Positions 1 through 64,000 of a stretch of DNA of 64,000 bases are shown here, piece by piece (the first letter of the stretch is position 1; the number at the start of each line of letters is the position of its first letter). Both the position numbers and the translations under genes were made by a program. The notes under the pieces were generated by a model that worked only from the letters and a program-made list of their open reading frames with translations, made no database searches and was not told the DNA's origin. This DNA comes from Candidatus Omnitrophota bacterium (GTDB taxonomy: Bacteria > Omnitrophota > Gorgyraeia > Gygaellales > Profunditerraquicolaceae): contig JAPLLX010000006.1 of assembly GCA_026387335.1 (NCBI GenBank), positions 125,702-189,701 on the forward strand, given 5' to 3'.

Positions 1-258
1 ATCAATCGTCTTGGCTGTTGGTTCGAATATATCGATGAGCCTTTTATGCGTGGATAAATCGAACTGCTCGCGCGACTTCTTATCAATAACCGGAGAACGT
101 AAAACTGTGTAGATCTCTCTTCTGGTAGGAAGAGGAACCGGGCCGGCGATTTTGGCGCCGGTCCGTTTAACAGTTTCAACAATCTCTAAGACCGCCTGGT
201 CCAAGAGACGATGATCATAAGCTTTTAATTTTATCCGTATCTTTTGAGCAACTGACAT
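1..258 (-). CDS. rpsJ: 30S ribosomal protein S10, 3' end truncated by window edge (start codon at 256-258)
   Basis: Minus-strand translation [86 protein letters not shown] is a typical S10 sequence; it lies directly downstream of tuf as in the conserved str/S10 arrangement. Confidence 0.85.
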
Positions 259-263
259 ATTTT

Positions 264-1469
264 TTAGGCGATTATCTCGGTAACAACACCAGCGCCTACG
301 GTATGGCCGCCTTCGCGGATGGCGAAGCGCGATTCCTTTTCCATGGCGATAGGTGTGATTAATTCCACATCTAGATTAATATTATCCCCGGGCATAACCA
401 TCTCTACACCTGTCGGGAGTGTCACATTTCCGGTAACATCGGTTGTCCGGAAATAGAACTGCGGCCGGTAACCTTTGAAGAAGGGAGTATGCCTTCCGCC
501 TTCTTCTTTGGTTAAGATATAAACCTGGGCCTTAAATTTGGTATGTGGAGTAATGGATTTAGGAGCAGCAATAACCATACCACGTTCAATATCGTCCTTT
601 TCTACGCCTCTTAAGAGCAACCCTACATTATCTCCGGCATGCCCTTCATCCAGGAGCTTGCGGAACATTTCTATTCCGGTAACTACTGACTTCTTTACTT
701 CCGGCCTTAAACCTATGATCTCGACTTCTTCGCTTAATTTTACTTTACCGCGCTCTATTCTTCCGGTGGCAACCGTACCTCTACCTTCAATACTGAATAC
801 GTCTTCCACTGCCATCAAAAGCGGTTTATCCATGTCTCTTACCGGTAAAGGAATAAACTCATCGCAAGCCTTGATCAAGTCTAAAATCGGTTTGCAATCC
901 GCGCTGGCCGGATCGTTCACTGCGGCCATTGCCTTAGAAGCGCTACCGCGGATAATCGGTGTTTTATCTCCGGGATACCCGTATTTAGTAAGCAACTCTC
1001 GGACTTCCATTTCCACTAAGTCCAAAAGTTCGTTATCCGTAACCAAATCTACTTTATTTAAGAACACGACCATTGAGGGAACGTTTACCTGCCTGGCCAA
1101 AAGAATATGCTCTCTGGTCTGAGGCATAGGGCCGTCAGCAGCAGAAACAACGAGGATTGCGCCGTCCATCTGCGCAGCTCCGGTGATCATATTCTTAATG
1201 TAGTCAGCGTGACCCGGGCAGTCGATATGCGCGTAATGCCGGGCATCTGATTCGTATTCAACGTGGGCAACAGAAATAGTAACGGTCTTGGTATCGTCTC
1301 TTACTGTTCCGCCTTTAGCAATATCAGCATATGCCTTAGCGGTAGCCTTACCCAGCTTAGCCGAAATATTAACAATAGCAGCAGTCAAAGTAGTTTTACC
1401 GTGGTCAATGTGGCCGATAGTTCCGATGTTAACGTGTGGCTTATTTCTTACAAATTTCTCTTTAGCCAT
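264..1469 (-). CDS. tuf: Elongation factor Tu
   Basis: 401 aa with [15 protein letters not shown]-loop, DCPGHADY and NKVD motifs; RBS AAGGAGGAG upstream of the start. Confidence 0.97.
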
Positions 1470-1482
1470 TTTTTCTCCTCCT

Positions 1483-1535
1483 TGCCCCTAAGGGCACACC
1501 CGCGCAATTCCTTATAAGCGCGGGGTGTGTTTTTT
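1483..1535 (-). promoter_or_regulatory. Dual-hairpin 5' leader element directly upstream of the tuf RBS (copy 1 of 2)
   Basis: mRNA sense: CACACCCCGCGC-loop-GCGCGGGTGTG, then TGCCC-TTAG-GGGCA abutting AAGGAGGAG, then ATG. A second copy with compensatory stem changes is at 25745..25786. Confidence 0.5.
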
Positions 1536-3636
1536 AACGAAAACTCTTCCTGGTCGAACCGGTAGCGGCGAAACCCGTAACGATCTTTTCTGCTATATGT
1601 GCAGGCACTTCGGTGTAAAACGAAGGCTCTATTGTATAGGATGCGCGGCCCTGTGTCAAGGATCTTATTATAGTCGCGTAATTAAAAACTTCAGCTAGCG
1701 GAATGTTCGCGCGTATGGTGCGTAAGTTCAGGCGCTGGGCCAAGGAAATTATTTTGGCCCGTCGGGAACTCAAATCCCCGATAACCTGGCCCATAAACTC
1801 TTCCGGGACAACTACTTCCATATCCATAATCGGCTCCAATAAAACAGGGTTGCCTTTTTTTAAACCGTCATTAAATGCCAGCGAGCCGGCCATCTGAAAC
1901 GCTAATTCCGAAGAATCAACTTCATGAAAAGACCCGTCGATTAAAAGGACTTTGACATCGGTAACCGGATACCCGGCTAAGACGCCGGATTTTGCCGCGC
2001 CAAATACCCCCTGCTTTACTGCCGGTATATATTCACGCGGGATAGACCCGCTTTTAATTTTATCTTCAAAAGTAATCCCTGTCCCAGGGGTCTCCTGCGG
2101 TTCCATCTCAATAACGCAATGCCCATATTGGCCGCGGCCGCCGGACTGGGAGATAAACTTGCCCACTGACCTTACTTTTTTCCTTAAGGTTTCCCGGTAG
2201 GCTACCTGAGGCTGGCCTACCTGAGCTTCAACGTTAAATTCGCGTAAAATCCTGTCAATAATTATCTCCAGATGTAACTGACCCATACCCGCGATAAGAG
2301 TCTGTCCGGTCTCCTGATTATAAGTTACGCGGAAAGACGGATCCTCATCTTCAAGTTTATGTAAGGCTAACCCCAATTTCTCCTGAGCGTCCTTAGATGC
2401 CGGCTCAATGGCCTGCTGAATAACCGGCTCAGGGAAACGCATTGCTTCAATTAATATATGGTTATTTTCCGTGCACAGAGTTTCTCCGGTCTTAGTATCT
2501 TTTAATCCCACCAGAGCCGCGATCTCACCGCAAGAAATACTCTCTACAACTTCCTGACGGTTAGCGTGCATCTTAACGATCTTGGTGACTCTTTCTCTTT
2601 CTCTTTTAGAAGCGTTATAGATATATGTACCGGAACTTAAAACCCCTGAATATACCCGGGTAAAGAATATTTTTCCGACATAAGGGTCAGTGGCTACCTT
2701 AAAACATAACGCGCAGAAAGGCGCTTTTTCAGAAGCCTTGATCTCTTCAAATTCGCCTGTTTCCGGATTTGTCCCTTTAATCGCCGGAACATCAACAGGA
2801 GAAGGCAGATAATCTTTTACCGCGTCGAGTACCAGTTGGACCCCTTTATTTTTAAAAGCCGCTCCGCAAAGGACCGGAACAAATTTATTGGCAATAACGC
2901 TCTTTCTTATCGCGGTTTTCAATTCCGCAACCGGTATATCCTTGCCGTGTAAATAATCTTCCATTATCTTATCATCGACTTCAGCCAACCTCTCAAGCAT
3001 GACCGTGCGCTGTTTGTCGGCTTCTGGCAAAGCCTGCGCAGGGATCTCCTGGATTTCAAAATCTTTACCTAAATCATCTTTATAATAAATAAGTTTCTTT
3101 TCCACTAAATCTATGATGCCTTTAAACTCCCCGTCTTTTCCGAAAGGAAGCTGGATGGGAGCAGCATTTGCGCCTAACCTCTTATGCATCTGGTCTATGG
3201 CCTCCAGGAAATTAGCGCCGGTCCTATCCATTTTATTTACAAAAGCGATCCGCGGGACTTCATAGCGGTCAGCCTGGCGCCAGACTGTCTCGGATTGCGG
3301 CTCGACTCCGCCTACTCCGCAGAAAACCACTACTGCGCCGTCTAAAACCTTCAACGATCTTTCAACTTCAATAGTAAAATCCACGTGGCCGGGAGTATCA
3401 ATAAGGTTAATATGTACATCTTTCCAGATGCAGGTAGTCGCGGCCGCGGTAATCGTAATGCCTCTCTCCTGCTCCTGGACCATCCAGTCCATGGTCGCCG
3501 TCCCTTCATGGACTTCCCCTAATTTATAATTTCTACCGGTATAAAAAAGGATGCGCTCGCTGGTTGTAGTTTTCCCAGCGTCAATATGGGCGATAATCCC
3601 GATATTCCTGATTTTTTCTAATGGAACTTTTTCCAT
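1534..3636 (-). CDS. fusA: Elongation factor G
   Basis: 700 aa; [23 protein letters not shown], and EF-G domains IV/V. Confidence 0.97.
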
Positions 3637-3642
3637 ATTATA

Positions 3643-4113
3643 TTACCACCTAAAATGAGCAAACGCCTTGTTGGCTTCCGCCATCTTATGGGTATCATCT
3701 CTTTTCTTTATGGCTGAACCTTCGCCTTTATACGCCGCGATAATCTCTTCCGCCAGTTTCTGATCCATCGGCCTGCCTTTTTTATTCTGGGCAAAATCCC
3801 TCATCCAGCGTAAAGCTATTGATGTTCCACGCTCCTGGCGTACTTCAATCGGGACCTGATAAGTCGCGCCACCCACTCGGCGGGGCTTGACTTCCAGGCG
3901 GGGCCGGGCATTATCCAGCGCTTTGTAAAAAACCTTTAAGATATCCTGCTCATTAAGGTTTTTCTTTACGATCTCAAACGCGCCGTAAACAATTTTCTCG
4001 GCAATAGATTTCTTGCCTTCAACCATAACCATATTCACGAATTTCGCAACGATCTTGCTGTTAAGTTTCGGGTCCGCTAATATTACTTTTTCCTGGGCTT
4101 TTCTGCGTCTCAT
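3643..4113 (-). CDS. rpsG: 30S ribosomal protein S7
   Basis: 156 aa with typical S7 sequence; position between rpsL and fusA (str operon). Confidence 0.95.
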
Positions 4114-4481
4114 TTAGGCCTCTTTGCTCCGTATTTTGAACGTGATCTTCTTCTCTGGTTAACTCCTGCGGCATCCAATGTGCCTCTTACAATATGATAC
4201 CTTACCCCGGGCAAGTCCTTAACCCGGCCTCCCCTGACTAAAACTATGGAATGTTCCTGTAGGTTATGCCCTTCTCCCGGGATATAGGCGGTGACTTCTA
4301 TCCCCGTAGTCAACCTGACCCTGGCAATCTTACGCAGGGCTGAGTTTGGCTTTTTAGGCGTCATAGTGCGCACCTGTAAACATACACCGCGCCTCTGGGG
4401 GCAACCCTTTAAAGCCGGAGATTTACTCTTTTTATTCTTGGACCTTCTTCCTAACCTGATCAACTGCGAAATTGTGGGCAT
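4110..4481 (-). CDS. rpsL: 30S ribosomal protein S12
   Basis: 123 aa; [10 protein letters not shown] motif; overlaps the rpsG start by 4 nt. Confidence 0.95.
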
Positions 4482-4485
4482 ATGC

Positions 4486-7400
4486 TTATTCCTCTTTTTT
4501 TTCTTTTAATGTTTTTACGACTTCAATATCCCGATGATCGCGGAACCCTGTCCCTGCCGGAATAAGATGTCCGACGATAACATTCTCTTTCAAACCGAAT
4601 AGCTCATCGCGTTTTCCGGATGTGGCGGCTTCCGTGAGCACCCGGGTCGTCTCCTGGAAGCTGGCGGCTGAGATAAAACTTTCGGTGGTAAGTGAGGCTT
4701 TGGTAATGCCTAATAACAACGGCGTAGCTATCGCGGGCTTTGCGCCCTTTTTAATTACTCTGGAGTTTTCCTTCTGGAATGTCCATTTATCCACCTGTTG
4801 GGTAGCCAAAAATTCTGTATCGCCCGGATCCTCAACCCGCACCTTCTTTAACATCTGGCGGATGATCAATTCAATATGTTTATCGTTGATCCGCACTCCC
4901 TGCAAGCGGTATACTTCCTGGACCTCATTAACCAAATATTCCTGTAAAACTTTATCTCCGCAGACCCGTAAAATATCCTGTAAGACTACCGGTCCGTCGG
5001 TTAGCTGCTGGCCCGCATCCACCTTGTCACCTTTATAAACATTAGGATGCTTTCCGTGCGGTATAACATATTCTCTCTGCATACCGGTTGTTGATTTTAC
5101 GATGATTACCCTCTGGCCTTTTTTCGTCTCACCGAATTCTACAAAGCCGTCTATTTCGCTGATAATCGCCGGATCCTTAGGCCGCCTGGCTTCAAACAAC
5201 TCCGCCACGCGCGGAAGGCCGCCGGTAATATCTCTGGTCTTAACGACCATGCGCGGTATCTTAGCTAACAGGTCGCCGCCGTCAACTTTCTGGCCATCCT
5301 TAACCATAATATGCGCTCCGATGGGAATAGGATAGATCCCTAATACTTCTTTTGAGCTATCCAGAATTACGATCTGAGGATGGAATTCCTGCTTATGTTC
5401 CACAACCACGCGCTCAATTAACTTGGTCACCGGATTCAGCTCTTCCTTGATAGAGACATCTTCCTTTAAATCTTCGTATTTTACGGTTCCGGCGACTTCC
5501 GTTAAAACCGGCAGGGTATAAGGATCCCAATGGATAAAAGCTACGTCCTTGGCCACTTCTCCCGCGTCAGCAACATTAATAAACGCGCCCTGAGGAATAG
5601 CAAAACGCTCTAATTCTCTTCCCTGTTTGTCATTAATACTCAAGAAACCGTTTCTATTTAAAACAATAAATTCTTTATTCTTGGCGACTATCCTTAAGTT
5701 ATGATACTTGAGTATACCTTTGTTCTTAGATTTGATAAATGACTGTTCAACTTTCCGGGAAGCTGTACCGCCGATATGGAAGGTCCTCATGGTTAACTGG
5801 GTTCCGGGCTCGCCGATACTCTGCGCCGCTACCACTCCTACTGCTTCTCCCAACTCCGCCATTCTTCCTGTAGCCAGGTTCTTTCCGTAACATTTAGTGC
5901 AAACTCCTCGGCCGCTCTCGCAGGTCAGGACACTGCGGATGCGTATTTTCTCGATCCCCAGCTTCTCGATCATCTCCGCCTGCTCTTCGGGTATATCTGA
6001 ACCTGCGGCCACAATGACTTCATCGGTAATAATATCCACAATATTATCCAGGGCCACCCGGCCGATTATACGGTCCTTTAGCGATACCACTTCTTCATCA
6101 CCTTCAATAATCGCTGAAACTGTAATACCGTTAAGAGTACCACAGTCTTCCTCGGCAACAATGACTTCCTGGGCTACATCTACTAACCTGCGGGTCAGGT
6201 AACCGGCGTCGGCGGTTTTTAAGGCGGTATCGGCCAGACCTTTGCGCGCGCCGTGGGTAGAGATAAAATATTCCAAAACATTCAGGCCTTCCTTGAAATT
6301 TGCGGTAATCGGACTTTCAATGATTTCTCCCGAAGGTTTAGCCATAAGCCCGCGCATTCCGGCTAGCTGCCTGATCTGTAAACGGGAGCCTCTGGCGCCG
6401 GAATCGGCCATCATAAATATGGGGTTAAATGCATCCATCCCCTTAAATAACAAATCTGAAATTTCGTCTGTCGCATGCGTCCAGATATCAATAATCTTAG
6501 ACTTGCGCTCGCTGTCCGTAATAACACCGCGGCGATACTGCTCTTCCACCTTAGCTACTCTTTCTTTAGAATCTTTTAAAACTTCCTGCTTGGCTGCTGG
6601 AACCTGAAGGTCATCAATACCGATAGAGATGCCGCCGAGTGTCCCGATTTCAAAACCCAACCTCTTAATATCGTCAAGAAAACTAATCAACGCTGCGTGG
6701 CCAAACCTTTTGTAACAATCAACCACAAGATCACTGACCTTAGCCTTATTTAATTCCTTGTTCACAAAACCAAATTCTTTAGGTAAAACCTGATTAAAGA
6801 TTACCCTGCCTACTGTAGTAGCTATGCTTTGTTTTCCCGGAATTAACTTCTTTTGATCCAAGTCAAAAACATCCTCTACTCTCACCTTAATCTTAGTGTG
6901 TAAAGCTACCACGCCGTCCTGATGGGCAATGATTACTTCATCGGCATTCGCGAAACTCATGCCCTCTCCAATTGCTCCTGATTTTTCTTTGGTAAGATAG
7001 TGCACCCCCAGGATTATATCCTGCGTGGGAGATATGACTGGCCGGCCGTCAGCGGGAGAAAATACATTATTAGAAGCCAACATTAAAATCTTGGCTTCTA
7101 ATTGGGATTCCAGGGATAGCGGCACGTGAACAGCCATCTGGTCGCCGTCAAAGTCAGCGTTAAAAGCTGTACAAACTAACGGATGGATTTTTATGGATTT
7201 ACCTTCGATCAGAAGCGGCTGGAATGCCTGGATGCCTAAACGGTGCAAGGTAGGCGCGCGGTTCAACAATACCGGATGATCCTTAATCACCTCATCCAGT
7301 ATATCCCAAACTTCGATCTTGCCGCGCTCAACCATACGCCGAGCGCCTTTAATAGTATGCACAAATCCTTTTTCTCTCAGTTTCTTAATAATAAACGGCT

Positions 7401-8502
7401 CAAACAATTCCAAGGCCATCTGTTTAGGAAGCCCGCACTCATGAAGCTTTAATTCGGGTCCGACAACAATGACCGAACGGCCGGAGTAATCTACGCGCTT
7501 ACCTAATAGGTTCTGCCGGAAACGGCCCTGTTTGCCCTTTAACATATCGGAAAGGGATTTTAAAGGACGGTTATTCGCGCCCATTACGGCTTTACCATGC
7601 CTGCCGTTATCTAAAAGCGCATCGACTGCCTCCTGCAACATGCGCTTTTCATTGCGGATGATGATTTCCGGGGCGTTCAACTCCATTAACTTTTTTAAAC
7701 GATTATTCCGGTTAATTACCCTACGGTATAAATCATTAAGGTCTGAAGTGGCAAATCTTCCGCCGTCTAACGGCACCAGCGGCCTTAAGTCCGGAGGGAT
7801 GACCGGCAAGATCTCCAAAATCATCCAATCGGCGTTATTACCGGATTTCTTAAAATCTTCAACGATCTTTAAGCTCTTTAAGCCTTTACGGTTATTTAAA
7901 GCATCTTTTGACTTTTCCAGGTCCCGGCGTAATTTACGGCACTGCGCGTCCAAATCCAGTTCTTTTAAGAGGTCTCTTACTGCTTCGGCGCCGATCTTAG
8001 CCTTAAAATTAGAGCCATACTTGCCAAGAGCCTCCTGATATTTTTCTTCGGTCAAAAGCTCTTTTTTCTTTAAAGGAGTGGTTCCGGAGTCAATAACGAC
8101 ATACTCTTCATAATAAATAATTTTTTCTAAGTCCCTTAACCCTATATCCAGTAAAGCCGACATTCGAGAGGGGACTGCTTTAAAGAACCAAATATGGGTA
8201 ACCGCGGTGGCCAACTCAATATGGCCCATACGCTCGCGTCTTACCGAAGAGCGGTCAACGGTAACCCCGCAACGGTCGCAGGTTATTCCTTTAAATTTAA
8301 TGCCTTTATATTTGCCGCAGTTACATTCCCAATCGCGCACCGGCCCGAATATCTTTTCACAAAAAAGCCCGTCTTTTTCCGGTTTTAACGTGCGGTAATT
8401 GATTGTTTCGGCTTTTTTTACTTCCCCTTTGGACCAAGATTTAATTATCTGAGGGCTAGCGATCTTAATTGAAATACTATCGAAAGAAACTATCTCATCC
8501 AT
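4486..8502 (-). CDS. rpoC: DNA-directed RNA polymerase subunit beta'
   Basis: 1338 aa; [12 protein letters not shown] catalytic motif and N-terminal zinc-binding cysteines. Confidence 0.97.
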
Positions 8503-11500
8503 TATTTTACCTTTTCTGTCCGGATATCAAGACACAGACCCTGCAATTCCTTGATTAAAACATTAAATGACTCAGGTGTGCCGTGAGTCAGACGCTGTTC
8601 ACCTTTAACAATAGCTTCGTAAATTCTGGTCCTTCCTGAAACATCATCGCTCTTTACAGTGAGCATTTCCTGCAAAGTAAATGCCGCGCCGTAGGCCTCT
8701 AAGGCCCAGACTTCCATTTCGCCTAATCTCTGCCCGCCGAATTGCGCCTTGCCGCCTAATGGCTGCTGGGTGACCAGAGAATACGGGCCGATGGAACGGG
8801 CGTGGATCTTCTCATCAACCAAGTGGATGAGTTTCATTACATACATATAACCTATTGTTACTCTATGGTCAAACGGCTCGCCGCTATATCCATCATACAA
8901 TTGGATCTTCCCGTCTTCAGGAAGTCCGGCTTTTTTAAGCATCTCTTTAATTTCTTTCTCTGACGCTCCGTCAAAAACCGGAGTGCCTACATAAAGGCCG
9001 AGTGTTTTTGCCGCCCAACCCAAATGGCACTCTAAAATCTGGCCTACGTTCATACGGCTGGGAACACCTAACGGATTTAAAACTACTTCTACAGGAGTGC
9101 CATCAGGCAAATAAGGCATATCTTCTTCGGGCATAATCCGGGCAACCACACCCTTATTCCCGTGCCTTCCCGCTAATTTATCTCCTTCGGAAAGCCTGCG
9201 CTTGGTAGCGATATAAACCACTACTCTTTTTAAGACACCGGCGGGAAGTTCGTCTCCGCGCCTGACCTTTTCGATCTCCTGCTCCTGCTCGGAAAGCAAT
9301 TCCTGCACCTGTTCATCAAAAGAAGCGGCTAAAATCTTGGCCTCTTCATTATCGCTAAAATCATATTTTTCTATTTTCTTCTTATCCACGCCTAAAAGCT
9401 GGCTCAAACGGGCAATCTTCTCAGTCTGCACAAATTCCACTTCCTGCTTATAATAAGCTTTCAGTTCCCGGATTTTGGCTAACTCCTTACTCTTCTCTTC
9501 TTTGGTTTTCCTGCCCCTGTCTTTACGCGCGAAAACATGCACATCGATGACTACGCCTTGAACACCCGGAGGGACAATCAAAGAAGTATCCCGCACATCC
9601 CCGGCTTTCTCACCGAATATAGCCCTTAAAAGCCTTTCTTCCGGCGATGGTTCGGAATCAGTCTTAGGTGTGATTTTACCTACTAATATGTCTCCGGGGG
9701 TAACTTCCGCGCCTATGCGGATAATCCCGCCTTCGTCCAGATTAGCCAGGGCCTCTTCGCTGACATTGGGAATATCGCGAGTAATCTCTTCATTGCCTAA
9801 ACGGGTCTCTGTAGCCTCAATATCAAATTCTTCTATATGGATAGAGGTAAAAGCGTCTTCTTGGACCAATTTCTCGCTTATTAAAATAGCGTCTTCAAAG
9901 TTATAACCTCGCCAGGGCATAAATGAAACTAACACATTCTTGCCCAAAGCTAATTCGCCGTTCTTAGTAGCAATACCGTCGGCAATCACATCGCCCTGTT
10001 CGACCTTTTCACCCAGCCTGACAATCGGCCTCTGATTAATGCAGGTATCGTTGTTGGTGCGCAGAAATTTCTTTAGATGGTAAATTTTCTTTCCGACTGT
10101 AATTGAAGAAGCGTCAATACTGGTGACCTTGCCTGACTCTTGGGCCACCAGGACTGTCCCGGAATCGCGGGCAACTTTTTCTTCCATTTCGGTCCCGACA
10201 AAAGGCGCTTCAGTAATCATTAAAGGCACACCCTGTCTTTGCATATTTGAGCCCATAAGCGCTCGGTTAGCGTCATCATGCTCTAAAAACGGAATTAAAG
10301 ACGCGGCAACGGAAACCAATTGCTTCGGAGAAACATCCATATATTGCACCTGTTTGCCAGCTACTTTCGGGAAATCATTTTTATAGCGGCAAGATACCTC
10401 TTTTTCTACAAAGTATCCGCTTTCATCCAAAAGAACGTTGGCCTGAGCAATAACCTTATCTTCTTCAATGTCGGCGGTAAGATAATCAATTTTTTTAGTA
10501 ACCCTGCCGTCTTCCACCTTGCGATACGGAGTTTCAATAAGACCTAAAGTATTTACCCTGGCAAAAGTGCTTAAGGAGGCGATTAAACCGATATTCGGGC
10601 CTTCGGGAGTTTCAATAGGGCAAACCCGGCCATAATGCGAAGGATGAATATCTCTTACTTCAAACCCCGCGCGTTCACGAGATAAACCACCCGGGCCTAA
10701 AGCGCTTAAGCGCCTCTTGTGGGTCATTTCAGCCAAAGGATTTATTTGGTCCATAAACTGGGATAACTGGCTGCGGCCGAAGAAATCCCGGATCTGGTTA
10801 GACAATAACTTGGAATTGATCAGATAATGCACATTAACATTATCAAATTCGCCTAATATACTTAATCTTTCGCGGATAGACCTTTCCACGCGCGACAGAC
10901 CTATACGCACCTGGTTCTGGACTAATTCTCCGACGGTCTTGACCCTGCGGTTTCCTAAATGGTCAATATCGTCAATTTTTCCAATGCCGGAATTTAAATT
11001 GATCAAATACTCTATCACCTTAATCACGGTATCGGAATCCAGAACTCTTTTTTCCAGGGACACGTCCATCCCTAATTTTCTATTCAGGATAAATCGGCCT
11101 GCCCGCTCTAAATCGTAACGGGCAGTATCAAAGAATAGCCTGTAAAATAAAGCCTCCGCCGCCTCTTTGGTTACCGGTTCGGTCGGCCGCATTTTGCGGT
11201 AAAAATCCATATAGGCTTCTTCTTTATTCTTAGTGTAATCTTTTTTGAGGGTATTGGTGATTTCCGGGTACTCTTTACCGAAGGCGGCGATTATATCCTT
11301 GTCTTCGGAAAAACCGAGTATCCTTAAGATCTGGGTTGCGGGAAAATTTCGGCGGCGGTCAACATAAGCTAAGACTGTTTCAGTAAGGTCATATTTAAAC
11401 TCCAGCCACGCGCCGCGATAAGGAATTACCCTTCCGTAAAATATCTTTTTACCGGTCGGATGGAGCTCTTCTTCAAAAGATACTCCGGGAGATCGTTGTA

Positions 11501-11906
11501 ACTGACTGACCACCACCCGCTCATCGCCATTAATGATGAACGTGCCGGTCTCAGTCATCAACGGAATCTCGCCGAAATAAGCATCCTGCTCCTTGGTTTC
11601 TTTAGGAGTAGTCAGGCGGAATTTTACCTTAAGGGGAAGGGCATAGGAGAGGCTTCTGATCTTAGACTCAGCCAGGCTATATTTTGGCTTACCTAAAGAA
11701 TAGCTGATGAATTCCAGCTTAACCGAGCGATTTGGGCTTTCAATCGGGAATATCTCGCTAAAGACTTCCTGGAGCCCCTGATGCTTTTTTTCTCCGGGCT
11801 TGGCATTTAATTGCAAAAACTCAGCGTACGCCTCAAGTTGAACATCCAAAAGATTAGGTATATTATATACTTCTTTTATCTTGGCAAAGCTTTTTCTCTT
11901 TAGCAT
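8502..11906 (-). CDS. rpoB: DNA-directed RNA polymerase subunit beta
   Basis: 1134 aa; conserved beta-subunit blocks, and synteny rplL-rpoB-rpoC. Confidence 0.97.
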
Positions 11907-11923
11907 ATTGTCCCGTATTTTAG

Positions 11924-11953
11924 GGTAGCTTAAGAAATTTACCCAAAGCTACC
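11924..11953 (-). promoter_or_regulatory. rplL-rpoB intergenic stem-loop (attenuator/processing-site-like)
   Basis: Perfect 8-bp inverted repeat GGTAGCTT / AAGCTACC with a 14-nt loop in the 63-bp spacer between rplL and rpoB; no U-run follows it. Confidence 0.4.
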
Positions 11954-11969
11954 GTTACTGACAGATATA

Positions 11970-12356
11970 TTATTTAAGCTCTACTGTGGCTCCGGCTGCT
12001 TCCAGTTTCTTCTTTAATTCTTCGGCTTCTTCTTTAGTTGCGCCTTCTTTAATCGGCTTAGGAGCTCCATCAACTAAATCTTTGGCTTCTTTTAAGCCAA
12101 GACTGGTAATGGTGCGCACCTCTTTGATAACGGCGATCTTACTTGCGCCTGCGCTGGTTAAAACTACCGTAAAAGTAGATTTCTCTTCAGCTACCGGAGC
12201 TGCGCCTGCGCCTGTACCGGCTGCGGGAGCGGCCATCATCGGCATATTCGCCTTTACCCCGAATTTTTCCTCAAGGGCCTTGACTAAATCCGCCAGCTCT
12301 AACACCGTCATACCCTCTATGGATTTAATCATCTCGTCTAATTTTGTACTTGCCAT
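11970..12356 (-). CDS. rplL: 50S ribosomal protein L7/L12
   Basis: 128 aa; Ala-rich hinge and a C-terminal domain ending ...[13 protein letters not shown]. Confidence 0.93.
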
Positions 12357-12369
12357 CTTCTTCCTCCTT

Positions 12370-12897
12370 TTAACTTGTCTTTTTTTGTTTTATCTGGTCT
12401 AAACAATAAACAAATTTCGCCAATACCTGGTTTAGGGTTATAACCAAACCTGATATTGGCGAATTTAATGCCCAGACTACCTGGGCGCGTAAAACTTCCT
12501 TGGCGGGAAGCTTGGACATATATTCTATATCGGACTTTTGGATAATCTTATCTTTTAAGAAACCACCCTCAAGCTTCAATTGCTCGTGCTCTCTGCTAAA
12601 ATTACAGAGCGCCCGGGATGTGGCCACCGGCTCATCCTTAATAAAAATCAGGCCGCAGGGCCCGTCTATATTTTTGATTAAAGGTTCCAGGGTAGAATCC
12701 TTAAAAGCGCGCCGGGCGACGCTATTCTTCACTACAAACAAAGAAGCGTGTCCGCCTTTTAAGGTCTGCCTTAAAGAACACAGATCCGGGCTCTTGACCC
12801 CGGAATATTTAACGATAAATACCGCCTCGGATCCCTTTAACGTGTTCTTGATGCGGTTCTCGGAAGCCTCTTTAAATATTAACCCTAACTTTTTCAT
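12370..12897 (-). CDS. rplJ: 50S ribosomal protein L10
   Basis: 175 aa; L10-like sequence, positioned between rplA and rplL. Confidence 0.88.
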
Positions 12898-12901
12898 AAG
12901 T

Positions 12902-13582
12902 TTACACCGCTAATTTTAAACCCGGATTCATGGAAGTCGCAATGGATAGGCTGCGCATAAACTTTCCTTTTATGGATGCGGGTTTGGCCTCATTTAGCGC
13001 TTCGATGACCCTGGAGGCGTTATCATATAATTTATCTTCACTGAAAGACGCTTTTCCTACTGAAAGATGTACTCCGCCTTGCTTATCCACGCGGAATTCG
13101 ACCTTACCCTTTTTAACGTCTTCAATAGCTTTTAATATATCATTGGTAACCGTCCCGGTTTTAGGACTGGGCATAAGGCCCCGGGGGCCTAAGATCTTGC
13201 CTAACTTACTTAAGTCTTTCATCATCTCCGGAGTGGCAATGGCGCAATCAAAATCCATGAATCCCGCGGCTACTTTATCTATAAGTTCGATGCCGCCGAC
13301 AAAATCTGCGTTGGCCGTACGGGCAATTTTTTCATGTTCACCTTTGCAAAAAACCGCGACCCGGACTTTCTTCCCCGTGCCATGGGGTAAAATAACCGTA
13401 CCCCGGACCATCTGATCAGATTTCTTGGTATCTACCAATAAATGAAAATGCAAATCAACCGAGCTGTCAAACTTAGGCAAAGACATCTTCTTTAAGATAC
13501 TAATGGCTTCTTTAAGTTGATAGACCTTATCTACTTCTGTTTGCTTTTGCGATTCCTTATATCTTTTGCTGCGAGTCTTCAT
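12902..13582 (-). CDS. rplA: 50S ribosomal protein L1
   Basis: 226 aa; typical L1 sequence including GPRGLMP. Confidence 0.93.
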   Translation of the reverse strand: MKTRSKRYKESQKQTEVDKVYQLKEAISILKKMSLPKFDSSVDLHFHLLVDTKKSDQMVRGTVILPHGTGKKVRVAVFCKGEHEKIARTANADFVGGIELIDKVAAGFMDFDCAIATPEMMKDLSKLGKILGPRGLMPSPKTGTVTNDILKAIEDVKKGKVEFRVDKQGGVHLSVGKASFSEDKLYDNASRVIEALNEAKPASIKGKFMRSLSIATSMNPGLKLAV

Positions 13583-13588
13583 AGTGGA

Positions 13589-14017
13589 TTATCCCTCAAC
13601 CACAATACCCATGCTGCGGGCTGTGCCGGTAATGACCTTGACTGCCTGGTCCATATCCGAAGTATTTAAATCCGCCATCTTCTGTTTGGCAATCTCCTCT
13701 ACCTGCTTGCGCGTGACTTTACCGATGATCTCCTTACCGCTTATACCGGAAGCTTTAGCTAAATTCGCGGCTCGCTTCAGGAGCACCGAAGAAGGAGGGC
13801 TCTTGATTATAAAAGTAAATGACCGGTCATCGTAAACGCTTATAACCACGGGTAAGATCAACCCATCCCTGCCCTTGGTCTGGTCATTAAACTGCTTGCA
13901 AAACTGCATAATATTGACCCCGTGCTGGCCTAATGCGGGGCCGACCGGAGGCGCAGGGTTGGCCTGAGCTGCCGGAACATGTAATTTAATTTGCGCCTTA
14001 ATCGCTTTCTTAGCCAT
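13589..14017 (-). CDS. rplK: 50S ribosomal protein L11
   Basis: 142 aa; [22 protein letters not shown] is the L11 N-terminal domain. Confidence 0.95.
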
Positions 14018-14019
14018 AT

Positions 14020-14547
14020 TTATACTTTCTCAACTTGCCAGTATTCTAATTCCACCGGCGTAGAGCGCCCAAAAATAGAAACACTTACCTTAATCTTACC
14101 CTTTTCCGGGTGGATCTCGTCGATTGTCCCGTTAAAATTCTGGAATGGCCCTTCGGTGACCCTTACCTGTTCGCCTTTCTCAAAAACGATCTTAGGGCTG
14201 GGTTTAACTTGAGTATCCTTTGTCTTCTTTAAAATATTATCTACTTCGATTTGCGGCAGGGGCATAGGTTTCTTTCCTAAGCCTATAAATCCGGTGACTC
14301 CGGGAGAGCTTTTAACAAACAAATAAGTCTGCTCATTCAGTTCCATCTCAATCAATAAATAACCGGGGAAAAACTTCCTTTGAGAAATTTTCTTTTTGCC
14401 TGAACGGACCTCAGAAACCTGCTCGGTAGGAATGATCACGCTGGAAATCGCGTCCTGCATACCGCTAACGGCAATCTTGTTCTCTAAAGAGGTCTTGACC
14501 TTATCCTCTAATCCTGTTTGTGTGTGCACTACGTACCAGCTCTTCAT
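14020..14547 (-). CDS. nusG: Transcription termination/antitermination factor NusG
   Basis: 175 aa; NGN domain ([11 protein letters not shown]) plus a C-terminal KOW region; secE-nusG-rplK synteny. Confidence 0.92.
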
Positions 14548-14738
14548 TATTTAAATAAAAGGCTTAATAACTTGGAGAGGAATACATCCAGTACCCCGAT
14601 AAAAACACCCAAAGCTACAGTGACTACGATGACGACCAGGGTGGAAGCTAATAATTCTTCGCGGGTGCTCCAGGCGACCTTTCCCAGTTCTGCCTTAACC
14701 TCTTTTATAAAATTAACAGGTTTTGCGAATATTCCCAT
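14547..14738 (-). CDS. secE: Preprotein translocase subunit SecE
   Basis: 63 aa, single TM helix, immediately upstream of nusG and downstream of tRNA-Trp. Confidence 0.8.
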   Translation of the reverse strand: MGIFAKPVNFIKEVKAELGKVAWSTREELLASTLVVIVVTVALGVFIGVLDVFLSKLLSLLFK

Positions 14739-14776
14739 AACTTACTCTTTTTTTACCCTCTACCGCTTTCTAACTA

Positions 14777-14847
14777 CAGGAGCGGCAGGACTTGAACCTG
14801 CAGTCACGGTTTTGGAGACCGTTGGTTTGCCATTAACCGACGCCCCT
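14777..14847 (-). tRNA. tRNA-Trp (anticodon CCA)
   Basis: Minus-strand sequence AGGGGCGTCGGTTAATGGCAAACCAACGGTCTCCAAAACCGTGACTGCAGGTTCAAGTCCTGCCGCTCCTG folds as a cloverleaf: 7-bp acceptor, anticodon loop CTCCAAA, and T-arm GGTTCAAGTCC. Canonical position upstream of secE. Confidence 0.85.
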
Positions 14848-15014
14848 ATCATTAGTTATTTCGTTTCTTTATGCGGGGTATGCTTATGACAGGACTTACA
14901 GAATTTACTGATTTCTAAACGGTCCTGATGCAGTTTTTTATTTTTTGTCGTCGTATAATTTCTATTTTTGCAAACCGTACACTCTAATGTGATTATTTCG
15001 CGCATATAATTTTA

Positions 15015-15087
15015 AGCTGGAGACGAGAATTGAACTCGTGACCCCGTCCTTACCAAGGACGTGCTCTGCCAACTGAGCTACTCCAGC
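15015..15087 (-). tRNA. tRNA-Thr (anticodon GGT)
   Basis: Minus-strand GCTGGAGTAGCTCAGTTGGCAGAGCACGTCCTTGGTAAGGACGGGGTCACGAGTTCAATTCTCGTCTCCAGCT; anticodon loop TTGGTAA; T-loop GAGTTCAATTCTC. Confidence 0.85.
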
Positions 15088-15232
15088 ATTTTTTTTGTTG
15101 GATACCTTGCCGGAGAAATTATCCTAAATATAAAAAAAAACCCACCAGAAGAATTCAAAAAAAAGAATTCTCTTTGTTCCCTTTTATCCTGTAATTAAAG
15201 TATTATGAATCCTGAATTTACGTGAGCAATAG

Positions 15233-15261
15233 AATATATACCGGATTGGCGGGTTTGTCAA
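15233..15261 (-). promoter_or_regulatory. Candidate sigma70 promoter for the tRNA-Thr/tRNA-Trp/secE-nusG-rplKAJL-rpoBC transcription unit
   Basis: Minus strand TTGACA (15256-15261), a 17-nt spacer, then TATATT (15233-15238). It overlaps the rsmA stop codon, about 145 nt upstream of tRNA-Thr. Confidence 0.5.
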
Positions 15262-16067
15262 GTATTTTTTAATAAATATTGTGTATTTGCCAAAAGCGCA
15301 AAGTTTTCCAAAGTCAGGCATTCCGGCCTGGTCTTAGGGTTTAAGCTGGATTGCTTAAAGAAAATATCCAAAACTTCCGGAGAAACCAACTCTAAGAGGC
15401 TGTTTTTCAATGTCTTTCTCCTCTGGTTAAAAGCTCCCCGGATGATACTGAATAATAGTCCTTCATCTTTCACCAAGACTGCGGGAAATTCCCTTATTTT
15501 CAACTCCAGGAACGCGGAATCAACTTTGGGAGCCGGCTTAAAGCAATTTTTGCTGATCTCAAAAATGATCCTGGGTAAAGTATAATATTGCACAAAACAA
15601 CTGAACGACCCGTAATCTTTATTGCCGGGCAAGGAAACGACCCTTTTGGCAAATTCTTTCTGGACCGTGATAAATATAGCGGATAACGACTTACGGAAAT
15701 TTAAGAGCCGCTCAATTATAGGGCTGGATATATAATAAGGGATATTGCCGAATACCTTTATCCTGGATTTAATCTTATTCTCTTTAATAAACCCGGCTAA
15801 ATCAAATTTCAGGATATCCTGATTAATTATTTGTATATTTTTACGCTCACTCAGTGTCTGGGTTAAAAGGTCATAGAGCCTCTTGTCAATTTCAATGCCG
15901 TAAACCTGCTTAATCTTGGCGGCAATGAGCCCGGTCAATTCGCCTCGGCCCGAGCCTACTTCCAAAACAATATCATCCGGCTTTAAATCCAGAGAGTTAA
16001 TTATCTTAAGCCTTATGTTTTGATCGATTAGAAAATTCTGGCCTAAACTCTTTTTAGGTTTGTGCAT
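15258..16067 (-). CDS. rsmA: 16S rRNA (adenine1518/1519-N6)-dimethyltransferase
   Basis: 269 aa; KSLGQNFLID and VLEVGSGRGELT SAM-binding motifs; pdxA-ksgA synteny. Confidence 0.9.
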   Translation of the reverse strand: MHKPKKSLGQNFLIDQNIRLKIINSLDLKPDDIVLEVGSGRGELTGLIAAKIKQVYGIEIDKRLYDLLTQTLSERKNIQIINQDILKFDLAGFIKENKIKSRIKVFGNIPYYISSPIIERLLNFRKSLSAIFITVQKEFAKRVVSLPGNKDYGSFSCFVQYYTLPRIIFEISKNCFKPAPKVDSAFLELKIREFPAVLVKDEGLLFSIIRGAFNQRRKTLKNSLLELVSPEVLDIFFKQSSLNPKTRPECLTLENFALLANTQYLLKNT

Positions 16068-16999
16068 TTTATGGCAAGTTTAATCGCGGCGATCATTGAA
16101 CTCGGATCGGCTAAGCGCGGGGTCTTAGCAATGTCAAAGGCCGTCCCGTGAAGAGGCGAAGTCCTTATAAAGGGAAGTCCCAGAGTCATATTGGCGCCCG
16201 CAGCGAAACCGGTCAGCTTTAAGGGTATGAGTGCTTGATCATGATACAAAGCAATCAGGCAATCGTATTTACCCTGATAAGCCCGCAGGATAGCCACGTC
16301 AGCTGCCAGGGGACCGTCAATATTAATTCCTTTTCTCAACATTTTAAGCGCGGGCTGCATAATTTCCTTTTCTTCTTTTCCGATTAAACCGTTCTCGGAA
16401 GCATGCGGATTAAGGCTGCAGAGCGCTAAGCGCGGATTCTGTATACCAAAAAGGTTTTTAAGCGCCTTAAAAACAATAGAGACATCTTTGCATAGCTTAT
16501 CTTTGGATAATGCCGCCGGCACTGCTTTTAACGGTATATGCCTGGTAATGAGGCCAAACTTTAAAAAATCATTAAGCAACAGCATAACTACCTCTTCGAC
16601 CCCTGTTTTATTAAGAAAATATTCCGTGTGGCCGCCATACTTATAGCCCGCTTTTATTACAGCTTCCTTAGATATAGGGGCGGTCACCAGGCAATCAATT
16701 TCTTTCCTGCGCAATAGATCCAAAGCCTTATCCAGATACTCAATAGACGCTCTCCCATACTCAGCGCTTATTTTCCCGCGGGAGAATTTCTGGCGGTTGA
16801 TATTGCCTAAATCTACCAACCTGGCTGCGCTTAAATCCTTTAACAGATGACCGTCGCCGATGACCACAAAGTCCGCCAGGTTTTTAAGTTTATTGACTGC
16901 CTTAAGGGTTATAGCCGGGCCTATTCCGGAAGGATCCCCTATAGTAATGCCGACTCTGATTTTATTTGATTTTAATATAGGATTTATTTTTAAGCTCAT
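16043..16999 (-). CDS. pdxA: 4-hydroxythreonine-4-phosphate dehydrogenase
   Basis: 318 aa; PdxA family sequence; position between the surA-like gene and rsmA mirrors the E. coli surA-pdxA-ksgA order. Confidence 0.88.
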   Translation of the reverse strand: MSLKINPILKSNKIRVGITIGDPSGIGPAITLKAVNKLKNLADFVVIGDGHLLKDLSAARLVDLGNINRQKFSRGKISAEYGRASIEYLDKALDLLRRKEIDCLVTAPISKEAVIKAGYKYGGHTEYFLNKTGVEEVVMLLLNDFLKFGLITRHIPLKAVPAALSKDKLCKDVSIVFKALKNLFGIQNPRLALCSLNPHASENGLIGKEEKEIMQPALKMLRKGINIDGPLAADVAILRAYQGKYDCLIALYHDQALIPLKLTGFAAGANMTLGLPFIRTSPLHGTAFDIAKTPRLADPSSMIAAIKLAIKCTNLKRV

Positions 17000-17921
17000 C
17001 TAACCATTTAACAAGTTCTTCCTGCATTTTCTTCTCAAAAATAAACGACTGGATTTTATACTGGACATCGCTAAGGGAAAGCTGTTTGGAGGGGATTATA
17101 TTAATCAGCCTGAACACATAATATTTATCATCCATCTTGACGACACTTGATACTTCATTAACCCCGAGGCTAAAAACCGCCTCCTCAATCTCCTTCTTTA
17201 AATTTTCTTTCCTTAGCACGCTAAACTTATTAACCGTAAAAGGGTATCTTCCCGCCAGTTCTTCGGCGCTCTTACCGGCCTTTAAATTATAGGCGAAGCT
17301 ATCCGCCAAATCTTCACTCTCAAAAGCGAAGGCCTCAAACTCCCTCTCTTCACCGGAAGAGAAATCCTTCTTCTTGTCTTCATAAAACTTAGTCACCTCA
17401 TCCGGCCTTACGCTTATTTTACTGCGCACTTTCTGCTCGATTATCCCATACATAAGGAATTGTTCCCTTATCTTGTTTTCAATATCCGCCTGGGTAAGCC
17501 CCTGTTTCATCAGGTCCGCCTGGAACTGCGCGTCGGAATTATAACGCTTCTTTATTTCACTTATCCTGGACTTTACCCTGCCTTCATCAAAAACTACCTT
17601 TTCTTTTCTAGCCTCCTGGAGGATCAAACGATCCTCAATAAGCCGGTTTAACAAATCCAACTTGGCTGAAGAAATTTTCTCCTCAAGGTCCTTTCCTTTA
17701 TACTCCCGGGAAAATTGCAATCTCATAAAATTAAGGAAATCATTTAAATCCTTCTGGGTTATCACATCATTATTCACGATAGCTACTATCTGATCCTGCG
17801 CGTATAGAAAGCAGGCAGTATTTAGTATGCAGCCTGCCGGAAGGATAAGATAAAAAAATAAAATAAACTTTAAGTTAATTATGCGTTTCATTAAACACCC
17901 CGGTCTTTTTAAAAGTATCAA
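16962..17921 (-). CDS. SurA-like periplasmic chaperone (SurA N-terminal-domain protein)
   Basis: 319 aa; signal peptide after an internal Met (MKRIINLKFILFFYLILPAG); SurA_N-like helical region; a rotamase domain is not obvious. Confidence 0.65.
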   Translation of the reverse strand: MILLKRPGCLMKRIINLKFILFFYLILPAGCILNTACFLYAQDQIVAIVNNDVITQKDLNDFLNFMRLQFSREYKGKDLEEKISSAKLDLLNRLIEDRLILQEARKEKVVFDEGRVKSRISEIKKRYNSDAQFQADLMKQGLTQADIENKIREQFLMYGIIEQKVRSKISVRPDEVTKFYEDKKKDFSSGEEREFEAFAFESEDLADSFAYNLKAGKSAEELAGRYPFTVNKFSVLRKENLKKEIEEAVFSLGVNEVSSVVKMDDKYYVFRLINIIPSKQLSLSDVQYKIQSFIFEKKMQEELVKWLDELKNKSYIKIK

Positions 17922-19782
17922 TTGCCTCCCTTAATAATCGGCAATAAAGGTCAAAACCGATAGCCGAAATAAAACCGTGCTGCTCTAACCCTAACAAGTT
18001 TCCCGCTCCCCTTATCTCTAAATCCTCCATGGCGATATTAAAACCGCTCCCCAGTTGCGTATAACTCTGGATCGCGTCCAATCTCTTACGGGCGTCCTTC
18101 TCTAAAACCATATTTTTAGGCACCATAAAATAGGCGTAGGCTTTGCGGTTAAATCTGCCTACCCTTCCGCGCAATTGATGCAAATCGGATAACCCGAACA
18201 TCTGCGCGTTATTCACGATTATAGTATTGGCGTTAGGAATATCAATTCCCGATTCAATGATCATTGTAGAGATTAAACAATCCACGCGGCCCTTCAGGAA
18301 TTCAGACATTACTCCTTCCAGTTCGCTGGGATGCATTTGTCCGTGCCCTACTGCCAGGCGCACATTCTTAGGCAGAATTTTAGCCAGCCTCTCTTTTATT
18401 TCTTGAATATCTTCTACCCGGTTGTGCAGAAAGAAGACCTGGCCCCGACGGGCTACCTCCCTTAAAATAGCCTGGCGGATTAAATCGTCATCATATTCTA
18501 CCACAATCGTCTTTATAGGCAACCTATTTTCCGGAGGCGTATTGATAACGGATAAATCGCGGCTGCCCATCAAGCTCATATACAAAGTCCTGGGTATGGG
18601 GGTGGCGGTCAAGGTAAGGACGTTGGCGGAAAATTTAAGCTTCTTTAACTTCTCTTTATTTTTTACCCCAAAACGCTGCTCTTCGTCAATGATTACCAGG
18701 CCCAAATCTTTAAAGGATACATCATCTGAAAGCAGCCTATGCGTACCTATTACTATATCCACAAAACCTTCCCTTAAGCCCCGCACAACTTCTTTCTGCT
18801 CATCCTTAGTCTTAAAACGGCAAAGGAGCTGGATATTTATAGGAAATTCCGTAAGCCGCGAACTAAAGTTTTGATAATGCTGTTCAGCTAATATTGTCGT
18901 GGGGACCAGATAGGCTACCTGTTTACCGTCCATTACCGCCTTAAAAGCAGAGCGCATAGCGACTTCCGTCTTGCCATATCCGACATCTCCGCAAAGCAGC
19001 CTATCCATCAGCTTTCCGGACTCCATATCCTGCTTCACCTCTAAAACAACAGTTGCCTGATCCGGAGTCTCCTGGTAAGGAAAAGTCTCCTCAAACTTAA
19101 TCTGCCAGGCTGTATCCTTAGAATAAACAAAACCTTTTGTGCTAACGCGCATTGCCTGCAGGCTTAATAAATCCCAGGCCATCTTTTGAATACCCTTGTA
19201 AGCCCGCTGTTTTACCCTGGACCATTCTTTTCCTCCCAGACGGTAGAGCTTCGGCCGCTTAGCGTGAAATGCGATATATTTCTGCACCAGGTGCATGGAC
19301 TCAACCGGGACATAAAGTTTCTCCGTACGGTCATACTCAATGACTAGATGGTCTTTAAGCTTATCGCCGGACTCAATCTTATTTAAACCTAAAAACCTGC
19401 CCACGCCATGCTCATTATGCACGACATAATCGCCTATCTTTAGATCCAGAAAACCGGATAACGGAAAATCTTCGGTTATCGGCGTAGTCTTTAAGGTTCC
19501 TGGCTTTCGGATAGGCAGAATAATGGCTAACTTATGCTCCCAAAGAGGCTCGCCCGTGGAAGGATTAAAAGTTTTGATCGATGATATTATATCGTTATTT
19601 AATTCTATGCGGATAGGAAGCTCAAATGAATTGGGGAAAATATCGATGATCCCGCCGCGGCGGGCGAAATCGCCTTCAACCAGTATAGCATCCTGTCTCT
19701 TATAGCCAAAATCAACTAAAATGGCCAAGAGCTTTTCTAAATCAGTCTCCTGGCCGGAATATAGCTTAAGGGATTTAAACAT
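17875..19782 (-). CDS. mfd: Transcription-repair coupling factor, compact form (635 aa)
   Basis: CarD/TRCF RNAP-interacting motif VVHNEHGVGRFLGL; superfamily-2 helicase motifs (GDVGYGKTEVA, DEEQRFG, QLRGRVGR). Lacks the long UvrB-homology N-terminus and the C-terminal D7 of E. coli Mfd. Confidence 0.8.
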   Translation of the reverse strand: MFKSLKLYSGQETDLEKLLAILVDFGYKRQDAILVEGDFARRGGIIDIFPNSFELPIRIELNNDIISSIKTFNPSTGEPLWEHKLAIILPIRKPGTLKTTPITEDFPLSGFLDLKIGDYVVHNEHGVGRFLGLNKIESGDKLKDHLVIEYDRTEKLYVPVESMHLVQKYIAFHAKRPKLYRLGGKEWSRVKQRAYKGIQKMAWDLLSLQAMRVSTKGFVYSKDTAWQIKFEETFPYQETPDQATVVLEVKQDMESGKLMDRLLCGDVGYGKTEVAMRSAFKAVMDGKQVAYLVPTTILAEQHYQNFSSRLTEFPINIQLLCRFKTKDEQKEVVRGLREGFVDIVIGTHRLLSDDVSFKDLGLVIIDEEQRFGVKNKEKLKKLKFSANVLTLTATPIPRTLYMSLMGSRDLSVINTPPENRLPIKTIVVEYDDDLIRQAILREVARRGQVFFLHNRVEDIQEIKERLAKILPKNVRLAVGHGQMHPSELEGVMSEFLKGRVDCLISTMIIESGIDIPNANTIIVNNAQMFGLSDLHQLRGRVGRFNRKAYAYFMVPKNMVLEKDARKRLDAIQSYTQLGSGFNIAMEDLEIRGAGNLLGLEQHGFISAIGFDLYCRLLREAIDTFKKTGVFNETHN

Positions 19783-19814
19783 CCGTAATATTTATCTAGC
19801 CTAAAACTTACTAT

Positions 19815-22016
19815 CTATTTGGAGCGCTTGCGGCCCCAGGCAAGAACTAAAGGCGAAGCAATAAAAACTGTAGAATATACGCCTGAAATGAAACCTACTA
19901 ACAAGGCAAAAGCAAAGTTATTTAATACCGCTCCTCCGTAGAGAAAAATGGCCAGAACAACCAATAAAGTCACTCCGGAAGTAAGTATGGTCCTGGAGAG
20001 TGTCTGGTTTACGCTTAAATTAATCAACTCATAAAGGCTGAGTTTCTGATAAGTACGCATATTCTCCCTGACCCGGTCATAAATGACGATCGTATCATTA
20101 ATAGAATAACCGGCAATAGTCAAAAAAGCGGTAATACTCAAGAGGTCAATGGGCCTGCCCGTAACAACCAGGGCCCCAAAAGTTATCAGGACATCATGGA
20201 TAAGAGCGATTACGCCGGCAATAGCAAAATTCATATGCTTAAACCTGAAAGCCACATAGACTAGTATGATGACTAAAGACCAAACTAGAGCCCATATGGC
20301 TTTTTCTTTTAAATGTTTCCCGGCTACAGGGCCGACGCGTTCAATCTTTAAAATCTGGATATCCTGTTTAGGAAAGGCCTCTTTTAATTTAGAGGTCAAA
20401 ATCTCGCTTTTATCTTCGACAGTACGGATTAAGACCGCCTTAGGGTTCTCTTTAAATTGCTGTATAGAGGCATCGCCCAAACCTACATCTTTTAATACGC
20501 CGCGTATTTTATCCACGTCCGGGACTTCTTTAAAACTGTATTCCTGCATTGAGCCTCCGGCAAAATCAATCCCGTAGACGCTGTCTCCCTTTTTAAAATA
20601 AGCCGCCAGCCCGATGATTATGACAATAAGTGAAAGAGCGTAAAAAAACCTGCGCTTCTTAATAAAGTCGATTTTAGTCTGGCCGATTAATCTAAGCATC
20701 GGTAGCGTCTTCAGCCACCCCAAACTTAACAAGATTTCAAATATGGTCCGCGTTACTACTATCGCGGTAAACATGCTCGCGATTAAACCTATGGTCAAGG
20801 TTACGCCAAAACCTTTTATTGAGCCTGTTCCCAACCAGATCAAAATAATTGCCGCAAATAGTGTAGTCAGATTAGAGTCAAAGATCGCGCTAAAGGCCTT
20901 GGAATAACCATTAGTTATGGCAGCCCGCAAATTCCTGCCGAGGTTTAATTCTTCACGGATACGTTCATTAATTAAAACGTTAGCGTCTACGGCCATACCT
21001 AAAGATAAAACCATGCCGGCAATTCCGGGCAAAGTCAAAGTTGCGGAGAATTCCGGTAATAAATACGGGAGTGCTCCTAACACGCCTAAAATCATAAACA
21101 AATTGAATATAAGCGCGATATTGGCGATCAAGCCGGCTAAAAGATAATAAACCGCCATAAAAACAAAAACAAGTATACCCCCGACTATGCTGGCTTTTAC
21201 GCCGCTATTTATAGAGTCCTGGCCTAATAGAGGCCCGATAGTCCGCTCTTCTTCAATATAAAGCGGCGCGGGCAAAGCGCCTGACCTTAACACATTCGCC
21301 AGGTCCTGGGCCTGTTCAACGCTGAAACGCCCGGTAATCACTGCTTCCCCCGAAGGAATAGCTTCCCGGATATTTGGGGCTGACTGTACTTTACCGTCTA
21401 AAACAATGGCTAATCTTTTCCCGACGTTAGCCGCAGTCACTTCCGCAAACTTCTTAGCCCCTTCAGCGTTAAAACGCAAAGAGACTACCGGCTCGTTAAA
21501 TTGGCTTGAGCTAAAATGCACGGATGCGTCAGTCAAGGCCTCGCCGATCAAAGCTGTATTTTTTTCCACTAAAATCGGCGCATTATCATCCTGGACATAC
21601 TTTAATTCATAGCCCTCAGGGACTTTTCCGGCTAACGCTTCGGTTAAACCCGCTTGATCCGAAGAAACCAGCTTAAATTCCAGCAAGGCGACTTTCCCGA
21701 TCAACTCCCTGGCCCGCTCCCTATCCGTAAAACCAGCCAACTCCACTACTATTTCATCAATACCGTGCTTCTGGATCAAGGGTTCCCGTACACCGTAGCT
21801 ATCTATCCTCTTTCTGATGACCTCCATGGCCCGGTCTGCGGCATCTACTCTGGCGTTTTCCGGAATTTTAGCTGTATCCACCTTAAGCAAAAGATGCATC
21901 CCTCCTTTTAGATCCAATCCCAGATTGATCCTCTTATCTAAAGGAAAGGTAAAATAAACGCACAATCCCATAATTGCCAGTATAAAAACGGATTTATAAA
22001 TAACCCTTTTCTCCAT
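19815..22016 (-). CDS. secDF: Protein translocase subunit SecDF (fused)
   Basis: 733 aa with 12 predicted TM helices in two SecD/SecF halves and a periplasmic domain. Confidence 0.9.
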   Translation of the reverse strand: MEKRVIYKSVFILAIMGLCVYFTFPLDKRINLGLDLKGGMHLLLKVDTAKIPENARVDAADRAMEVIRKRIDSYGVREPLIQKHGIDEIVVELAGFTDRERARELIGKVALLEFKLVSSDQAGLTEALAGKVPEGYELKYVQDDNAPILVEKNTALIGEALTDASVHFSSSQFNEPVVSLRFNAEGAKKFAEVTAANVGKRLAIVLDGKVQSAPNIREAIPSGEAVITGRFSVEQAQDLANVLRSGALPAPLYIEEERTIGPLLGQDSINSGVKASIVGGILVFVFMAVYYLLAGLIANIALIFNLFMILGVLGALPYLLPEFSATLTLPGIAGMVLSLGMAVDANVLINERIREELNLGRNLRAAITNGYSKAFSAIFDSNLTTLFAAIILIWLGTGSIKGFGVTLTIGLIASMFTAIVVTRTIFEILLSLGWLKTLPMLRLIGQTKIDFIKKRRFFYALSLIVIIIGLAAYFKKGDSVYGIDFAGGSMQEYSFKEVPDVDKIRGVLKDVGLGDASIQQFKENPKAVLIRTVEDKSEILTSKLKEAFPKQDIQILKIERVGPVAGKHLKEKAIWALVWSLVIILVYVAFRFKHMNFAIAGVIALIHDVLITFGALVVTGRPIDLLSITAFLTIAGYSINDTIVIYDRVRENMRTYQKLSLYELINLSVNQTLSRTILTSGVTLLVVLAIFLYGGAVLNNFAFALLVGFISGVYSTVFIASPLVLAWGRKRSK

Positions 22017-22046
22017 TTTCCCTTTTTCTCCTTGAGTATTCGCTGG

Positions 22047-22322
22047 TTACGCTTTTTTAATAACCGCTATGCAATTCTTTTCCAGCTCAATCTTTACATT
22101 CTCATCTATTCTTAAGATTATTGTTTTTTCTTTGACATTGACAATAGTCCCGTGTATTCCGCTGGAAGTGACTACTTCGTCATTTTTATTAAGATTACCC
22201 AGCATCTTCTGGTGCTCTTTTTCCTTCTGTCTTTGCGGCCGGATCAGCATAAAATAAAAAATAACAAAAATAAGCGCTAAAGGAACCAGATTAATTATCG
22301 AGTTAGTTGCTTGAGGCTGCAT
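22047..22322 (-). CDS. yajC: Preprotein translocase subunit YajC
   Basis: 91 aa; LALIFVIFYFMLIRPQRQKEKEHQKML is the YajC signature. Confidence 0.85.
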   Translation of the reverse strand: MQPQATNSIINLVPLALIFVIFYFMLIRPQRQKEKEHQKMLGNLNKNDEVVTSSGIHGTIVNVKEKTIILRIDENVKIELEKNCIAVIKKA

Positions 22323-22560
22323 TTTTCTTCTCCTTCTTTATAAGGCTCTTAACGGTGGCTGAAACTTGAGCGCCATTTTTAATCCAATACTGGATTCGCT
22401 CTGACTTTAATCTTGCCTCACCGGTTGTAGGAACATAGAACCCCAACTCTTCCAGGACTCTGCCGTCCCGGCCGGTTCGCTCATCATAAGCGGCAACCCG
22501 GAAATGCGGCTTACCTTTGGGATTTTTTCCGATTCTTCTTAAACGAATATGAACCGCCAT
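22303..22560 (-). CDS. rpsP: 30S ribosomal protein S16
   Basis: 85 aa; MAVHIRLRRIGKNPKGKPHFRVAAYDERTGRDG. Confidence 0.9.
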   Translation of the reverse strand: MAVHIRLRRIGKNPKGKPHFRVAAYDERTGRDGRVLEELGFYVPTTGEARLKSERIQYWIKNGAQVSATVKSLIKKEKKNAASSN

Positions 22561-22710
22561 TTTTTACTCCTCCTATAATAAATTGTTAATATCCAATCAC
22601 CAAATCCCAATGTCAAATGAAATCCCAATGACCCAATGTCCAGATTGGGACTTGAGATTTGAAGTTTCATTCGTCATTGAAACTTGGATATTGGTCATTT
22701 ACCAGTATTA

Positions 22711-24192
22711 CTATTTGATAATTGCCTCTATCAACGCTTTAGCTTTATTCACTGTCTCAAAATATTCTTTTTCCGGGACGGAATCCGCTACGATTCCGGC
22801 GCCAGCCTGAACATAGGCATACCCGTTTTTCATAAGGATCGTCCTTATAGTAATGCAGGTATCCATATTATGCGAGAAGCTAAAATAACCGACGCATCCT
22901 GCGTAAGGGCCGCGCCTGGTGTTTTCCAATTCGTCGATAATCTCCATCGCGCGGATTTTGGGGCTGCCGGAAACTGTCCCTGCGGGAAAGGTGGCTTTCA
23001 ATACATCATAAATATCATAACGTTTATTGTCAAGCCTTCCTTTTACATCGCTCACTAAATGCATGACATGCGAATATTTCTCCACGCTCATAAATTCATC
23101 CACTTCTACTGTCCCCACACGGCTCACCCTCCCTAAATCATTCCTCCCTAAATCCACCAGCATAAGATGTTCAGCTCTTTCTTTTTTATCGTTAATCAAT
23201 TCCTTAGCCAATTTTTTATCTTCTTTTTCATCTCTGCCGCGCGGCCGCGTACCGGCAATAGGGCGAGTCTCAATTATTCCGTCCTCGCAACGCACCAGCA
23301 TTTCAGGAGAAGCCCCGACTAGATACATATCTTTTAGTTGTAAGTAATACATATAGGGAGAAGGATTCAGGCTGCGTAAAGCCCGGTAAATCCTAAACGG
23401 ATCCTTATCCGTAATAAGCTTAAAGCGTTGAGACGGAACAACCTGAATAATATCCCCTTTTTTAATATACTTTTTGGCCTCTCTGACTGCGTTCTCAAAT
23501 TCGTTCTTCTTAAAATTTGAGCTAAATTTCATTTTTTGAGGAAGAGCTTCATTCTCGTTTTCATCAAGCGGCTGGTTAAAATCTACCTGAATAGATTCTA
23601 TCCTGCAAACAGCTTTATTATATAAAGCGCTCTTTGCGGCTGTTGAAAGTTTTCCTTTAGGCAAAATCACATTGCTTACGATCTTAATATTGTGATTAAC
23701 ATGGTCAAAAACCAATAGGGTATCCGCCAGCATCAAAACACTATCCGGCACCTTAAGCTCATCCGGATTTTTATCGGGTATATTTTCAAAAAACCTGACC
23801 GTATCATAACCTATATACCCAACCAGCCCCCCGCAGAAACGCGGCAGGCCGCGAACTTCGACGCTTTTAAAATCCCGCATTATCTTTTTTATTTCATCGA
23901 TGGGAGTGGATTTAGTAACAAATTTTCTGACCGCTTTCCTGGCGGAATAATTTATTTCAATTTTCCGGCCCTTAGATTTAAATACTAAGGCCGGAACGCT
24001 CCCTAAAAATGAATAGCGGGCGACCTTCTCTTGTCCTTCTACAGATTCCAATAAGAAAGCGTAATTATCTTTACTTATCTTTAAAAAGGCAGAGACCGGA
24101 GTCTCAAGATCGGCGTTGATTTCCTTATAGACCGGGATCACATTGCCTCTCTTGGTCAACCTTAAGAATTCTTTTAATGGAGGATGGATCAT
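22711..24192 (-). CDS. Anthranilate/aminodeoxychorismate synthase component I family (TrpE/PabB)
   Basis: 493 aa; chorismate-binding enzyme motifs ([28 protein letters not shown]). No adjacent glutamine amidotransferase partner, so TrpE versus PabB is unresolved. Confidence 0.8.
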
Positions 24193-24524
24193 TTTATCTT
24201 CCTAAAAAAACAACTTCTATTTCCCGTGTGGCAAGCTACGCCTACTTGGCGCACCTTGATTAAAAGCGCGTCCAGATCACAGTCATATTGAATGGATTTG
24301 ACAAATTGAAAATGCCCGCTAGTCGAGCCTTTGACCCAATACTCTTTACGCGAGCGCGACCAAAAACAGGTCTTGCCCATCTTTATGGTCCGGCGCATTG
24401 ACTCTTTGTTCATATAGGCCAGCATCAGCACTTCGCCTGTTTTATAATCCTGTATTATTGCCGGGATTAATCCGGATTTATCAAACTTAAAATCGCTTAA
24501 ACTAACCTTGGCTTTTTTTATCAT
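24189..24524 (-). CDS. hisI: Phosphoribosyl-AMP cyclohydrolase
   Basis: 111 aa; HisI-only domain (LIPAIIQD...MLAYMN...CHTGNRSCF). Confidence 0.85.
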
Positions 24525-25276
24525 AATCTAACCGGGATTCCCTTCTCCCTTAAATATTCCTTTACCTGTTTTATGGAATACGTCCCGTAATGGAATAGCG
24601 ACGCGGCCAGAGCGGCATCCGCTCCAGTCTGAGCAAAGCATTCATAAAAATCTTCCAGCTTTCCCGCTCCCCCCGAAGCAATAACCGGAACAGTTACTGC
24701 CGAACTTATTGTTTTAGTCAGAGCTAGATCATACCCGTCCTTGGTCCCATCATAATCCATGCTAGTCAGAAGAATTTCGCCAGCTCCAAATTCGGCTCCC
24801 TGTTTTGCCCACTCTAGGGCATCCAAACCCGTCGGAGTCCTGCCTCCGTTAACATAGACTTCCCAACCTTCTTTAACTTTCTTAGCATCAATAGCCAGGA
24901 CAATACACTGGCTACCGAATTTCTTGGATGCATCCTTAATCAACTCCGGAAACCTCACCGCCTGAGTATTTATAGATACCTTTTCTGCCCCGGCGTTTAA
25001 AAGATTTCTTATATCGGCTAAGTCGCCGACTCCACCGCCGACAGTAAAAGGCATAAAAATATTCTTGGCTATGTTTTCTACCAACTCTACGAGGGTCTTG
25101 CGTTTTTCCACGCTGGCAGTAATATCCAGAAAAACCAGTTCATCCGCCTCTTGAGCATCGTAGAGCTTGGCTACACTTACAGGGTCGCCGGCGTCTTTTA
25201 GGCCCAGAAACTTTACGCCTTTTACCACCCTGCCGTCTTTAATATCCAGGCACGGTATAATTCGTTTAGCAAGCAT
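24521..25276 (-). CDS. hisF: Imidazole glycerol phosphate synthase cyclase subunit
   Basis: 251 aa; [16 protein letters not shown] and SGGAG motifs. Confidence 0.93.
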
Positions 25277-25281
25277 AACTG

Positions 25282-25734
25282 TTATTTTGTTTTTTGATTC
25301 AGGTACTCGCCTAACAAAGCCCAGGTTTTCTTATTGGCCTTGCCGTTAATTGTTAAATTATTCGCTTTCTGGAACGCTTTTAGCGCCTCACGGGTCTGTT
25401 TACCCATATGGCCGTCAATGTTTCCCGGGTCATAACCGGCATTTTTCAAAGCTGTCTGAACATCTTTTACCTTAGGATGTTTAACGCTGGCTGACTTTTC
25501 TTTAACCTGCGCCGCTTCTGCTTCAACCTTAGCTTGTTGCTCATTAGCCTTATTTAAAGCCTCCTGTAATCCACTGATCTCCTGATCCTTGCTTTGAACC
25601 TGCGCTTCTAAAACCGAGACTTTATTCTTTAAACCCTGCATCTCCAAATCTTTCTGTTTGCCTGCGGTAGCGCATCCAGCCAGCGATATAGTAAATACAG
25701 TTATAAACACAACAACAAATACTTTCTTAAACAT
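25282..25734 (-). CDS. Lipoprotein with coiled-coil region and C-terminal peptidoglycan-binding (PG_binding_1-like) domain
   Basis: Probable true start is [21 protein letters not shown] (lipobox LAGC) at 25734, with AAGGAGGAAAC as RBS. The ORF-track start at 25761 translates the leader hairpin. C-terminal [16 protein letters not shown] matches the PG-binding-1 consensus. Confidence 0.65.
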
Positions 25735-25744
25735 GTTTCCTCCT

Positions 25745-25786
25745 TGCCCACAAGGGCACACCGGCCGATCCGATAAGGCCGGGTGT
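25745..25786 (-). promoter_or_regulatory. Dual-hairpin 5' leader element upstream of the lipoprotein RBS (copy 2 of 2)
   Basis: mRNA sense: ACACCCGGCC-loop-GGCCGGTGTG, then TGCCC-TTGT-GGGCA abutting AAGGAGGAAAC, then ATG. The outer CACACC/GGTGTG and the TGCCC/GGGCA stem are conserved; the inner stem co-varies relative to the copy at 1483..1535. Confidence 0.5.
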
Positions 25787-25792
25787 AACTCC

Positions 25793-26512
25793 CTAAGATA
25801 ATTTTAAGGCCTGAGGTAAAGTAAACTTTCCCTCATACAAAGCCTTACCCACAATAACCGCGCTGACTCCATCTTTCTCTAAACCTTTTAACCTATGTAA
25901 ATCCTCCAAGCTTGAGACTCCTCCTGAGGCGATAATTTTTAAACCGGTTAATTTTAAAAGTTTCTTAAGCTCTTTTATGTTCGGCCCGGTGAGAGTGCCG
26001 TCTTTTAGTGTATCGGTATAAATCAATTCCCTAAATCCCAGCTTCTTTAAATAAAGGCTAAAATTTGCTGCTTCGGTATTTTTATATCCGGTTTTCCAGC
26101 CCCGCACCATAATCTGGCCGTTGGCGGCATCAACTCCCACAATAACCTTATTTTTAAATTTTTTAAAAGCCTTGATTAAGAATTCTTTATCTTCAACGGC
26201 TTGCGTCCCCAAAACTACCCGGGCTACTCCCGCCTTTAAAACATCCTCAATTGCCTCTATATCCCTAATTCCCCCTCCGAATTCCACCGGAACTTTAATC
26301 TGTTTGGCTATCTCCTTAACCACCCCTAAATTCTTAGGCTTACCGCTAAAAGCTCCGTCAAGATCCACTATATGCAAAAATTTCGCTCCCTGAGCCACCC
26401 AATGCTTGGCGACTTTAAGCGGGTCTTTGGAATAAACCTTTTTATTGGATCTACCTTGCACAAATCTTACCACGCAACCGTCTTTTAAATCTATCGCCGG
26501 AATAATCAACAT
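25793..26512 (-). CDS. hisA: 1-(5-phosphoribosyl)-5-[(5-phosphoribosylamino)methylideneamino]imidazole-4-carboxamide isomerase
   Basis: 239 aa; HisA family (IIPAIDLKDG ... GGGIRD). Confidence 0.9.
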   Translation of the reverse strand: MLIIPAIDLKDGCVVRFVQGRSNKKVYSKDPLKVAKHWVAQGAKFLHIVDLDGAFSGKPKNLGVVKEIAKQIKVPVEFGGGIRDIEAIEDVLKAGVARVVLGTQAVEDKEFLIKAFKKFKNKVIVGVDAANGQIMVRGWKTGYKNTEAANFSLYLKKLGFRELIYTDTLKDGTLTGPNIKELKKLLKLTGLKIIASGGVSSLEDLHRLKGLEKDGVSAVIVGKALYEGKFTLPQALKLS

Positions 26513-27114
26513 AGGTTAACAAAGTTCTCCAACATCTTTAAACCGATCCTTTGGCTTTTTTCAGGGTGAAATTGCGCGCCGTATACATTGCCCTTGCAGA
26601 CAACACAAGAAAAATCAATCCCGTAGCCGCAAACCGCCGCATTTACATCTTTTTCATCCGGCTCAGGATAATAAGAATGGCAGAAATAGGCGTAGGCAGC
26701 ATCCGGAATATCTTTTAACAATAAACATCCGCTTTTGGTTATCTTTAGCTGGTTCCAGCCCATATGGGGAACCTTTAAATTTTTAACGGAAAACTTCTTT
26801 ACCGCGCCTTTGATTAACCCCAAGCCCTTGCGTTTAGGCGCCTCTTCACTTTTTTCAAATAAAAGCTGCATACCTAAACAGATCCCTAAGAATGGTTTTT
26901 TATTTTTTACCTCATTTTTAATTATAGCAGACAAACCCTGTTTATCCAGTTCCTCCATTGCGTCGCCAAATGCGCCTACTCCGGGCAAGACTATTTTCCG
27001 ACAGGCGGCAATTTCCTTAGGGTTATTACTGACCTTAGTTTTAGCGCCGTAAAGTTCCAGCGCCTTTTTTACGCTATGAATATTACCCATACCGTAATCA
27101 ATTATCGCGATCAT
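26506..27114 (-). CDS. hisH: Imidazole glycerol phosphate synthase glutaminase subunit
   Basis: 202 aa; class-I glutamine amidotransferase with the GICLGMQ catalytic Cys. Confidence 0.9.
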   Translation of the reverse strand: MIAIIDYGMGNIHSVKKALELYGAKTKVSNNPKEIAACRKIVLPGVGAFGDAMEELDKQGLSAIIKNEVKNKKPFLGICLGMQLLFEKSEEAPKRKGLGLIKGAVKKFSVKNLKVPHMGWNQLKITKSGCLLLKDIPDAAYAYFCHSYYPEPDEKDVNAAVCGYGIDFSCVVCKGNVYGAQFHPEKSQRIGLKMLENFVNLC

Positions 27115-27728
27115 TAATCAATTACCCCTTTAGTAGAAGGAATTCCCTTTCTGCGGGGATCGATCTGCGTAGCTATATCCAAAGCAATACCTAAAGCCTT
27201 AAAGATTGCTTCTAAAATTGTATGCAAATCAGGATTGAATGGCCCAACTTTTACATTAAGGGTTGCTCCTAAATGTTTTGCAAAAGATTCGAAAAAATGC
27301 TCCGCATCTTTAATTGAGTAACCATCAACTGTTACTAAAGCACTCCGAGTCGTACTAGGGTCAGTTTCGGCTTTCAAACTTAAATACCCCCTGCCGCTTA
27401 TATCAACGGTTACACTAGCTTCCACTTCTTCCATTGGTGCAGAAGCTGAGCCAATACGATTGATTCCTTTTTTATCACCTAAGGCTTTCTTAAACGCCTG
27501 CCCTAAAACTATACCCACATCTTCATTAGTATGGTGAATATCTATATTAAAATCACCCCTCTTAACAATTATTTCTAAATCGAAGTGACCCCAATAAGCA
27601 AATAAATCCAGCATATGATCAAGAAGACCGATACCTGTATTAATTTTCCTTTCTTCAGTACCATCGATGTTTAATTTATACGAAATCTCAGTTTCGTTTG
27701 TCTTTCGTGTATCTTCAGATATCCTCAT
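27114..27728 (-). CDS. hisB: Imidazoleglycerol-phosphate dehydratase
   Basis: 204 aa; IGPD family (DxHHxxE-type metal-binding motifs, e.g. HHTNED). Confidence 0.9.
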   Translation of the reverse strand: MRISEDTRKTNETEISYKLNIDGTEERKINTGIGLLDHMLDLFAYWGHFDLEIIVKRGDFNIDIHHTNEDVGIVLGQAFKKALGDKKGINRIGSASAPMEEVEASVTVDISGRGYLSLKAETDPSTTRSALVTVDGYSIKDAEHFFESFAKHLGATLNVKVGPFNPDLHTILEAIFKALGIALDIATQIDPRRKGIPSTKGVID

Positions 27729-27743
27729 TTCAATTTTTCTCCT

Positions 27744-28970
27744 TTATTCAAACCTCGCCTTTACTGAATCAATGTGCTTGCCTAAGCCTTCGATTCCGGC
27801 AATTTTTTCCAAAGGTTCGCGCATTTTTTCCAGGGCCTTCTTGGAATAACTGATGATGTGATTGCTTTTCATAAAATCACAGACGGATAACCCGGAAAAA
27901 AATCTGGCAGTCCCGCCTGTCGGTAAAACATGACTTGGCCCGGCAACATAATCGCCGACAGCAGTCGGGCTATACGGGCCTAAAAATATTGCTCCGGCGT
28001 TCTTTATTCCTTTAAGCAGCCGCTTAGGATTCTGCACTAAAATTTCAAGGTGCTCAGGCGCGATCCTATTACTAACCTCAACTGCCTGCTCTAGATTTTT
28101 AGTCAAGATAATATAACCATCCTGGCCGTCAGACTGGGACTTCACCTGTTGGGCCAAGGCTTTAGAATTGGTAATTAACACCGCTAAACCTTTGGCGTGC
28201 TCTTTTTGAGCGGCTAAATCCGCGATGATAAATTTCGGATCGCTAAAGCGGTTAGCGATAACCACTAGTTCCGTAGGGCCGGCGATCATATCGATATCCA
28301 CCTGGCCAAAGACCTGCCTCTTGGCTTCGCTCACATAAATATTTCCCGGGCCGACAATTTTATCCACCGCCGGGATTGTCTTTGTGCCGTAAGCTAAGGC
28401 GGCGATTCCCTGAGCGCCACCTACCCGATAAACCTCATCCACCTTTAATAAATCCGCCATTACCAATATGTGCGGATTAATTTGACCGTTTTTATTCGGC
28501 GGGCTGATCAGAACGATTTTTTTAACTCCGGCAATTTTAGCCGGAAGGACAGTCATATAAACCGTGGAAACCAATGGCGCGGTTCCGGCTGGGATATAAA
28601 TTCCCACGCGCTCCAGAGGCGTATAGTTTTCTCCCAATACCACCCCATCACTATCCTTAATTCTCCAGGATTTTTTCAGGGTCTTGCGGTAAAAACGGTT
28701 CACGTTTTCAATTACCGTCTTAAGGCTGGCTACAAAATTCGGACTGATATTCTGATACGCTCCGCTGATTTCAATTTCCGATACCTTAAGCTGCCTGGGC
28801 ATTAATTTAACACCATCAAACTTCTTGGTATATTTCAACAAGGCGTCATCGCCAAATGAACGCACGTCATCAATTATCTTTTTTACCTTGTCTTCAACCC
28901 GGGGTTTTTTAAATGCGCCGCGATTGTAGATTTTTTCTAACTGTTTGCTCCCAAAACGGATTATCTTCAT
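27744..28970 (-). CDS. hisD: Histidinol dehydrogenase
   Basis: 408 aa; HisD family length and sequence. Confidence 0.92.
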   Translation of the reverse strand: MKIIRFGSKQLEKIYNRGAFKKPRVEDKVKKIIDDVRSFGDDALLKYTKKFDGVKLMPRQLKVSEIEISGAYQNISPNFVASLKTVIENVNRFYRKTLKKSWRIKDSDGVVLGENYTPLERVGIYIPAGTAPLVSTVYMTVLPAKIAGVKKIVLISPPNKNGQINPHILVMADLLKVDEVYRVGGAQGIAALAYGTKTIPAVDKIVGPGNIYVSEAKRQVFGQVDIDMIAGPTELVVIANRFSDPKFIIADLAAQKEHAKGLAVLITNSKALAQQVKSQSDGQDGYIILTKNLEQAVEVSNRIAPEHLEILVQNPKRLLKGIKNAGAIFLGPYSPTAVGDYVAGPSHVLPTGGTARFFSGLSVCDFMKSNHIISYSKKALEKMREPLEKIAGIEGLGKHIDSVKARFE

Positions 28971-31546
28971 GGGTTAATTACCTTTCTTAATTCCTCCATA
29001 GCCTTTCCTAAATTTTCAGGCTTTGACCCGCCTGCCTGCGCGAAATCCGGCCTTCCGCCTCCTGAACCGCCGATAAGCGGGGCAACCTGACGGATCAATA
29101 CTCCCGCATCCAAACCCTTAGATAATAAATCCTGCGTAACCGCGATAACCAAATACGCTTTTCTTTGCTCATTATCCTGCGAACCTAAAGCAATCACCCC
29201 CTGCTTTAACTCCTCCTTTAACTTATCCGCCAGAAGTCTTAAAGCATTCATATCTAAACCAATCTCAAGTGAAGAAACGACATTTACGCCATTTATCTTT
29301 ATACTCTTACTTATAAGCCTGGGTATTGCATCCTTCAAGCTGTTATTTACTTCGAAGTTGCGCTTCTTCTCTTGCTCCTTTAACTCTTTTAGTTTATCTC
29401 TCTTCCTAGATTCTTCAATACCTTTTTGTTCTTCGTCCTTAATAAACTGCTCGGCAAAACTACCGGTCACTCCTTCAATCCTTCTTATACCGCTGGCAAC
29501 CGAACCTTCGCTGATTATCTTTATAAGGCCAATTTTACTGATATTATCAAGATGTGTCCCCCCGCACAATTCTTTAGAAATATCTCCGATACTCACCACG
29601 CGCACACACTCGCCATATTTTTCCTCAAAAAATGCCAATGCCCCTTCTTTCTTGGCCTCTTTTAAAGGCATCTCCTTACAACTTACTGCCTGATGTTTAT
29701 AAACATACTCGTTAGCTACCTCTTCCACCCTGGCCATCTCTTCTTTGGACAAACCTTTGAAATGCGTAAAATCAAAACGGAATCTATCTTCGGCAACCAA
29801 TGAGCCCTGTTGCTGAACATGGGTTCCTAAGACTTTGCGTAAAGCTGCCTGCAATATATGCGTAGCCGTATGGTTCCTGGCGATAGACATTCTGCGTTCA
29901 AAATCAATTTCTACTTTTACCTCATCAGCAATTTTAAAAGTTCCTACCGTTACTTTGCCCCAATGAAAATGTACCTTATCATGAATATCAGTATCCTCAA
30001 CTCTAAAGATACTCTCACCTTTAATTATCTTACCAGTATCGCCAACCTGTCCACCTGATTCAGGATAAAAAACAGTTTTATCTAATATTATTTCGAATGT
30101 CTCTCCAACACTTGCCATTTCTACCAACTTATTATTCTTAATAATCTTTAAGATTTTTGCTGCGCATTTAAATTCTTTATAACCTAAGAATTTTGTTTCT
30201 TTTACTTTCAAGTTTAAGTCTTTAACGCTAAAAACATCCCCTTTCATCGCGCTACCCAACTTTGAACGCGCCCTCTGCTCTTCCATGGCCTGTTCAAATG
30301 CCTTTTTCGAAAAACTTACCCTATGTTTATCTAACCATTGACGAGTCAACTCAAAAGGAATTCCATAAGTATCATGTAACAAAAAGGCCATATTCCCTAC
30401 AGTTTCAGCATTTGGCTTATCTATAAATTCGGTAAACTTACTTTTGAATAATTCCTCGCTAGAACCAAGCCCATTAATAAAGTTTTTTTCTTCAGCTAAG
30501 ACTATCTGAGCGATCTCCTCCCGTTGATTAATTAATTCCGGATAAGGCTTACGCATTATTTCAGCCACTATTGGCACCAAACGATCAAGAAAATGATCTT
30601 TAATCCCCAGGCTCATTAAATGGAGACTAGCCTTACGTATTATTTTTCTTACTACATACCCTCTTCCTTCATTCGAAGGCAAGACTCCGTCATAAATACA
30701 AAAAACCACTGCCCGGATATGATCAGCTATGGCATAAACTATTTTTAATTTAGGACTACGCGGCACAGCATTACAAATTTCTTTTACTATCGGCTGGAAT
30801 AATTCCGTCTCAAAATTATTCTGTTTACCCTGCATGACCGCAGCTAACCTCTCTAAACCCATACCCGTATCAATATTTTTATTGGGAAGAGGTTCTAAAG
30901 AACCGTCTTCTTTACGGTTAAACTGGGTAAAAACCAGGTTCCAAATCTCCACAAACCTGCCGCAGCTGCAGGAAGGATCACAAATCTTTTCACCGCAACC
31001 CACATCAGCGCCAAAATCATAAAATATTTCAGAGCAAGGGCCGCAAGGCCCGTTTGGGCCTTTTGTTTTGGCTTCAGCCGGCCAGAAATTATCTTTATCG
31101 CCAAGTTTAATAATTTTCTTAACCGGTATGCCTATTTTATCTTTCCAAATCTTATAGGCCTCAGCATCATCTTGATAGACCGAAACCCAAAGCTTATCTT
31201 CCTTAATTTTTAACTCTTTAGTCAGGAATTCCCAGGCCCAGGCAATCGCTTCATCTTTAAAATAATCGCCAAAGGAAAAATTCCCCAGCATTTCAAAAAA
31301 CGTATGGTGGCTGGAAGTTTTACCAACCTTATCCAAATCATCAGTGCGCAGGCAACGTTGGGAAGTAGCCGCGCGCTTAAAACCTGAATCAAACCCTAAA
31401 AATTCCTTTTTAAACTGGTTCATCCCCGCGGGAGTAAATAATACCGTGGGGTCATCCTTAGGCACAAGCGAATCGCTTTCCACGATTTTGTGTTTTTGGG
31501 ATTTAAAAAACTCGAGGAATTTTTCTCTTAAAGAATCTACCTGCAT
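28967..31546 (-). CDS. alaS: Alanine--tRNA ligase
   Basis: 859 aa; class-II AlaRS core, editing-domain HxxxH/CGGTH motif, C-terminal DHHA1; recA-recX-alaS synteny. Confidence 0.95.
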   Translation of the reverse strand: MQVDSLREKFLEFFKSQKHKIVESDSLVPKDDPTVLFTPAGMNQFKKEFLGFDSGFKRAATSQRCLRTDDLDKVGKTSSHHTFFEMLGNFSFGDYFKDEAIAWAWEFLTKELKIKEDKLWVSVYQDDAEAYKIWKDKIGIPVKKIIKLGDKDNFWPAEAKTKGPNGPCGPCSEIFYDFGADVGCGEKICDPSCSCGRFVEIWNLVFTQFNRKEDGSLEPLPNKNIDTGMGLERLAAVMQGKQNNFETELFQPIVKEICNAVPRSPKLKIVYAIADHIRAVVFCIYDGVLPSNEGRGYVVRKIIRKASLHLMSLGIKDHFLDRLVPIVAEIMRKPYPELINQREEIAQIVLAEEKNFINGLGSSEELFKSKFTEFIDKPNAETVGNMAFLLHDTYGIPFELTRQWLDKHRVSFSKKAFEQAMEEQRARSKLGSAMKGDVFSVKDLNLKVKETKFLGYKEFKCAAKILKIIKNNKLVEMASVGETFEIILDKTVFYPESGGQVGDTGKIIKGESIFRVEDTDIHDKVHFHWGKVTVGTFKIADEVKVEIDFERRMSIARNHTATHILQAALRKVLGTHVQQQGSLVAEDRFRFDFTHFKGLSKEEMARVEEVANEYVYKHQAVSCKEMPLKEAKKEGALAFFEEKYGECVRVVSIGDISKELCGGTHLDNISKIGLIKIISEGSVASGIRRIEGVTGSFAEQFIKDEEQKGIEESRKRDKLKELKEQEKKRNFEVNNSLKDAIPRLISKSIKINGVNVVSSLEIGLDMNALRLLADKLKEELKQGVIALGSQDNEQRKAYLVIAVTQDLLSKGLDAGVLIRQVAPLIGGSGGGRPDFAQAGGSKPENLGKAMEELRKVINP

Positions 31547-32004
31547 AGTTGATTTAATGTATCGATGATAACTTCGGGCGAGAATCCGCGGCGCGCTAAA
31601 TATGCGTAAACCCGTCTCTTGGCGCTAATCTGATCAATTCCTTTTAATCTGCTTAATCTCCCTTTGGCTAAATCTAAAACTGTTTCAACTTCGGAATAAT
31701 CTTTAACCTTGGCTGTCTCTGCCTCAATTATTTCTTTATCTACCCCCTTTTGCCTTAACTCCTGCTTGATTCTTCTTAATCCTAAGGGCCTTTTCAAGCG
31801 CGAGTTAATCCAGGCCCTGGCAAAAATATTATCGTCAATAAATCTTTTCTCTTTCAGGAAAGAAACTACTTCTTTAATCGTCTCTTCGGGAATTTTCTTA
31901 AGCTTTAGACGTCCGACTAGCTCATTAACGCTACGCAGCCGGAATTTAAGCAAAAGAAACGCGTAATCCCGAGCCTTATCAAAAGATTCTGCCCGTTTAT
32001 TCAA
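31537..32004 (-). CDS. recX: Regulatory protein RecX
   Basis: 155 aa helical-repeat protein immediately downstream of recA. Confidence 0.8.
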
Positions 32005-33085
32005 CGCTCAGTTTTTTCCTGACTTCTTTTTCTATCGCGTCCTGCAGTTTAGGATTTTCCTTCAAGGCCTTAATCGCCGCGTCTCTACCTTGTCCGAGTT
32101 TTTCATTATTAAATGAGAGCCAGGTCCCGGACTTAGTGATTATTTCCATATTCACGCCAGCGTCGATTACCGCTGCGGTCTTAGCGATTCCTTCGTTGTG
32201 CAGGATATCAAACTCGGCCTCACGAAAAGGCGGAGCAATCTTATTCTTCACCACTCTTACTCTGACATGATTACCGATGACTTTATCCCCTTCTTTTAAG
32301 TAAGCGATTCTACGTACATCTAATCTTACCGATGAATAAAATTTTAGCGCCCGGCCTCCCGGAGTAGTTTCCGGTGAACCGAACATCACCCCGATCTTCT
32401 CCCGCAGCTGATTAATAAAGATTACCGTAGTTCGCGATTTACTAATGGCGCTGGTCAATTTACGCAAGGCCTGCGACATCAACCGCGCCTGAAGCCCCAT
32501 ATGCGAATCTCCCATCTCGCCTTCGATTTCAGCCCGCGGAGTAAGCGCGGCAACCGAATCAATAACTACCAGATCTACGGCATTTGAACGCACCAGTGTC
32601 TCGGCTATCTCTAAAGCCTGTTCTCCGGTATCCGGCTGCGAAATTAAAAGGTCATCCAGGTTTACACCGATCAACTTGGCGTAAGTAGAATCAAAAGCGT
32701 GCTCAGCGTCAATAAACGCGGCTACCCCGCCTTTTTTCTGGTTTTCCCTGATCGCGGTCAAAGTAAGTGTTGTTTTTCCGGATGCTTCCGGACCGAATAT
32801 CTCGACTACCCTGCCACGAGGCAAGCCGCCCACGCCTAAAGCCACATCTAAAGTAAGCGCGCCGGTAGAGATAGTCTCCACATTCGCCTTGGTGTGGCTG
32901 CCCAGCTTCATAATCGAACCTTTGCCAAACTGTTTCTCAATCTGAGCCAAAGCCAATTCTAACGCCTTAGAACGATCAGAAATATTCTGCGCTACCTCAT
33001 CTTTTTTCTCTTTGGTAACCATAACTACCTCCAATTTAGTAAGTTTTAGATTCAATATTATATCCTGCCCCCGCCCCACTGTCAA
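31997..33085 (-). CDS. recA: Recombinase RecA
   Basis: 362 aa; [10 protein letters not shown] Walker A and near-universal RecA core motifs. Confidence 0.97.
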
Positions 33086-33170
33086 ACAAATAATACCCTC
33101 CTTTCTACTATAATAGACGCAGGGGTATACGAAATCTAACGTAGGACAAAGTTGACAGCCGGCCTAAAAT

Positions 33171-34361
33171 ATGCTACATTTAATGACTATGGAAGAAACT
33201 ACCAAACTAAAACAGGAACTTGAGCGCACTAAGACCGAGCTGGGCATACTTTATGAAATCTCCAATGCCATGCGCACCACCTTAAAACTGGATGAAATCC
33301 TTTATATCATCCTTACCGGCGTAACTGCGCATATAGGCTTAGGCTTTAACCGCGCCCTGCTCTTTTTAATTAACGAAAAGGAAGGCTTGATCGAAGGCAA
33401 AATGGGGATCGGGCCGGATTCCGGCGAAGAGGCCAACCGCATTTGGGGCCAGATAGAAGGCGAAAAAATGGACCTGGATGACCTGATTAGCGCTTATAAA
33501 TTCTCCAGTAACGACAATAACGGTTTTGAATCCGGATTTAATAAACAGGTACAGCAGATCAAGGTTTCACTGGCTGATAAAAATGAAAATCTGCTATCTC
33601 TAGTGGCCCTGGAAGGAATGCCCCTGCATCTTACAAAAGAAACAATCGCTAATTACCGGAACTCTTCGATCGTCCAATCATTAAAAAGCGAGGAATTGGT
33701 CCTAATCCCTTTAAAGGCCAAAGATAAGATAAACGGCATAATTGTCGCGGATAACTTTATTACCCGCGAACCAATCAGTAAAGATGACCTGCATATGCTG
33801 GCCATGCTCGCTAACCAGGCAGGCTTAGCCATTGAAAATTCCCAACTCTATGAGAAAACCGTAATGCTGGCGCATATGGATTCCCTGACGCAGCTTTGGA
33901 ACCACGGGTATTTTCAGTATCTCTTGCAGACAGAATTAGAAAAATCCCGGGCGGAAAAAGCTCCGCTTAGTCTGATCATGCTGGATATTGACCATTTTAA
34001 AATTTACAATGACACTCTGGGTCATCAAGCTGGAGATAAGATCTTAACCGAATTAGCTTTACTCCTTAAGGATCAATCACGTAAAATGGATTTTGTCTGC
34101 CGCTACGGCGGAGAAGAATTCGCGATGGTCCTGCCCCAGGCGGACAAAAAAGAAGCGTTCTTAATCGCCGAACGCTTGAGGATGGATATTGAAAAACACG
34201 CCTTTAGCCACGAAGATATATTTCCTACTAAGAAACTCACCGTCAGCCTCGGTCTTGCGTCTTTTCCCGAGGACGGGTTAGTCCCTGCCGAACTTGTTGC
34301 GGCTTCCGACAAGGCTTTATATCAGGCCAAGAATAAAGGAAGAAATAACACCTGCTGTTAA
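33171..34361 (+). CDS. GAF-domain diguanylate cyclase (GGDEF, active-site GGEEF)
   Basis: N-terminal coiled-coil/GAF-like region, then a GGDEF domain with RYGGEEF. The true start is probably a downstream in-frame ATG (33183 or 33189), because TTGACA-17 nt-TACATT at 33152-33180 overlaps the annotated start. Confidence 0.85.
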   Translation: MLHLMTMEETTKLKQELERTKTELGILYEISNAMRTTLKLDEILYIILTGVTAHIGLGFNRALLFLINEKEGLIEGKMGIGPDSGEEANRIWGQIEGEKMDLDDLISAYKFSSNDNNGFESGFNKQVQQIKVSLADKNENLLSLVALEGMPLHLTKETIANYRNSSIVQSLKSEELVLIPLKAKDKINGIIVADNFITREPISKDDLHMLAMLANQAGLAIENSQLYEKTVMLAHMDSLTQLWNHGYFQYLLQTELEKSRAEKAPLSLIMLDIDHFKIYNDTLGHQAGDKILTELALLLKDQSRKMDFVCRYGGEEFAMVLPQADKKEAFLIAERLRMDIEKHAFSHEDIFPTKKLTVSLGLASFPEDGLVPAELVAASDKALYQAKNKGRNNTCC

Positions 34362-37300
34362 ACCGCTACGGCTTCGTCTTTTACTTCCGCTGCGTCCTCT
34401 TTCTTATCGTGAGCAAATTTAACTGAAACAATCTTAGATATCCCGGAATTCTCCATAGTGATCCCATACATGACATTGGCGTTAATAATAGTCTTTTTAT
34501 TATGGGTAATCACAATAAACTGCGAGCCTTTGGCAAATTCCTGCAACACCCTTGAGAACCTGTCCACATTCGCCTCATCCAATGCCGCGTCGATCTCATC
34601 CAGGATACAGAAAGGCGAAGGCTTTACTTTGAATATGGCAAAGATAAGAGCGATAGCCGACATGGATTTCTCGCCGCCCGATAATAAAAGCACATTTTGT
34701 AACTTCTTGCCCGGAGGCCGGCAAATAATTTCAATACCTGACTCCAGGGGATCCTGTTCATCGATCAGATACACCTGAGCGTCTCCGCCGTTAAAAAGCA
34801 GGCGGAAATAGTTACGGAATTCCTCCCGCACCTTCTGGAACGTCTCCATAAACATCTGCTTAGTGGTACGGTTAATTTTTAATATCGCCTGATGCAGCGA
34901 TTCTTTGGCCGTCATAAGGTCTGTCTGCTGCTGGATAAGGAAATCATAACGTTTCTTCAATTCATCATACTCTTCAATGGCTACCAGGTTTACCGTTCCG
35001 CAAGAATCCAACTTCTTCTTTAGCTCAGCAATCTCCTGAACCAACGCGTTGACATCTATACCCTCGGGGATAGACTCAATACCCTCTAAATCTATTTTAT
35101 AGGCCTGCAGCATCCTCTCTTTGATACCCGCGTATTTATAATCTATATCTTTATCCAGCATCTGTAATTCATAAAGCTTATCTTTAAGATTATCCAACTC
35201 CAGCCTATCTGCCTCAATTTTAGCCGTTACATCTCCGGTGCCCTCGGAAACCTGGGCGTAGCGCGACTGGGCATCCTTAAGCAGGCCCGATTTAGCCTCG
35301 ATATCTTTATTATGCTCCCTGATCTTTAATTCACAGTCACCTGTTTCTTCCTTAAAAGAAGCGATCTTTTGGATAGAATCTTCGATCTGCTTCTCGGTAT
35401 TCTTTAAATTTTCTTTATCCCGGCTAAAGGTATCTTCTAAAATATTAAGCGTTTCTTCGTCTGAAATTACCCGCTTATGCAAAGACTCTAATTCCGTCTT
35501 AACTTGGGTAATCGCTACCAGTAACTCTTCCCGGGATTTATTGTTTAAGGTAACGCTATCCTCTTCCTGTAAAATAGAATCTTCGGCCAGCCTCTGGCTA
35601 TTATTTAATTCGCTAAGAGAGCCCTGAGCGGTAAGAATATTCGCCTCCAACACGGAAAGTTCTTTCTGCGTGTCATTAAGCTCTAATATAATAATATCCT
35701 CTTCCTCTTTAATTTTATTAAACTGCTCTAAAATTGTTGAGCGGGAAGTTTCTTTATTCGCCAGGTAAATTTCCTGCGCACGCAACTCCTGTTGCAAAGA
35801 TGAAATCGCCTTATTCATCCCCTCGATCCCGGCCTCCTTAGACTGTTTTGTATTTTTTAAAACATCCAGTTCCCCCAGGATCTTAGCGATTTTTTCATCG
35901 ATTTTACGCGTATCCAATTCAATGGGCTTGGCTTCGCCGGTCAGTTTAAAATTAGCCGGAAGATAAGCCTTATCTTCATCAGTCAGGCCGCTAAAATCAT
36001 TTATTTTAATCACCAGGCCGCTGGTCTTCTCTGTAGGGAGTTTATCTAAATACACAACCGCATTCATTGTCTCAGCTGTATCCAGGTATTTTTCCTTGAG
36101 TTTCTCCAGAAATTCTTTGTGCGATTCTAATGTCAGTTTTTGCCTTTCCAGATCCTCAATTTCCGTGTTAATCCCGCTTAACGCCAGCCCTTCCCCTTCT
36201 AAATCGCTCTTTACTGCCGTAATTTTTTGCAATAAATCACTGACTATAGCCTTCACCGAATCAACTTCCTGCGTAACCTTACTTAAACTTTCTTCAGTAA
36301 TGGCTTTTTCTTCATATACTTTTGCTTTATCAATTTCAAGCCTCTTCTTTCGTGAAATAAACACCTGCTGCTGGGAGTTAAATTCGGAAATCTGGTTTCT
36401 GGCCGCGGCTAACCTCACCACCAGATCCATTATCTCTTTCTTTAAACTTACAATTTTGGCTAAAGAGTTTTTTATATTTTGGGCATGAATACTTATCTGT
36501 TCTTCCTTCCCGGTCAAAGCGCGGGATTTTTCCTCAATAATACTTTTTAAGCCTTGGTACTCCCGCCTTACTTCATTTAATTTTTGTTCGTCAACAATGA
36601 GCTTACTCCTTACTTCGCCTATCTGTCCCTCTAAGGCGGCCTTGGCCCCTTCTAATTCCAAAGTTTTTTCTTTATTAAAGTTTATCCGTTCATTATTCCG
36701 GATTACCTGACTTTCCAAATTGAGCAGGTCGTTCTTTACCAACATTATATTCTCTTCCAGGACCTTTAGTTCGCTTGAGCGGGAGGCGATTTTCGCTTCT
36801 TGTTCGTGAATAACCTTTAAAAGCCCTTCTTCCCGCAGCTGCAGCTCTTTTAACTGGGAGATAACCTTATCCTTTTGGGTTAAAAGTTCCCTTTTAGTTA
36901 AAACCCCCTGCTCTACCTCTTTATTCTTAAGCTCTTCAAAAATCTCTCTGTATTTACGCGCGCGGTTAGCCTGACGCTCAAGGCTTCCGATTTGACGCTT
37001 TACCTCAATGACTATATCGTTGACCCGCAAAAGATTCTGCTCGGTTTCTTCTAACCTGCGGGTAGCTTCTCTTTTCTGAGCTTTGTATTTGGTGATCCCG
37101 GAGGCCTCATCAAAAACTAAACGCCTATCCTCCGGCCTTGAACTTAAGACCAGGTCAATCTTGCCTTGAGCGATTATAGAATAACTCTCGGCCCCTATAC
37201 CGGTGCCTAAAAGCAAATCTAAAATATCCTTCAGGCGGACCTGACTCTTATTCAAAAGGTATTCGCTTTCTCCCGAACGAAAGAGCCTGCGGGTAATCGC

Positions 37301-37594
37301 GACTTCGTCATTATCAAAATTAAAAAAACGGGCCTGGTTATCAAACGTCAAAGTCACTTCAGCCATGCCTAACGGCTCCTTATTATCCGTGCCGTTAAAT
37401 ATGACATCCAACATCTCCGAGCCGCGCAAAGACTTAGCTGACTGCTCGCCTAAAACCCAACGTATGGAATCAAAGATATTAGATTTACCGCAGCCATTCG
37501 GCCCCACGACCGCGGTAATGCCCGGCTCAAAATGTAAGGTGGTCTTATCGCAGAAAGATTTAAAGCCTAACAGTTCAAGTTTTTTAAAGTACAT
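34358..37594 (-). CDS. smc: Chromosome partition protein Smc
   Basis: 1078 aa; N-terminal Walker A (GPNGCGKSN), long coiled coils with a hinge, C-terminal signature LSGGEKS and Walker B ILDEIDAALD. Confidence 0.92.
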   Translation of the reverse strand: MYFKKLELLGFKSFCDKTTLHFEPGITAVVGPNGCGKSNIFDSIRWVLGEQSAKSLRGSEMLDVIFNGTDNKEPLGMAEVTLTFDNQARFFNFDNDEVAITRRLFRSGESEYLLNKSQVRLKDILDLLLGTGIGAESYSIIAQGKIDLVLSSRPEDRRLVFDEASGITKYKAQKREATRRLEETEQNLLRVNDIVIEVKRQIGSLERQANRARKYREIFEELKNKEVEQGVLTKRELLTQKDKVISQLKELQLREEGLLKVIHEQEAKIASRSSELKVLEENIMLVKNDLLNLESQVIRNNERINFNKEKTLELEGAKAALEGQIGEVRSKLIVDEQKLNEVRREYQGLKSIIEEKSRALTGKEEQISIHAQNIKNSLAKIVSLKKEIMDLVVRLAAARNQISEFNSQQQVFISRKKRLEIDKAKVYEEKAITEESLSKVTQEVDSVKAIVSDLLQKITAVKSDLEGEGLALSGINTEIEDLERQKLTLESHKEFLEKLKEKYLDTAETMNAVVYLDKLPTEKTSGLVIKINDFSGLTDEDKAYLPANFKLTGEAKPIELDTRKIDEKIAKILGELDVLKNTKQSKEAGIEGMNKAISSLQQELRAQEIYLANKETSRSTILEQFNKIKEEEDIIILELNDTQKELSVLEANILTAQGSLSELNNSQRLAEDSILQEEDSVTLNNKSREELLVAITQVKTELESLHKRVISDEETLNILEDTFSRDKENLKNTEKQIEDSIQKIASFKEETGDCELKIREHNKDIEAKSGLLKDAQSRYAQVSEGTGDVTAKIEADRLELDNLKDKLYELQMLDKDIDYKYAGIKERMLQAYKIDLEGIESIPEGIDVNALVQEIAELKKKLDSCGTVNLVAIEEYDELKKRYDFLIQQQTDLMTAKESLHQAILKINRTTKQMFMETFQKVREEFRNYFRLLFNGGDAQVYLIDEQDPLESGIEIICRPPGKKLQNVLLLSGGEKSMSAIALIFAIFKVKPSPFCILDEIDAALDEANVDRFSRVLQEFAKGSQFIVITHNKKTIINANVMYGITMENSGISKIVSVKFAHDKKEDAAEVKDEAVAV

Positions 37595-37608
37595 GTTTTC
37601 TCCTTAAT

Positions 37609-37788
37609 CTAATGCTGTTGGGACTGGTTCTCCAGCCACGCGTCAATTTTATCTTTTTTAAACCGCCACTGCCCTACTAATTTCAGCGCAGGGATCTTAT
37701 TATGTTTTACCCAATCATAAATAGTCCGGCGGGTAACTTTCAGGTAACCCGCTAAATCTTCAATCGTCATTAATCCGCTGCTGAGCAT
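37609..37788 (-). CDS. Small excisionase/MerR-type helix-turn-helix DNA-binding protein (59 aa; below the ORF-track length cutoff)
   Basis: Minus-strand ORF MLSSGLMTIEDLAGYLKVTRRTIYDWVKHNKIPALKLVGQWRFKKDKIDAWLENQSQQH, a classic AlpA/excisionase-family HTH. RBS AAGGAGAAG; its stop is 14 nt upstream of the smc start. Confidence 0.7.
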   Translation of the reverse strand: MLSSGLMTIEDLAGYLKVTRRTIYDWVKHNKIPALKLVGQWRFKKDKIDAWLENQSQQH

Positions 37789-37817
37789 ATCTTCTCCTTA
37801 AAGGAACAATTGTTCAC

Positions 37818-37846
37818 ATTATAGGGAAAGAAATAATTCTTGTCAA
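37818..37846 (-). promoter_or_regulatory. Perfect consensus sigma70 promoter driving the HTH gene (and probably smc)
   Basis: Minus strand TTGACA (37841-37846), an exactly 17-nt spacer, then TATAAT (37818-37823), followed by RBS AAGGAG and the ATG at 37788. The -35 lies inside an inverted repeat TTGTCAAGG / CCTTGACA (37840-37870). Confidence 0.65.
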
Positions 37847-37961
37847 GGAAAATCTTAACATCCCTTGACATAAAGATGCAATTAGGGCTATTATGTTGAT
37901 AAATGATGCAGGAATATGCTAAATAATCTTAGCATTAACTCTATGGCGGGCAATGACTTAT

Positions 37962-38873
37962 TTATAAAAACCAGGTTATCAAGGCACCTAAAAACATCCA
38001 GGTAGCAAAGGGAAGATTTTTTTTAACAATTCTATCCGCATGCAGGTCTACTATCCTTTGAAACAGCGGCGCCAAAAGTATGACTAACAAAGTTTTTCCC
38101 AATATGCTTTTTATATCCAGGACAAACCGCTCCCAGGGGTAATCCATCTTTAAAAAAACATAGCCCATTAAAATTAAAAGGGCTAAGGATATCATTTTGA
38201 TATTTTTGTTAAAAAATCTGGAAAGCGGCGTAAACACAAATAAAGAAATTACTATAAGAATATTCTGATCGCCTGGAATCCTGCTCCCAAACAGATTGTA
38301 TAGCGACACATTGATCACCTTAAACAACAAAAAAAAGAAAAAAAACCCCAACAGGATATCACCGGCTTTGACTATATTAAATTTTGCCAGCTTTCCCTTA
38401 ATGAACCCATAAATCTTATCTCCAGGCTTAGAAAAATTAAACGTATTAGCAAAATAAACCCCGGACTTCACAATCAAAAATATGGTAGGCGGTATAAAAA
38501 TAGCCGACAATAATAAAAAGGCGGCAAAATAATAATTAAAATATACTTTAGAATATTGTCCTATAGGGATAAGCGCAACATAACAAACAAACAACTTAGC
38601 ATCGCCGGCCCCCCACATTCTAAAATGCCATAATACGTAAGCAACCAAACCGCTGATGAGCAAGTTTATGCACCATTTATCAAAGTTCCAGGTTAAGCCA
38701 GGGTTGGTCAGAGAGGGCTTACAGAAAATCCAAATCAAGGCGTAAGCAAAAAAAGAATAAAGCAGGCCAAGGATGACCCATTTATTTTTAATCTTGCTTT
38801 CCTTTATATCTTCGTAACTGGTAATAAAACCGATAAGAAGAATTATGGGTAGGAAAATTACATTGCTTGCCAT
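37962..38873 (-). CDS. A24-family prepilin peptidase-like membrane protein (CpaA/TadV/FlaK-like) with a long C-terminal polytopic extension
   Basis: 303 aa polytopic membrane protein. First catalytic-Asp context (YEDIKESKIKNKWVI, compare D-x5-IPN) and second motif (WGAGDAKLF, compare GGGDVKLL) both match A24 aspartic peptidases. Confidence 0.6.
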   Translation of the reverse strand: MASNVIFLPIILLIGFITSYEDIKESKIKNKWVILGLLYSFFAYALIWIFCKPSLTNPGLTWNFDKWCINLLISGLVAYVLWHFRMWGAGDAKLFVCYVALIPIGQYSKVYFNYYFAAFLLLSAIFIPPTIFLIVKSGVYFANTFNFSKPGDKIYGFIKGKLAKFNIVKAGDILLGFFFFFLLFKVINVSLYNLFGSRIPGDQNILIVISLFVFTPLSRFFNKNIKMISLALLILMGYVFLKMDYPWERFVLDIKSILGKTLLVILLAPLFQRIVDLHADRIVKKNLPFATWMFLGALITWFL

Positions 38874-38876
38874 AGT

Positions 38877-39356
38877 TTAGACTCTAGAGGTACGCTTGCT
38901 TACTTCCGAAACCATTTTTTTAAATTCCGAGTAAGTACCGCCGGCTAATTTTAAGTATTTATAGTAATACATTACGTAGCTATAATTAAATAATATCCCC
39001 CGGCTTATCCTATATTCCCCGTTATGCCTTAAAACAAAGGCCAGATCCATCCAATTATCCAGGTTATCCGGATTAAGCGCAATCGCCTTTAAAAAATATT
39101 CCTTGGCCTTCTTGAAATCCTCACTAATATAATAAACATACCCGGCTAAAGCCAGGATGGTCTCATCCTCTTGCGCTTTTAACCAATCATTGATTTTTCC
39201 TTTTAATTGATTAAACTTCGAAGGGCAGGAATAATATAAAACTGCTAATTGAGGAAAGAGCGAGTCCTCCCTCTCGGCATAACCGGATACATTATTAGTT
39301 TTGCGGGGGAAAATCCGGAAGCCGCAGATAATGTCGAATTCTTCAGGAATAGTCAT
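38877..39356 (-). CDS. TPR-repeat protein
   Basis: 159 aa; KAKEYFLKAIALNPDNLDNWMDLAFVLRHNGEY is a typical TPR unit. Confidence 0.55.
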   Translation of the reverse strand: MTIPEEFDIICGFRIFPRKTNNVSGYAEREDSLFPQLAVLYYSCPSKFNQLKGKINDWLKAQEDETILALAGYVYYISEDFKKAKEYFLKAIALNPDNLDNWMDLAFVLRHNGEYRISRGILFNYSYVMYYYKYLKLAGGTYSEFKKMVSEVSKRTSRV

Positions 39357-40328
39357 TTAGTTAAATTGGATAATAAAAGGGGTTTCGGGAGCAAACTGCT
39401 TTTTTTGCCATTTGATTCTTTTTATCGCCCTGCCCCTTTTTAAGATTACCGTATCCTTACCTTCCAAAAATACACAATCGCCTCTTTTTAAATCAGCTTC
39501 ATAAAGGTTATTCTCCGGCATCTGCCCGATAAAATAAACATTTTTATAATATATCCTTTTATTTTTTATCTCACCCTCAAAAGCGTAAAATTTTCTCTCG
39601 TAAAAGACAAGCAGAGGCAATTTCAGATGCCTGTCAATATTCCTGACTAATTCCGGTTCCTCCTCATAAATAGCGCTCCTTATCTTCTTGGTCAAACTCA
39701 GGGTCTTGGCGCAATCATAAGAACAGGGCATATGATAAATATAAGAATACGTCACATCTTTAGTAAAAGGGTTGCACAGGAACGGATGCTTACCTTGAGG
39801 CGTATTTTTTAGTATCTCATAAAGGTGGCTGTACTTATTCCAGTTATTATATTTCCGAAAGAAAGCGACACAGCAGGCCGGATAGCCCAGGTCATGCCCG
39901 AATTTGAAAGCGTCTATCAACGGTTTATCGATAACCCTGTTTTTTATGATCAAAGGGTACCATCCGTTTCGAAGAGCCTTATCTAAGTTATTTTTTGTTT
40001 TAGCTACGAAGACATGGACAGCGCTATTGACCCGCGGCTGATTTAACGGCAAGCCAAAAGCGGTAGTGGTAGTTAAACGCTCCCTGCCCACAATACCCAT
40101 AGGTAGATCTGTTTTTTTGACTACATCAAAAATAGTATCTGGCTCAACAAAAAGCCCGTAGCTGGCACATATATTATTATACGCCTTAAGCCTGTTTACC
40201 GGTATCCAATCATCCATACAGGGCTTGATTCCCTTAATGGTAGCCATAATCATTACCAATTGGCCGCTATAGCCTTTTATCTCCACAAATTCCCTGCAGA
40301 ACTTTTTAGGCAAAAATGGCTCAAACAT
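39357..40328 (-). CDS. Hypothetical protein with conserved Cys/His motifs (GYPACC ... HMPCSYDC)
   Basis: 323 aa ORF tightly packed in the operon (0-nt gap to the TPR gene; 1-nt overlap with the upstream rSAM gene). No family recognised from sequence alone. Confidence 0.4.
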   Translation of the reverse strand: MFEPFLPKKFCREFVEIKGYSGQLVMIMATIKGIKPCMDDWIPVNRLKAYNNICASYGLFVEPDTIFDVVKKTDLPMGIVGRERLTTTTAFGLPLNQPRVNSAVHVFVAKTKNNLDKALRNGWYPLIIKNRVIDKPLIDAFKFGHDLGYPACCVAFFRKYNNWNKYSHLYEILKNTPQGKHPFLCNPFTKDVTYSYIYHMPCSYDCAKTLSLTKKIRSAIYEEEPELVRNIDRHLKLPLLVFYERKFYAFEGEIKNKRIYYKNVYFIGQMPENNLYEADLKRGDCVFLEGKDTVILKRGRAIKRIKWQKKQFAPETPFIIQFN

Positions 40329-41212
40329 TATTTAATAGGTTTAAATTCATTCCAACCAAAAATCTCCGGATATTCACGCCAAGGCCCCTCGCAACATTTA
40401 AAATACCTGCATTTCTTACAATTCGGTCCCTTAAGCTTCCCCTCTTCCTTGCGCCAACGGCTGAAATCCTCATTTATCTTTACATCAAAAACCTTGGTTT
40501 CCGGTATATGCTGCTCCGCTATACAATCCCGGTATTTGCCCAAAAGACAATAAGGTATCGCCTCTGTCCTGACGATCCTGCCTCTGGCGATCCCGATCTT
40601 TAAACCTTTTTTGACATAAGGCATGATCTCTTTTTTCCGGGGGACTATAAAACTAATATTCTTAAGGGCATTCCCTAAAATATGAGGATAAGCAAATTGA
40701 TACTGCGGTACGCCTAAATCGATCAGAAAATCAGCGATTTCGGGTAAGAAACGGTAGTTTTTCTGGTTAATGACCGTATTCGTGACCACCATCTTACCTA
40801 AGGATAAAATATTTTTAATACCCGCGCTACTCTGTTGGAAACTTCCTCTGGCGCCGGTAAGGTAATCATGTAACCTGGCATTATGTCCATGGATAGATAC
40901 GGCAAACATATCCGCCCCTGCCTTAATTATATCCCTACAAAAATCTTTATAAACAAACATCCGGCCATTAGTCTGAAGCTGCACCTTATACCCTAAACCC
41001 TTGGCAAAACTGACCAATCCTATGATATTAGGCCTTAAGGTAAGTTCACCGCCGGTAAATACCACCTCCCCAAAAGCTTTCCTGGACTTTTTTAAAATCT
41101 CCTTGATCTCTTGATCGCTCTTATCGGGGCAAAAATCCCTTTTATCGCCCTGTACGCAAAATTTACAGTGGTTATTGCATTTAAAACTAACCTTGATGTC
41201 AATACGATTCAT
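40328..41212 (-). CDS. Radical SAM protein with C-terminal Cys-rich (SPASM/twitch-like) region
   Basis: CNNHCKFC (CxxxCxxC) at residues 12-19; FTGGELTL glycine-rich motif; C-terminal CKKCRYFKCCEGPW. Confidence 0.85.
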   Translation of the reverse strand: MNRIDIKVSFKCNNHCKFCVQGDKRDFCPDKSDQEIKEILKKSRKAFGEVVFTGGELTLRPNIIGLVSFAKGLGYKVQLQTNGRMFVYKDFCRDIIKAGADMFAVSIHGHNARLHDYLTGARGSFQQSSAGIKNILSLGKMVVTNTVINQKNYRFLPEIADFLIDLGVPQYQFAYPHILGNALKNISFIVPRKKEIMPYVKKGLKIGIARGRIVRTEAIPYCLLGKYRDCIAEQHIPETKVFDVKINEDFSRWRKEEGKLKGPNCKKCRYFKCCEGPWREYPEIFGWNEFKPIK

Positions 41213-42135
41213 CTAAAATATACTCCTATTTCTTTATTTTCCAGCGTTAAATACGACACGCCGGCGGAGATACCCTCTATTATAGCACCGGTAGAAATTA
41301 ACCAGCTATTTAATCGCGCTGGGACAGGCTTCATAATAGGCTGTAACGATTTAAATGGGGTCGGCTTTTTAAGGCGGGCCCAAATTTTAACTGATTCAAT
41401 GCGGGACGTTTTATCTATGCGATAAAGAAAACCGATATGTCTTAAGGGAATCTTCCCTATGACAGCAAGATAATGCCCCAGATATATATCTTTGCTGTTT
41501 TGATATTTCCTGTACGCCCTTGGTATATCAGATAGATTAAACGCGGGACGTAAAATTGTATAAATTTTAAGCCGGCAACAACCATTATGTAAAAAATCAA
41601 TTCCTATCGCGTCAAACTGCGTATCTAAAAAATTGTTTTTTAATTTCAGCCAGCTTAAACCTAAAAGAGCGCAGAGCCTCTCCATTAAATAACCGCATTG
41701 AGCGTTATCGCTGATAACGCTAAGATATATTTTCATTACAGGCGGTTTGTTTTTTTTAAGCGTATACCCGAATTGAACAGGCCAGGAGGTATCATCCATA
41801 GAAGAAGTCAGGTCTTTTAGTATATTTAAATTAAACCTAAAACCTGATTCCTTATTCACGTAGCTGATTATACTGGCGATAGATTCAATCCTTTTCTTCC
41901 TTAAGACCCTGATTTTATTATAAGGAAGACCCGGCTTGTAAAAATTAAGGTGGAGTAATCGGATAGCTCTTTCAGAAGAAACAAGCGAAGACTCAAATGT
42001 ATTCAGGCCGCCGGAGGATCCGCCAAGACTACTGCTCCAGAGCATTTTTGTAATCTTATTCAGGTCTAATGACGAATAAATATCCCATTTTTTAGTTAAG
42101 GATAAGATTAAATTTTGTACCTGGGCGCCTTGCAT
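41209..42135 (-). CDS. Hypothetical protein
   Basis: 308 aa, with a repeated strand-like K(I/V)Y/W pattern (MKIYLSV, CRLKIYT, VKIWARL). No confident family assignment. Confidence 0.35.
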   Translation of the reverse strand: MQGAQVQNLILSLTKKWDIYSSLDLNKITKMLWSSSLGGSSGGLNTFESSLVSSERAIRLLHLNFYKPGLPYNKIRVLRKKRIESIASIISYVNKESGFRFNLNILKDLTSSMDDTSWPVQFGYTLKKNKPPVMKIYLSVISDNAQCGYLMERLCALLGLSWLKLKNNFLDTQFDAIGIDFLHNGCCRLKIYTILRPAFNLSDIPRAYRKYQNSKDIYLGHYLAVIGKIPLRHIGFLYRIDKTSRIESVKIWARLKKPTPFKSLQPIMKPVPARLNSWLISTGAIIEGISAGVSYLTLENKEIGVYFR

Positions 42136-42143
42136 ATTCTAAC

Positions 42144-43259
42144 CTACTCAAAAATACGTTTTTTTGCTTCTTGGACATATTCCTTAAAGATCGGATCACT
42201 TTTTGCTTTTTTCAATACTTCCCTGGCTAGATCAACGGAACAAGAATCGCGTATTTGTAAAACCTTATTGAAATTTACACCTTTAGTGGCCTCTGTTTGG
42301 ACTTCATTACTGCTGTAATTTCTCCAACATTGCCTGCATTGAGCACAGCCCGGATCATGCTTACAAAATCGGTATTTATTTTTTAGTCCTTCCTGGATGT
42401 CTCCTATTATATATTTTTCTTTATCTTTGGAATTGATCAAAAAGGGAGAAAAGGCCAGCGTGCCATCCGGATGGACCTCCAGACTCCCAAAAAATGGACA
42501 CTCTTTATCCCGGCTACTTATTCTTTTATCTTTTAGTTCGCGGTTGACCGTATTGAGAAAGATAAAATTCCCTCTCTTAATATTAGCATATATATATTGC
42601 CTTAATTTAACCATTCCTTTTTGGAAACACTCTTTTTGCTTTATACTCCAGCTAAATCGCCGGCTACAGATAGGCTCGATATTAATACTGCTAAACCCTA
42701 AATCCGTTAAATAGAGCAAATTATTGTATATTTTATCCGCTAAAGCGGGCAATACCCCGAATAAGGCACAAAGTTTTTCTTGTTTTATATTCTTTAAAGC
42801 CAGGGGGAGCTTGTTCAATACAGCGTCAAACGAACCCTTTTGATTGCCAAAAACCCTATTTTTATCGTGATAGTCTTTACGGCCATCCAAACTAATGGCT
42901 AATCCTATTTTGGCCTTTTTGAAAAAGCTTAATTGTCGCTGATTCAATAAAATTCCATTTGTGCCCAAAGAGATGCTTAAAGACTTCTTAACCGATCTTG
43001 CTCTTTTTTGGGCAAAGTTTATTATTCTTTTAACGAGCTTGAATTTTAAAAGAGGTTCGCCTCCGTAGAGCATAAGTAGTTTTTGATTACCCGGTGAATT
43101 TAAAAACAGGGTTATTGCTTTAATGGCGACCGGATAGGTTATTGTTTGGTTGTTTTTATACACAAAACAATAGCGGCAATCTAAAATACACTCAGTGGTG
43201 ACGGTTAACCTCAGAAGATAGATCTCTTTGTTAAATTGGACGGGTAAATTAGTCAACAT
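42144..43259 (-). CDS. Radical SAM/SPASM-domain peptide-modifying-type enzyme (anSME/PqqE-like architecture)
   Basis: CILDCRYC motif, LYGGEPLL, and a C-terminal auxiliary-cluster region CPFFGS...CKHDPGCAQCRQC. Confidence 0.85.
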   Translation of the reverse strand: MLTNLPVQFNKEIYLLRLTVTTECILDCRYCFVYKNNQTITYPVAIKAITLFLNSPGNQKLLMLYGGEPLLKFKLVKRIINFAQKRARSVKKSLSISLGTNGILLNQRQLSFFKKAKIGLAISLDGRKDYHDKNRVFGNQKGSFDAVLNKLPLALKNIKQEKLCALFGVLPALADKIYNNLLYLTDLGFSSINIEPICSRRFSWSIKQKECFQKGMVKLRQYIYANIKRGNFIFLNTVNRELKDKRISSRDKECPFFGSLEVHPDGTLAFSPFLINSKDKEKYIIGDIQEGLKNKYRFCKHDPGCAQCRQCWRNYSSNEVQTEATKGVNFNKVLQIRDSCSVDLAREVLKKAKSDPIFKEYVQEAKKRIFE

Positions 43260-43268
43260 ATTGTTTTG

Positions 43269-44120
43269 TCAAGCAGCCATTTTCCGGCAATCCCTGCAGA
43301 GTTTTGTTTTCCAAAATCTCAGTTTTCTCTTTTCTTTATACCTCAGAGCGTCTAAAGGACTTAAAAAGAATTTCCCTTTGAATCTTTTGTTTAAATCAAC
43401 AGGACAGGCGTATTCATAGCCATCCCATCCGATAAATGCATAGTTATCAAACAAAAACGAACAGCAAAAAACCGGATTTGCCGAACAAAAATAACCGAAT
43501 ATTCTTTTGTTCACGCTAGATTTTGGCCTAAGGCTAGAAAAATGATTTGCGGGTTTCCCCCGGTCAGCAAAAGGCACCAGGTTGACTAAGGCCTTCCGGC
43601 TGCTCCAATATTGGATGATTTTACTTTCCTCTTTAAGGTTTAGATTAGTGACTACTATATTTATCCTGACCTGAATATTACTTTTTGCATCCAGCAAAGA
43701 GTCGATATTCCTTTTAACCTGGTTAAACCGCGAACCCAAGCACATTTTTTCGTATATTTCCCTCTTTAAACTGGGGAAATTAATATCTACGCGATCAACC
43801 CGGGAATCTATAAATTGCTCCCTGATTTTGCTATCCATCAATAGACCGTTCGTAGAAATGCCCACCCGCAGGCCCTTGCGTTTTGCATATTTAATAATTT
43901 CCATCAAATGGCCGTGCAGCAGCGGCTCACCCAAACCACACAGATATATACCCTCATATTTATCGCTACTTAACCTGGAAATGATCTTTTGGCATAAGAG
44001 ATAATCCATCGCCCCGATATTAAATAATTTCTCCCGCGGGCAAAAAACACAGTTTAGATTACATTCATTAGTTATCTCGATCTCCGCTATTTTAGGGACA
44101 TTCATATTTAGTTTCCGCAT
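43269..44120 (-). CDS. Radical SAM protein (small, with C-terminal Cys-rich twitch-like region)
   Basis: ITNECNLNCVFCPRE; LCGLGEPLLH; C-terminal CCSF...YACPVD...CRDCRKM. Confidence 0.8.
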   Translation of the reverse strand: MRKLNMNVPKIAEIEITNECNLNCVFCPREKLFNIGAMDYLLCQKIISRLSSDKYEGIYLCGLGEPLLHGHLMEIIKYAKRKGLRVGISTNGLLMDSKIREQFIDSRVDRVDINFPSLKREIYEKMCLGSRFNQVKRNIDSLLDAKSNIQVRINIVVTNLNLKEESKIIQYWSSRKALVNLVPFADRGKPANHFSSLRPKSSVNKRIFGYFCSANPVFCCSFLFDNYAFIGWDGYEYACPVDLNKRFKGKFFLSPLDALRYKEKRKLRFWKTKLCRDCRKMAA

Positions 44121-44133
44121 AGATCCAACAGGG

Positions 44134-45687
44134 CTACTTTCGGCAAACGCCGATTAATGTTGTATAATCACTGCCTGATTTAAATCCTTCAATAACATCT
44201 TTATTTTGCCCGAAAATTTCAAAGTCACCGAAATTTCCCAATAATTTCCTAAATTCAAGGTAAGAATACTCTCTCTTATGAAAAGGATTTTCCGGGTAGA
44301 ATCTATCCCGGCGGGCATTTAAAGGAGTGGAAATCAAAAAAAATGCGCTGCGTTTCATCAATTCTAAAACTTTCTTCAGGAAAATAGCGGCGAACTTATA
44401 TTTATGATGTTCTATAAACTCAAAAGCAATTATTGTGTCAAACGTTTTAGGATGATTGAAGGAAAAAAAATCGCTGTTCTGAAAACGCGATTTTCGGGTT
44501 AAGTAGTTTTTATTCGCGAAATCTATGGCCTCTTTAGAGATGTCTATGCCGGTAAGCGAAGAATATAAACTGGCGTTTAATTCCCGTAATCCGTATCCTG
44601 TCCCGCAGCCGATATCTAAAACCTTTCCCTTAATATATTTATTGGCGAATCTATACCTGGCGATATGCTCGGGTATAATTCCCCGGAGAAAAGTAGCAGA
44701 GTGTAAAATGGGGTCGATTCTTTCCTGATAAATTATTTTTTTTAGTCCGGATAAAATTTTGTTTTTCCCGTTTAAATGATGCCTGCGGGAATCTTTAATG
44801 ACCACAACTTTGCCAGCGGTATAATCTAAATCAAATTGCCACTTGGCCTCACCTTTCAGATGGGTAGCTGGATCCTTGAGCCTACGCAATTGTTCAGGTA
44901 TATACTCAAATAGTTTATCGTTCTCCCACTTCTCCTTGAACAAGCAGAAACCTTTTCTTAAATCCGCCAGCCTCTTATTCATATCTTTATAAGAACTGCC
45001 GTTGTAATGATAGACGAACAGATTCTTACAGACTCCGACCTGAAACCCGGATTTTATCAGTCTAAAACAGAGATCTATGTCGTCAAAGTAGCCCGCTGGC
45101 GACACCTTAAATAATTCATCGAAATATCCGCACTTTTTAAACACTGACCTTTTAACAACCATACAGGCGCCAAAAATATAAGGGGAACCTTGAAAACCAT
45201 TTTCCCCTTCCTTATCCAGCAAGTGATTTATTTGGTTTACTTTATTTTCTAACCGGCTACCGGCTAGGCCCGTTGATTTAAATTGTAGGTATTGGTGGGG
45301 GTTGATTGAATCATTAAAGAGCGGCCCTAGAGCGGCGACCCGCGCAGAATAATAAAATCCTCGGATTATTTTTCTTACCCAATTATCCGGTAAGACCACA
45401 TCATTGTCGATTATGGCCACCACCCGGGCTTTAGACGCTTTAATTCCTAAATTTACACTCTTGGTCCTGCCTAAATTTGTATTATTCGTAATGCAGATTA
45501 TATTCTTTTCTTTTTTTAACCTTTCCAGGTAATTAATCAAAGCGGCTTCGCTGGAGGCGTCGTTGATTATTATAATTCTGTAAGGGCAACGCGTAGACCT
45601 AAAGATAGAACTAATGCATCTTTTAGTTAATAAATAATTATTATAAACGGGGACTATAATGTCTATTGGGGTTACGCTGGCAAACAT
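44134..45687 (-). CDS. GT2 glycosyltransferase fused to a class-I SAM-dependent methyltransferase
   Basis: N-terminal IDIIVPVYNN ... IIINDASS ... IDNDV (GT-A fold, DxD); C-terminal VLDIGCGTGYGLREL (motif I of a Rossmann-fold MTase). Confidence 0.8.
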   Translation of the reverse strand: MFASVTPIDIIVPVYNNYLLTKRCISSIFRSTRCPYRIIIINDASSEAALINYLERLKKEKNIICITNNTNLGRTKSVNLGIKASKARVVAIIDNDVVLPDNWVRKIIRGFYYSARVAALGPLFNDSINPHQYLQFKSTGLAGSRLENKVNQINHLLDKEGENGFQGSPYIFGACMVVKRSVFKKCGYFDELFKVSPAGYFDDIDLCFRLIKSGFQVGVCKNLFVYHYNGSSYKDMNKRLADLRKGFCLFKEKWENDKLFEYIPEQLRRLKDPATHLKGEAKWQFDLDYTAGKVVVIKDSRRHHLNGKNKILSGLKKIIYQERIDPILHSATFLRGIIPEHIARYRFANKYIKGKVLDIGCGTGYGLRELNASLYSSLTGIDISKEAIDFANKNYLTRKSRFQNSDFFSFNHPKTFDTIIAFEFIEHHKYKFAAIFLKKVLELMKRSAFFLISTPLNARRDRFYPENPFHKREYSYLEFRKLLGNFGDFEIFGQNKDVIEGFKSGSDYTTLIGVCRK

Positions 45688-45704
45688 ATTATCATTCCTT
45701 AGGA

Positions 45705-47684
45705 TTAATCGGGATACCGGACATTTATATTTAAAGCCTTTAGAAACCCCCGGACTTTTATCACCTTTCCCGCTTGCAATCCGTTACTCCCTCTCCCATT
45801 TTCATTATCTAGATAGCTGTCGACGTCAACGCGGATAGAATCTAATCCTGATTTCTTAAGTGACTTAAGTAGCCCGAATGAAATATGCGCGAGGCTCTCC
45901 ACTCTAGTTTGAAAAGACCAAGGGAAAGAATAAATTTTCCCGTTCTTTATCTCAACTGAAAGCTTAGCCACAAATTCCTTCGCCCGGGTCGCATCTTTAA
46001 GAAAATCATCTTCAATAAAATCTACATATTTATCATCAACATACAAAAATAGATCCTTAATCTTATTTATTATGGTCTGCGCAGTATTATTCCCGGTTTG
46101 TATGCGGGCTATCCGGTATTTGGAAAAATACTCTGATAATAAATAATGCGGTAAAGGACGGAAAATCCGCTTAGCCTTTAATAACTGGCCCGCTTTGCTC
46201 CCCAAGGAACCCTCGACAACAACAGGTATAGCGAACCGGGATTTAATGCGCCGGGCTAACCTTTTGATTTCTTCAATTTGAGCAGGCTCGCCTCCGACAA
46301 GACCGATACGAATCAATTTATTTTTTCCGGCTAATTCTATGATTTTTCTGGATAAATGAGGCTCCTGCCTGGCATCGAGAATTTTAACTTTTATATTATT
46401 TCTTACTAACGGTTCCGCTAATTCCAAAAGCTCTAAAGGATAAACAGAGGCATCATTTTCCTTTCCGGAAGCCAGATAGATCAACAACACATCAACAGGG
46501 CCTGGCGGGACTGTTTTGGCTATGGAATCAAAAATCGTTTTAGGTTGATAGGCAAGTTCGATTTTCGTCTTTAATTTATCTTGTTCTCTAATTAAATTCT
46601 CCATCCGCATGATAACCGACGTCCTGTACATAATTTCCGAACAGGGAACCTTACCGCCTAAATCATACGCCTTGGTGCCTTCCCTGTCTGAATAGTAGAA
46701 ACAACTCATTAAATCAAAATGCCCGAACAACGAGAATAGACTGTTAAAGTCTTTCCGGCTCTCCCCCGGAAAGCCATAAATCAAGTGCGTCCTCAGATCG
46801 ATTTTCTGGTTTATCCTTTTGATATCGGCTAAAATATTTAGAACGGCGTTAATATTATAGCTCCTGTTCATTAGCTTAAGCAAACGGGCAGAAACTGTCT
46901 GAATCGGAACATTCAGAGAGTCAATTTTTTTAAAGACGTTTTTATCGATATGGGGGTACAATTTTAGCAGCCGGTTAGGCTCAAAATATAAAATTCCCAA
47001 AGAATCAAAACTATCCCCGAGCTCGCCGCATAATAAATTCAAAAGCTCGGCAAAATTAGTCTTGATGTCTAAACCGTAACTACCGCAATCATCAGCCAAT
47101 AAGAAAAACTTTCTTAATCCGGATTTTATCCCCAGTTTAAACTCACGCAGTATCTGTTCCGGAGCTTTACTTTCAATATTTCCCTTGGCTTTTTTGATTA
47201 TGCAATATGAGCAATTATTAACGCACCCCTGGCCGATCTGTATATAGCCATACTCCAACTCTCCAATACGATCGGAGCAAAAATATTTGTTCAGCTTGCC
47301 CGTATAGACATCTTCCATTTTTATTTTTGCTGAAAAAATCTCGTCAAATTTCGTTAGCTCTTTCGGACCTACGGCGATTATCCTTTTATCCCGGGGGAGG
47401 TCTCGGTTGATTTTAGGAAGGCATCCACAGACTATTATCTGTTTTTTAGACGCAAATCTTTCTATCAAGGGCTCTAGTAAAGACAACGCTTCGTTTTCGC
47501 GCCTTTTATCAAAAGCGCAGGTAGTAATAATAATAAAATCGGCTTCTTCCGGATTATCAACTATCCAAAAACCGTTTCTTTCGAAGAAAGAATACAACTG
47601 GCTTCCTAAATAGGCGTTAGTCTTGCAGAATTTAAAACTAGTGGTTAAATAAACCTTATTAATTTTTGTTTTTCGCATAATCAA
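45705..47684 (-). CDS. MiaB-like (methylthiotransferase N-domain) radical SAM protein with an extra C-terminal Rossmann/B12-binding-like domain
   Basis: N-terminal MTTase-like block (ADFIIITTCAF), rSAM motif GCVNNCSYC, then about 280 extra residues including VDVLLIYLAS...KVKILDARQEP. Confidence 0.7.
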   Translation of the reverse strand: MIMRKTKINKVYLTTSFKFCKTNAYLGSQLYSFFERNGFWIVDNPEEADFIIITTCAFDKRRENEALSLLEPLIERFASKKQIIVCGCLPKINRDLPRDKRIIAVGPKELTKFDEIFSAKIKMEDVYTGKLNKYFCSDRIGELEYGYIQIGQGCVNNCSYCIIKKAKGNIESKAPEQILREFKLGIKSGLRKFFLLADDCGSYGLDIKTNFAELLNLLCGELGDSFDSLGILYFEPNRLLKLYPHIDKNVFKKIDSLNVPIQTVSARLLKLMNRSYNINAVLNILADIKRINQKIDLRTHLIYGFPGESRKDFNSLFSLFGHFDLMSCFYYSDREGTKAYDLGGKVPCSEIMYRTSVIMRMENLIREQDKLKTKIELAYQPKTIFDSIAKTVPPGPVDVLLIYLASGKENDASVYPLELLELAEPLVRNNIKVKILDARQEPHLSRKIIELAGKNKLIRIGLVGGEPAQIEEIKRLARRIKSRFAIPVVVEGSLGSKAGQLLKAKRIFRPLPHYLLSEYFSKYRIARIQTGNNTAQTIINKIKDLFLYVDDKYVDFIEDDFLKDATRAKEFVAKLSVEIKNGKIYSFPWSFQTRVESLAHISFGLLKSLKKSGLDSIRVDVDSYLDNENGRGSNGLQAGKVIKVRGFLKALNINVRYPD

Positions 47685-48486
47685 AAAAATACTGGTAACG
47701 CCGGCAACCCGTAGAATCCATTGCCCACTTTTTGTATATTTTGCTTATCTTGGCCTGAATTTTTCTGCGTTTGATTGTTTTATTTACGTAGTAAACAAGA
47801 AGGGCCAGCCTTTCTTCTTCATTCATGCCGGCTAATAGAGAATTTTGATGATTACGCTTTAAATAGAGAAGTTTATTAATTGTTTTAATCCTTCCGACCT
47901 CCTCCATTCTTATGAATAGATCCACGTCTTCGATATAACCAAACCGTTTCCTAAATCTTAGCCAACCGATTTTTTCTAAGTACCCCCTATTAAGCAAATA
48001 CGGCTGGCTCACATTTCCAGGATTTAGCGGTAATCCAAATTTCTTAAGGCGTAAAGGCACGCTGAATTTACCGCCTAAAATATGCGGGCTTAACTGCTTC
48101 CAAGAAACAATATTTTCTTCTATTTCATAAGAACAACCGCGGGCAATCGCGAAATTTTTATTTTTCTCTATAAAATCAGTGAACTCTTCCACGCAACCAG
48201 GCATAAGCATATCGTCATCGTCAAGAGGCAGGATATATTTTAAACGGGTAAGCTTAAAAAGCCTTTGCCTAGTGACACCTATACCGCATTTTTTCTGGGA
48301 GTATCTCCTTATTTTACCTTGGCCTTTGAATCTACTGATTATTTCCTCTATGCGTTGCTTTTCAACAGGAGTCGGCCCATCAAGCAAGATCACCAATTCC
48401 CAATTATTGCTAGTTTGATCAATTACGCTTTTAATTGCCGGAAAAAGGAATCTACTCCTGGTTACGGGCATCTGTACGGATATCAT
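47659..48486 (-). CDS. GT2 family glycosyltransferase
   Basis: 275 aa; PVTRSRFLFPAIKSV ... VILLDGPT ... PLDDDDML (DxD). Confidence 0.75.
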   Translation of the reverse strand: MISVQMPVTRSRFLFPAIKSVIDQTSNNWELVILLDGPTPVEKQRIEEIISRFKGQGKIRRYSQKKCGIGVTRQRLFKLTRLKYILPLDDDDMLMPGCVEEFTDFIEKNKNFAIARGCSYEIEENIVSWKQLSPHILGGKFSVPLRLKKFGLPLNPGNVSQPYLLNRGYLEKIGWLRFRKRFGYIEDVDLFIRMEEVGRIKTINKLLYLKRNHQNSLLAGMNEEERLALLVYYVNKTIKRRKIQAKISKIYKKWAMDSTGCRRYQYFFDYAKNKN

Positions 48487-49549
48487 CGCACGCCTCTAAA
48501 ATTAAGGTTTTATCCAAGGATGCTAAATTCAACGGGTCTATTTTCCTCCGCCTGACCCGGCTTTTCATTTCTTTCAGCCACCCATTGTATTTAAATTTAT
48601 TGGCCAAATACAGGCTTAATCCGTCAAGGTCGCGGTTATTTAGATAATACAATCTTGCCCAAAATGATTTATCGCTTCCGCTCCAAAGAGAAAAGAAGTT
48701 TCCCTTAAATTTCCCTTTCATATAAGTTTGGAGAAAAAATAAATTATCTTCCCGGCTGCGCACCCTGCCGTTAAGCTTAAACGATTTAACCCCTAAATCC
48801 CGGTAGAATTCTAAATCCTCCGGCCGTATACAGGGAGAGGTTAAGATATAATTAACATCCGTGATCATCTTTCTTATGCATTCCCGCTTAAAATAATCCC
48901 GGTCAAAGAACCGACTCTTATTGAAGAGCCCGACAAAGTAATAGTGATCTTTATTAAATGCGCAATTGTATAAGCAATCACTATTTACAATCAATTTAAT
49001 CTCTAGTCCCATTTTTTTAGATAACTTAAGCAGGCGTTTAAGATTAGGCACCTCTCTATTGACATCAATGGAAGGCGTAAGCATATTAATTTTATAATCC
49101 CTTAGCTGCGCCAGTTGCGCTGAATTCTTAATGTTAGCTACGGTGGAAATATTCAATTTATGGTCCCTGAACTTACGCGTAACAATATCCATCAGGCTTA
49201 GGCTGCTGACAGAGAGCTCATCCACCCCCAAGCCAAAGATCATCTTAATAAAATCAATTAACTCATTTTTCTTTTTCGGGTCGGTCTCAAATCTATGCAT
49301 GAAAGGAGAATTCAGGGTATATTCAAATACAAAACCAAGTTTATGCAGATAGGTTAGGTAACCTTTAAGTTTCCTGGGAGAGACTGACGGTAAGTTAAAT
49401 GGCGACCTGGCTGACGGCCAGACAGATGGATTAAGGCAGCCGTAAAAGGTTTTCACCCTTATTAGCTTATTTTTGAATTTCGCATTCAAATTTACTATAG
49501 CCTCAACTTCATCCTTGTTAAAGCTGGCTGGATAACTAAAATTTACCAT
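48452..49549 (-). CDS. Possible peptidase-U32-family protein (the U32 family includes O2-independent Fe-S hydroxylases); assignment tentative
   Basis: 365 aa; loose resemblance to U32 TIM-barrel proteins and a four-Cys cluster (CLYNC ... ECIRK ... SPCIRP). Confidence 0.35.
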   Translation of the reverse strand: MVNFSYPASFNKDEVEAIVNLNAKFKNKLIRVKTFYGCLNPSVWPSARSPFNLPSVSPRKLKGYLTYLHKLGFVFEYTLNSPFMHRFETDPKKKNELIDFIKMIFGLGVDELSVSSLSLMDIVTRKFRDHKLNISTVANIKNSAQLAQLRDYKINMLTPSIDVNREVPNLKRLLKLSKKMGLEIKLIVNSDCLYNCAFNKDHYYFVGLFNKSRFFDRDYFKRECIRKMITDVNYILTSPCIRPEDLEFYRDLGVKSFKLNGRVRSREDNLFFLQTYMKGKFKGNFFSLWSGSDKSFWARLYYLNNRDLDGLSLYLANKFKYNGWLKEMKSRVRRRKIDPLNLASLDKTLILEACDDIRTDARNQE

Positions 49550-49704
49550 TATTTCCCCGGAATTAGCTTCTTTTTGGTATTATATTCTGTCTTCCGGCAA
49601 TCCGCAAGCACTTTCAATCCAGCAAAATAAATTGAAATCGGAAAGTTAATATGGTTTAATAAGCAAGAGAGTTCGATACACTCTTCTAAAAACCTTACCT
49701 AAAT

Positions 49705-51306
49705 ATGGCTATATTCGGCTTTAGTGAAGACAATCCCGGTTTACTCGACAGAATGACCGGTTATCTTAAGGGACAAAAACCGGGCAAGGCTTATAAATTT
49801 TGCGCTAAAAATATTTGCCTGGCCTATGCGGATAAACTTCATAACGGCGATCCCAGAAATAACTTTGCTGTTTGCGATGGCAAAAAAACAATTGCGCTTA
49901 TTCTGGAGGGCCATATTTATAATACCCGGGATTTTGCGGCTGAATCAATCATTTGGCTATATAAAGAATACGGCTTAGATTTCATTAAGCGCCTGGAAGG
50001 AGAATTTACGTTTGTGCTCTATGATAGCCTGGCAGGTAAATTGATTTTTTACCGGGATGAATTTGGAACAAAACCTCTGTATTACTCTTATAAGAACGGA
50101 AAAATAATTTTTGCTTCAGAAATAAAAGCGATCTTCCGCCACCCCCTCAAACGAGAATTTAACCTTGAGGCGCTCGTTGAGCAATCAATATTAGGATTTA
50201 CTTATAACGATAAAACTATATTTTCCGGAATTTATTCCCTGCCGGCCGGCATTCCTACTCTATTCGACCTAAAGACACAAGCTTTTTCCTACCCCTCCTA
50301 TCGCCCTAAAAAAGGCTCTCGGAAAAATAATTTAACCGAGCTAGAAATTATCCAAAGGACAGAGAAACTAATCGTTGAATCTAGCCAGCGTAAGATTGCT
50401 TCGGAAAAAGAGATCGGCTTATATTTATCGGGAGGAGTAGATTCAACTTTAATCGCGGATATAATCCGGAACAATAAAATACGCGTAAACGCGTATTCCC
50501 TAAAGGGCCAAAAAAACCGCGCAGACTTATTTTATGCCGCAAAAAACGCTCAAAAATACGGTTTTCAGCATCAGATAATCGCAATAAAGGAAACCGAGGC
50601 TTTGCGTTTTTTACCCGCGGCTTGTTACCACGTTGAAAATATCTGGTTTCAGATGGCTAAAGTATACCTTTTTCTTCATAAAATAAAGGGTAATCAGCGG
50701 GTGAATTTATGGGGTATCGGCACTGAAGAATTCTTTAAAGGATTGGCTTCGCATATAAATCAGGAGGGATTCAGGAACTATTTAACCAATAGAATAACCA
50801 AAAAATACCCCCAGGCAAAGATAGTTCTTCCCTGGGCCCAAGAAATGCTTAGGCATCCGGCAAAGATAATGTTTGATGAAATTGCGCTGCGCACTCTTCT
50901 CTACCAAATAAGACTAATTTACCAGGTTTCGGCAAGTGTTAATCAAGAAGCGCGTTTTCCATACCTCTCTCAGAAAATAAGGAATTTCCTGGAACAAATA
51001 CCCCAAAAATTACATACTCAGAATGCTAACCCAAAATATATCATCCGGCAGATCGCCAAGACGCGAGGATTAAAATATAACAACAGGTTTAAATTAGGAT
51101 TTGATACCTCTTTGGATATGGAAGTTACTGCCAAATCCCTAAGGGAATTGTTTCCAAAAATAAAACCTAAACTAAAAAATCTAAAATTGTTTTCCGGTTT
51201 AAAATTTAACGCGGAGGAGATAATCTGTTTGGATATCTTAGACCGGGTAATGCTCAAAGAGACAAATCATTATAGCCAAGATTTACAAACAATATACCGG
51301 ATTTAA
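49705..51306 (+). CDS. Asparagine synthetase B-like amidotransferase lacking the N-terminal Cys nucleophile
   Basis: 533 aa; Ntn-glutaminase-like N-domain but MAIFGF instead of MCG(I/F); PP-loop SGGVDSTLIA in the synthetase domain. It is the only plus-strand gene in the accessory block, and a candidate promoter TTGAAA-N16-TTTAAT lies at 49633-49660. Confidence 0.8.
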   Translation: MAIFGFSEDNPGLLDRMTGYLKGQKPGKAYKFCAKNICLAYADKLHNGDPRNNFAVCDGKKTIALILEGHIYNTRDFAAESIIWLYKEYGLDFIKRLEGEFTFVLYDSLAGKLIFYRDEFGTKPLYYSYKNGKIIFASEIKAIFRHPLKREFNLEALVEQSILGFTYNDKTIFSGIYSLPAGIPTLFDLKTQAFSYPSYRPKKGSRKNNLTELEIIQRTEKLIVESSQRKIASEKEIGLYLSGGVDSTLIADIIRNNKIRVNAYSLKGQKNRADLFYAAKNAQKYGFQHQIIAIKETEALRFLPAACYHVENIWFQMAKVYLFLHKIKGNQRVNLWGIGTEEFFKGLASHINQEGFRNYLTNRITKKYPQAKIVLPWAQEMLRHPAKIMFDEIALRTLLYQIRLIYQVSASVNQEARFPYLSQKIRNFLEQIPQKLHTQNANPKYIIRQIAKTRGLKYNNRFKLGFDTSLDMEVTAKSLRELFPKIKPKLKNLKLFSGLKFNAEEIICLDILDRVMLKETNHYSQDLQTIYRI

Positions 51307-52443
51307 TCAGGCATCAAAACCCAGACCCGTGATATCAATAACCTTGCGCAGGTCTTTGTATTTTTTAAGTCGCAGCAATTTATTAAACAAATCTAGGCTG
51401 TTTTTTAATTCTACCCCGCAGGCCTTTTTAGTAGCTGAATAAGGGTAAACATCTACCCTGGAAAAACTAAACCTTTTTAAGAAATCTAAAGTCTGGACCA
51501 AATCATCTTTAGTCTCACCCGGGAATCCGACAATAATATCGGTAGTCAAACGTAGATTACGCACCTTGCGGCATAATTTATTAAACAACATCCGCAAGTA
51601 GGCGGAATCATATTTTCTACGCATCATCTTTAAAATACGATCGGAAGCCGACTGGATAGGAACACTTATTTCTTTATTGATCTTATCATTTAAGATGAGC
51701 TCCATAAGCTTATCCGATAAATCGTTGGGATAAAATTCCAAATAAAATACCTCCAGATTAGTCTGGGCTAAAATAAATTCTAATAACTGAGTGAAGGTAA
51801 AATGTTTGTTCCGCGGGTCATGCCAACCGCCCATGCAGGGCCCGCCAAATTCAATCCTCTTTATCCCTCTTAACCCCAACTGCCTAATCTGCTTTTTAAC
51901 CTCACTAAAACTGACATTCCTATTTTTCCGCAGGCAGGGGCAAATACAATAACGGCAATAATTATTGCACCCATTTTCTATTAATATTATCCCGGAATTA
52001 AGAGTGTTACGGTAAACCGGTTTATTAGATGAGGCTAGTGTTTTTCTTAAATATCCGGCAATGCCTTCTTCCCTTATAAATAATATATTCCGGAGACCTT
52101 TTATCTTGGTCTCTGGCAATGACGAGGATGGATAACTCAAGGAACAACCGCTTAATATTATCAAAGCTTCTTTATTGACCCTCCTAATGTAAAACAAAAA
52201 ATTCTTTACAAATTTTTCTAAGTAAGCGGTTATCGGGCAGGCATAAATAATAAAAACCTTTGCTTTGAAAGCCAGGCGTCTTTCTTGCGAATCGCGGAAG
52301 AAATCCCGGTCATCTCCAAAATATTGGTTATAGATAGAAAAGGAATTCTCTAAGGCAAAAGTTAACTGTTGCGCTTGGAACCGGTTAGCCGCGCAACCGT
52401 AAGATTTAATAAAAATGTCCGGATTTTTATTATTTTTAGGCAT
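51307..52443 (-). CDS. MiaB-like methylthiotransferase-family radical SAM protein (no TRAM domain evident)
   Basis: N-terminal MTTase block IKSYGCAANRFQAQ; rSAM motif GCNNYCRYC; 378 aa. Confidence 0.75.
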   Translation of the reverse strand: MPKNNKNPDIFIKSYGCAANRFQAQQLTFALENSFSIYNQYFGDDRDFFRDSQERRLAFKAKVFIIYACPITAYLEKFVKNFLFYIRRVNKEALIILSGCSLSYPSSSLPETKIKGLRNILFIREEGIAGYLRKTLASSNKPVYRNTLNSGIILIENGCNNYCRYCICPCLRKNRNVSFSEVKKQIRQLGLRGIKRIEFGGPCMGGWHDPRNKHFTFTQLLEFILAQTNLEVFYLEFYPNDLSDKLMELILNDKINKEISVPIQSASDRILKMMRRKYDSAYLRMLFNKLCRKVRNLRLTTDIIVGFPGETKDDLVQTLDFLKRFSFSRVDVYPYSATKKACGVELKNSLDLFNKLLRLKKYKDLRKVIDITGLGFDA

Positions 52444-52445
52444 CT

Positions 52446-53828
52446 CTAAAAATACAGATATTTCATATCGGCCCGCTTAATCCTGCCGGCTAGAGGAGAA
52501 AGTACTGCCCTGCATTTAGCAATAATTTTTTGATCATAAAAATATTTAGAAAAAATGGCGTACTCGCCCATATTAGCCGATTTAGAGCATAAAAATCCCG
52601 GTGTATCTTTAATTTTTTTTCTTGTTTTTAAATAGGCTATTTCTTTAGCGAAAACCTTATCCGGGTCTTTTTTAAAAATATCCCTGAATCTCTCTTTGCT
52701 GACCCTGCCGTAACGCAGCCAACTGGTTATAAAATATATCATTTCATCTCTTTGGGTTAGGCGGCAGGTTGATTGAATCGGGAGCTTCCCTTGGTTTAAA
52801 GAATAACAGTATTTATCCGGGTCGTTAAGATTAACGTATCTTGAATAACCGGTGGCATGAGAGACCGCCCCGGCTCCTAGACCTAAAAATGGGCTGTTGT
52901 GTTCTATCGCATCGGAGAGTTGGACATTCCGAGCTGCCGGGTTTAGGCCGTTAGCGTCAAATTCTATCGCCGCGTATCCGGCTTGCCTAATAACTGCCTG
53001 GCTGATTTTGGCCAAACGCTCTCTTAGATCCATCTCTTCTTTAGAAAGCTGGCCTCCGGCTTGCATAAATGCGGTTAAGGCTGTCGGATAAAAGGGATGG
53101 ATATGGATCAATTCGGGCCGCAGCCGAATTACCTCCTCAAGGGTTTTCAAAACACTCTTAGCGGTTTGCCCGCTTAATCCTACCATTAAATCAACATTAA
53201 TGTTGGCTATTCCGGCGTTGCGGGCATCCTGAAAACAGCGCTCAAATGATTCTTTTGACTGATAGCGATTAGCGGACTCTAGGACCCGGCTATCTAAACT
53301 TTGGATACCTATAGTCAGCCTATTCACGCCGTATTTCTTTAATAATTTGAGCTTAGTCCAAGATAAAAAATCAGGATTCCCCTCAAAGGATATTTGTCGG
53401 CATTGATTAAGGTTAAAACTCATATACAGAGCATCAAATAACTCTTTTAATTGGCCTAAGCTTAATAAAGCTGGCGTGCCGCCGCCAAGATAAACTGAAG
53501 ATAGGGGAAATTTTGCGAATAATGGTTTATAGATTTTTATTTCTTTCTTTAAGGCGGCGAGGTAATCTTTTAATGCGGCCCTTTGCGCTAACTCTTGAGA
53601 AAAATAACGGCAGAATGAACATTTTTGCTTGCAAAAGGGTATGTGCACATATAACCCCAGGTGCCTAAAATTATTGGCCAAGGATTTTGACCATGACCTT
53701 AAGATTTCCCGGTTTGAACGGGCTTTCCCCCACAAAAACATCGGGGGATATTGAATAGTGTAACCGCTAAAATCCGTATTAGCGATTCCCTCGGTGATAC
53801 GCTTGAACAAAAAATCGTTATTTTCCAT
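52446..53828 (-). CDS. HemN-like radical SAM protein (HemN/HemW; class C rSAM methyltransferase-type architecture)
   Basis: YVHIPFCKQKCSFCRYF and the HemN-family fold length (460 aa). Confidence 0.8.
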   Translation of the reverse strand: MENNDFLFKRITEGIANTDFSGYTIQYPPMFLWGKARSNREILRSWSKSLANNFRHLGLYVHIPFCKQKCSFCRYFSQELAQRAALKDYLAALKKEIKIYKPLFAKFPLSSVYLGGGTPALLSLGQLKELFDALYMSFNLNQCRQISFEGNPDFLSWTKLKLLKKYGVNRLTIGIQSLDSRVLESANRYQSKESFERCFQDARNAGIANINVDLMVGLSGQTAKSVLKTLEEVIRLRPELIHIHPFYPTALTAFMQAGGQLSKEEMDLRERLAKISQAVIRQAGYAAIEFDANGLNPAARNVQLSDAIEHNSPFLGLGAGAVSHATGYSRYVNLNDPDKYCYSLNQGKLPIQSTCRLTQRDEMIYFITSWLRYGRVSKERFRDIFKKDPDKVFAKEIAYLKTRKKIKDTPGFLCSKSANMGEYAIFSKYFYDQKIIAKCRAVLSPLAGRIKRADMKYLYF

Positions 53829-53833
53829 AACAT

Positions 53834-54978
53834 TTAATTAAGCAATTGCCGGGTCCCGTAAATTTTAGTAAACAAGCGGTTCCGGTGAAGTTTTCTTTCT
53901 ATTTCGAGAAAGGTATGGATATAAATCTGAGACAAGCGGCAGAATTGGGGAAAGTAGCGCTTAAAATCTAAGCCCCAAGAAGAAAAATAAATATAATGCC
54001 CAACCGGGCAGAAGCAGTATCTTAAATATTTACATCTATTGCAATCCTTACCGGTTAATTCCCTTATTTCTTTTCTCTTTTGGGCTAAGAGCTTAAGCCG
54101 TAAACGGTTATTTATCCCTTTATGGATATCCCCGATAATAAATTTTTTTCTTTCCGGCTGGGCTATAGAAAATACTTTATCGCAGCAATAAAAATTCCCC
54201 TCCCAACCTAAGTGGATTTTCTGGCAACGAATGGGTTTATAAAGCCCTTTTCCTCTTATAAATGTACCCAATAAAGAATTTTCAAAAATATCTTTACTAT
54301 CTTTGGCTTTCTCAAAGATAGAGATATAGAAATCGCTAAACTCCCGGAATGCTGATTCGGCTTTATCTAAGCCAGCTTTTGACCATTGGGTGTAAAGGTT
54401 AGGGAAGAAATTAATGCGGTTAAACCCCAGATTCCGGAGATATTTTATATTTTTGAGCAGGCCGCTGATTGTCTGAGGCGTAAAGACTAAAGCGGAATAT
54501 ATTTTATGTCTGGTGTTATCCAGATCCAGTCGCTTTAAGTTCCCGGCTAGGCGATCATGACTAGAGCCATATGCTTTGCGCTTGAAAGGACGGTTGGAGT
54601 CTTGAACCTTTTTCTGGCCGTCTATACTGACTGTGGTTATAATCCTGTTTTCTTTTAAAAAACTTGACCGGCTGGGAGTCAGAAGAGTACCGTTAGTAAC
54701 AACCGTAACCGCTAATTTTGAACTTCCCTTATTCTGCTGAATATAATGATACAGCTTTTTTAACTTTCCAAACCTTAAACAAGGTTCCCCGCCGACAAAA
54801 TTTATACTCTTAGTGTTTCCGGGAGATGTTAAAAAAAAACTACGGCCTTCTTTAACTGCTCAACATCCAGTTCTTTATCTTTACAACTGTCCTTTTTAAC
54901 GAAACAATAATGGCAATCTAAATTACAGTGCTTGGTCAAAAAGATGTTCAACGCCTCGGGATGACTTTCTAACACCAT
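53834..54978 (-). pseudogene. Radical SAM/SPASM maturase (HxsC-like position) interrupted by a single-base frameshift in a T9 homopolymer (54831-54839)
   Basis: From the ATG at 54976-54978: MVLESHPEALNIFLTKHCNLDCHYCFVKK...VVFF then stop. Reading on in the +2 frame through the T-run gives FFLTSPGNTKSINFVGGEP... and runs continuously into the annotated C-terminal fragment (53834..54271, CCDK...CNRCKYLRYCFCP). One extra T (T10) would restore an intact protein of about 380 aa. Confidence 0.7.
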
Positions 54979-55307
54979 CCCCCTCCTCGCCCATGGTTAC
55001 CGTGGTTAGAGTGGTTAGAGTGGTTAGAGTGGTTACTATGGTTGGTGTGCGAACTGGAATGTGGCGTAGAGGAAGTATGGCCGCCTCCCCCCCCAGAGAC
55101 GAGCGAGTTACTATGGCTGGAATGACTGGCATGCTGGGCCTGAGCGCCTTTAGGTTCTAGCATCATTCCCAATACGGCTAAAGATATGCCTAATTTAGCA
55201 ATATTCTTCTTAGAGGCGTTCCCTTCTTCATTAAAAAGAAAGTCTTTAATATTTCTTTTAGTAACGGGCAATTTTTTATTCACCTTCTTATGGAGCTTTT
55301 TTTTCAT
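54969..55307 (-). CDS. His/Ser-rich triplet-repeat secreted peptide (His-Xaa-Ser-repeat precursor-like)
   Basis: Likely start is MKKKLHKK (ATG 55305-55307), 6 nt after AAGGAGG; the ORF-track GTG start at 55376 overlaps the upstream gene. Hydrophobic segment IAKLGISLAVLGMMLEPKGAQA, then HASHSSHSNS...GGGGG...HSSSHTNHSNHSNHSNHSNHGNHGRGGGWC. Its stop overlaps the start of the downstream rSAM gene. Confidence 0.55.
   Translation of the reverse strand: MKKKLHKKVNKKLPVTKRNIKDFLFNEEGNASKKNIAKLGISLAVLGMMLEPKGAQAQHASHSSHSNSLVSGGGGGHTSSTPHSSSHTNHSNHSNHSNHSNHGNHGRGGGWC
54993..55047 (-). repeat. Tandem 9-bp coding repeats (GTGGTTAGA x3 perfect, plus degenerate flanking units) encoding the HSN triplet repeat
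   Basis: gtggttaga gtggttaga gtggttaga gtggttact atggttggt. Confidence 0.85.
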
Positions 55308-56073
55308 TACGCGCCTCCTTATTAAGGGTAGCACAATATTTCTGGATAAATTCTTCAAATCCCTCATACTTTTCACAAGTAGTTTCGTCCCCGCTGATAT
55401 AACCCTGGCACATTAATCTTATATTAGGATCTTTTATTCCGTTGCATTTAGCAAGATTCTTTTCCTTAATCGCTTTTATATAAATGACTTTATCTACACA
55501 AAAATCATTCTTGCACAGTTTAACGTTTCCGGTGGTAAAAGCCCTGCATTCATTGCGTTCTGCTTCATTTTGCGCCTTTTCACAGACAGAACTATCATTG
55601 TTCAGCACTCCTTGCATAAATAGTTTAAACCCTTCACTATTCCGGTCCTTCCAGGAATTCATCAATTGCAGGCTGTTAAAGCCGGACTTAAAAAATCTGC
55701 CGTATATACCCTGATACTCGGTAAAATTAACCCGGCAGTCTTCCAGAAGAGAAGGTTGTAAACTAAGTTTGCCGCATTCCTCTATATCATCCTTTACCAC
55801 TGAACGGCAGTAGATACAACCAGTTAGAAGCTCCACTATCGGGGCCACTCGGGGATCATTAAAGTCTACCTTGTTAATATAAAAATCCTTAGAGCAATCT
55901 GCTGGCTTTTTTTCTTGAGGATAAGTCTCCACTTCTTGGGGATAATCCTCGATTAACTCGGCTTCGCTAAAAAGGAAAGAAAAATGGCTACTCAACATAA
56001 GAGAAACCAGAGACAGGAAGATGACCTTTAGGGCTAGTTTAAATTTGTCCATTATCAGCTCCTCATCACCCAT
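55288..56073 (-). CDS. Cys-rich secreted/membrane-anchored protein (16 Cys in the mature part)
   Basis: 261 aa; N-terminal hydrophobic helix LALKVIFLSLVSLMLSS; cysteines in spaced pairs (CIYC, CEKAQNEAERNEC, CKNDFC). Lies between the rSAM gene and the His/Ser peptide. Confidence 0.5.
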   Translation of the reverse strand: MGDEELIMDKFKLALKVIFLSLVSLMLSSHFSFLFSEAELIEDYPQEVETYPQEKKPADCSKDFYINKVDFNDPRVAPIVELLTGCIYCRSVVKDDIEECGKLSLQPSLLEDCRVNFTEYQGIYGRFFKSGFNSLQLMNSWKDRNSEGFKLFMQGVLNNDSSVCEKAQNEAERNECRAFTTGNVKLCKNDFCVDKVIYIKAIKEKNLAKCNGIKDPNIRLMCQGYISGDETTCEKYEGFEEFIQKYCATLNKEARNEKKAP

Positions 56074-57497
56074 TTATAAAATATATCCTTTATCTTCTCA
56101 TCTTTGAGCTTAATAAATAAATAATCCAAAATACCCTTATTGATCTGGCACCAAAATGCGGACTTATTAAAAATGTTCCCATTTATGGTATAATTCTGCA
56201 AAGGACATACCCCGCAATAGGGTTTATATACGCACTGGCTGCATTCGGGAAGATTATCCAGGCATGACGCTATGCACATCGTTTTTACCACGTTACTCTT
56301 AAAAAAATCCCTGTGCGAACCGGTCCTTACATTACCCAGCCTAAAAGATTCGTCTTTCTGCCGGCTCATCATCCTTCCTTCGTCACAGGCATAAACATCG
56401 CCATTAAAATTATAAGCCATTTGCCCTGTCCCTGCCCCGCAGGGAGAACGCAAATCAACATAACCCGGATCTTTATCCGTCAAAATTTTAGTTAAAAATA
56501 TCACGGCGAACCTTTCCCGAAAATCTTTGCCTTTCATATTCAAATCTATTATATGATCCAAAGCCTTTTTATAAAAAGTAAGGAAATCCTGCCCGGAGAA
56601 AGCTAACCTCTTCCATACCTTCTTATTAGTCCCAAACGGGCTTAGCGGCCTTAAATGCATCCCTTCCAGCCCTAATTTTACATATTCATTGACAATTTCT
56701 TTCGGAAAAGGAAGGGCCAGGCGGGTAATCGTAGCCAGAGCGAACGGCTTATGGCAGGAATTTGCTTTTTTATACTCCCTTATTAATCTTTTCAGCCATT
56801 TAACCGTATTTTTATGACTATTTTTATTCCCCAGAGTAACCCTGCATTTGTTATGCACCTTTTCGGGCCCATCCAATGAAGTGCATATATGGATATCGTT
56901 CTTTAAAAGGTACTTAACTATTTTCTCATTCATAAAGGTCAAATTGGATACAACGGTAAAACGCAAGTCCTTCTTGGCTTTTTTGTTCTTCTCTTGAGCA
57001 TACCGAACAATAAATTTTATAATTTCAAAATTGACTAAGGGTTCGCCTCCCTGAAATTCAATAGTAATTCCTTTATTGGCAGATTCAAAAATCCTATCGA
57101 CAACTTTTTCAGCCGTAGCTATATCCATATCTAATTCATTTTCCTTAAGATCCCGGGAACTTGCCTGACAATAAATACACTTATGGTCGCATCTTAAAGT
57201 AACTACCACAATATGTAAAGCGGTGCCTGCACTCCTTAAAAACATATTTTTTTGCACGTATCTTTGGGCCAGGTTATCAAAGTTTAACTGACCCCGGATA
57301 AAACCTTTATTCCGCAACTGGGAATACTCTTGGGGCGAAGCTTGTTCTATTTTACCGCTAAGGAAGGCGTTAAAACTTGGGGGCTGCAAAAAAATATAAT
57401 CCCCTATGACATTAGTCAGCAAATATTGCCCGTTTAACCGCTTAAATTGAAAGAAACCGACCTTCTGTCTATCTATCTTTTCAGACTCTAGCAACAT
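56055..57497 (-). CDS. Radical SAM/SPASM peptide-maturase-type enzyme with an about 100-aa N-terminal extension (HxsB-like position)
   Basis: LRCDHKCIYCQAS; FQGGEPL; C-terminal SPASM CGAG...YACDEG ... CSQCVYKPYCGVCP. Confidence 0.85.
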   Translation of the reverse strand: MLLESEKIDRQKVGFFQFKRLNGQYLLTNVIGDYIFLQPPSFNAFLSGKIEQASPQEYSQLRNKGFIRGQLNFDNLAQRYVQKNMFLRSAGTALHIVVVTLRCDHKCIYCQASSRDLKENELDMDIATAEKVVDRIFESANKGITIEFQGGEPLVNFEIIKFIVRYAQEKNKKAKKDLRFTVVSNLTFMNEKIVKYLLKNDIHICTSLDGPEKVHNKCRVTLGNKNSHKNTVKWLKRLIREYKKANSCHKPFALATITRLALPFPKEIVNEYVKLGLEGMHLRPLSPFGTNKKVWKRLAFSGQDFLTFYKKALDHIIDLNMKGKDFRERFAVIFLTKILTDKDPGYVDLRSPCGAGTGQMAYNFNGDVYACDEGRMMSRQKDESFRLGNVRTGSHRDFFKSNVVKTMCIASCLDNLPECSQCVYKPYCGVCPLQNYTINGNIFNKSAFWCQINKGILDYLFIKLKDEKIKDIFYKWVMRS

Positions 57498-57700
57498 TTC
57501 TTGGTCGCTCCTAAGACGTAATTGTTAAATTCATCTACAAATATATCCTTGACCTGCGTATCTATATTCTCTATTTTTACTTCTAGGTAATCTTTACAAT
57601 CCTTGACCCTGAATTTTGCCAGATGAGCATAAGCAAGGATCGCTTTCTGGATCGCCTTTTTTTTATAAAACCGAGTATTAAATCTTACGTTTTCTGGCAT
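57488..57700 (-). CDS. Small hypothetical protein (70 aa, ends ...KKCC)
   Basis: ORF overlapping both neighbours within the operon; no family recognised. Confidence 0.3.
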   Translation of the reverse strand: MPENVRFNTRFYKKKAIQKAILAYAHLAKFRVKDCKDYLEVKIENIDTQVKDIFVDEFNNYVLGATKKCC

Positions 57701-58082
57701 TTTTCTGTTTTCTATGTTTCTTTTTCCAAGGCAAAGCTATACCTAAAGGATCATCCTGATAATCCAGTTTTTCGGAAAGACTGACTACACCCGGACCCGG
57801 TAAAGTAGTATATAAAGCGCGGCCAACGATATATTCCCTGATCTTTTTGTTATTCTTACTTATCTCGTATCTTAAGGCGCAGCGCAATAGCTCATTCTTG
57901 AATTCACCTTTTAACGCTTCCAGTTTTTTACCCGCAACCTTGCCTTTACTTTTAAAAAAAACCTTAATCTGATTTCCCTTAAGATCGCTATCCAAAAAAA
58001 TGTAGACGCGGTCAATAAATAAATAACAAGCATTCAAAATAGCTTCTAAAGGATAGATTCTTGCGCTTAGCTTAATCTCCAC
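57678..58082 (-). CDS. Small hypothetical protein with basic C-terminal tail (possible HxsD-like accessory protein; unverified)
   Basis: 134 aa, GTG start; located between the secreted paralogs and the rSAM/SPASM gene. Confidence 0.35.
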   Translation of the reverse strand: MEIKLSARIYPLEAILNACYLFIDRVYIFLDSDLKGNQIKVFFKSKGKVAGKKLEALKGEFKNELLRCALRYEISKNNKKIREYIVGRALYTTLPGPGVVSLSEKLDYQDDPLGIALPWKKKHRKQKNARKRKI

Positions 58083-58115
58083 TAAACTCCGCTCCTTCCT
58101 AAACTTAAGATTCCC

Positions 58116-58457
58116 TTAAGGTGACACAAAATAATCTACCGTACTCACCCATTTACTTTTATTTTTAACCCATACGTCACTAGCCGCGATCTCACCGTTA
58201 ACATCCAGTTCCGTCTGAACGCCCCCGTAGCTAGCTGCGCTGGTCGCTCCAATATTCACCTGCCCCTGGACAATAAGGCCGTTACTGGGCAGAGTGGTTG
58301 CTCTATACCCGGAGCCGATGGACATCTGGTCCGAGCGCAATTCTATATAACTACCGTAGGGCGAGGGATAGTAGGTAGCGATGGGGATGTTTTCTCCGGC
58401 AAAAACAGTTATATATCCTAAAAAAGATACCGCGATAATTAATAATAACTTCTTCAT
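58116..58457 (-). CDS. Secreted Gly/Ser-rich protein, paralog 1 (113 aa)
   Basis: Signal peptide MKKLLLIIAVSFLGYITVFAG; mature part ENIPIATYYPSPYGSY...VNGEIAASDVWVKNKSKW shared with paralog 2. Confidence 0.6.
   Translation of the reverse strand: MKKLLLIIAVSFLGYITVFAGENIPIATYYPSPYGSYIELRSDQMSIGSGYRATTLPSNGLIVQGQVNIGATSAASYGGVQTELDVNGEIAASDVWVKNKSKWVSTVDYFVSP
58149..58337 (-). repeat. 189-bp near-identical direct repeat, copy A (copy B at 58633..58821; about 98% identity)
   Basis: Copy A (58149..58337) aligns with copy B (58633..58821) with only 3-4 mismatches, which indicates a recent tandem duplication or gene conversion between the paralogous genes. Confidence 0.8.
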
Positions 58458-58470
58458 TGGAGGCCTTTAA

Positions 58471-58950
58471 TTAACCGCAGCATAAAAAAGATCCGGACGT
58501 AGGTATATCATAAGTAGTGGGGCTAGTGCCATATATTGGCTGAAACCAACTATACGTAGTCCCTGAACCGCAGAGGGTATTTCCAGTATTAGGTCCATAT
58601 GTCTTCATTGTACACCAGCTCAGACTCCCCAGCCATTTACTTTTATTTTTAACCCATACGTCACTAGCCGCGATCTCACCGTTAACATCCAGTTCCGTCT
58701 GAACGCCCCCGTAGCTAGCTGCGCTGGTCGCTCCAATACTCACCTGCCCCTCGATAATAAGGCCGTTACTGGGCAGAGTGGTTGCTCTATACCCGGAGCC
58801 GATGGACATCTGGTCCGAGCGTAGATTCGCGTAAACTCCGTAAGGCGAAGGATAATAAGTGGTAATGGTCAGATCTTCTGAAAAAGCAAAAGGGAAGGAA
58901 ATTATAATTAAACCTATAGAAATTACTAACGTGGTAAAAAATTTATTCAT
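58471..58950 (-). CDS. Secreted Gly/Ser-rich protein, paralog 2, with Cys-containing C-terminal tail
   Basis: Likely start MNKFF (ATG 58948-58950) preceded by AAGAGGTG. Shares the core with paralog 1, plus the tail CTMKTYGPNTGNTLCGSGTTYSWFQPIYGTSPTTYDIPTSGSFLCCG. Confidence 0.6.
   Translation of the reverse strand: MNKFFTTLVISIGLIIISFPFAFSEDLTITTYYPSPYGVYANLRSDQMSIGSGYRATTLPSNGLIIEGQVSIGATSAASYGGVQTELDVNGEIAASDVWVKNKSKWLGSLSWCTMKTYGPNTGNTLCGSGTTYSWFQPIYGTSPTTYDIPTSGSFLCCG
58633..58821 (-). repeat. 189-bp direct repeat, copy B
   Basis: See copy A (58149..58337). Confidence 0.8.
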
Positions 58951-59028
58951 TGCACCTCTTAGCATAATTCCTACTTGACCCTGCCCGCTCTTAAGAATAA
59001 ATTATCATAACTCCTGCAATGAGTCAAG

Positions 59029-60597
59029 TTAAAACAGGTGCGCCTTGACCCTGGCAATATCTTCTCCCTGCTTAAGCTCATTTATGAAATTTTCCATATT
59101 CTTCTCCCAGGCCCTATCCGTAAAAAAATAACGCGCGAGGTACTTATTCATTCGCCGCGGATCTTTAAACTTCCTGTTCATTAAAAATACGAACTGGACA
59201 GGCCTGAAATAATCAATCTTATTGCGGTCCAGGCACTCTAAGAAACGGGAATACCGGTATTCCATCAATTTCCTAGCCATATCCCACTTCCAACCCCGGA
59301 ATTCATCATAGGCAAACTCAAAACCCGGATTTGATTGCTCCCTAACATTAATAATCCTGTATTTTGCGCAAGATCTAAACATCAGACTTTCCGGTTTAAG
59401 CACAAACCTGTTTAAATTAACTCCTTTAATATACGCATTATTATCTCTTATGAATTCCAGCGTGGAAATGATATCCTGGCTCGTCTCAAAAGGCAAACCG
59501 ATCAACAGGTCTATCTCTACCCAGATGCCCAGGTCATGGCATAGTTTTAAAATATGGGAAGCGTGTTTAAGGTCAATGACTTTACCTATGTATTTCTGCA
59601 GTTTAATACCGGCGGATTCCAATCCGATCACCAGCCTTACTGCCCCCGCTTCTTTTAAACGCAAAAGTATTTCTTTATCCAGGTTATTAAAGGTGGCGCA
59701 GTCGGTAAACTTTATCTTTAGGCGCTCTTTTGCTATCTTATCGGTAAGATCCCGGACAGTCTGCTTGGTTGGATTGATATTCGAATTCAGAAAAAAGAAG
59801 TCCTGCGTCTTATGTTCCCGTTTAAGAAATTTTAGTTCGCGGATTATCCTATCGTAATCCTTTATCTTAAATCCGGGTTTTCCGGATAATTCACAAAATA
59901 TACAGCTATTCTGGCAGCCTTCGATAAACGTATACGGGAGCAATAAAGGAAGTGATTTTGAAACGCCGGTATATCTGGATAAATTGCTTATCCGCCCTGA
60001 ATGCGGGAGAAACTCCGAGATTATAGTATTCCTGCTGTATTTATATAGGCTAAGCGGAAACCCCTTAAAATTCGGCTCTAAGAAAATCCGGGGAAGTTTC
60101 GGGTTAAGCTTGTTTTTGACGTTTAAAAAATCAATAAAGCTGTCTATACTGGAAGTCTGGTAATCTATAAGGCCTGCCTCTCGGTAAGCCGGCAGCTCGA
60201 AATTAGCGACGATTATCACGCCATAGCTATCTTTTATCTTCTTCATCAGGCAGGCGGCGATAGCCTGGCTGTTGATTCTATCCAACGACGGGTAATGCCC
60301 GGAAAAACAGACATAATCATACCCCGAAAAATCTGTTAAGGCCATTACTTTTGCGGTTTCCGCATCAATCTCAGCGCAAGCAGACCCGCGTAGGTAATCA
60401 TTGACTCTGGCTTGGTCCAGAAAAACATCCGTTTTTATGCTCCCCTTTACCAAAGACCTGTAAAGTTTGACATAAAGATCGTCGATATCATGCTCTATAT
60501 TATTCTGGCTTAAAGCCGAACTTACTAGCGCCAGGCCCAAAGGAGGCATGAAGGCATGATAGAAATAGTAAGGGGTAAGAACTAATTTCACTTTCAT
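59029..60597 (-). CDS. Cobalamin-binding-domain radical SAM protein (class B-type architecture)
   Basis: N-terminal B12-binding-like region (VLTPYY...PPLGLALVSSAL) and rSAM motif EGCQNSCIFCEL; 522 aa. Starts 21 nt downstream of etfA. Confidence 0.8.
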   Translation of the reverse strand: MKVKLVLTPYYFYHAFMPPLGLALVSSALSQNNIEHDIDDLYVKLYRSLVKGSIKTDVFLDQARVNDYLRGSACAEIDAETAKVMALTDFSGYDYVCFSGHYPSLDRINSQAIAACLMKKIKDSYGVIIVANFELPAYREAGLIDYQTSSIDSFIDFLNVKNKLNPKLPRIFLEPNFKGFPLSLYKYSRNTIISEFLPHSGRISNLSRYTGVSKSLPLLLPYTFIEGCQNSCIFCELSGKPGFKIKDYDRIIRELKFLKREHKTQDFFFLNSNINPTKQTVRDLTDKIAKERLKIKFTDCATFNNLDKEILLRLKEAGAVRLVIGLESAGIKLQKYIGKVIDLKHASHILKLCHDLGIWVEIDLLIGLPFETSQDIISTLEFIRDNNAYIKGVNLNRFVLKPESLMFRSCAKYRIINVREQSNPGFEFAYDEFRGWKWDMARKLMEYRYSRFLECLDRNKIDYFRPVQFVFLMNRKFKDPRRMNKYLARYFFTDRAWEKNMENFINELKQGEDIARVKAHLF

Positions 60598-60618
60598 AGT
60601 TTTGTAAATAGCTATCTA

Positions 60619-61821
60619 TTAACGCTTAAGGGTTTCTTGGAATTTTTTAATTAAGGCAGGGATAATTTCAAAAAGGTCGCCGACTATTCCATAAGTAGCT
60701 ACCTTAAAAATAGGAGCTTCGGGGTCTTTATTAATGGCTACGATTATTTTTGAGGATTGCATACCGACCAAGTGCTGGATCTGGCCGGATATTCCGCAGG
60801 CAAAATAAATCTTCGGGGCGACGGTGCGTCCGGTCTGGCCCACCTGGTGCGAATAAGGCATCCAGCCGGCGTCAACTGCCGCGCGGGATGAACCAACGGC
60901 AGCGCCTAAAACCTGGGCCAATTCTTTTAATATCTTGAAATTTTCCGGGCTCCCCATTCCGCGGCCGCCGGAGACAATGATATCCGCTTCAGATAAGTTG
61001 ATCAATGATTCGACTTCCTCCACTATATCTAACAATTTCGTCCGCGAAAAATATAAAGAACTATCAAAGCTCTCTTTTATAATCTTACCTTTGCGCTTTT
61101 TATCTGCCGGCAGAGGTTGGAAGACTTTATGCCTGACTGTCGCCATCTGCGGACGGTAATTCGGAGAGATGATTGTCGCCATAATGTTCCCGCCAAACGC
61201 CGGACGAGTCTGAAGCAAGATCTTTTTATCCGGGTCAATATCCAGCCCAGTGCAATCCGCGGTCAGGCCGGCCTTAATATTGATGGCTACCCGCGAAATA
61301 AGCGAACGGCCGATATTGGTAGCTCCGCACAATAGAATCTCCGGTTTATGTTTTTTAATCAACTCCACTAATATATTTGTATAAGGCTCGTCCTGGAAAT
61401 TAGCTAATTCCGCAGCCTCGACTAAATAAATATTATCAGCGCCGCAGAAAATTAATTCGTCCAGCTGGTCTTCCATTTTATTGCCTATTAAAACGCCGCT
61501 TACAGCGCAGCCGATTTTCTTGGCTAATTCTTGAGCCTTACCTAAAAGTTCATAGGCCACCGACTGAACTTTACCGTTTTTCTGCTCTAAAAATACCCAG
61601 ATACCCTTATAATCCTTAATATCCGGAAGCTCGCATTTAGCCAAAGTCTTCTCAATTAAAACCGCCTTAAATTTACAGGCGTCTTGGCAGGCTCCGCAGA
61701 GAGTACACTTATGTAAATCAATGATTGCCTTTTTGTCCATAATGCGGATGGCATCAAATGGACAGGCTTTCAGGCATAAGGTGCAACCTGTGCACTTCTC
61801 AATGATAATCTGAATTGACAT
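60619..61821 (-). CDS. etfA: Electron transfer flavoprotein alpha subunit with N-terminal 2x[4Fe-4S] ferredoxin domain
   Basis: CTGCTLCLKACP and CTLCGACQDACK motifs followed by the ETF-alpha FAD-binding domain. Confidence 0.85.
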   Translation of the reverse strand: MSIQIIIEKCTGCTLCLKACPFDAIRIMDKKAIIDLHKCTLCGACQDACKFKAVLIEKTLAKCELPDIKDYKGIWVFLEQKNGKVQSVAYELLGKAQELAKKIGCAVSGVLIGNKMEDQLDELIFCGADNIYLVEAAELANFQDEPYTNILVELIKKHKPEILLCGATNIGRSLISRVAINIKAGLTADCTGLDIDPDKKILLQTRPAFGGNIMATIISPNYRPQMATVRHKVFQPLPADKKRKGKIIKESFDSSLYFSRTKLLDIVEEVESLINLSEADIIVSGGRGMGSPENFKILKELAQVLGAAVGSSRAAVDAGWMPYSHQVGQTGRTVAPKIYFACGISGQIQHLVGMQSSKIIVAINKDPEAPIFKVATYGIVGDLFEIIPALIKKFQETLKR

Positions 61822-62606
61822 TATGAGATAACCTCGCTTCTTAATAATTCCACTATCTGAGCCGCGATCTCCGGAACCTCGCCTTTAAGCATCTGGCCTC
61901 CGACTCTTTGCGGCGGAGTAAAAATCTTCACTACTTGTGTGGGCGAACCGCACAAACCAATGTTCTGCGGGTCCAAATCTAAATCTTTCTGACCCCACAT
62001 AATAATTTTGGCTGCTTTCGCGCGGATCATCCCTTTTAAAGAAGGAATCCGCGGTTCGTTTATCTCCTTAACTACGGTAAGTAAAGCCGGTAAGGGTGTT
62101 TCAATAATCTCAAACCCTTCCTCCAGCATTCTTTCTACGCGCATGGATTTGTCCGTTGCTTCTTCTACTTTCTTAACGTAAGTTACCTGCGGGATATTTA
62201 AATGCGTGGATATTCCGGGGCCGACCTGCGCGGTATCTCCGTCCGAAGCCTGCTTACCGCAGATAATCAAATCAAAGGCGCCGATTTTTTTAATTGCTCC
62301 GGACAAAGTATAACTTGTCGCCCAGGTGTCGCTTCCGGCAAATGCCCGGTCACAGACTAAAACCCCTTCGTCAGCTCCCATGGAAATCGCTTCGCGTAAA
62401 GCTCCGTCTGCTTGCGGAGGGCCCATGGTTACAATCGTAACCTTACCTCCAAACCTTTCTTTAAGCCGCACGCCTTCTTCAATAGCATACATATCAAAAG
62501 GATTGATAATGGATTTTACCCCTTCGCGGATCAAAGTGTTGGTTTCCGGATTTATCCTGACTTCAGTGGTTTCAGGGACCTGTTTTATGCAGACGATAAT
62601 ATTCAT
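61821..62606 (-). CDS. etfB: Electron transfer flavoprotein beta subunit
   Basis: 261 aa; MNIIVCIKQVPE ETF-beta N-terminus. Confidence 0.85.
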   Translation of the reverse strand: MNIIVCIKQVPETTEVRINPETNTLIREGVKSIINPFDMYAIEEGVRLKERFGGKVTIVTMGPPQADGALREAISMGADEGVLVCDRAFAGSDTWATSYTLSGAIKKIGAFDLIICGKQASDGDTAQVGPGISTHLNIPQVTYVKKVEEATDKSMRVERMLEEGFEIIETPLPALLTVVKEINEPRIPSLKGMIRAKAAKIIMWGQKDLDLDPQNIGLCGSPTQVVKIFTPPQRVGGQMLKGEVPEIAAQIVELLRSEVIS

Positions 62607-62607
62607 T

Positions 62608-63759
62608 TTATTTCGCCATCTCTCTAATCAACTGTAAACCTATAATATTACGCTGGATCTGGTTTGTCCCTTCGTAGATCTGAGTGATCTTGGCGTCGCG
62701 GACATATTTCTCAATTGGATAATCTTTCATATAACCGTATCCGCCGAAAATCTGCAGGGCATCTACAGTCACCTTCATCGCCACATCCGAAGCATACATC
62801 TTAGCCATAGCCGATTCCTTAGAGACATCTCTTGAGCCGGCGTCAATTGCCCGGGCGCAAGAATATACTAATGCCCTGGCCGCCTCAATTTCGGTCGCCA
62901 TATCCGCGAGCATCCATTGAATACCCTGGAAACTGGAAATTGATTTTCCGAACTGATGCCTCTCTTTGGCGTATTTTACGGCTAATTCCAGAGCGCCCTG
63001 GGCGATCCCTAAAGCCTGCGCCGCAACCCCCGGACGGGACATATCAAAAGTCCTCATAGTGACGATAAAACCCATACCTTCTTTAGCCAGTAAATTCTTA
63101 GCGGGAATTTTACAATCGGTAAATATTAATTCGCGGGTGGAAGATGCGCGGATACCGAATTTATCTTCTTTTTTACCGAAGGTAAACCCCGGAGTCCCTT
63201 TTTCAACGATAAAAGCTGACGCACCGCGCGCGCCTTTGTCCTTATTAGTCATAGCAATAACAGTATAAGTTTCCGCATCGCCGCCATTAGTAATAAAATG
63301 CTTTAGGCCGTTTAAAATATAATGCTCGCCTTCTTTTTTAGCGGTAGTCTTTATGGCGGAAGCGTCTGAGCCGGCTTCCGGTTCAGTTATGCCAAAAGCC
63401 GCGACTTTTTTACCGCTGGCTAAATCCGGAAGGTATTTCTTCTTTTGTTCATCATTGCCGAATAAAACTATCGGGAAAGTCCCTAACGCCGAGGCTGCGT
63501 AGCAAACAGCGATACCGCCGCAGGCGCGGGAGAGCTCTTCGGTAGCTAAGCAAAGGTTAGTGATATTGACACCCATTCCGCCGTACTCTTCAGGTATAAA
63601 TAAACCGAAAAGGTCGGATTCTCCGATGACCTTAAGCACATCCCAGGGGTATTCTTCGCTGATATCGTATTTGGCTGCCGCGGGACGCACCTTCTCTTCG
63701 GCGATCTTATGCGCTAATTCCTTGATCATCTTTTGTTCATCGGTAAACAAATAATCCAT
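62608..63759 (-). CDS. Acyl-CoA dehydrogenase (short-chain/butyryl-CoA dehydrogenase-like)
   Basis: 383 aa; ACAD N/middle/C domains (GFGITEPEAGSD, YEGTNQIQ). Confidence 0.9.
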   Translation of the reverse strand: MDYLFTDEQKMIKELAHKIAEEKVRPAAAKYDISEEYPWDVLKVIGESDLFGLFIPEEYGGMGVNITNLCLATEELSRACGGIAVCYAASALGTFPIVLFGNDEQKKKYLPDLASGKKVAAFGITEPEAGSDASAIKTTAKKEGEHYILNGLKHFITNGGDAETYTVIAMTNKDKGARGASAFIVEKGTPGFTFGKKEDKFGIRASSTRELIFTDCKIPAKNLLAKEGMGFIVTMRTFDMSRPGVAAQALGIAQGALELAVKYAKERHQFGKSISSFQGIQWMLADMATEIEAARALVYSCARAIDAGSRDVSKESAMAKMYASDVAMKVTVDALQIFGGYGYMKDYPIEKYVRDAKITQIYEGTNQIQRNIIGLQLIREMAK

Positions 63760-63816
63760 GTTTCCTCCTGTTTAATTCCAAAAATTATAACATAAAATAA
63801 TTATTTTACAAGATTT

Positions 63817-64000
63817 TTAGCAAGGCAATCTCATTACAATCGGGGAATTTGCAGCAGTTAATGCATTCTGCCCAAATCTTATGCGGGAGGCTCTCATGCT
63901 TAACGTGTTTAAACCCGAACTTTTTAAAATATCCCGGTTTATAGGTGAGTACAAATATCTTCTTTGCACCTAAATCAGCTGCTTCCTCTAAACAAACCTC
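63817..64000 (-). CDS. GNAT-family N-acetyltransferase (ArgA-short-form-like), 5' end outside window
   Basis: C-terminal ...LTYKPGYFKKFGFKHVKHESLPHKIWAECINCCKFPDCNEIALLKIL. Confidence 0.5.

Follow-up and report, generated by a model that had tools for sequence, protein, structure and literature searches.

In a 64,000-nucleotide stretch of the Candidatus Omnitrophota contig JAPLLX010000006.1 (hereafter the window), genes for an acyl-CoA dehydrogenase (ACAD) and both subunits of an ETF are followed at very short distance, and on the same strand, by the gene of a radical SAM (rSAM) enzyme, which raises the question of whether the two functions are connected. An earlier, sequence-only reading of this DNA proposed chiefly that the operon may serve the rSAM enzymes as a dedicated source of low-potential reductant, and alternatively that the adjacency is coincidental. 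The comparative linkage analysis presented here came out against the former, and synteny, empty-site alignments and the absence of linkage elsewhere favored the latter. With a probability of about 0.8, we consider that acd-etfB-etfA constitutes a conserved core energy-metabolism operon, and that the adjacency of etfA and the rSAM gene is an accident of the insertion of an accessory island.

Organization of the locus

All features described in this work lie on the minus strand, where the gene order is acd (63759..62608), etfB (62606..61821), etfA (61821..60619), a spacer, and the rSAM gene (60597..59029), here designated rSAM522. A single nucleotide separates acd from etfB, the etfB and etfA genes overlap by 1 nt (TAATG), and the stretch from the etfA stop to the start of rSAM522 measures exactly 21 nt (60598..60618). 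Gene calls confirmed these genes, coordinates and spacings as first read, and the identities then assigned (acd, etfB, a ferredoxin-fused etfA and an rSAM gene) proved correct by Pfam and solved-structure matches. Compactness is common in this DNA: 52 of the 54 ORFs in the window are encoded on the minus strand, and the median of the 49 gaps between same-strand neighbors is 4 nt, 37 of them not exceeding 25 nt. Since small gaps are the rule here, a head-to-tail gap of 21 nt tells little about operon membership, and the etfA-rSAM arrangement does not exceed the chance expectation for this genome.

An ETF of the electron-bifurcating type

The acd gene encodes a 383-aa, Bcd-like short-chain acyl-CoA dehydrogenase/enoyl-CoA reductase (Pfam Acyl-CoA_dh_N/M/1), whose best solved relatives are 4L1F (431 bits) and 5OL2_C (415 bits), the Bcd proteins of A. 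fermentans and C. difficile. EtfB (261 aa; Pfam ETF) corresponds to the small, beta subunit, of bifurcating type by sequence, and EtfA (400 aa) to the large, alpha subunit, in which Pfam Fer4 families precede ETF and ETF_alpha. The N-terminal 2x[4Fe-4S] ferredoxin domain of EtfA (61642..61821; residues ~1-60) carries eight Cys arranged as two CxxCxxCxxxC motifs (residues ~10-49), CTGCTLCLKACP and CTLCGACQDAC, and matches Fer4, Fer4_7, Fer4_9 and Fer4_10.

Both subunits are closer to proven bifurcating than to non-bifurcating ETFs: EtfA scored 288-434 bits against CarE, 7KOE_B, 5OL2_A, LctC and 4KPU_A vs 139-172 bits against the human, Paracoccus and Methylophilus ETFs, and EtfB 233-266 bits against CarD, 5OL2_B, 7KOE_A, LctB and 4KPU_B vs 88-109 bits against non-bifurcating ETFs, human ETF-beta among them (108-109 bits). 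The residues around the beta-FAD also follow the bifurcating group, as EtfA Arg206 aligns with CarE Arg203, the EtfB stretch DGDTAQVGP is identical in 5OL2_B (CarD reads DGDTAQVGS), and the EtfB alignment extends to the C-terminal arm. CarE Arg203 itself adjoins the bifurcating FAD (PMC5861303). These comparisons assign the window ETF to the CarCDE/Bcd-EtfAB (electron-bifurcating) type, for which a bifurcating activity is predicted: NADH would be the electron donor for the reduction of an enoyl-CoA and also, by way of the bifurcating FAD and the fused 2x[4Fe-4S] domain, for that of ferredoxin, or the reaction may run in reverse. The earlier description of an EtfA with a 2x[4Fe-4S] domain as "typical" of bifurcating ETFs stands as regards the bifurcating type and the CarE-like domain, but "typical" is an overstatement, because the domain is found in only part of the bifurcating EtfA proteins (PMC9232219).

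Comparison with known ETF systems

The closest overall counterpart is CarCDE, the caffeyl-CoA reductase-Etf of Acetobacterium woodii (PDB 6FAH), which consists of the same trio of ACAD-family reductase, EtfB and EtfA, and whose CarE likewise has a ferredoxin-like domain at its N-terminus, with eight Cys for two [4Fe-4S] clusters (PMC5861303). CarE (6FAH_A) is the top solved match of EtfA, aligned over the full length from residue 1 to 395, ferredoxin domain included (434 bits), and CarD is that of EtfB (266 bits). The window ACAD, unlike the ETF subunits, is nearer to the butyryl-CoA dehydrogenases 4L1F and 5OL2_C than to CarC (317 bits), which makes a short-chain enoyl-CoA a more likely predicted substrate than caffeyl-CoA. 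The Bcd-EtfAB complexes of Acidaminococcus fermentans (4KPU/4L1F) and Clostridioides difficile (5OL2) supply these best ACAD matches, share a compact, co-directional gene order, and match the window EtfA and EtfB at 233-319 bits vs 108-172 bits for human non-bifurcating ETF; however, their EtfA has no N-terminal ferredoxin domain (PMC9232219), and the Omnitrophota operon has no adjoining crotonase, hydroxybutyryl-CoA dehydrogenase or thiolase gene, its upstream neighbors being glgC-like and GNAT genes.

AcrABC, the acryloyl-CoA reductase of Clostridium propionicum and a non-bifurcating relative, ranks first among the NCBIfam matches of ACAD (479 bits) and of EtfA (351 bits) and second among those of EtfB (260 bits), but the scores of ACAD, EtfA and EtfB all fall under the equivalog cut-offs (640, 475 and 600, respectively), and the AcrA model covers the ETF part of the window EtfA and not its ferredoxin domain. 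The AcrABC case illustrates that near sequence likeness to bifurcating ETFs is no proof of bifurcation (PMC9232219). The mycofactocin-associated EtfA and EtfB (NCBIfam NF038209 and TIGR04503) are the sole curated precedent found for an ETF recurrently linked to rSAM maturation. The window proteins, in contrast, reach 125 bits (cut-off 240) and 76 bits (cut-off 200), their genes show no conserved linkage to rSAM genes, and no mycofactocin genes appeared among the top NCBIfam/Pfam matches of the scanned ORFs; a mycofactocin-type ETF was therefore rejected.

A conserved core block across Omnitrophota

The ETF locus was surveyed in species-representative loci from the best 80 of 536 tblastn-confirmed relatives. 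These 80 loci encode the complete ACAD-EtfB-EtfA triad as far as their contigs permit, with identities of 69-91% for the ferredoxin-fused EtfA and 74-96% for ACAD. In L006, ACAD identity reaches 99%. EtfA residues 1-400 were matched in most loci and at least residues 1-394 in nearly all, so the ferredoxin fusion is widespread in the phylum. In 65 of the 80, a same-strand smc gene comes after etfA, at 84-7677 nt (median 591 nt), and is succeeded by GGDEF, recA and recX. The smc gene of the window (34358..37594; Pfam SMC_N) starts 23,025 nt from the end of etfA. It is preceded by the start of the ancestral downstream neighbor (37609..37866), made up of an HTH_17 gene (37788..37609; 63.4 bits) and a conserved promoter motif (37866..37842; 0 expected by chance) also found after etfA in many relatives. 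Other species carry different cargo after etfA, such as aldehyde dehydrogenase and histidine kinase, M42 peptidase and HD, PilM to secretin, or epimerase and kinase genes.

The sequence-only reading could have been sustained by conserved linkage of ACAD-ETF to rSAM genes in related genomes, which is not what was found. Within the best 80 of the 536 relatives, no rSAM522 homologue occurs within 8 kb of the acd-etfBA block (0/80), and an rSAM-like ORF of any kind lies within 8 kb downstream in one locus only (L088, at 5.3 kb).

An accessory island inserted after etfA

The interval between etfA and the HTH-smc genes is occupied by a lineage-specific insertion of ~22.7 kb (37917..60633), delimited by relatives that retain the empty site. 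In blastn alignments, L015 matches the window from 63985 to 60634 and, only 32 nt further on, from 37916 to 30173, and L011 gives the same pattern with a gap of 368 nt. Island genes have a GC content of 0.36-0.42 vs 0.45-0.47 for acd and the etf genes.

The first gene of the island is rSAM522 (522 aa), with a Pfam Radical_SAM domain at residues 223-383 and the cluster motif CQNSCIFC. No Pfam B12-binding domain was matched, and the NCBIfam matches (HpnJ, ApyD and B12-rSAM families) are weak and far under the cut-offs. Its predicted model, of low confidence (mean pLDDT 62), displays a beta-alpha-beta N-terminal domain, and its top fold matches are TsrM, AprD4, OxsB and MgmA, at TM-scores of only 0.3-0.4; on this model, rSAM522 would be a class-B-like enzyme with a Rossmann-like N-terminal domain and an rSAM core. 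The family is small, with 12 close homologues (E <= 1e-108) among 5.8 billion proteins. Gene context was readable for 10 rSAM522 homologues, of which just the closest pair, P0002 (81%) and P0003 (77%), follow etfA, and P0004 to P0011 (46-68% identical) are located elsewhere with no ETF nearby, next to other rSAM genes or peptidase U32/TPR genes. The P0002 and P0003 loci also contain the most similar ACAD and EtfA (99% and 92-94%), so that recent common descent explains the junction that they have in common with the window. The recurrent partners of the family are rSAM294, a DUF483-like gene, a TPR gene, an A24-like gene and rSAM371, whose window homologues are found at 37962..43259, 16-20 kb away from rSAM522.

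These observations suggest the following history. Across Omnitrophota, acd-etfB-etfA would be a self-contained core operon for a CarCDE/Bcd-EtfAB-type complex, embedded in a housekeeping block of the order glgC-like, GNAT, acd, etfB, etfA, HTH, smc, GGDEF, recA and recX, in which the short stretch after etfA would act as a variable slot with differing cargo by species. In the lineage of the window, and in the two nearest relatives known, the island probably landed in this slot directly after the etfA stop, and for this reason its first gene, rSAM522, starts 21 nt from etfA. The adjacency is thus most likely a by-product of the insertion and not a conserved functional unit.

The etfA-rSAM junction

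The spacer that joins the core operon to the island (60598..60618; tagatagctatttacaaaact) forms no hairpin. The terminator scan detected no terminator-like site in or beside the 21-nt gap and a separate folding scan no strong hairpin at it, in agreement with what had been read from the sequence. The homologous spacer is longer in L008 (35 nt) and L006 (67 nt), and an AT-rich stretch immediately 5' of the rSAM ATG is kept in the three sampled lineages that retain the junction (the window, L006 and L008/L009). The only strong promoter-like site on the minus strand between 59 and 64 kb (TTGTAA-16-TG-TATAAT; 63784..63811), which fits the consensus at 10/12 positions and has an extended -10 TG, is upstream of acd; weaker 9/12 matches fall within genes, and a weak site (TTGAAA-18-AAAAAT; 60671..60642) is within the 3' end of etfA. 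The site upstream of acd, a consensus match only, sits in the GNAT-acd intergenic region. With a 21-nt gap, no hairpin and no convincing promoter, co-transcription of rSAM522 with etfA is plausible. No Shine-Dalgarno match precedes the rSAM522 ATG and there is no start/stop overlap, so translational coupling between etfA and rSAM522 shows no sign.

Alternative explanations

A purely transcriptional relation, in which rSAM522 and perhaps two small secreted-protein genes are read through from the acd promoter with no biochemical link to the ETF, is possible, although we hold it only tentatively. It is compatible with the insertion explanation rather than opposed to it. The terminator-free gap speaks for it, all the more as a strong perfect hairpin, absent from the window lineage, stands right after etfA in 18 of 79 relatives, and so do the position of the sole strong promoter-like site and the conserved AT-rich stretch before the rSAM ATG; the absence of a Shine-Dalgarno match or start/stop overlap, the variable spacer (21, 35 and 67 nt) and the weak promoter-like site inside etfA weigh against it. 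An artefactual origin of the junction, as a chimeric join in a metagenome-assembled genome (MAG), might be suspected from the window coming from a MAG and from the GC shifts near the junction, but it is extremely improbable: the junction occurs in four independent assemblies (the NCBI MAG of the window, L006 GCA_964612135.1, L008 JGI 3300037067 and L009 Logan SRR18595300), and at its other end the island leads, within one contig, into the HTH-smc-GGDEF-recA block that is expected there.

The dedicated reductant supply, by which the ferredoxin-fused ETF would be expressed together with rSAM522 and the rSAM enzymes downstream and supply their [4Fe-4S] clusters with low-potential electrons, either straight from its own ferredoxin domain or via a local ferredoxin, appears very unlikely. 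A redox link between ETF and rSAM enzymes is chemically reasonable, because a bifurcating ETF yields low-potential electrons, and the proposal can draw on the same-strand, hairpin-free 21-nt junction and its retention in L006 and L008/L009, on the bifurcating-type ETF with its 2x[4Fe-4S] adaptor domain, and on the mycofactocin precedent. Against it, none of the ETF blocks in the 80 species loci, the best 80 of 536 relatives, has the rSAM gene, 8 of the 10 rSAM homologues with context have no nearby ETF, the ferredoxin fusion is widespread in the phylum independently of the rSAM gene, which is itself the edge of a 22.7-kb insertion, and the mycofactocin-ETF scores are far short of the cut-offs. 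Moreover, the ferredoxin domain in CarCDE and Ldh-EtfAB is an adaptor for external ferredoxin (PMC5861303, PMC9232219). Under the insertion explanation, electrons from the ETF would reach rSAM enzymes via the general reduced-ferredoxin pool, as for any cellular rSAM, and a specific redox link between them is presumably absent.

Other cargo of the island

Besides rSAM522, the island brings its rSAM genes to at least nine and contains glycosyltransferases, methyltransferases, a peptidase U32-like gene, an asparagine synthase-like gene and an HXS (His-Xaa-Ser) system, HXS being an antiphage system (PMC13128918). The system (53834..58082), 1-5 kb downstream of rSAM522, comprises HxsD (66.9 bits; NCBIfam cut-off 50), an HxsD-like protein (HxsD_rel, 69.3; cut-off 41), HxsB (505.9; cut-off 370), a 261-aa Cys-rich protein, an HxsA with HxS repeats (ORF 55376..54969) and a putative, frameshifted HxsC, proposed from its rSAM CxxxCxxC motif, Cys-rich C-terminus and position. 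It differs from the known HxsABCD in the interruption of the putative HxsC frame near 54830, the interposed HxsD-like and Cys-rich genes, and an HxsA with no Pfam-detectable peptidoglycan-binding domain. HXS is a module separate from rSAM522 and has no known ETF requirement. Directly after rSAM522 are the genes of two paralogous signal-peptide proteins of 164 and 113 aa (58116..58965), which gave no Pfam or NCBIfam match, and L006 and L008 likewise have a homologue of these small proteins behind the rSAM gene.

Gene organization around etfA and rSAM522

The window, which derives from a Candidatus Omnitrophica MAG, carries on its minus strand the genes acd (63759..62608, 383 aa, Pfam Acyl-CoA_dh_N/M/1), etfB (62606..61821, 261 aa, Pfam ETF) and etfA (61821..60619, 400 aa, with two CxxCxxCxxxC motifs matching Fer4 families, then ETF and ETF_alpha), followed by the gene of the 522-aa radical SAM protein rSAM522 (60597..59029, Radical_SAM at residues 223-383, motif CQNSCIFC). 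The gap between acd and etfB is 1 nt, etfB runs 1 nt into etfA (TAATG), and a spacer of exactly 21 nt (60598..60618) separates etfA from rSAM522. The same-strand layout, coordinates and spacer of the sequence-only reading were borne out, as was its claim that no terminator-like hairpin intervenes: site and folding scans found no terminator-like site in or adjoining the gap. A promoter-like site (63811..63784, minus strand, TTGTAA-16-TG-TATAAT) lies upstream of acd, and no Shine-Dalgarno match was found at the rSAM522 start. This head-to-tail arrangement is ordinary for this genome, as the minus strand holds 52 of the 54 ORFs in the window and 37 of 49 same-strand gaps are of 25 nt or less (median, 4 nt); in such compact, strand-biased genomes, short same-strand gaps are a poor guide to function.

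The acd-etfBA operon encodes a bifurcating-type ETF module

Among solved structures, EtfA was closest to CarE (6FAH_A, 434 bits), with an alignment that starts at residue 1 and spans the ferredoxin domain; scores were 288-350 bits against 7KOE, 5OL2, 7QH2 and 4KPU, which we take to be bifurcating ETFs, and approximately 170 and 160 bits against human and Paracoccus ETF, respectively. EtfB, which retains the DGDTAQVGP stretch, displayed 233-266 bits to the bifurcating-type ETFs and 108-109 bits or less to the comparison ETFs, and the top solved matches of the acyl-CoA dehydrogenase (ACAD) were 4L1F (431 bits) and 5OL2_C (415 bits), presumably butyryl-CoA dehydrogenases of bifurcating complexes, with CarC at 317 bits. 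Bifurcation by Acd-EtfAB is predicted on this basis, the ETF motifs being assigned from PDB alignments. CarE belongs to CarCDE, the caffeyl-CoA reductase-Etf complex of Acetobacterium woodii (PMC5861303). In CarCDE and Ldh-EtfAB, the ferredoxin domain links the bifurcating FAD to external ferredoxin, as an adaptor or relay, and only some EtfA family members carry it (PMC5861303, PMC9232219). Hence, in the earlier description of the ferredoxin-fused EtfA as typical of low-potential, bifurcating-type complexes, the type agrees with the PDB matches, whereas "typical" was too strong. The window operon is CarCDE-like, with a ferredoxin-fused EtfA; AcrABC of C. propionicum, a non-bifurcating close relative (PMC9232219), was the top NCBIfam match for ACAD and EtfA and the second best for EtfB, all under cut-off. 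The acd-etfBA module is a phylum-level example of an already known kind of ETF, and such a CarCDE-like, ferredoxin-fused ACAD/ETF operon is relevant to energy conservation in these uncultured bacteria; literature searches on Omnitrophota with ETF or bifurcation returned nothing relevant.

Conservation of the ETF block across Omnitrophota

An EtfA scan with one genome per species detected more than 500 relatives and yielded 80 Omnitrophota loci (69-91% identity), the best 80 of 536. EtfA residues 1-400 were matched in most of these, and at least residues 1-394 in nearly all, which shows the ferredoxin fusion to be widespread among Omnitrophota. By tblastn over the same best 80 of 536 loci, the ACAD-EtfB-EtfA triad was present wherever the contig allows, and ACAD identity was 74-96% over the 80 species (L011-L090), an unusual degree of conservation across the phylum. 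The operon is part of a housekeeping block of glgC-like, GNAT, acd, etfBA, HTH, smc, GGDEF, recA and recX genes, and no other beta-oxidation or butyrate-pathway genes were found near it in L011-L090.

Within 8 kb of etfA, a homologue of rSAM522 was found in none of these best 80 of 536 loci, the sole locus with an rSAM-like ORF downstream being L088, where it lies 5.3 kb off, behind unrelated genes. In 65 of the 80, etfA is followed at 84-7677 nt (median, 591) by a same-strand gene of ~1075 aa, beyond which lie an opposite-strand gene of ~394 aa and genes of ~340 and ~155 aa. Their window homologues are smc (37594..34358, minus strand), a GGDEF/GAF gene (33171..34361, plus strand), recA (33085..31997, minus strand) and recX (32004..31537, minus strand), with 23,025 nt between the end of etfA and the start of smc. 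A 59-aa HTH_17 gene (37609..37788, minus strand) and a strongly conserved promoter-like element (37842..37866, minus strand, ...ATGTTAAAGAATGTAAAGATTTTCCTTGACA...TATAAT) precede smc, as they do in many of L011-L090, and this promoter motif is also found 3' of etfA in many relatives.

Small genes interrupt the otherwise tight operon in some relatives: L043, L048 and L051 (~6740..7136) have an extra ORF of 121-132 aa between acd and etfB, the only copy scanned (L051) being a PilZ-domain protein, and L006 (2872..3447) has a 191-aa protein without family match between etfB and etfA.

An inserted island abuts etfA

The DNA of locus L015 (ACAD 96% identical) matches the window from 63985 to 60634 and, after 32 nt, from 37916 to 30173; L011 displays the same jump with a gap of 368 nt. 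These empty sites, together with the promoter motif and HTH_17 gene ahead of smc, indicate that window ~37917..60633 is an insertion of ~22.7 kb relative to the ancestral layout. The GC content of island genes is 0.36-0.42 (rSAM522, 0.417; the two secreted-protein genes, 0.45-0.46), versus 0.45-0.47 for acd/etf. From the etfA side, the island consists of rSAM522, two paralogous signal-peptide proteins and the HXS system; HemN-like and MiaB-like rSAM genes, an asparagine synthase-like gene (plus strand) and a peptidase U32-like gene; glycosyltransferases (one methyltransferase-fused), four rSAM genes, one of them MiaB-like; and DUF483-like, TPR and prepilin-peptidase-like genes. A mobile-element origin was set aside, as no integrase or transposase was found among the island ORFs scanned.

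In other species, the slot past etfA holds unrelated cargo, including an aldehyde dehydrogenase and a histidine kinase (L051), an M42 peptidase and an HD protein (L052), genes from PilM to secretin (L077), an epimerase and a kinase (L088), and also pilin-like small genes; thus, the slot is variable across the phylum. It represents a recurrent accessory-cargo site, whose contents here include the HXS antiphage system together with a large multi-rSAM cluster. The cluster, at the far island end (37962..49549, minus strand), includes rSAM294, rSAM371 and rSAM283, a MiaB-like 659-aa gene, two GT2 glycosyltransferases (one methyltransferase-fused), and peptidase U32-like, DUF483-like, TPR and prepilin-peptidase-like genes, and in L002, L007 and L010 some of these genes again accompany rSAM522 homologues.

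Genomic contexts and architecture of rSAM522

Only 12 close homologues of rSAM522 (E <= 1e-108), window protein included, were identified among 5.8 billion proteins, and gene context was read for 10 homologues. Only P0002 (81% identical; L008, L009) and P0003 (77%; L006) are preceded by etfA, and their genomes contain the most similar ACAD/EtfA found (99% and 92-94%), so the shared junction is explained by recent common descent. Elsewhere, the gene order around P0004 (68%) is DUF483-like, TPR, rSAM, rSAM294, recA; P0006 and P0007 (54%) are inside multi-rSAM/methyltransferase/U32 clusters; P0008, P0009 and P0010 (48-50%) have a divergent gene upstream (TPR where readable) and, on the other side, a convergent 243-aa gene and a peptidase U32 gene; and P0011 (46%) is flanked upstream by a divergent gene that is short and cut, and downstream by a PilZ gene. 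No ETF was found on the short contigs of P0005 (57%). The recurring partners, namely rSAM294, rSAM371, a 308-aa protein, and DUF483-like, TPR and A24-like genes, have window homologues at 37962..43259, 16-20 kb from rSAM522. In function, rSAM522 would thus go with the island rather than with the ETF.

Pfam recognized only the rSAM core of this protein, and NCBIfam gave weak, sub-threshold matches to HpnJ, ApyD and B12-binding rSAM families. An AlphaFold model built from an 11-sequence alignment (pLDDT of only 62) has a beta-alpha-beta N-terminal domain, with TsrM, AprD4, OxsB and MgmA as best fold matches, which at this confidence indicate architecture at best; as modelled, the architecture appears class-B-like.

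Transcription across the junction

An assembly artefact was rejected, as the etfA-rSAM522 junction is present in four independent assemblies. The spacer comes to 21, 35 and 67 nt in the window, L008 and L006, respectively, its ends being conserved and its middle differing by insertions and deletions, a variability that gives no suggestion of translational coupling. Within 105 nt past etfA, perfect hairpins of <=-20 kcal/mol were found in 18 of 79 relatives and in 5 of 82 coding controls, and none of this class in the window, L006 or L008. The count of these very strong perfect hairpins, many of which a simple terminator finder missed, is the only informative hairpin measure: the median MFE past etfA (-11.2 kcal/mol) is weaker than that of the coding control (-14.2), so MFE by itself does not discriminate. 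The acd promoter could plausibly drive transcription on into rSAM522. Ahead of the rSAM522 ATG, an AT-rich TTTAyAAAAnT is conserved in three lineages; with its unconvincing -10 spacing fit, it may or may not mark a promoter in the gap or a leaderless rSAM522 mRNA.

Long perfect inverted repeats occur right after etfA in L012 (5058..5107), L020 (3343..3644) and L027 (9585..9630), and also just past it in L028, L038 and L033. The arm GGGACAGCGACCAT recurs in L012, L020, L027 and L050, and GGGGACGGTTCT in L028 and L038; these may be REP- or MITE-like repeats of one family or, alternatively, related strong terminators.

Relationship between the ETF operon and the rSAM genes

For most radical SAM enzymes, the physiological reductant is poorly defined, and a conserved, dedicated ETF-rSAM pairing would thus have been a useful find; by the comparative evidence, such a pairing appears absent here. 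The sequence-only reading had proposed the operon as a dedicated low-potential reductant supply for the rSAM enzymes, with coincidental adjacency as the alternative. The proposed supply fares poorly, with rSAM522 near none of the 80 ETF loci (best 80 of 536) and behind etfA in 2 of 10 homologues, an adjacency shared only by the window and its two closest lineages; the ~22.7-kb island inserted at etfA and the empty sites of L015 and L011 favour coincidence. The adjacency is ordinary, and we consider, with a probability of about 0.8, that acd-etfB-etfA is a widely conserved, self-contained operon of the CarCDE/Bcd-EtfAB type, that a lineage-specific accessory island came to lie against it by chance, and that electrons, if any, would reach the rSAM enzymes via the general ferredoxin pool.

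A dedicated supply confined to this small clade would have a precedent in the mycofactocin-associated ETF families, which are linked to an rSAM system; however, the window proteins fall far below the NCBIfam cut-offs of those models and the idea is without comparative support and very improbable. In its most specific form, read-through from the acd promoter would co-express rSAM522 and the CarE-like ferredoxin domain of EtfA would pass low-potential electrons straight to this class-B-like enzyme, wiring the island to Acd-EtfAB in one clade; we regard this as a long shot, which if true would mean that an ETF-to-rSAM reductase pairing had newly arisen in this lineage. Literature searches on rSAM enzymes with an ETF reductant returned nothing relevant.

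HXS system and small secreted proteins of the island

The His-Xaa-Ser (HXS) system (53834..58082, minus strand) comprises, all on this strand, HxsD (58082..57678), an extra HxsD-like gene (57700..57488), HxsB (57497..56055), an interposed Cys-rich 261-aa protein (56073..55288), HxsA with ~10 HxS repeats (55376..54969) and a putative HxsC (53834..54978) assigned by motifs and position only. A single frameshift near 54830 splits the latter into an N-terminal 49 aa (motif CNLDCHYC, ending ...KKAVVFF*) and a remainder in another frame to 53834, and reflects either a real pseudogene or a sequencing or assembly error. A 2026 report described HXS as antiphage, acting by blocking the entry of phage DNA (PMC13128918), and the Omnitrophota copy, with its extra genes, may be a variant. 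A PADLOC scan of the island proteins, with a 2023 library apparently lacking HXS, returned generic rSAM-domain matches only.

The two paralogous signal-peptide proteins (164 and 113 aa; 58116..58965, minus strand) share the core ...YYPSPYG.Y..LRSDQMSIGSGYRATTLPSNGLI... and gave no family match. A homologue lies 3' of rSAM522 in both close relatives (L006, 6386..6742; L008, 2826..3278), and in other Omnitrophota (L017, L023, L027, L028, L029, L034 and L050) homologues follow the GGDEF gene, ahead of recA where recA is visible.
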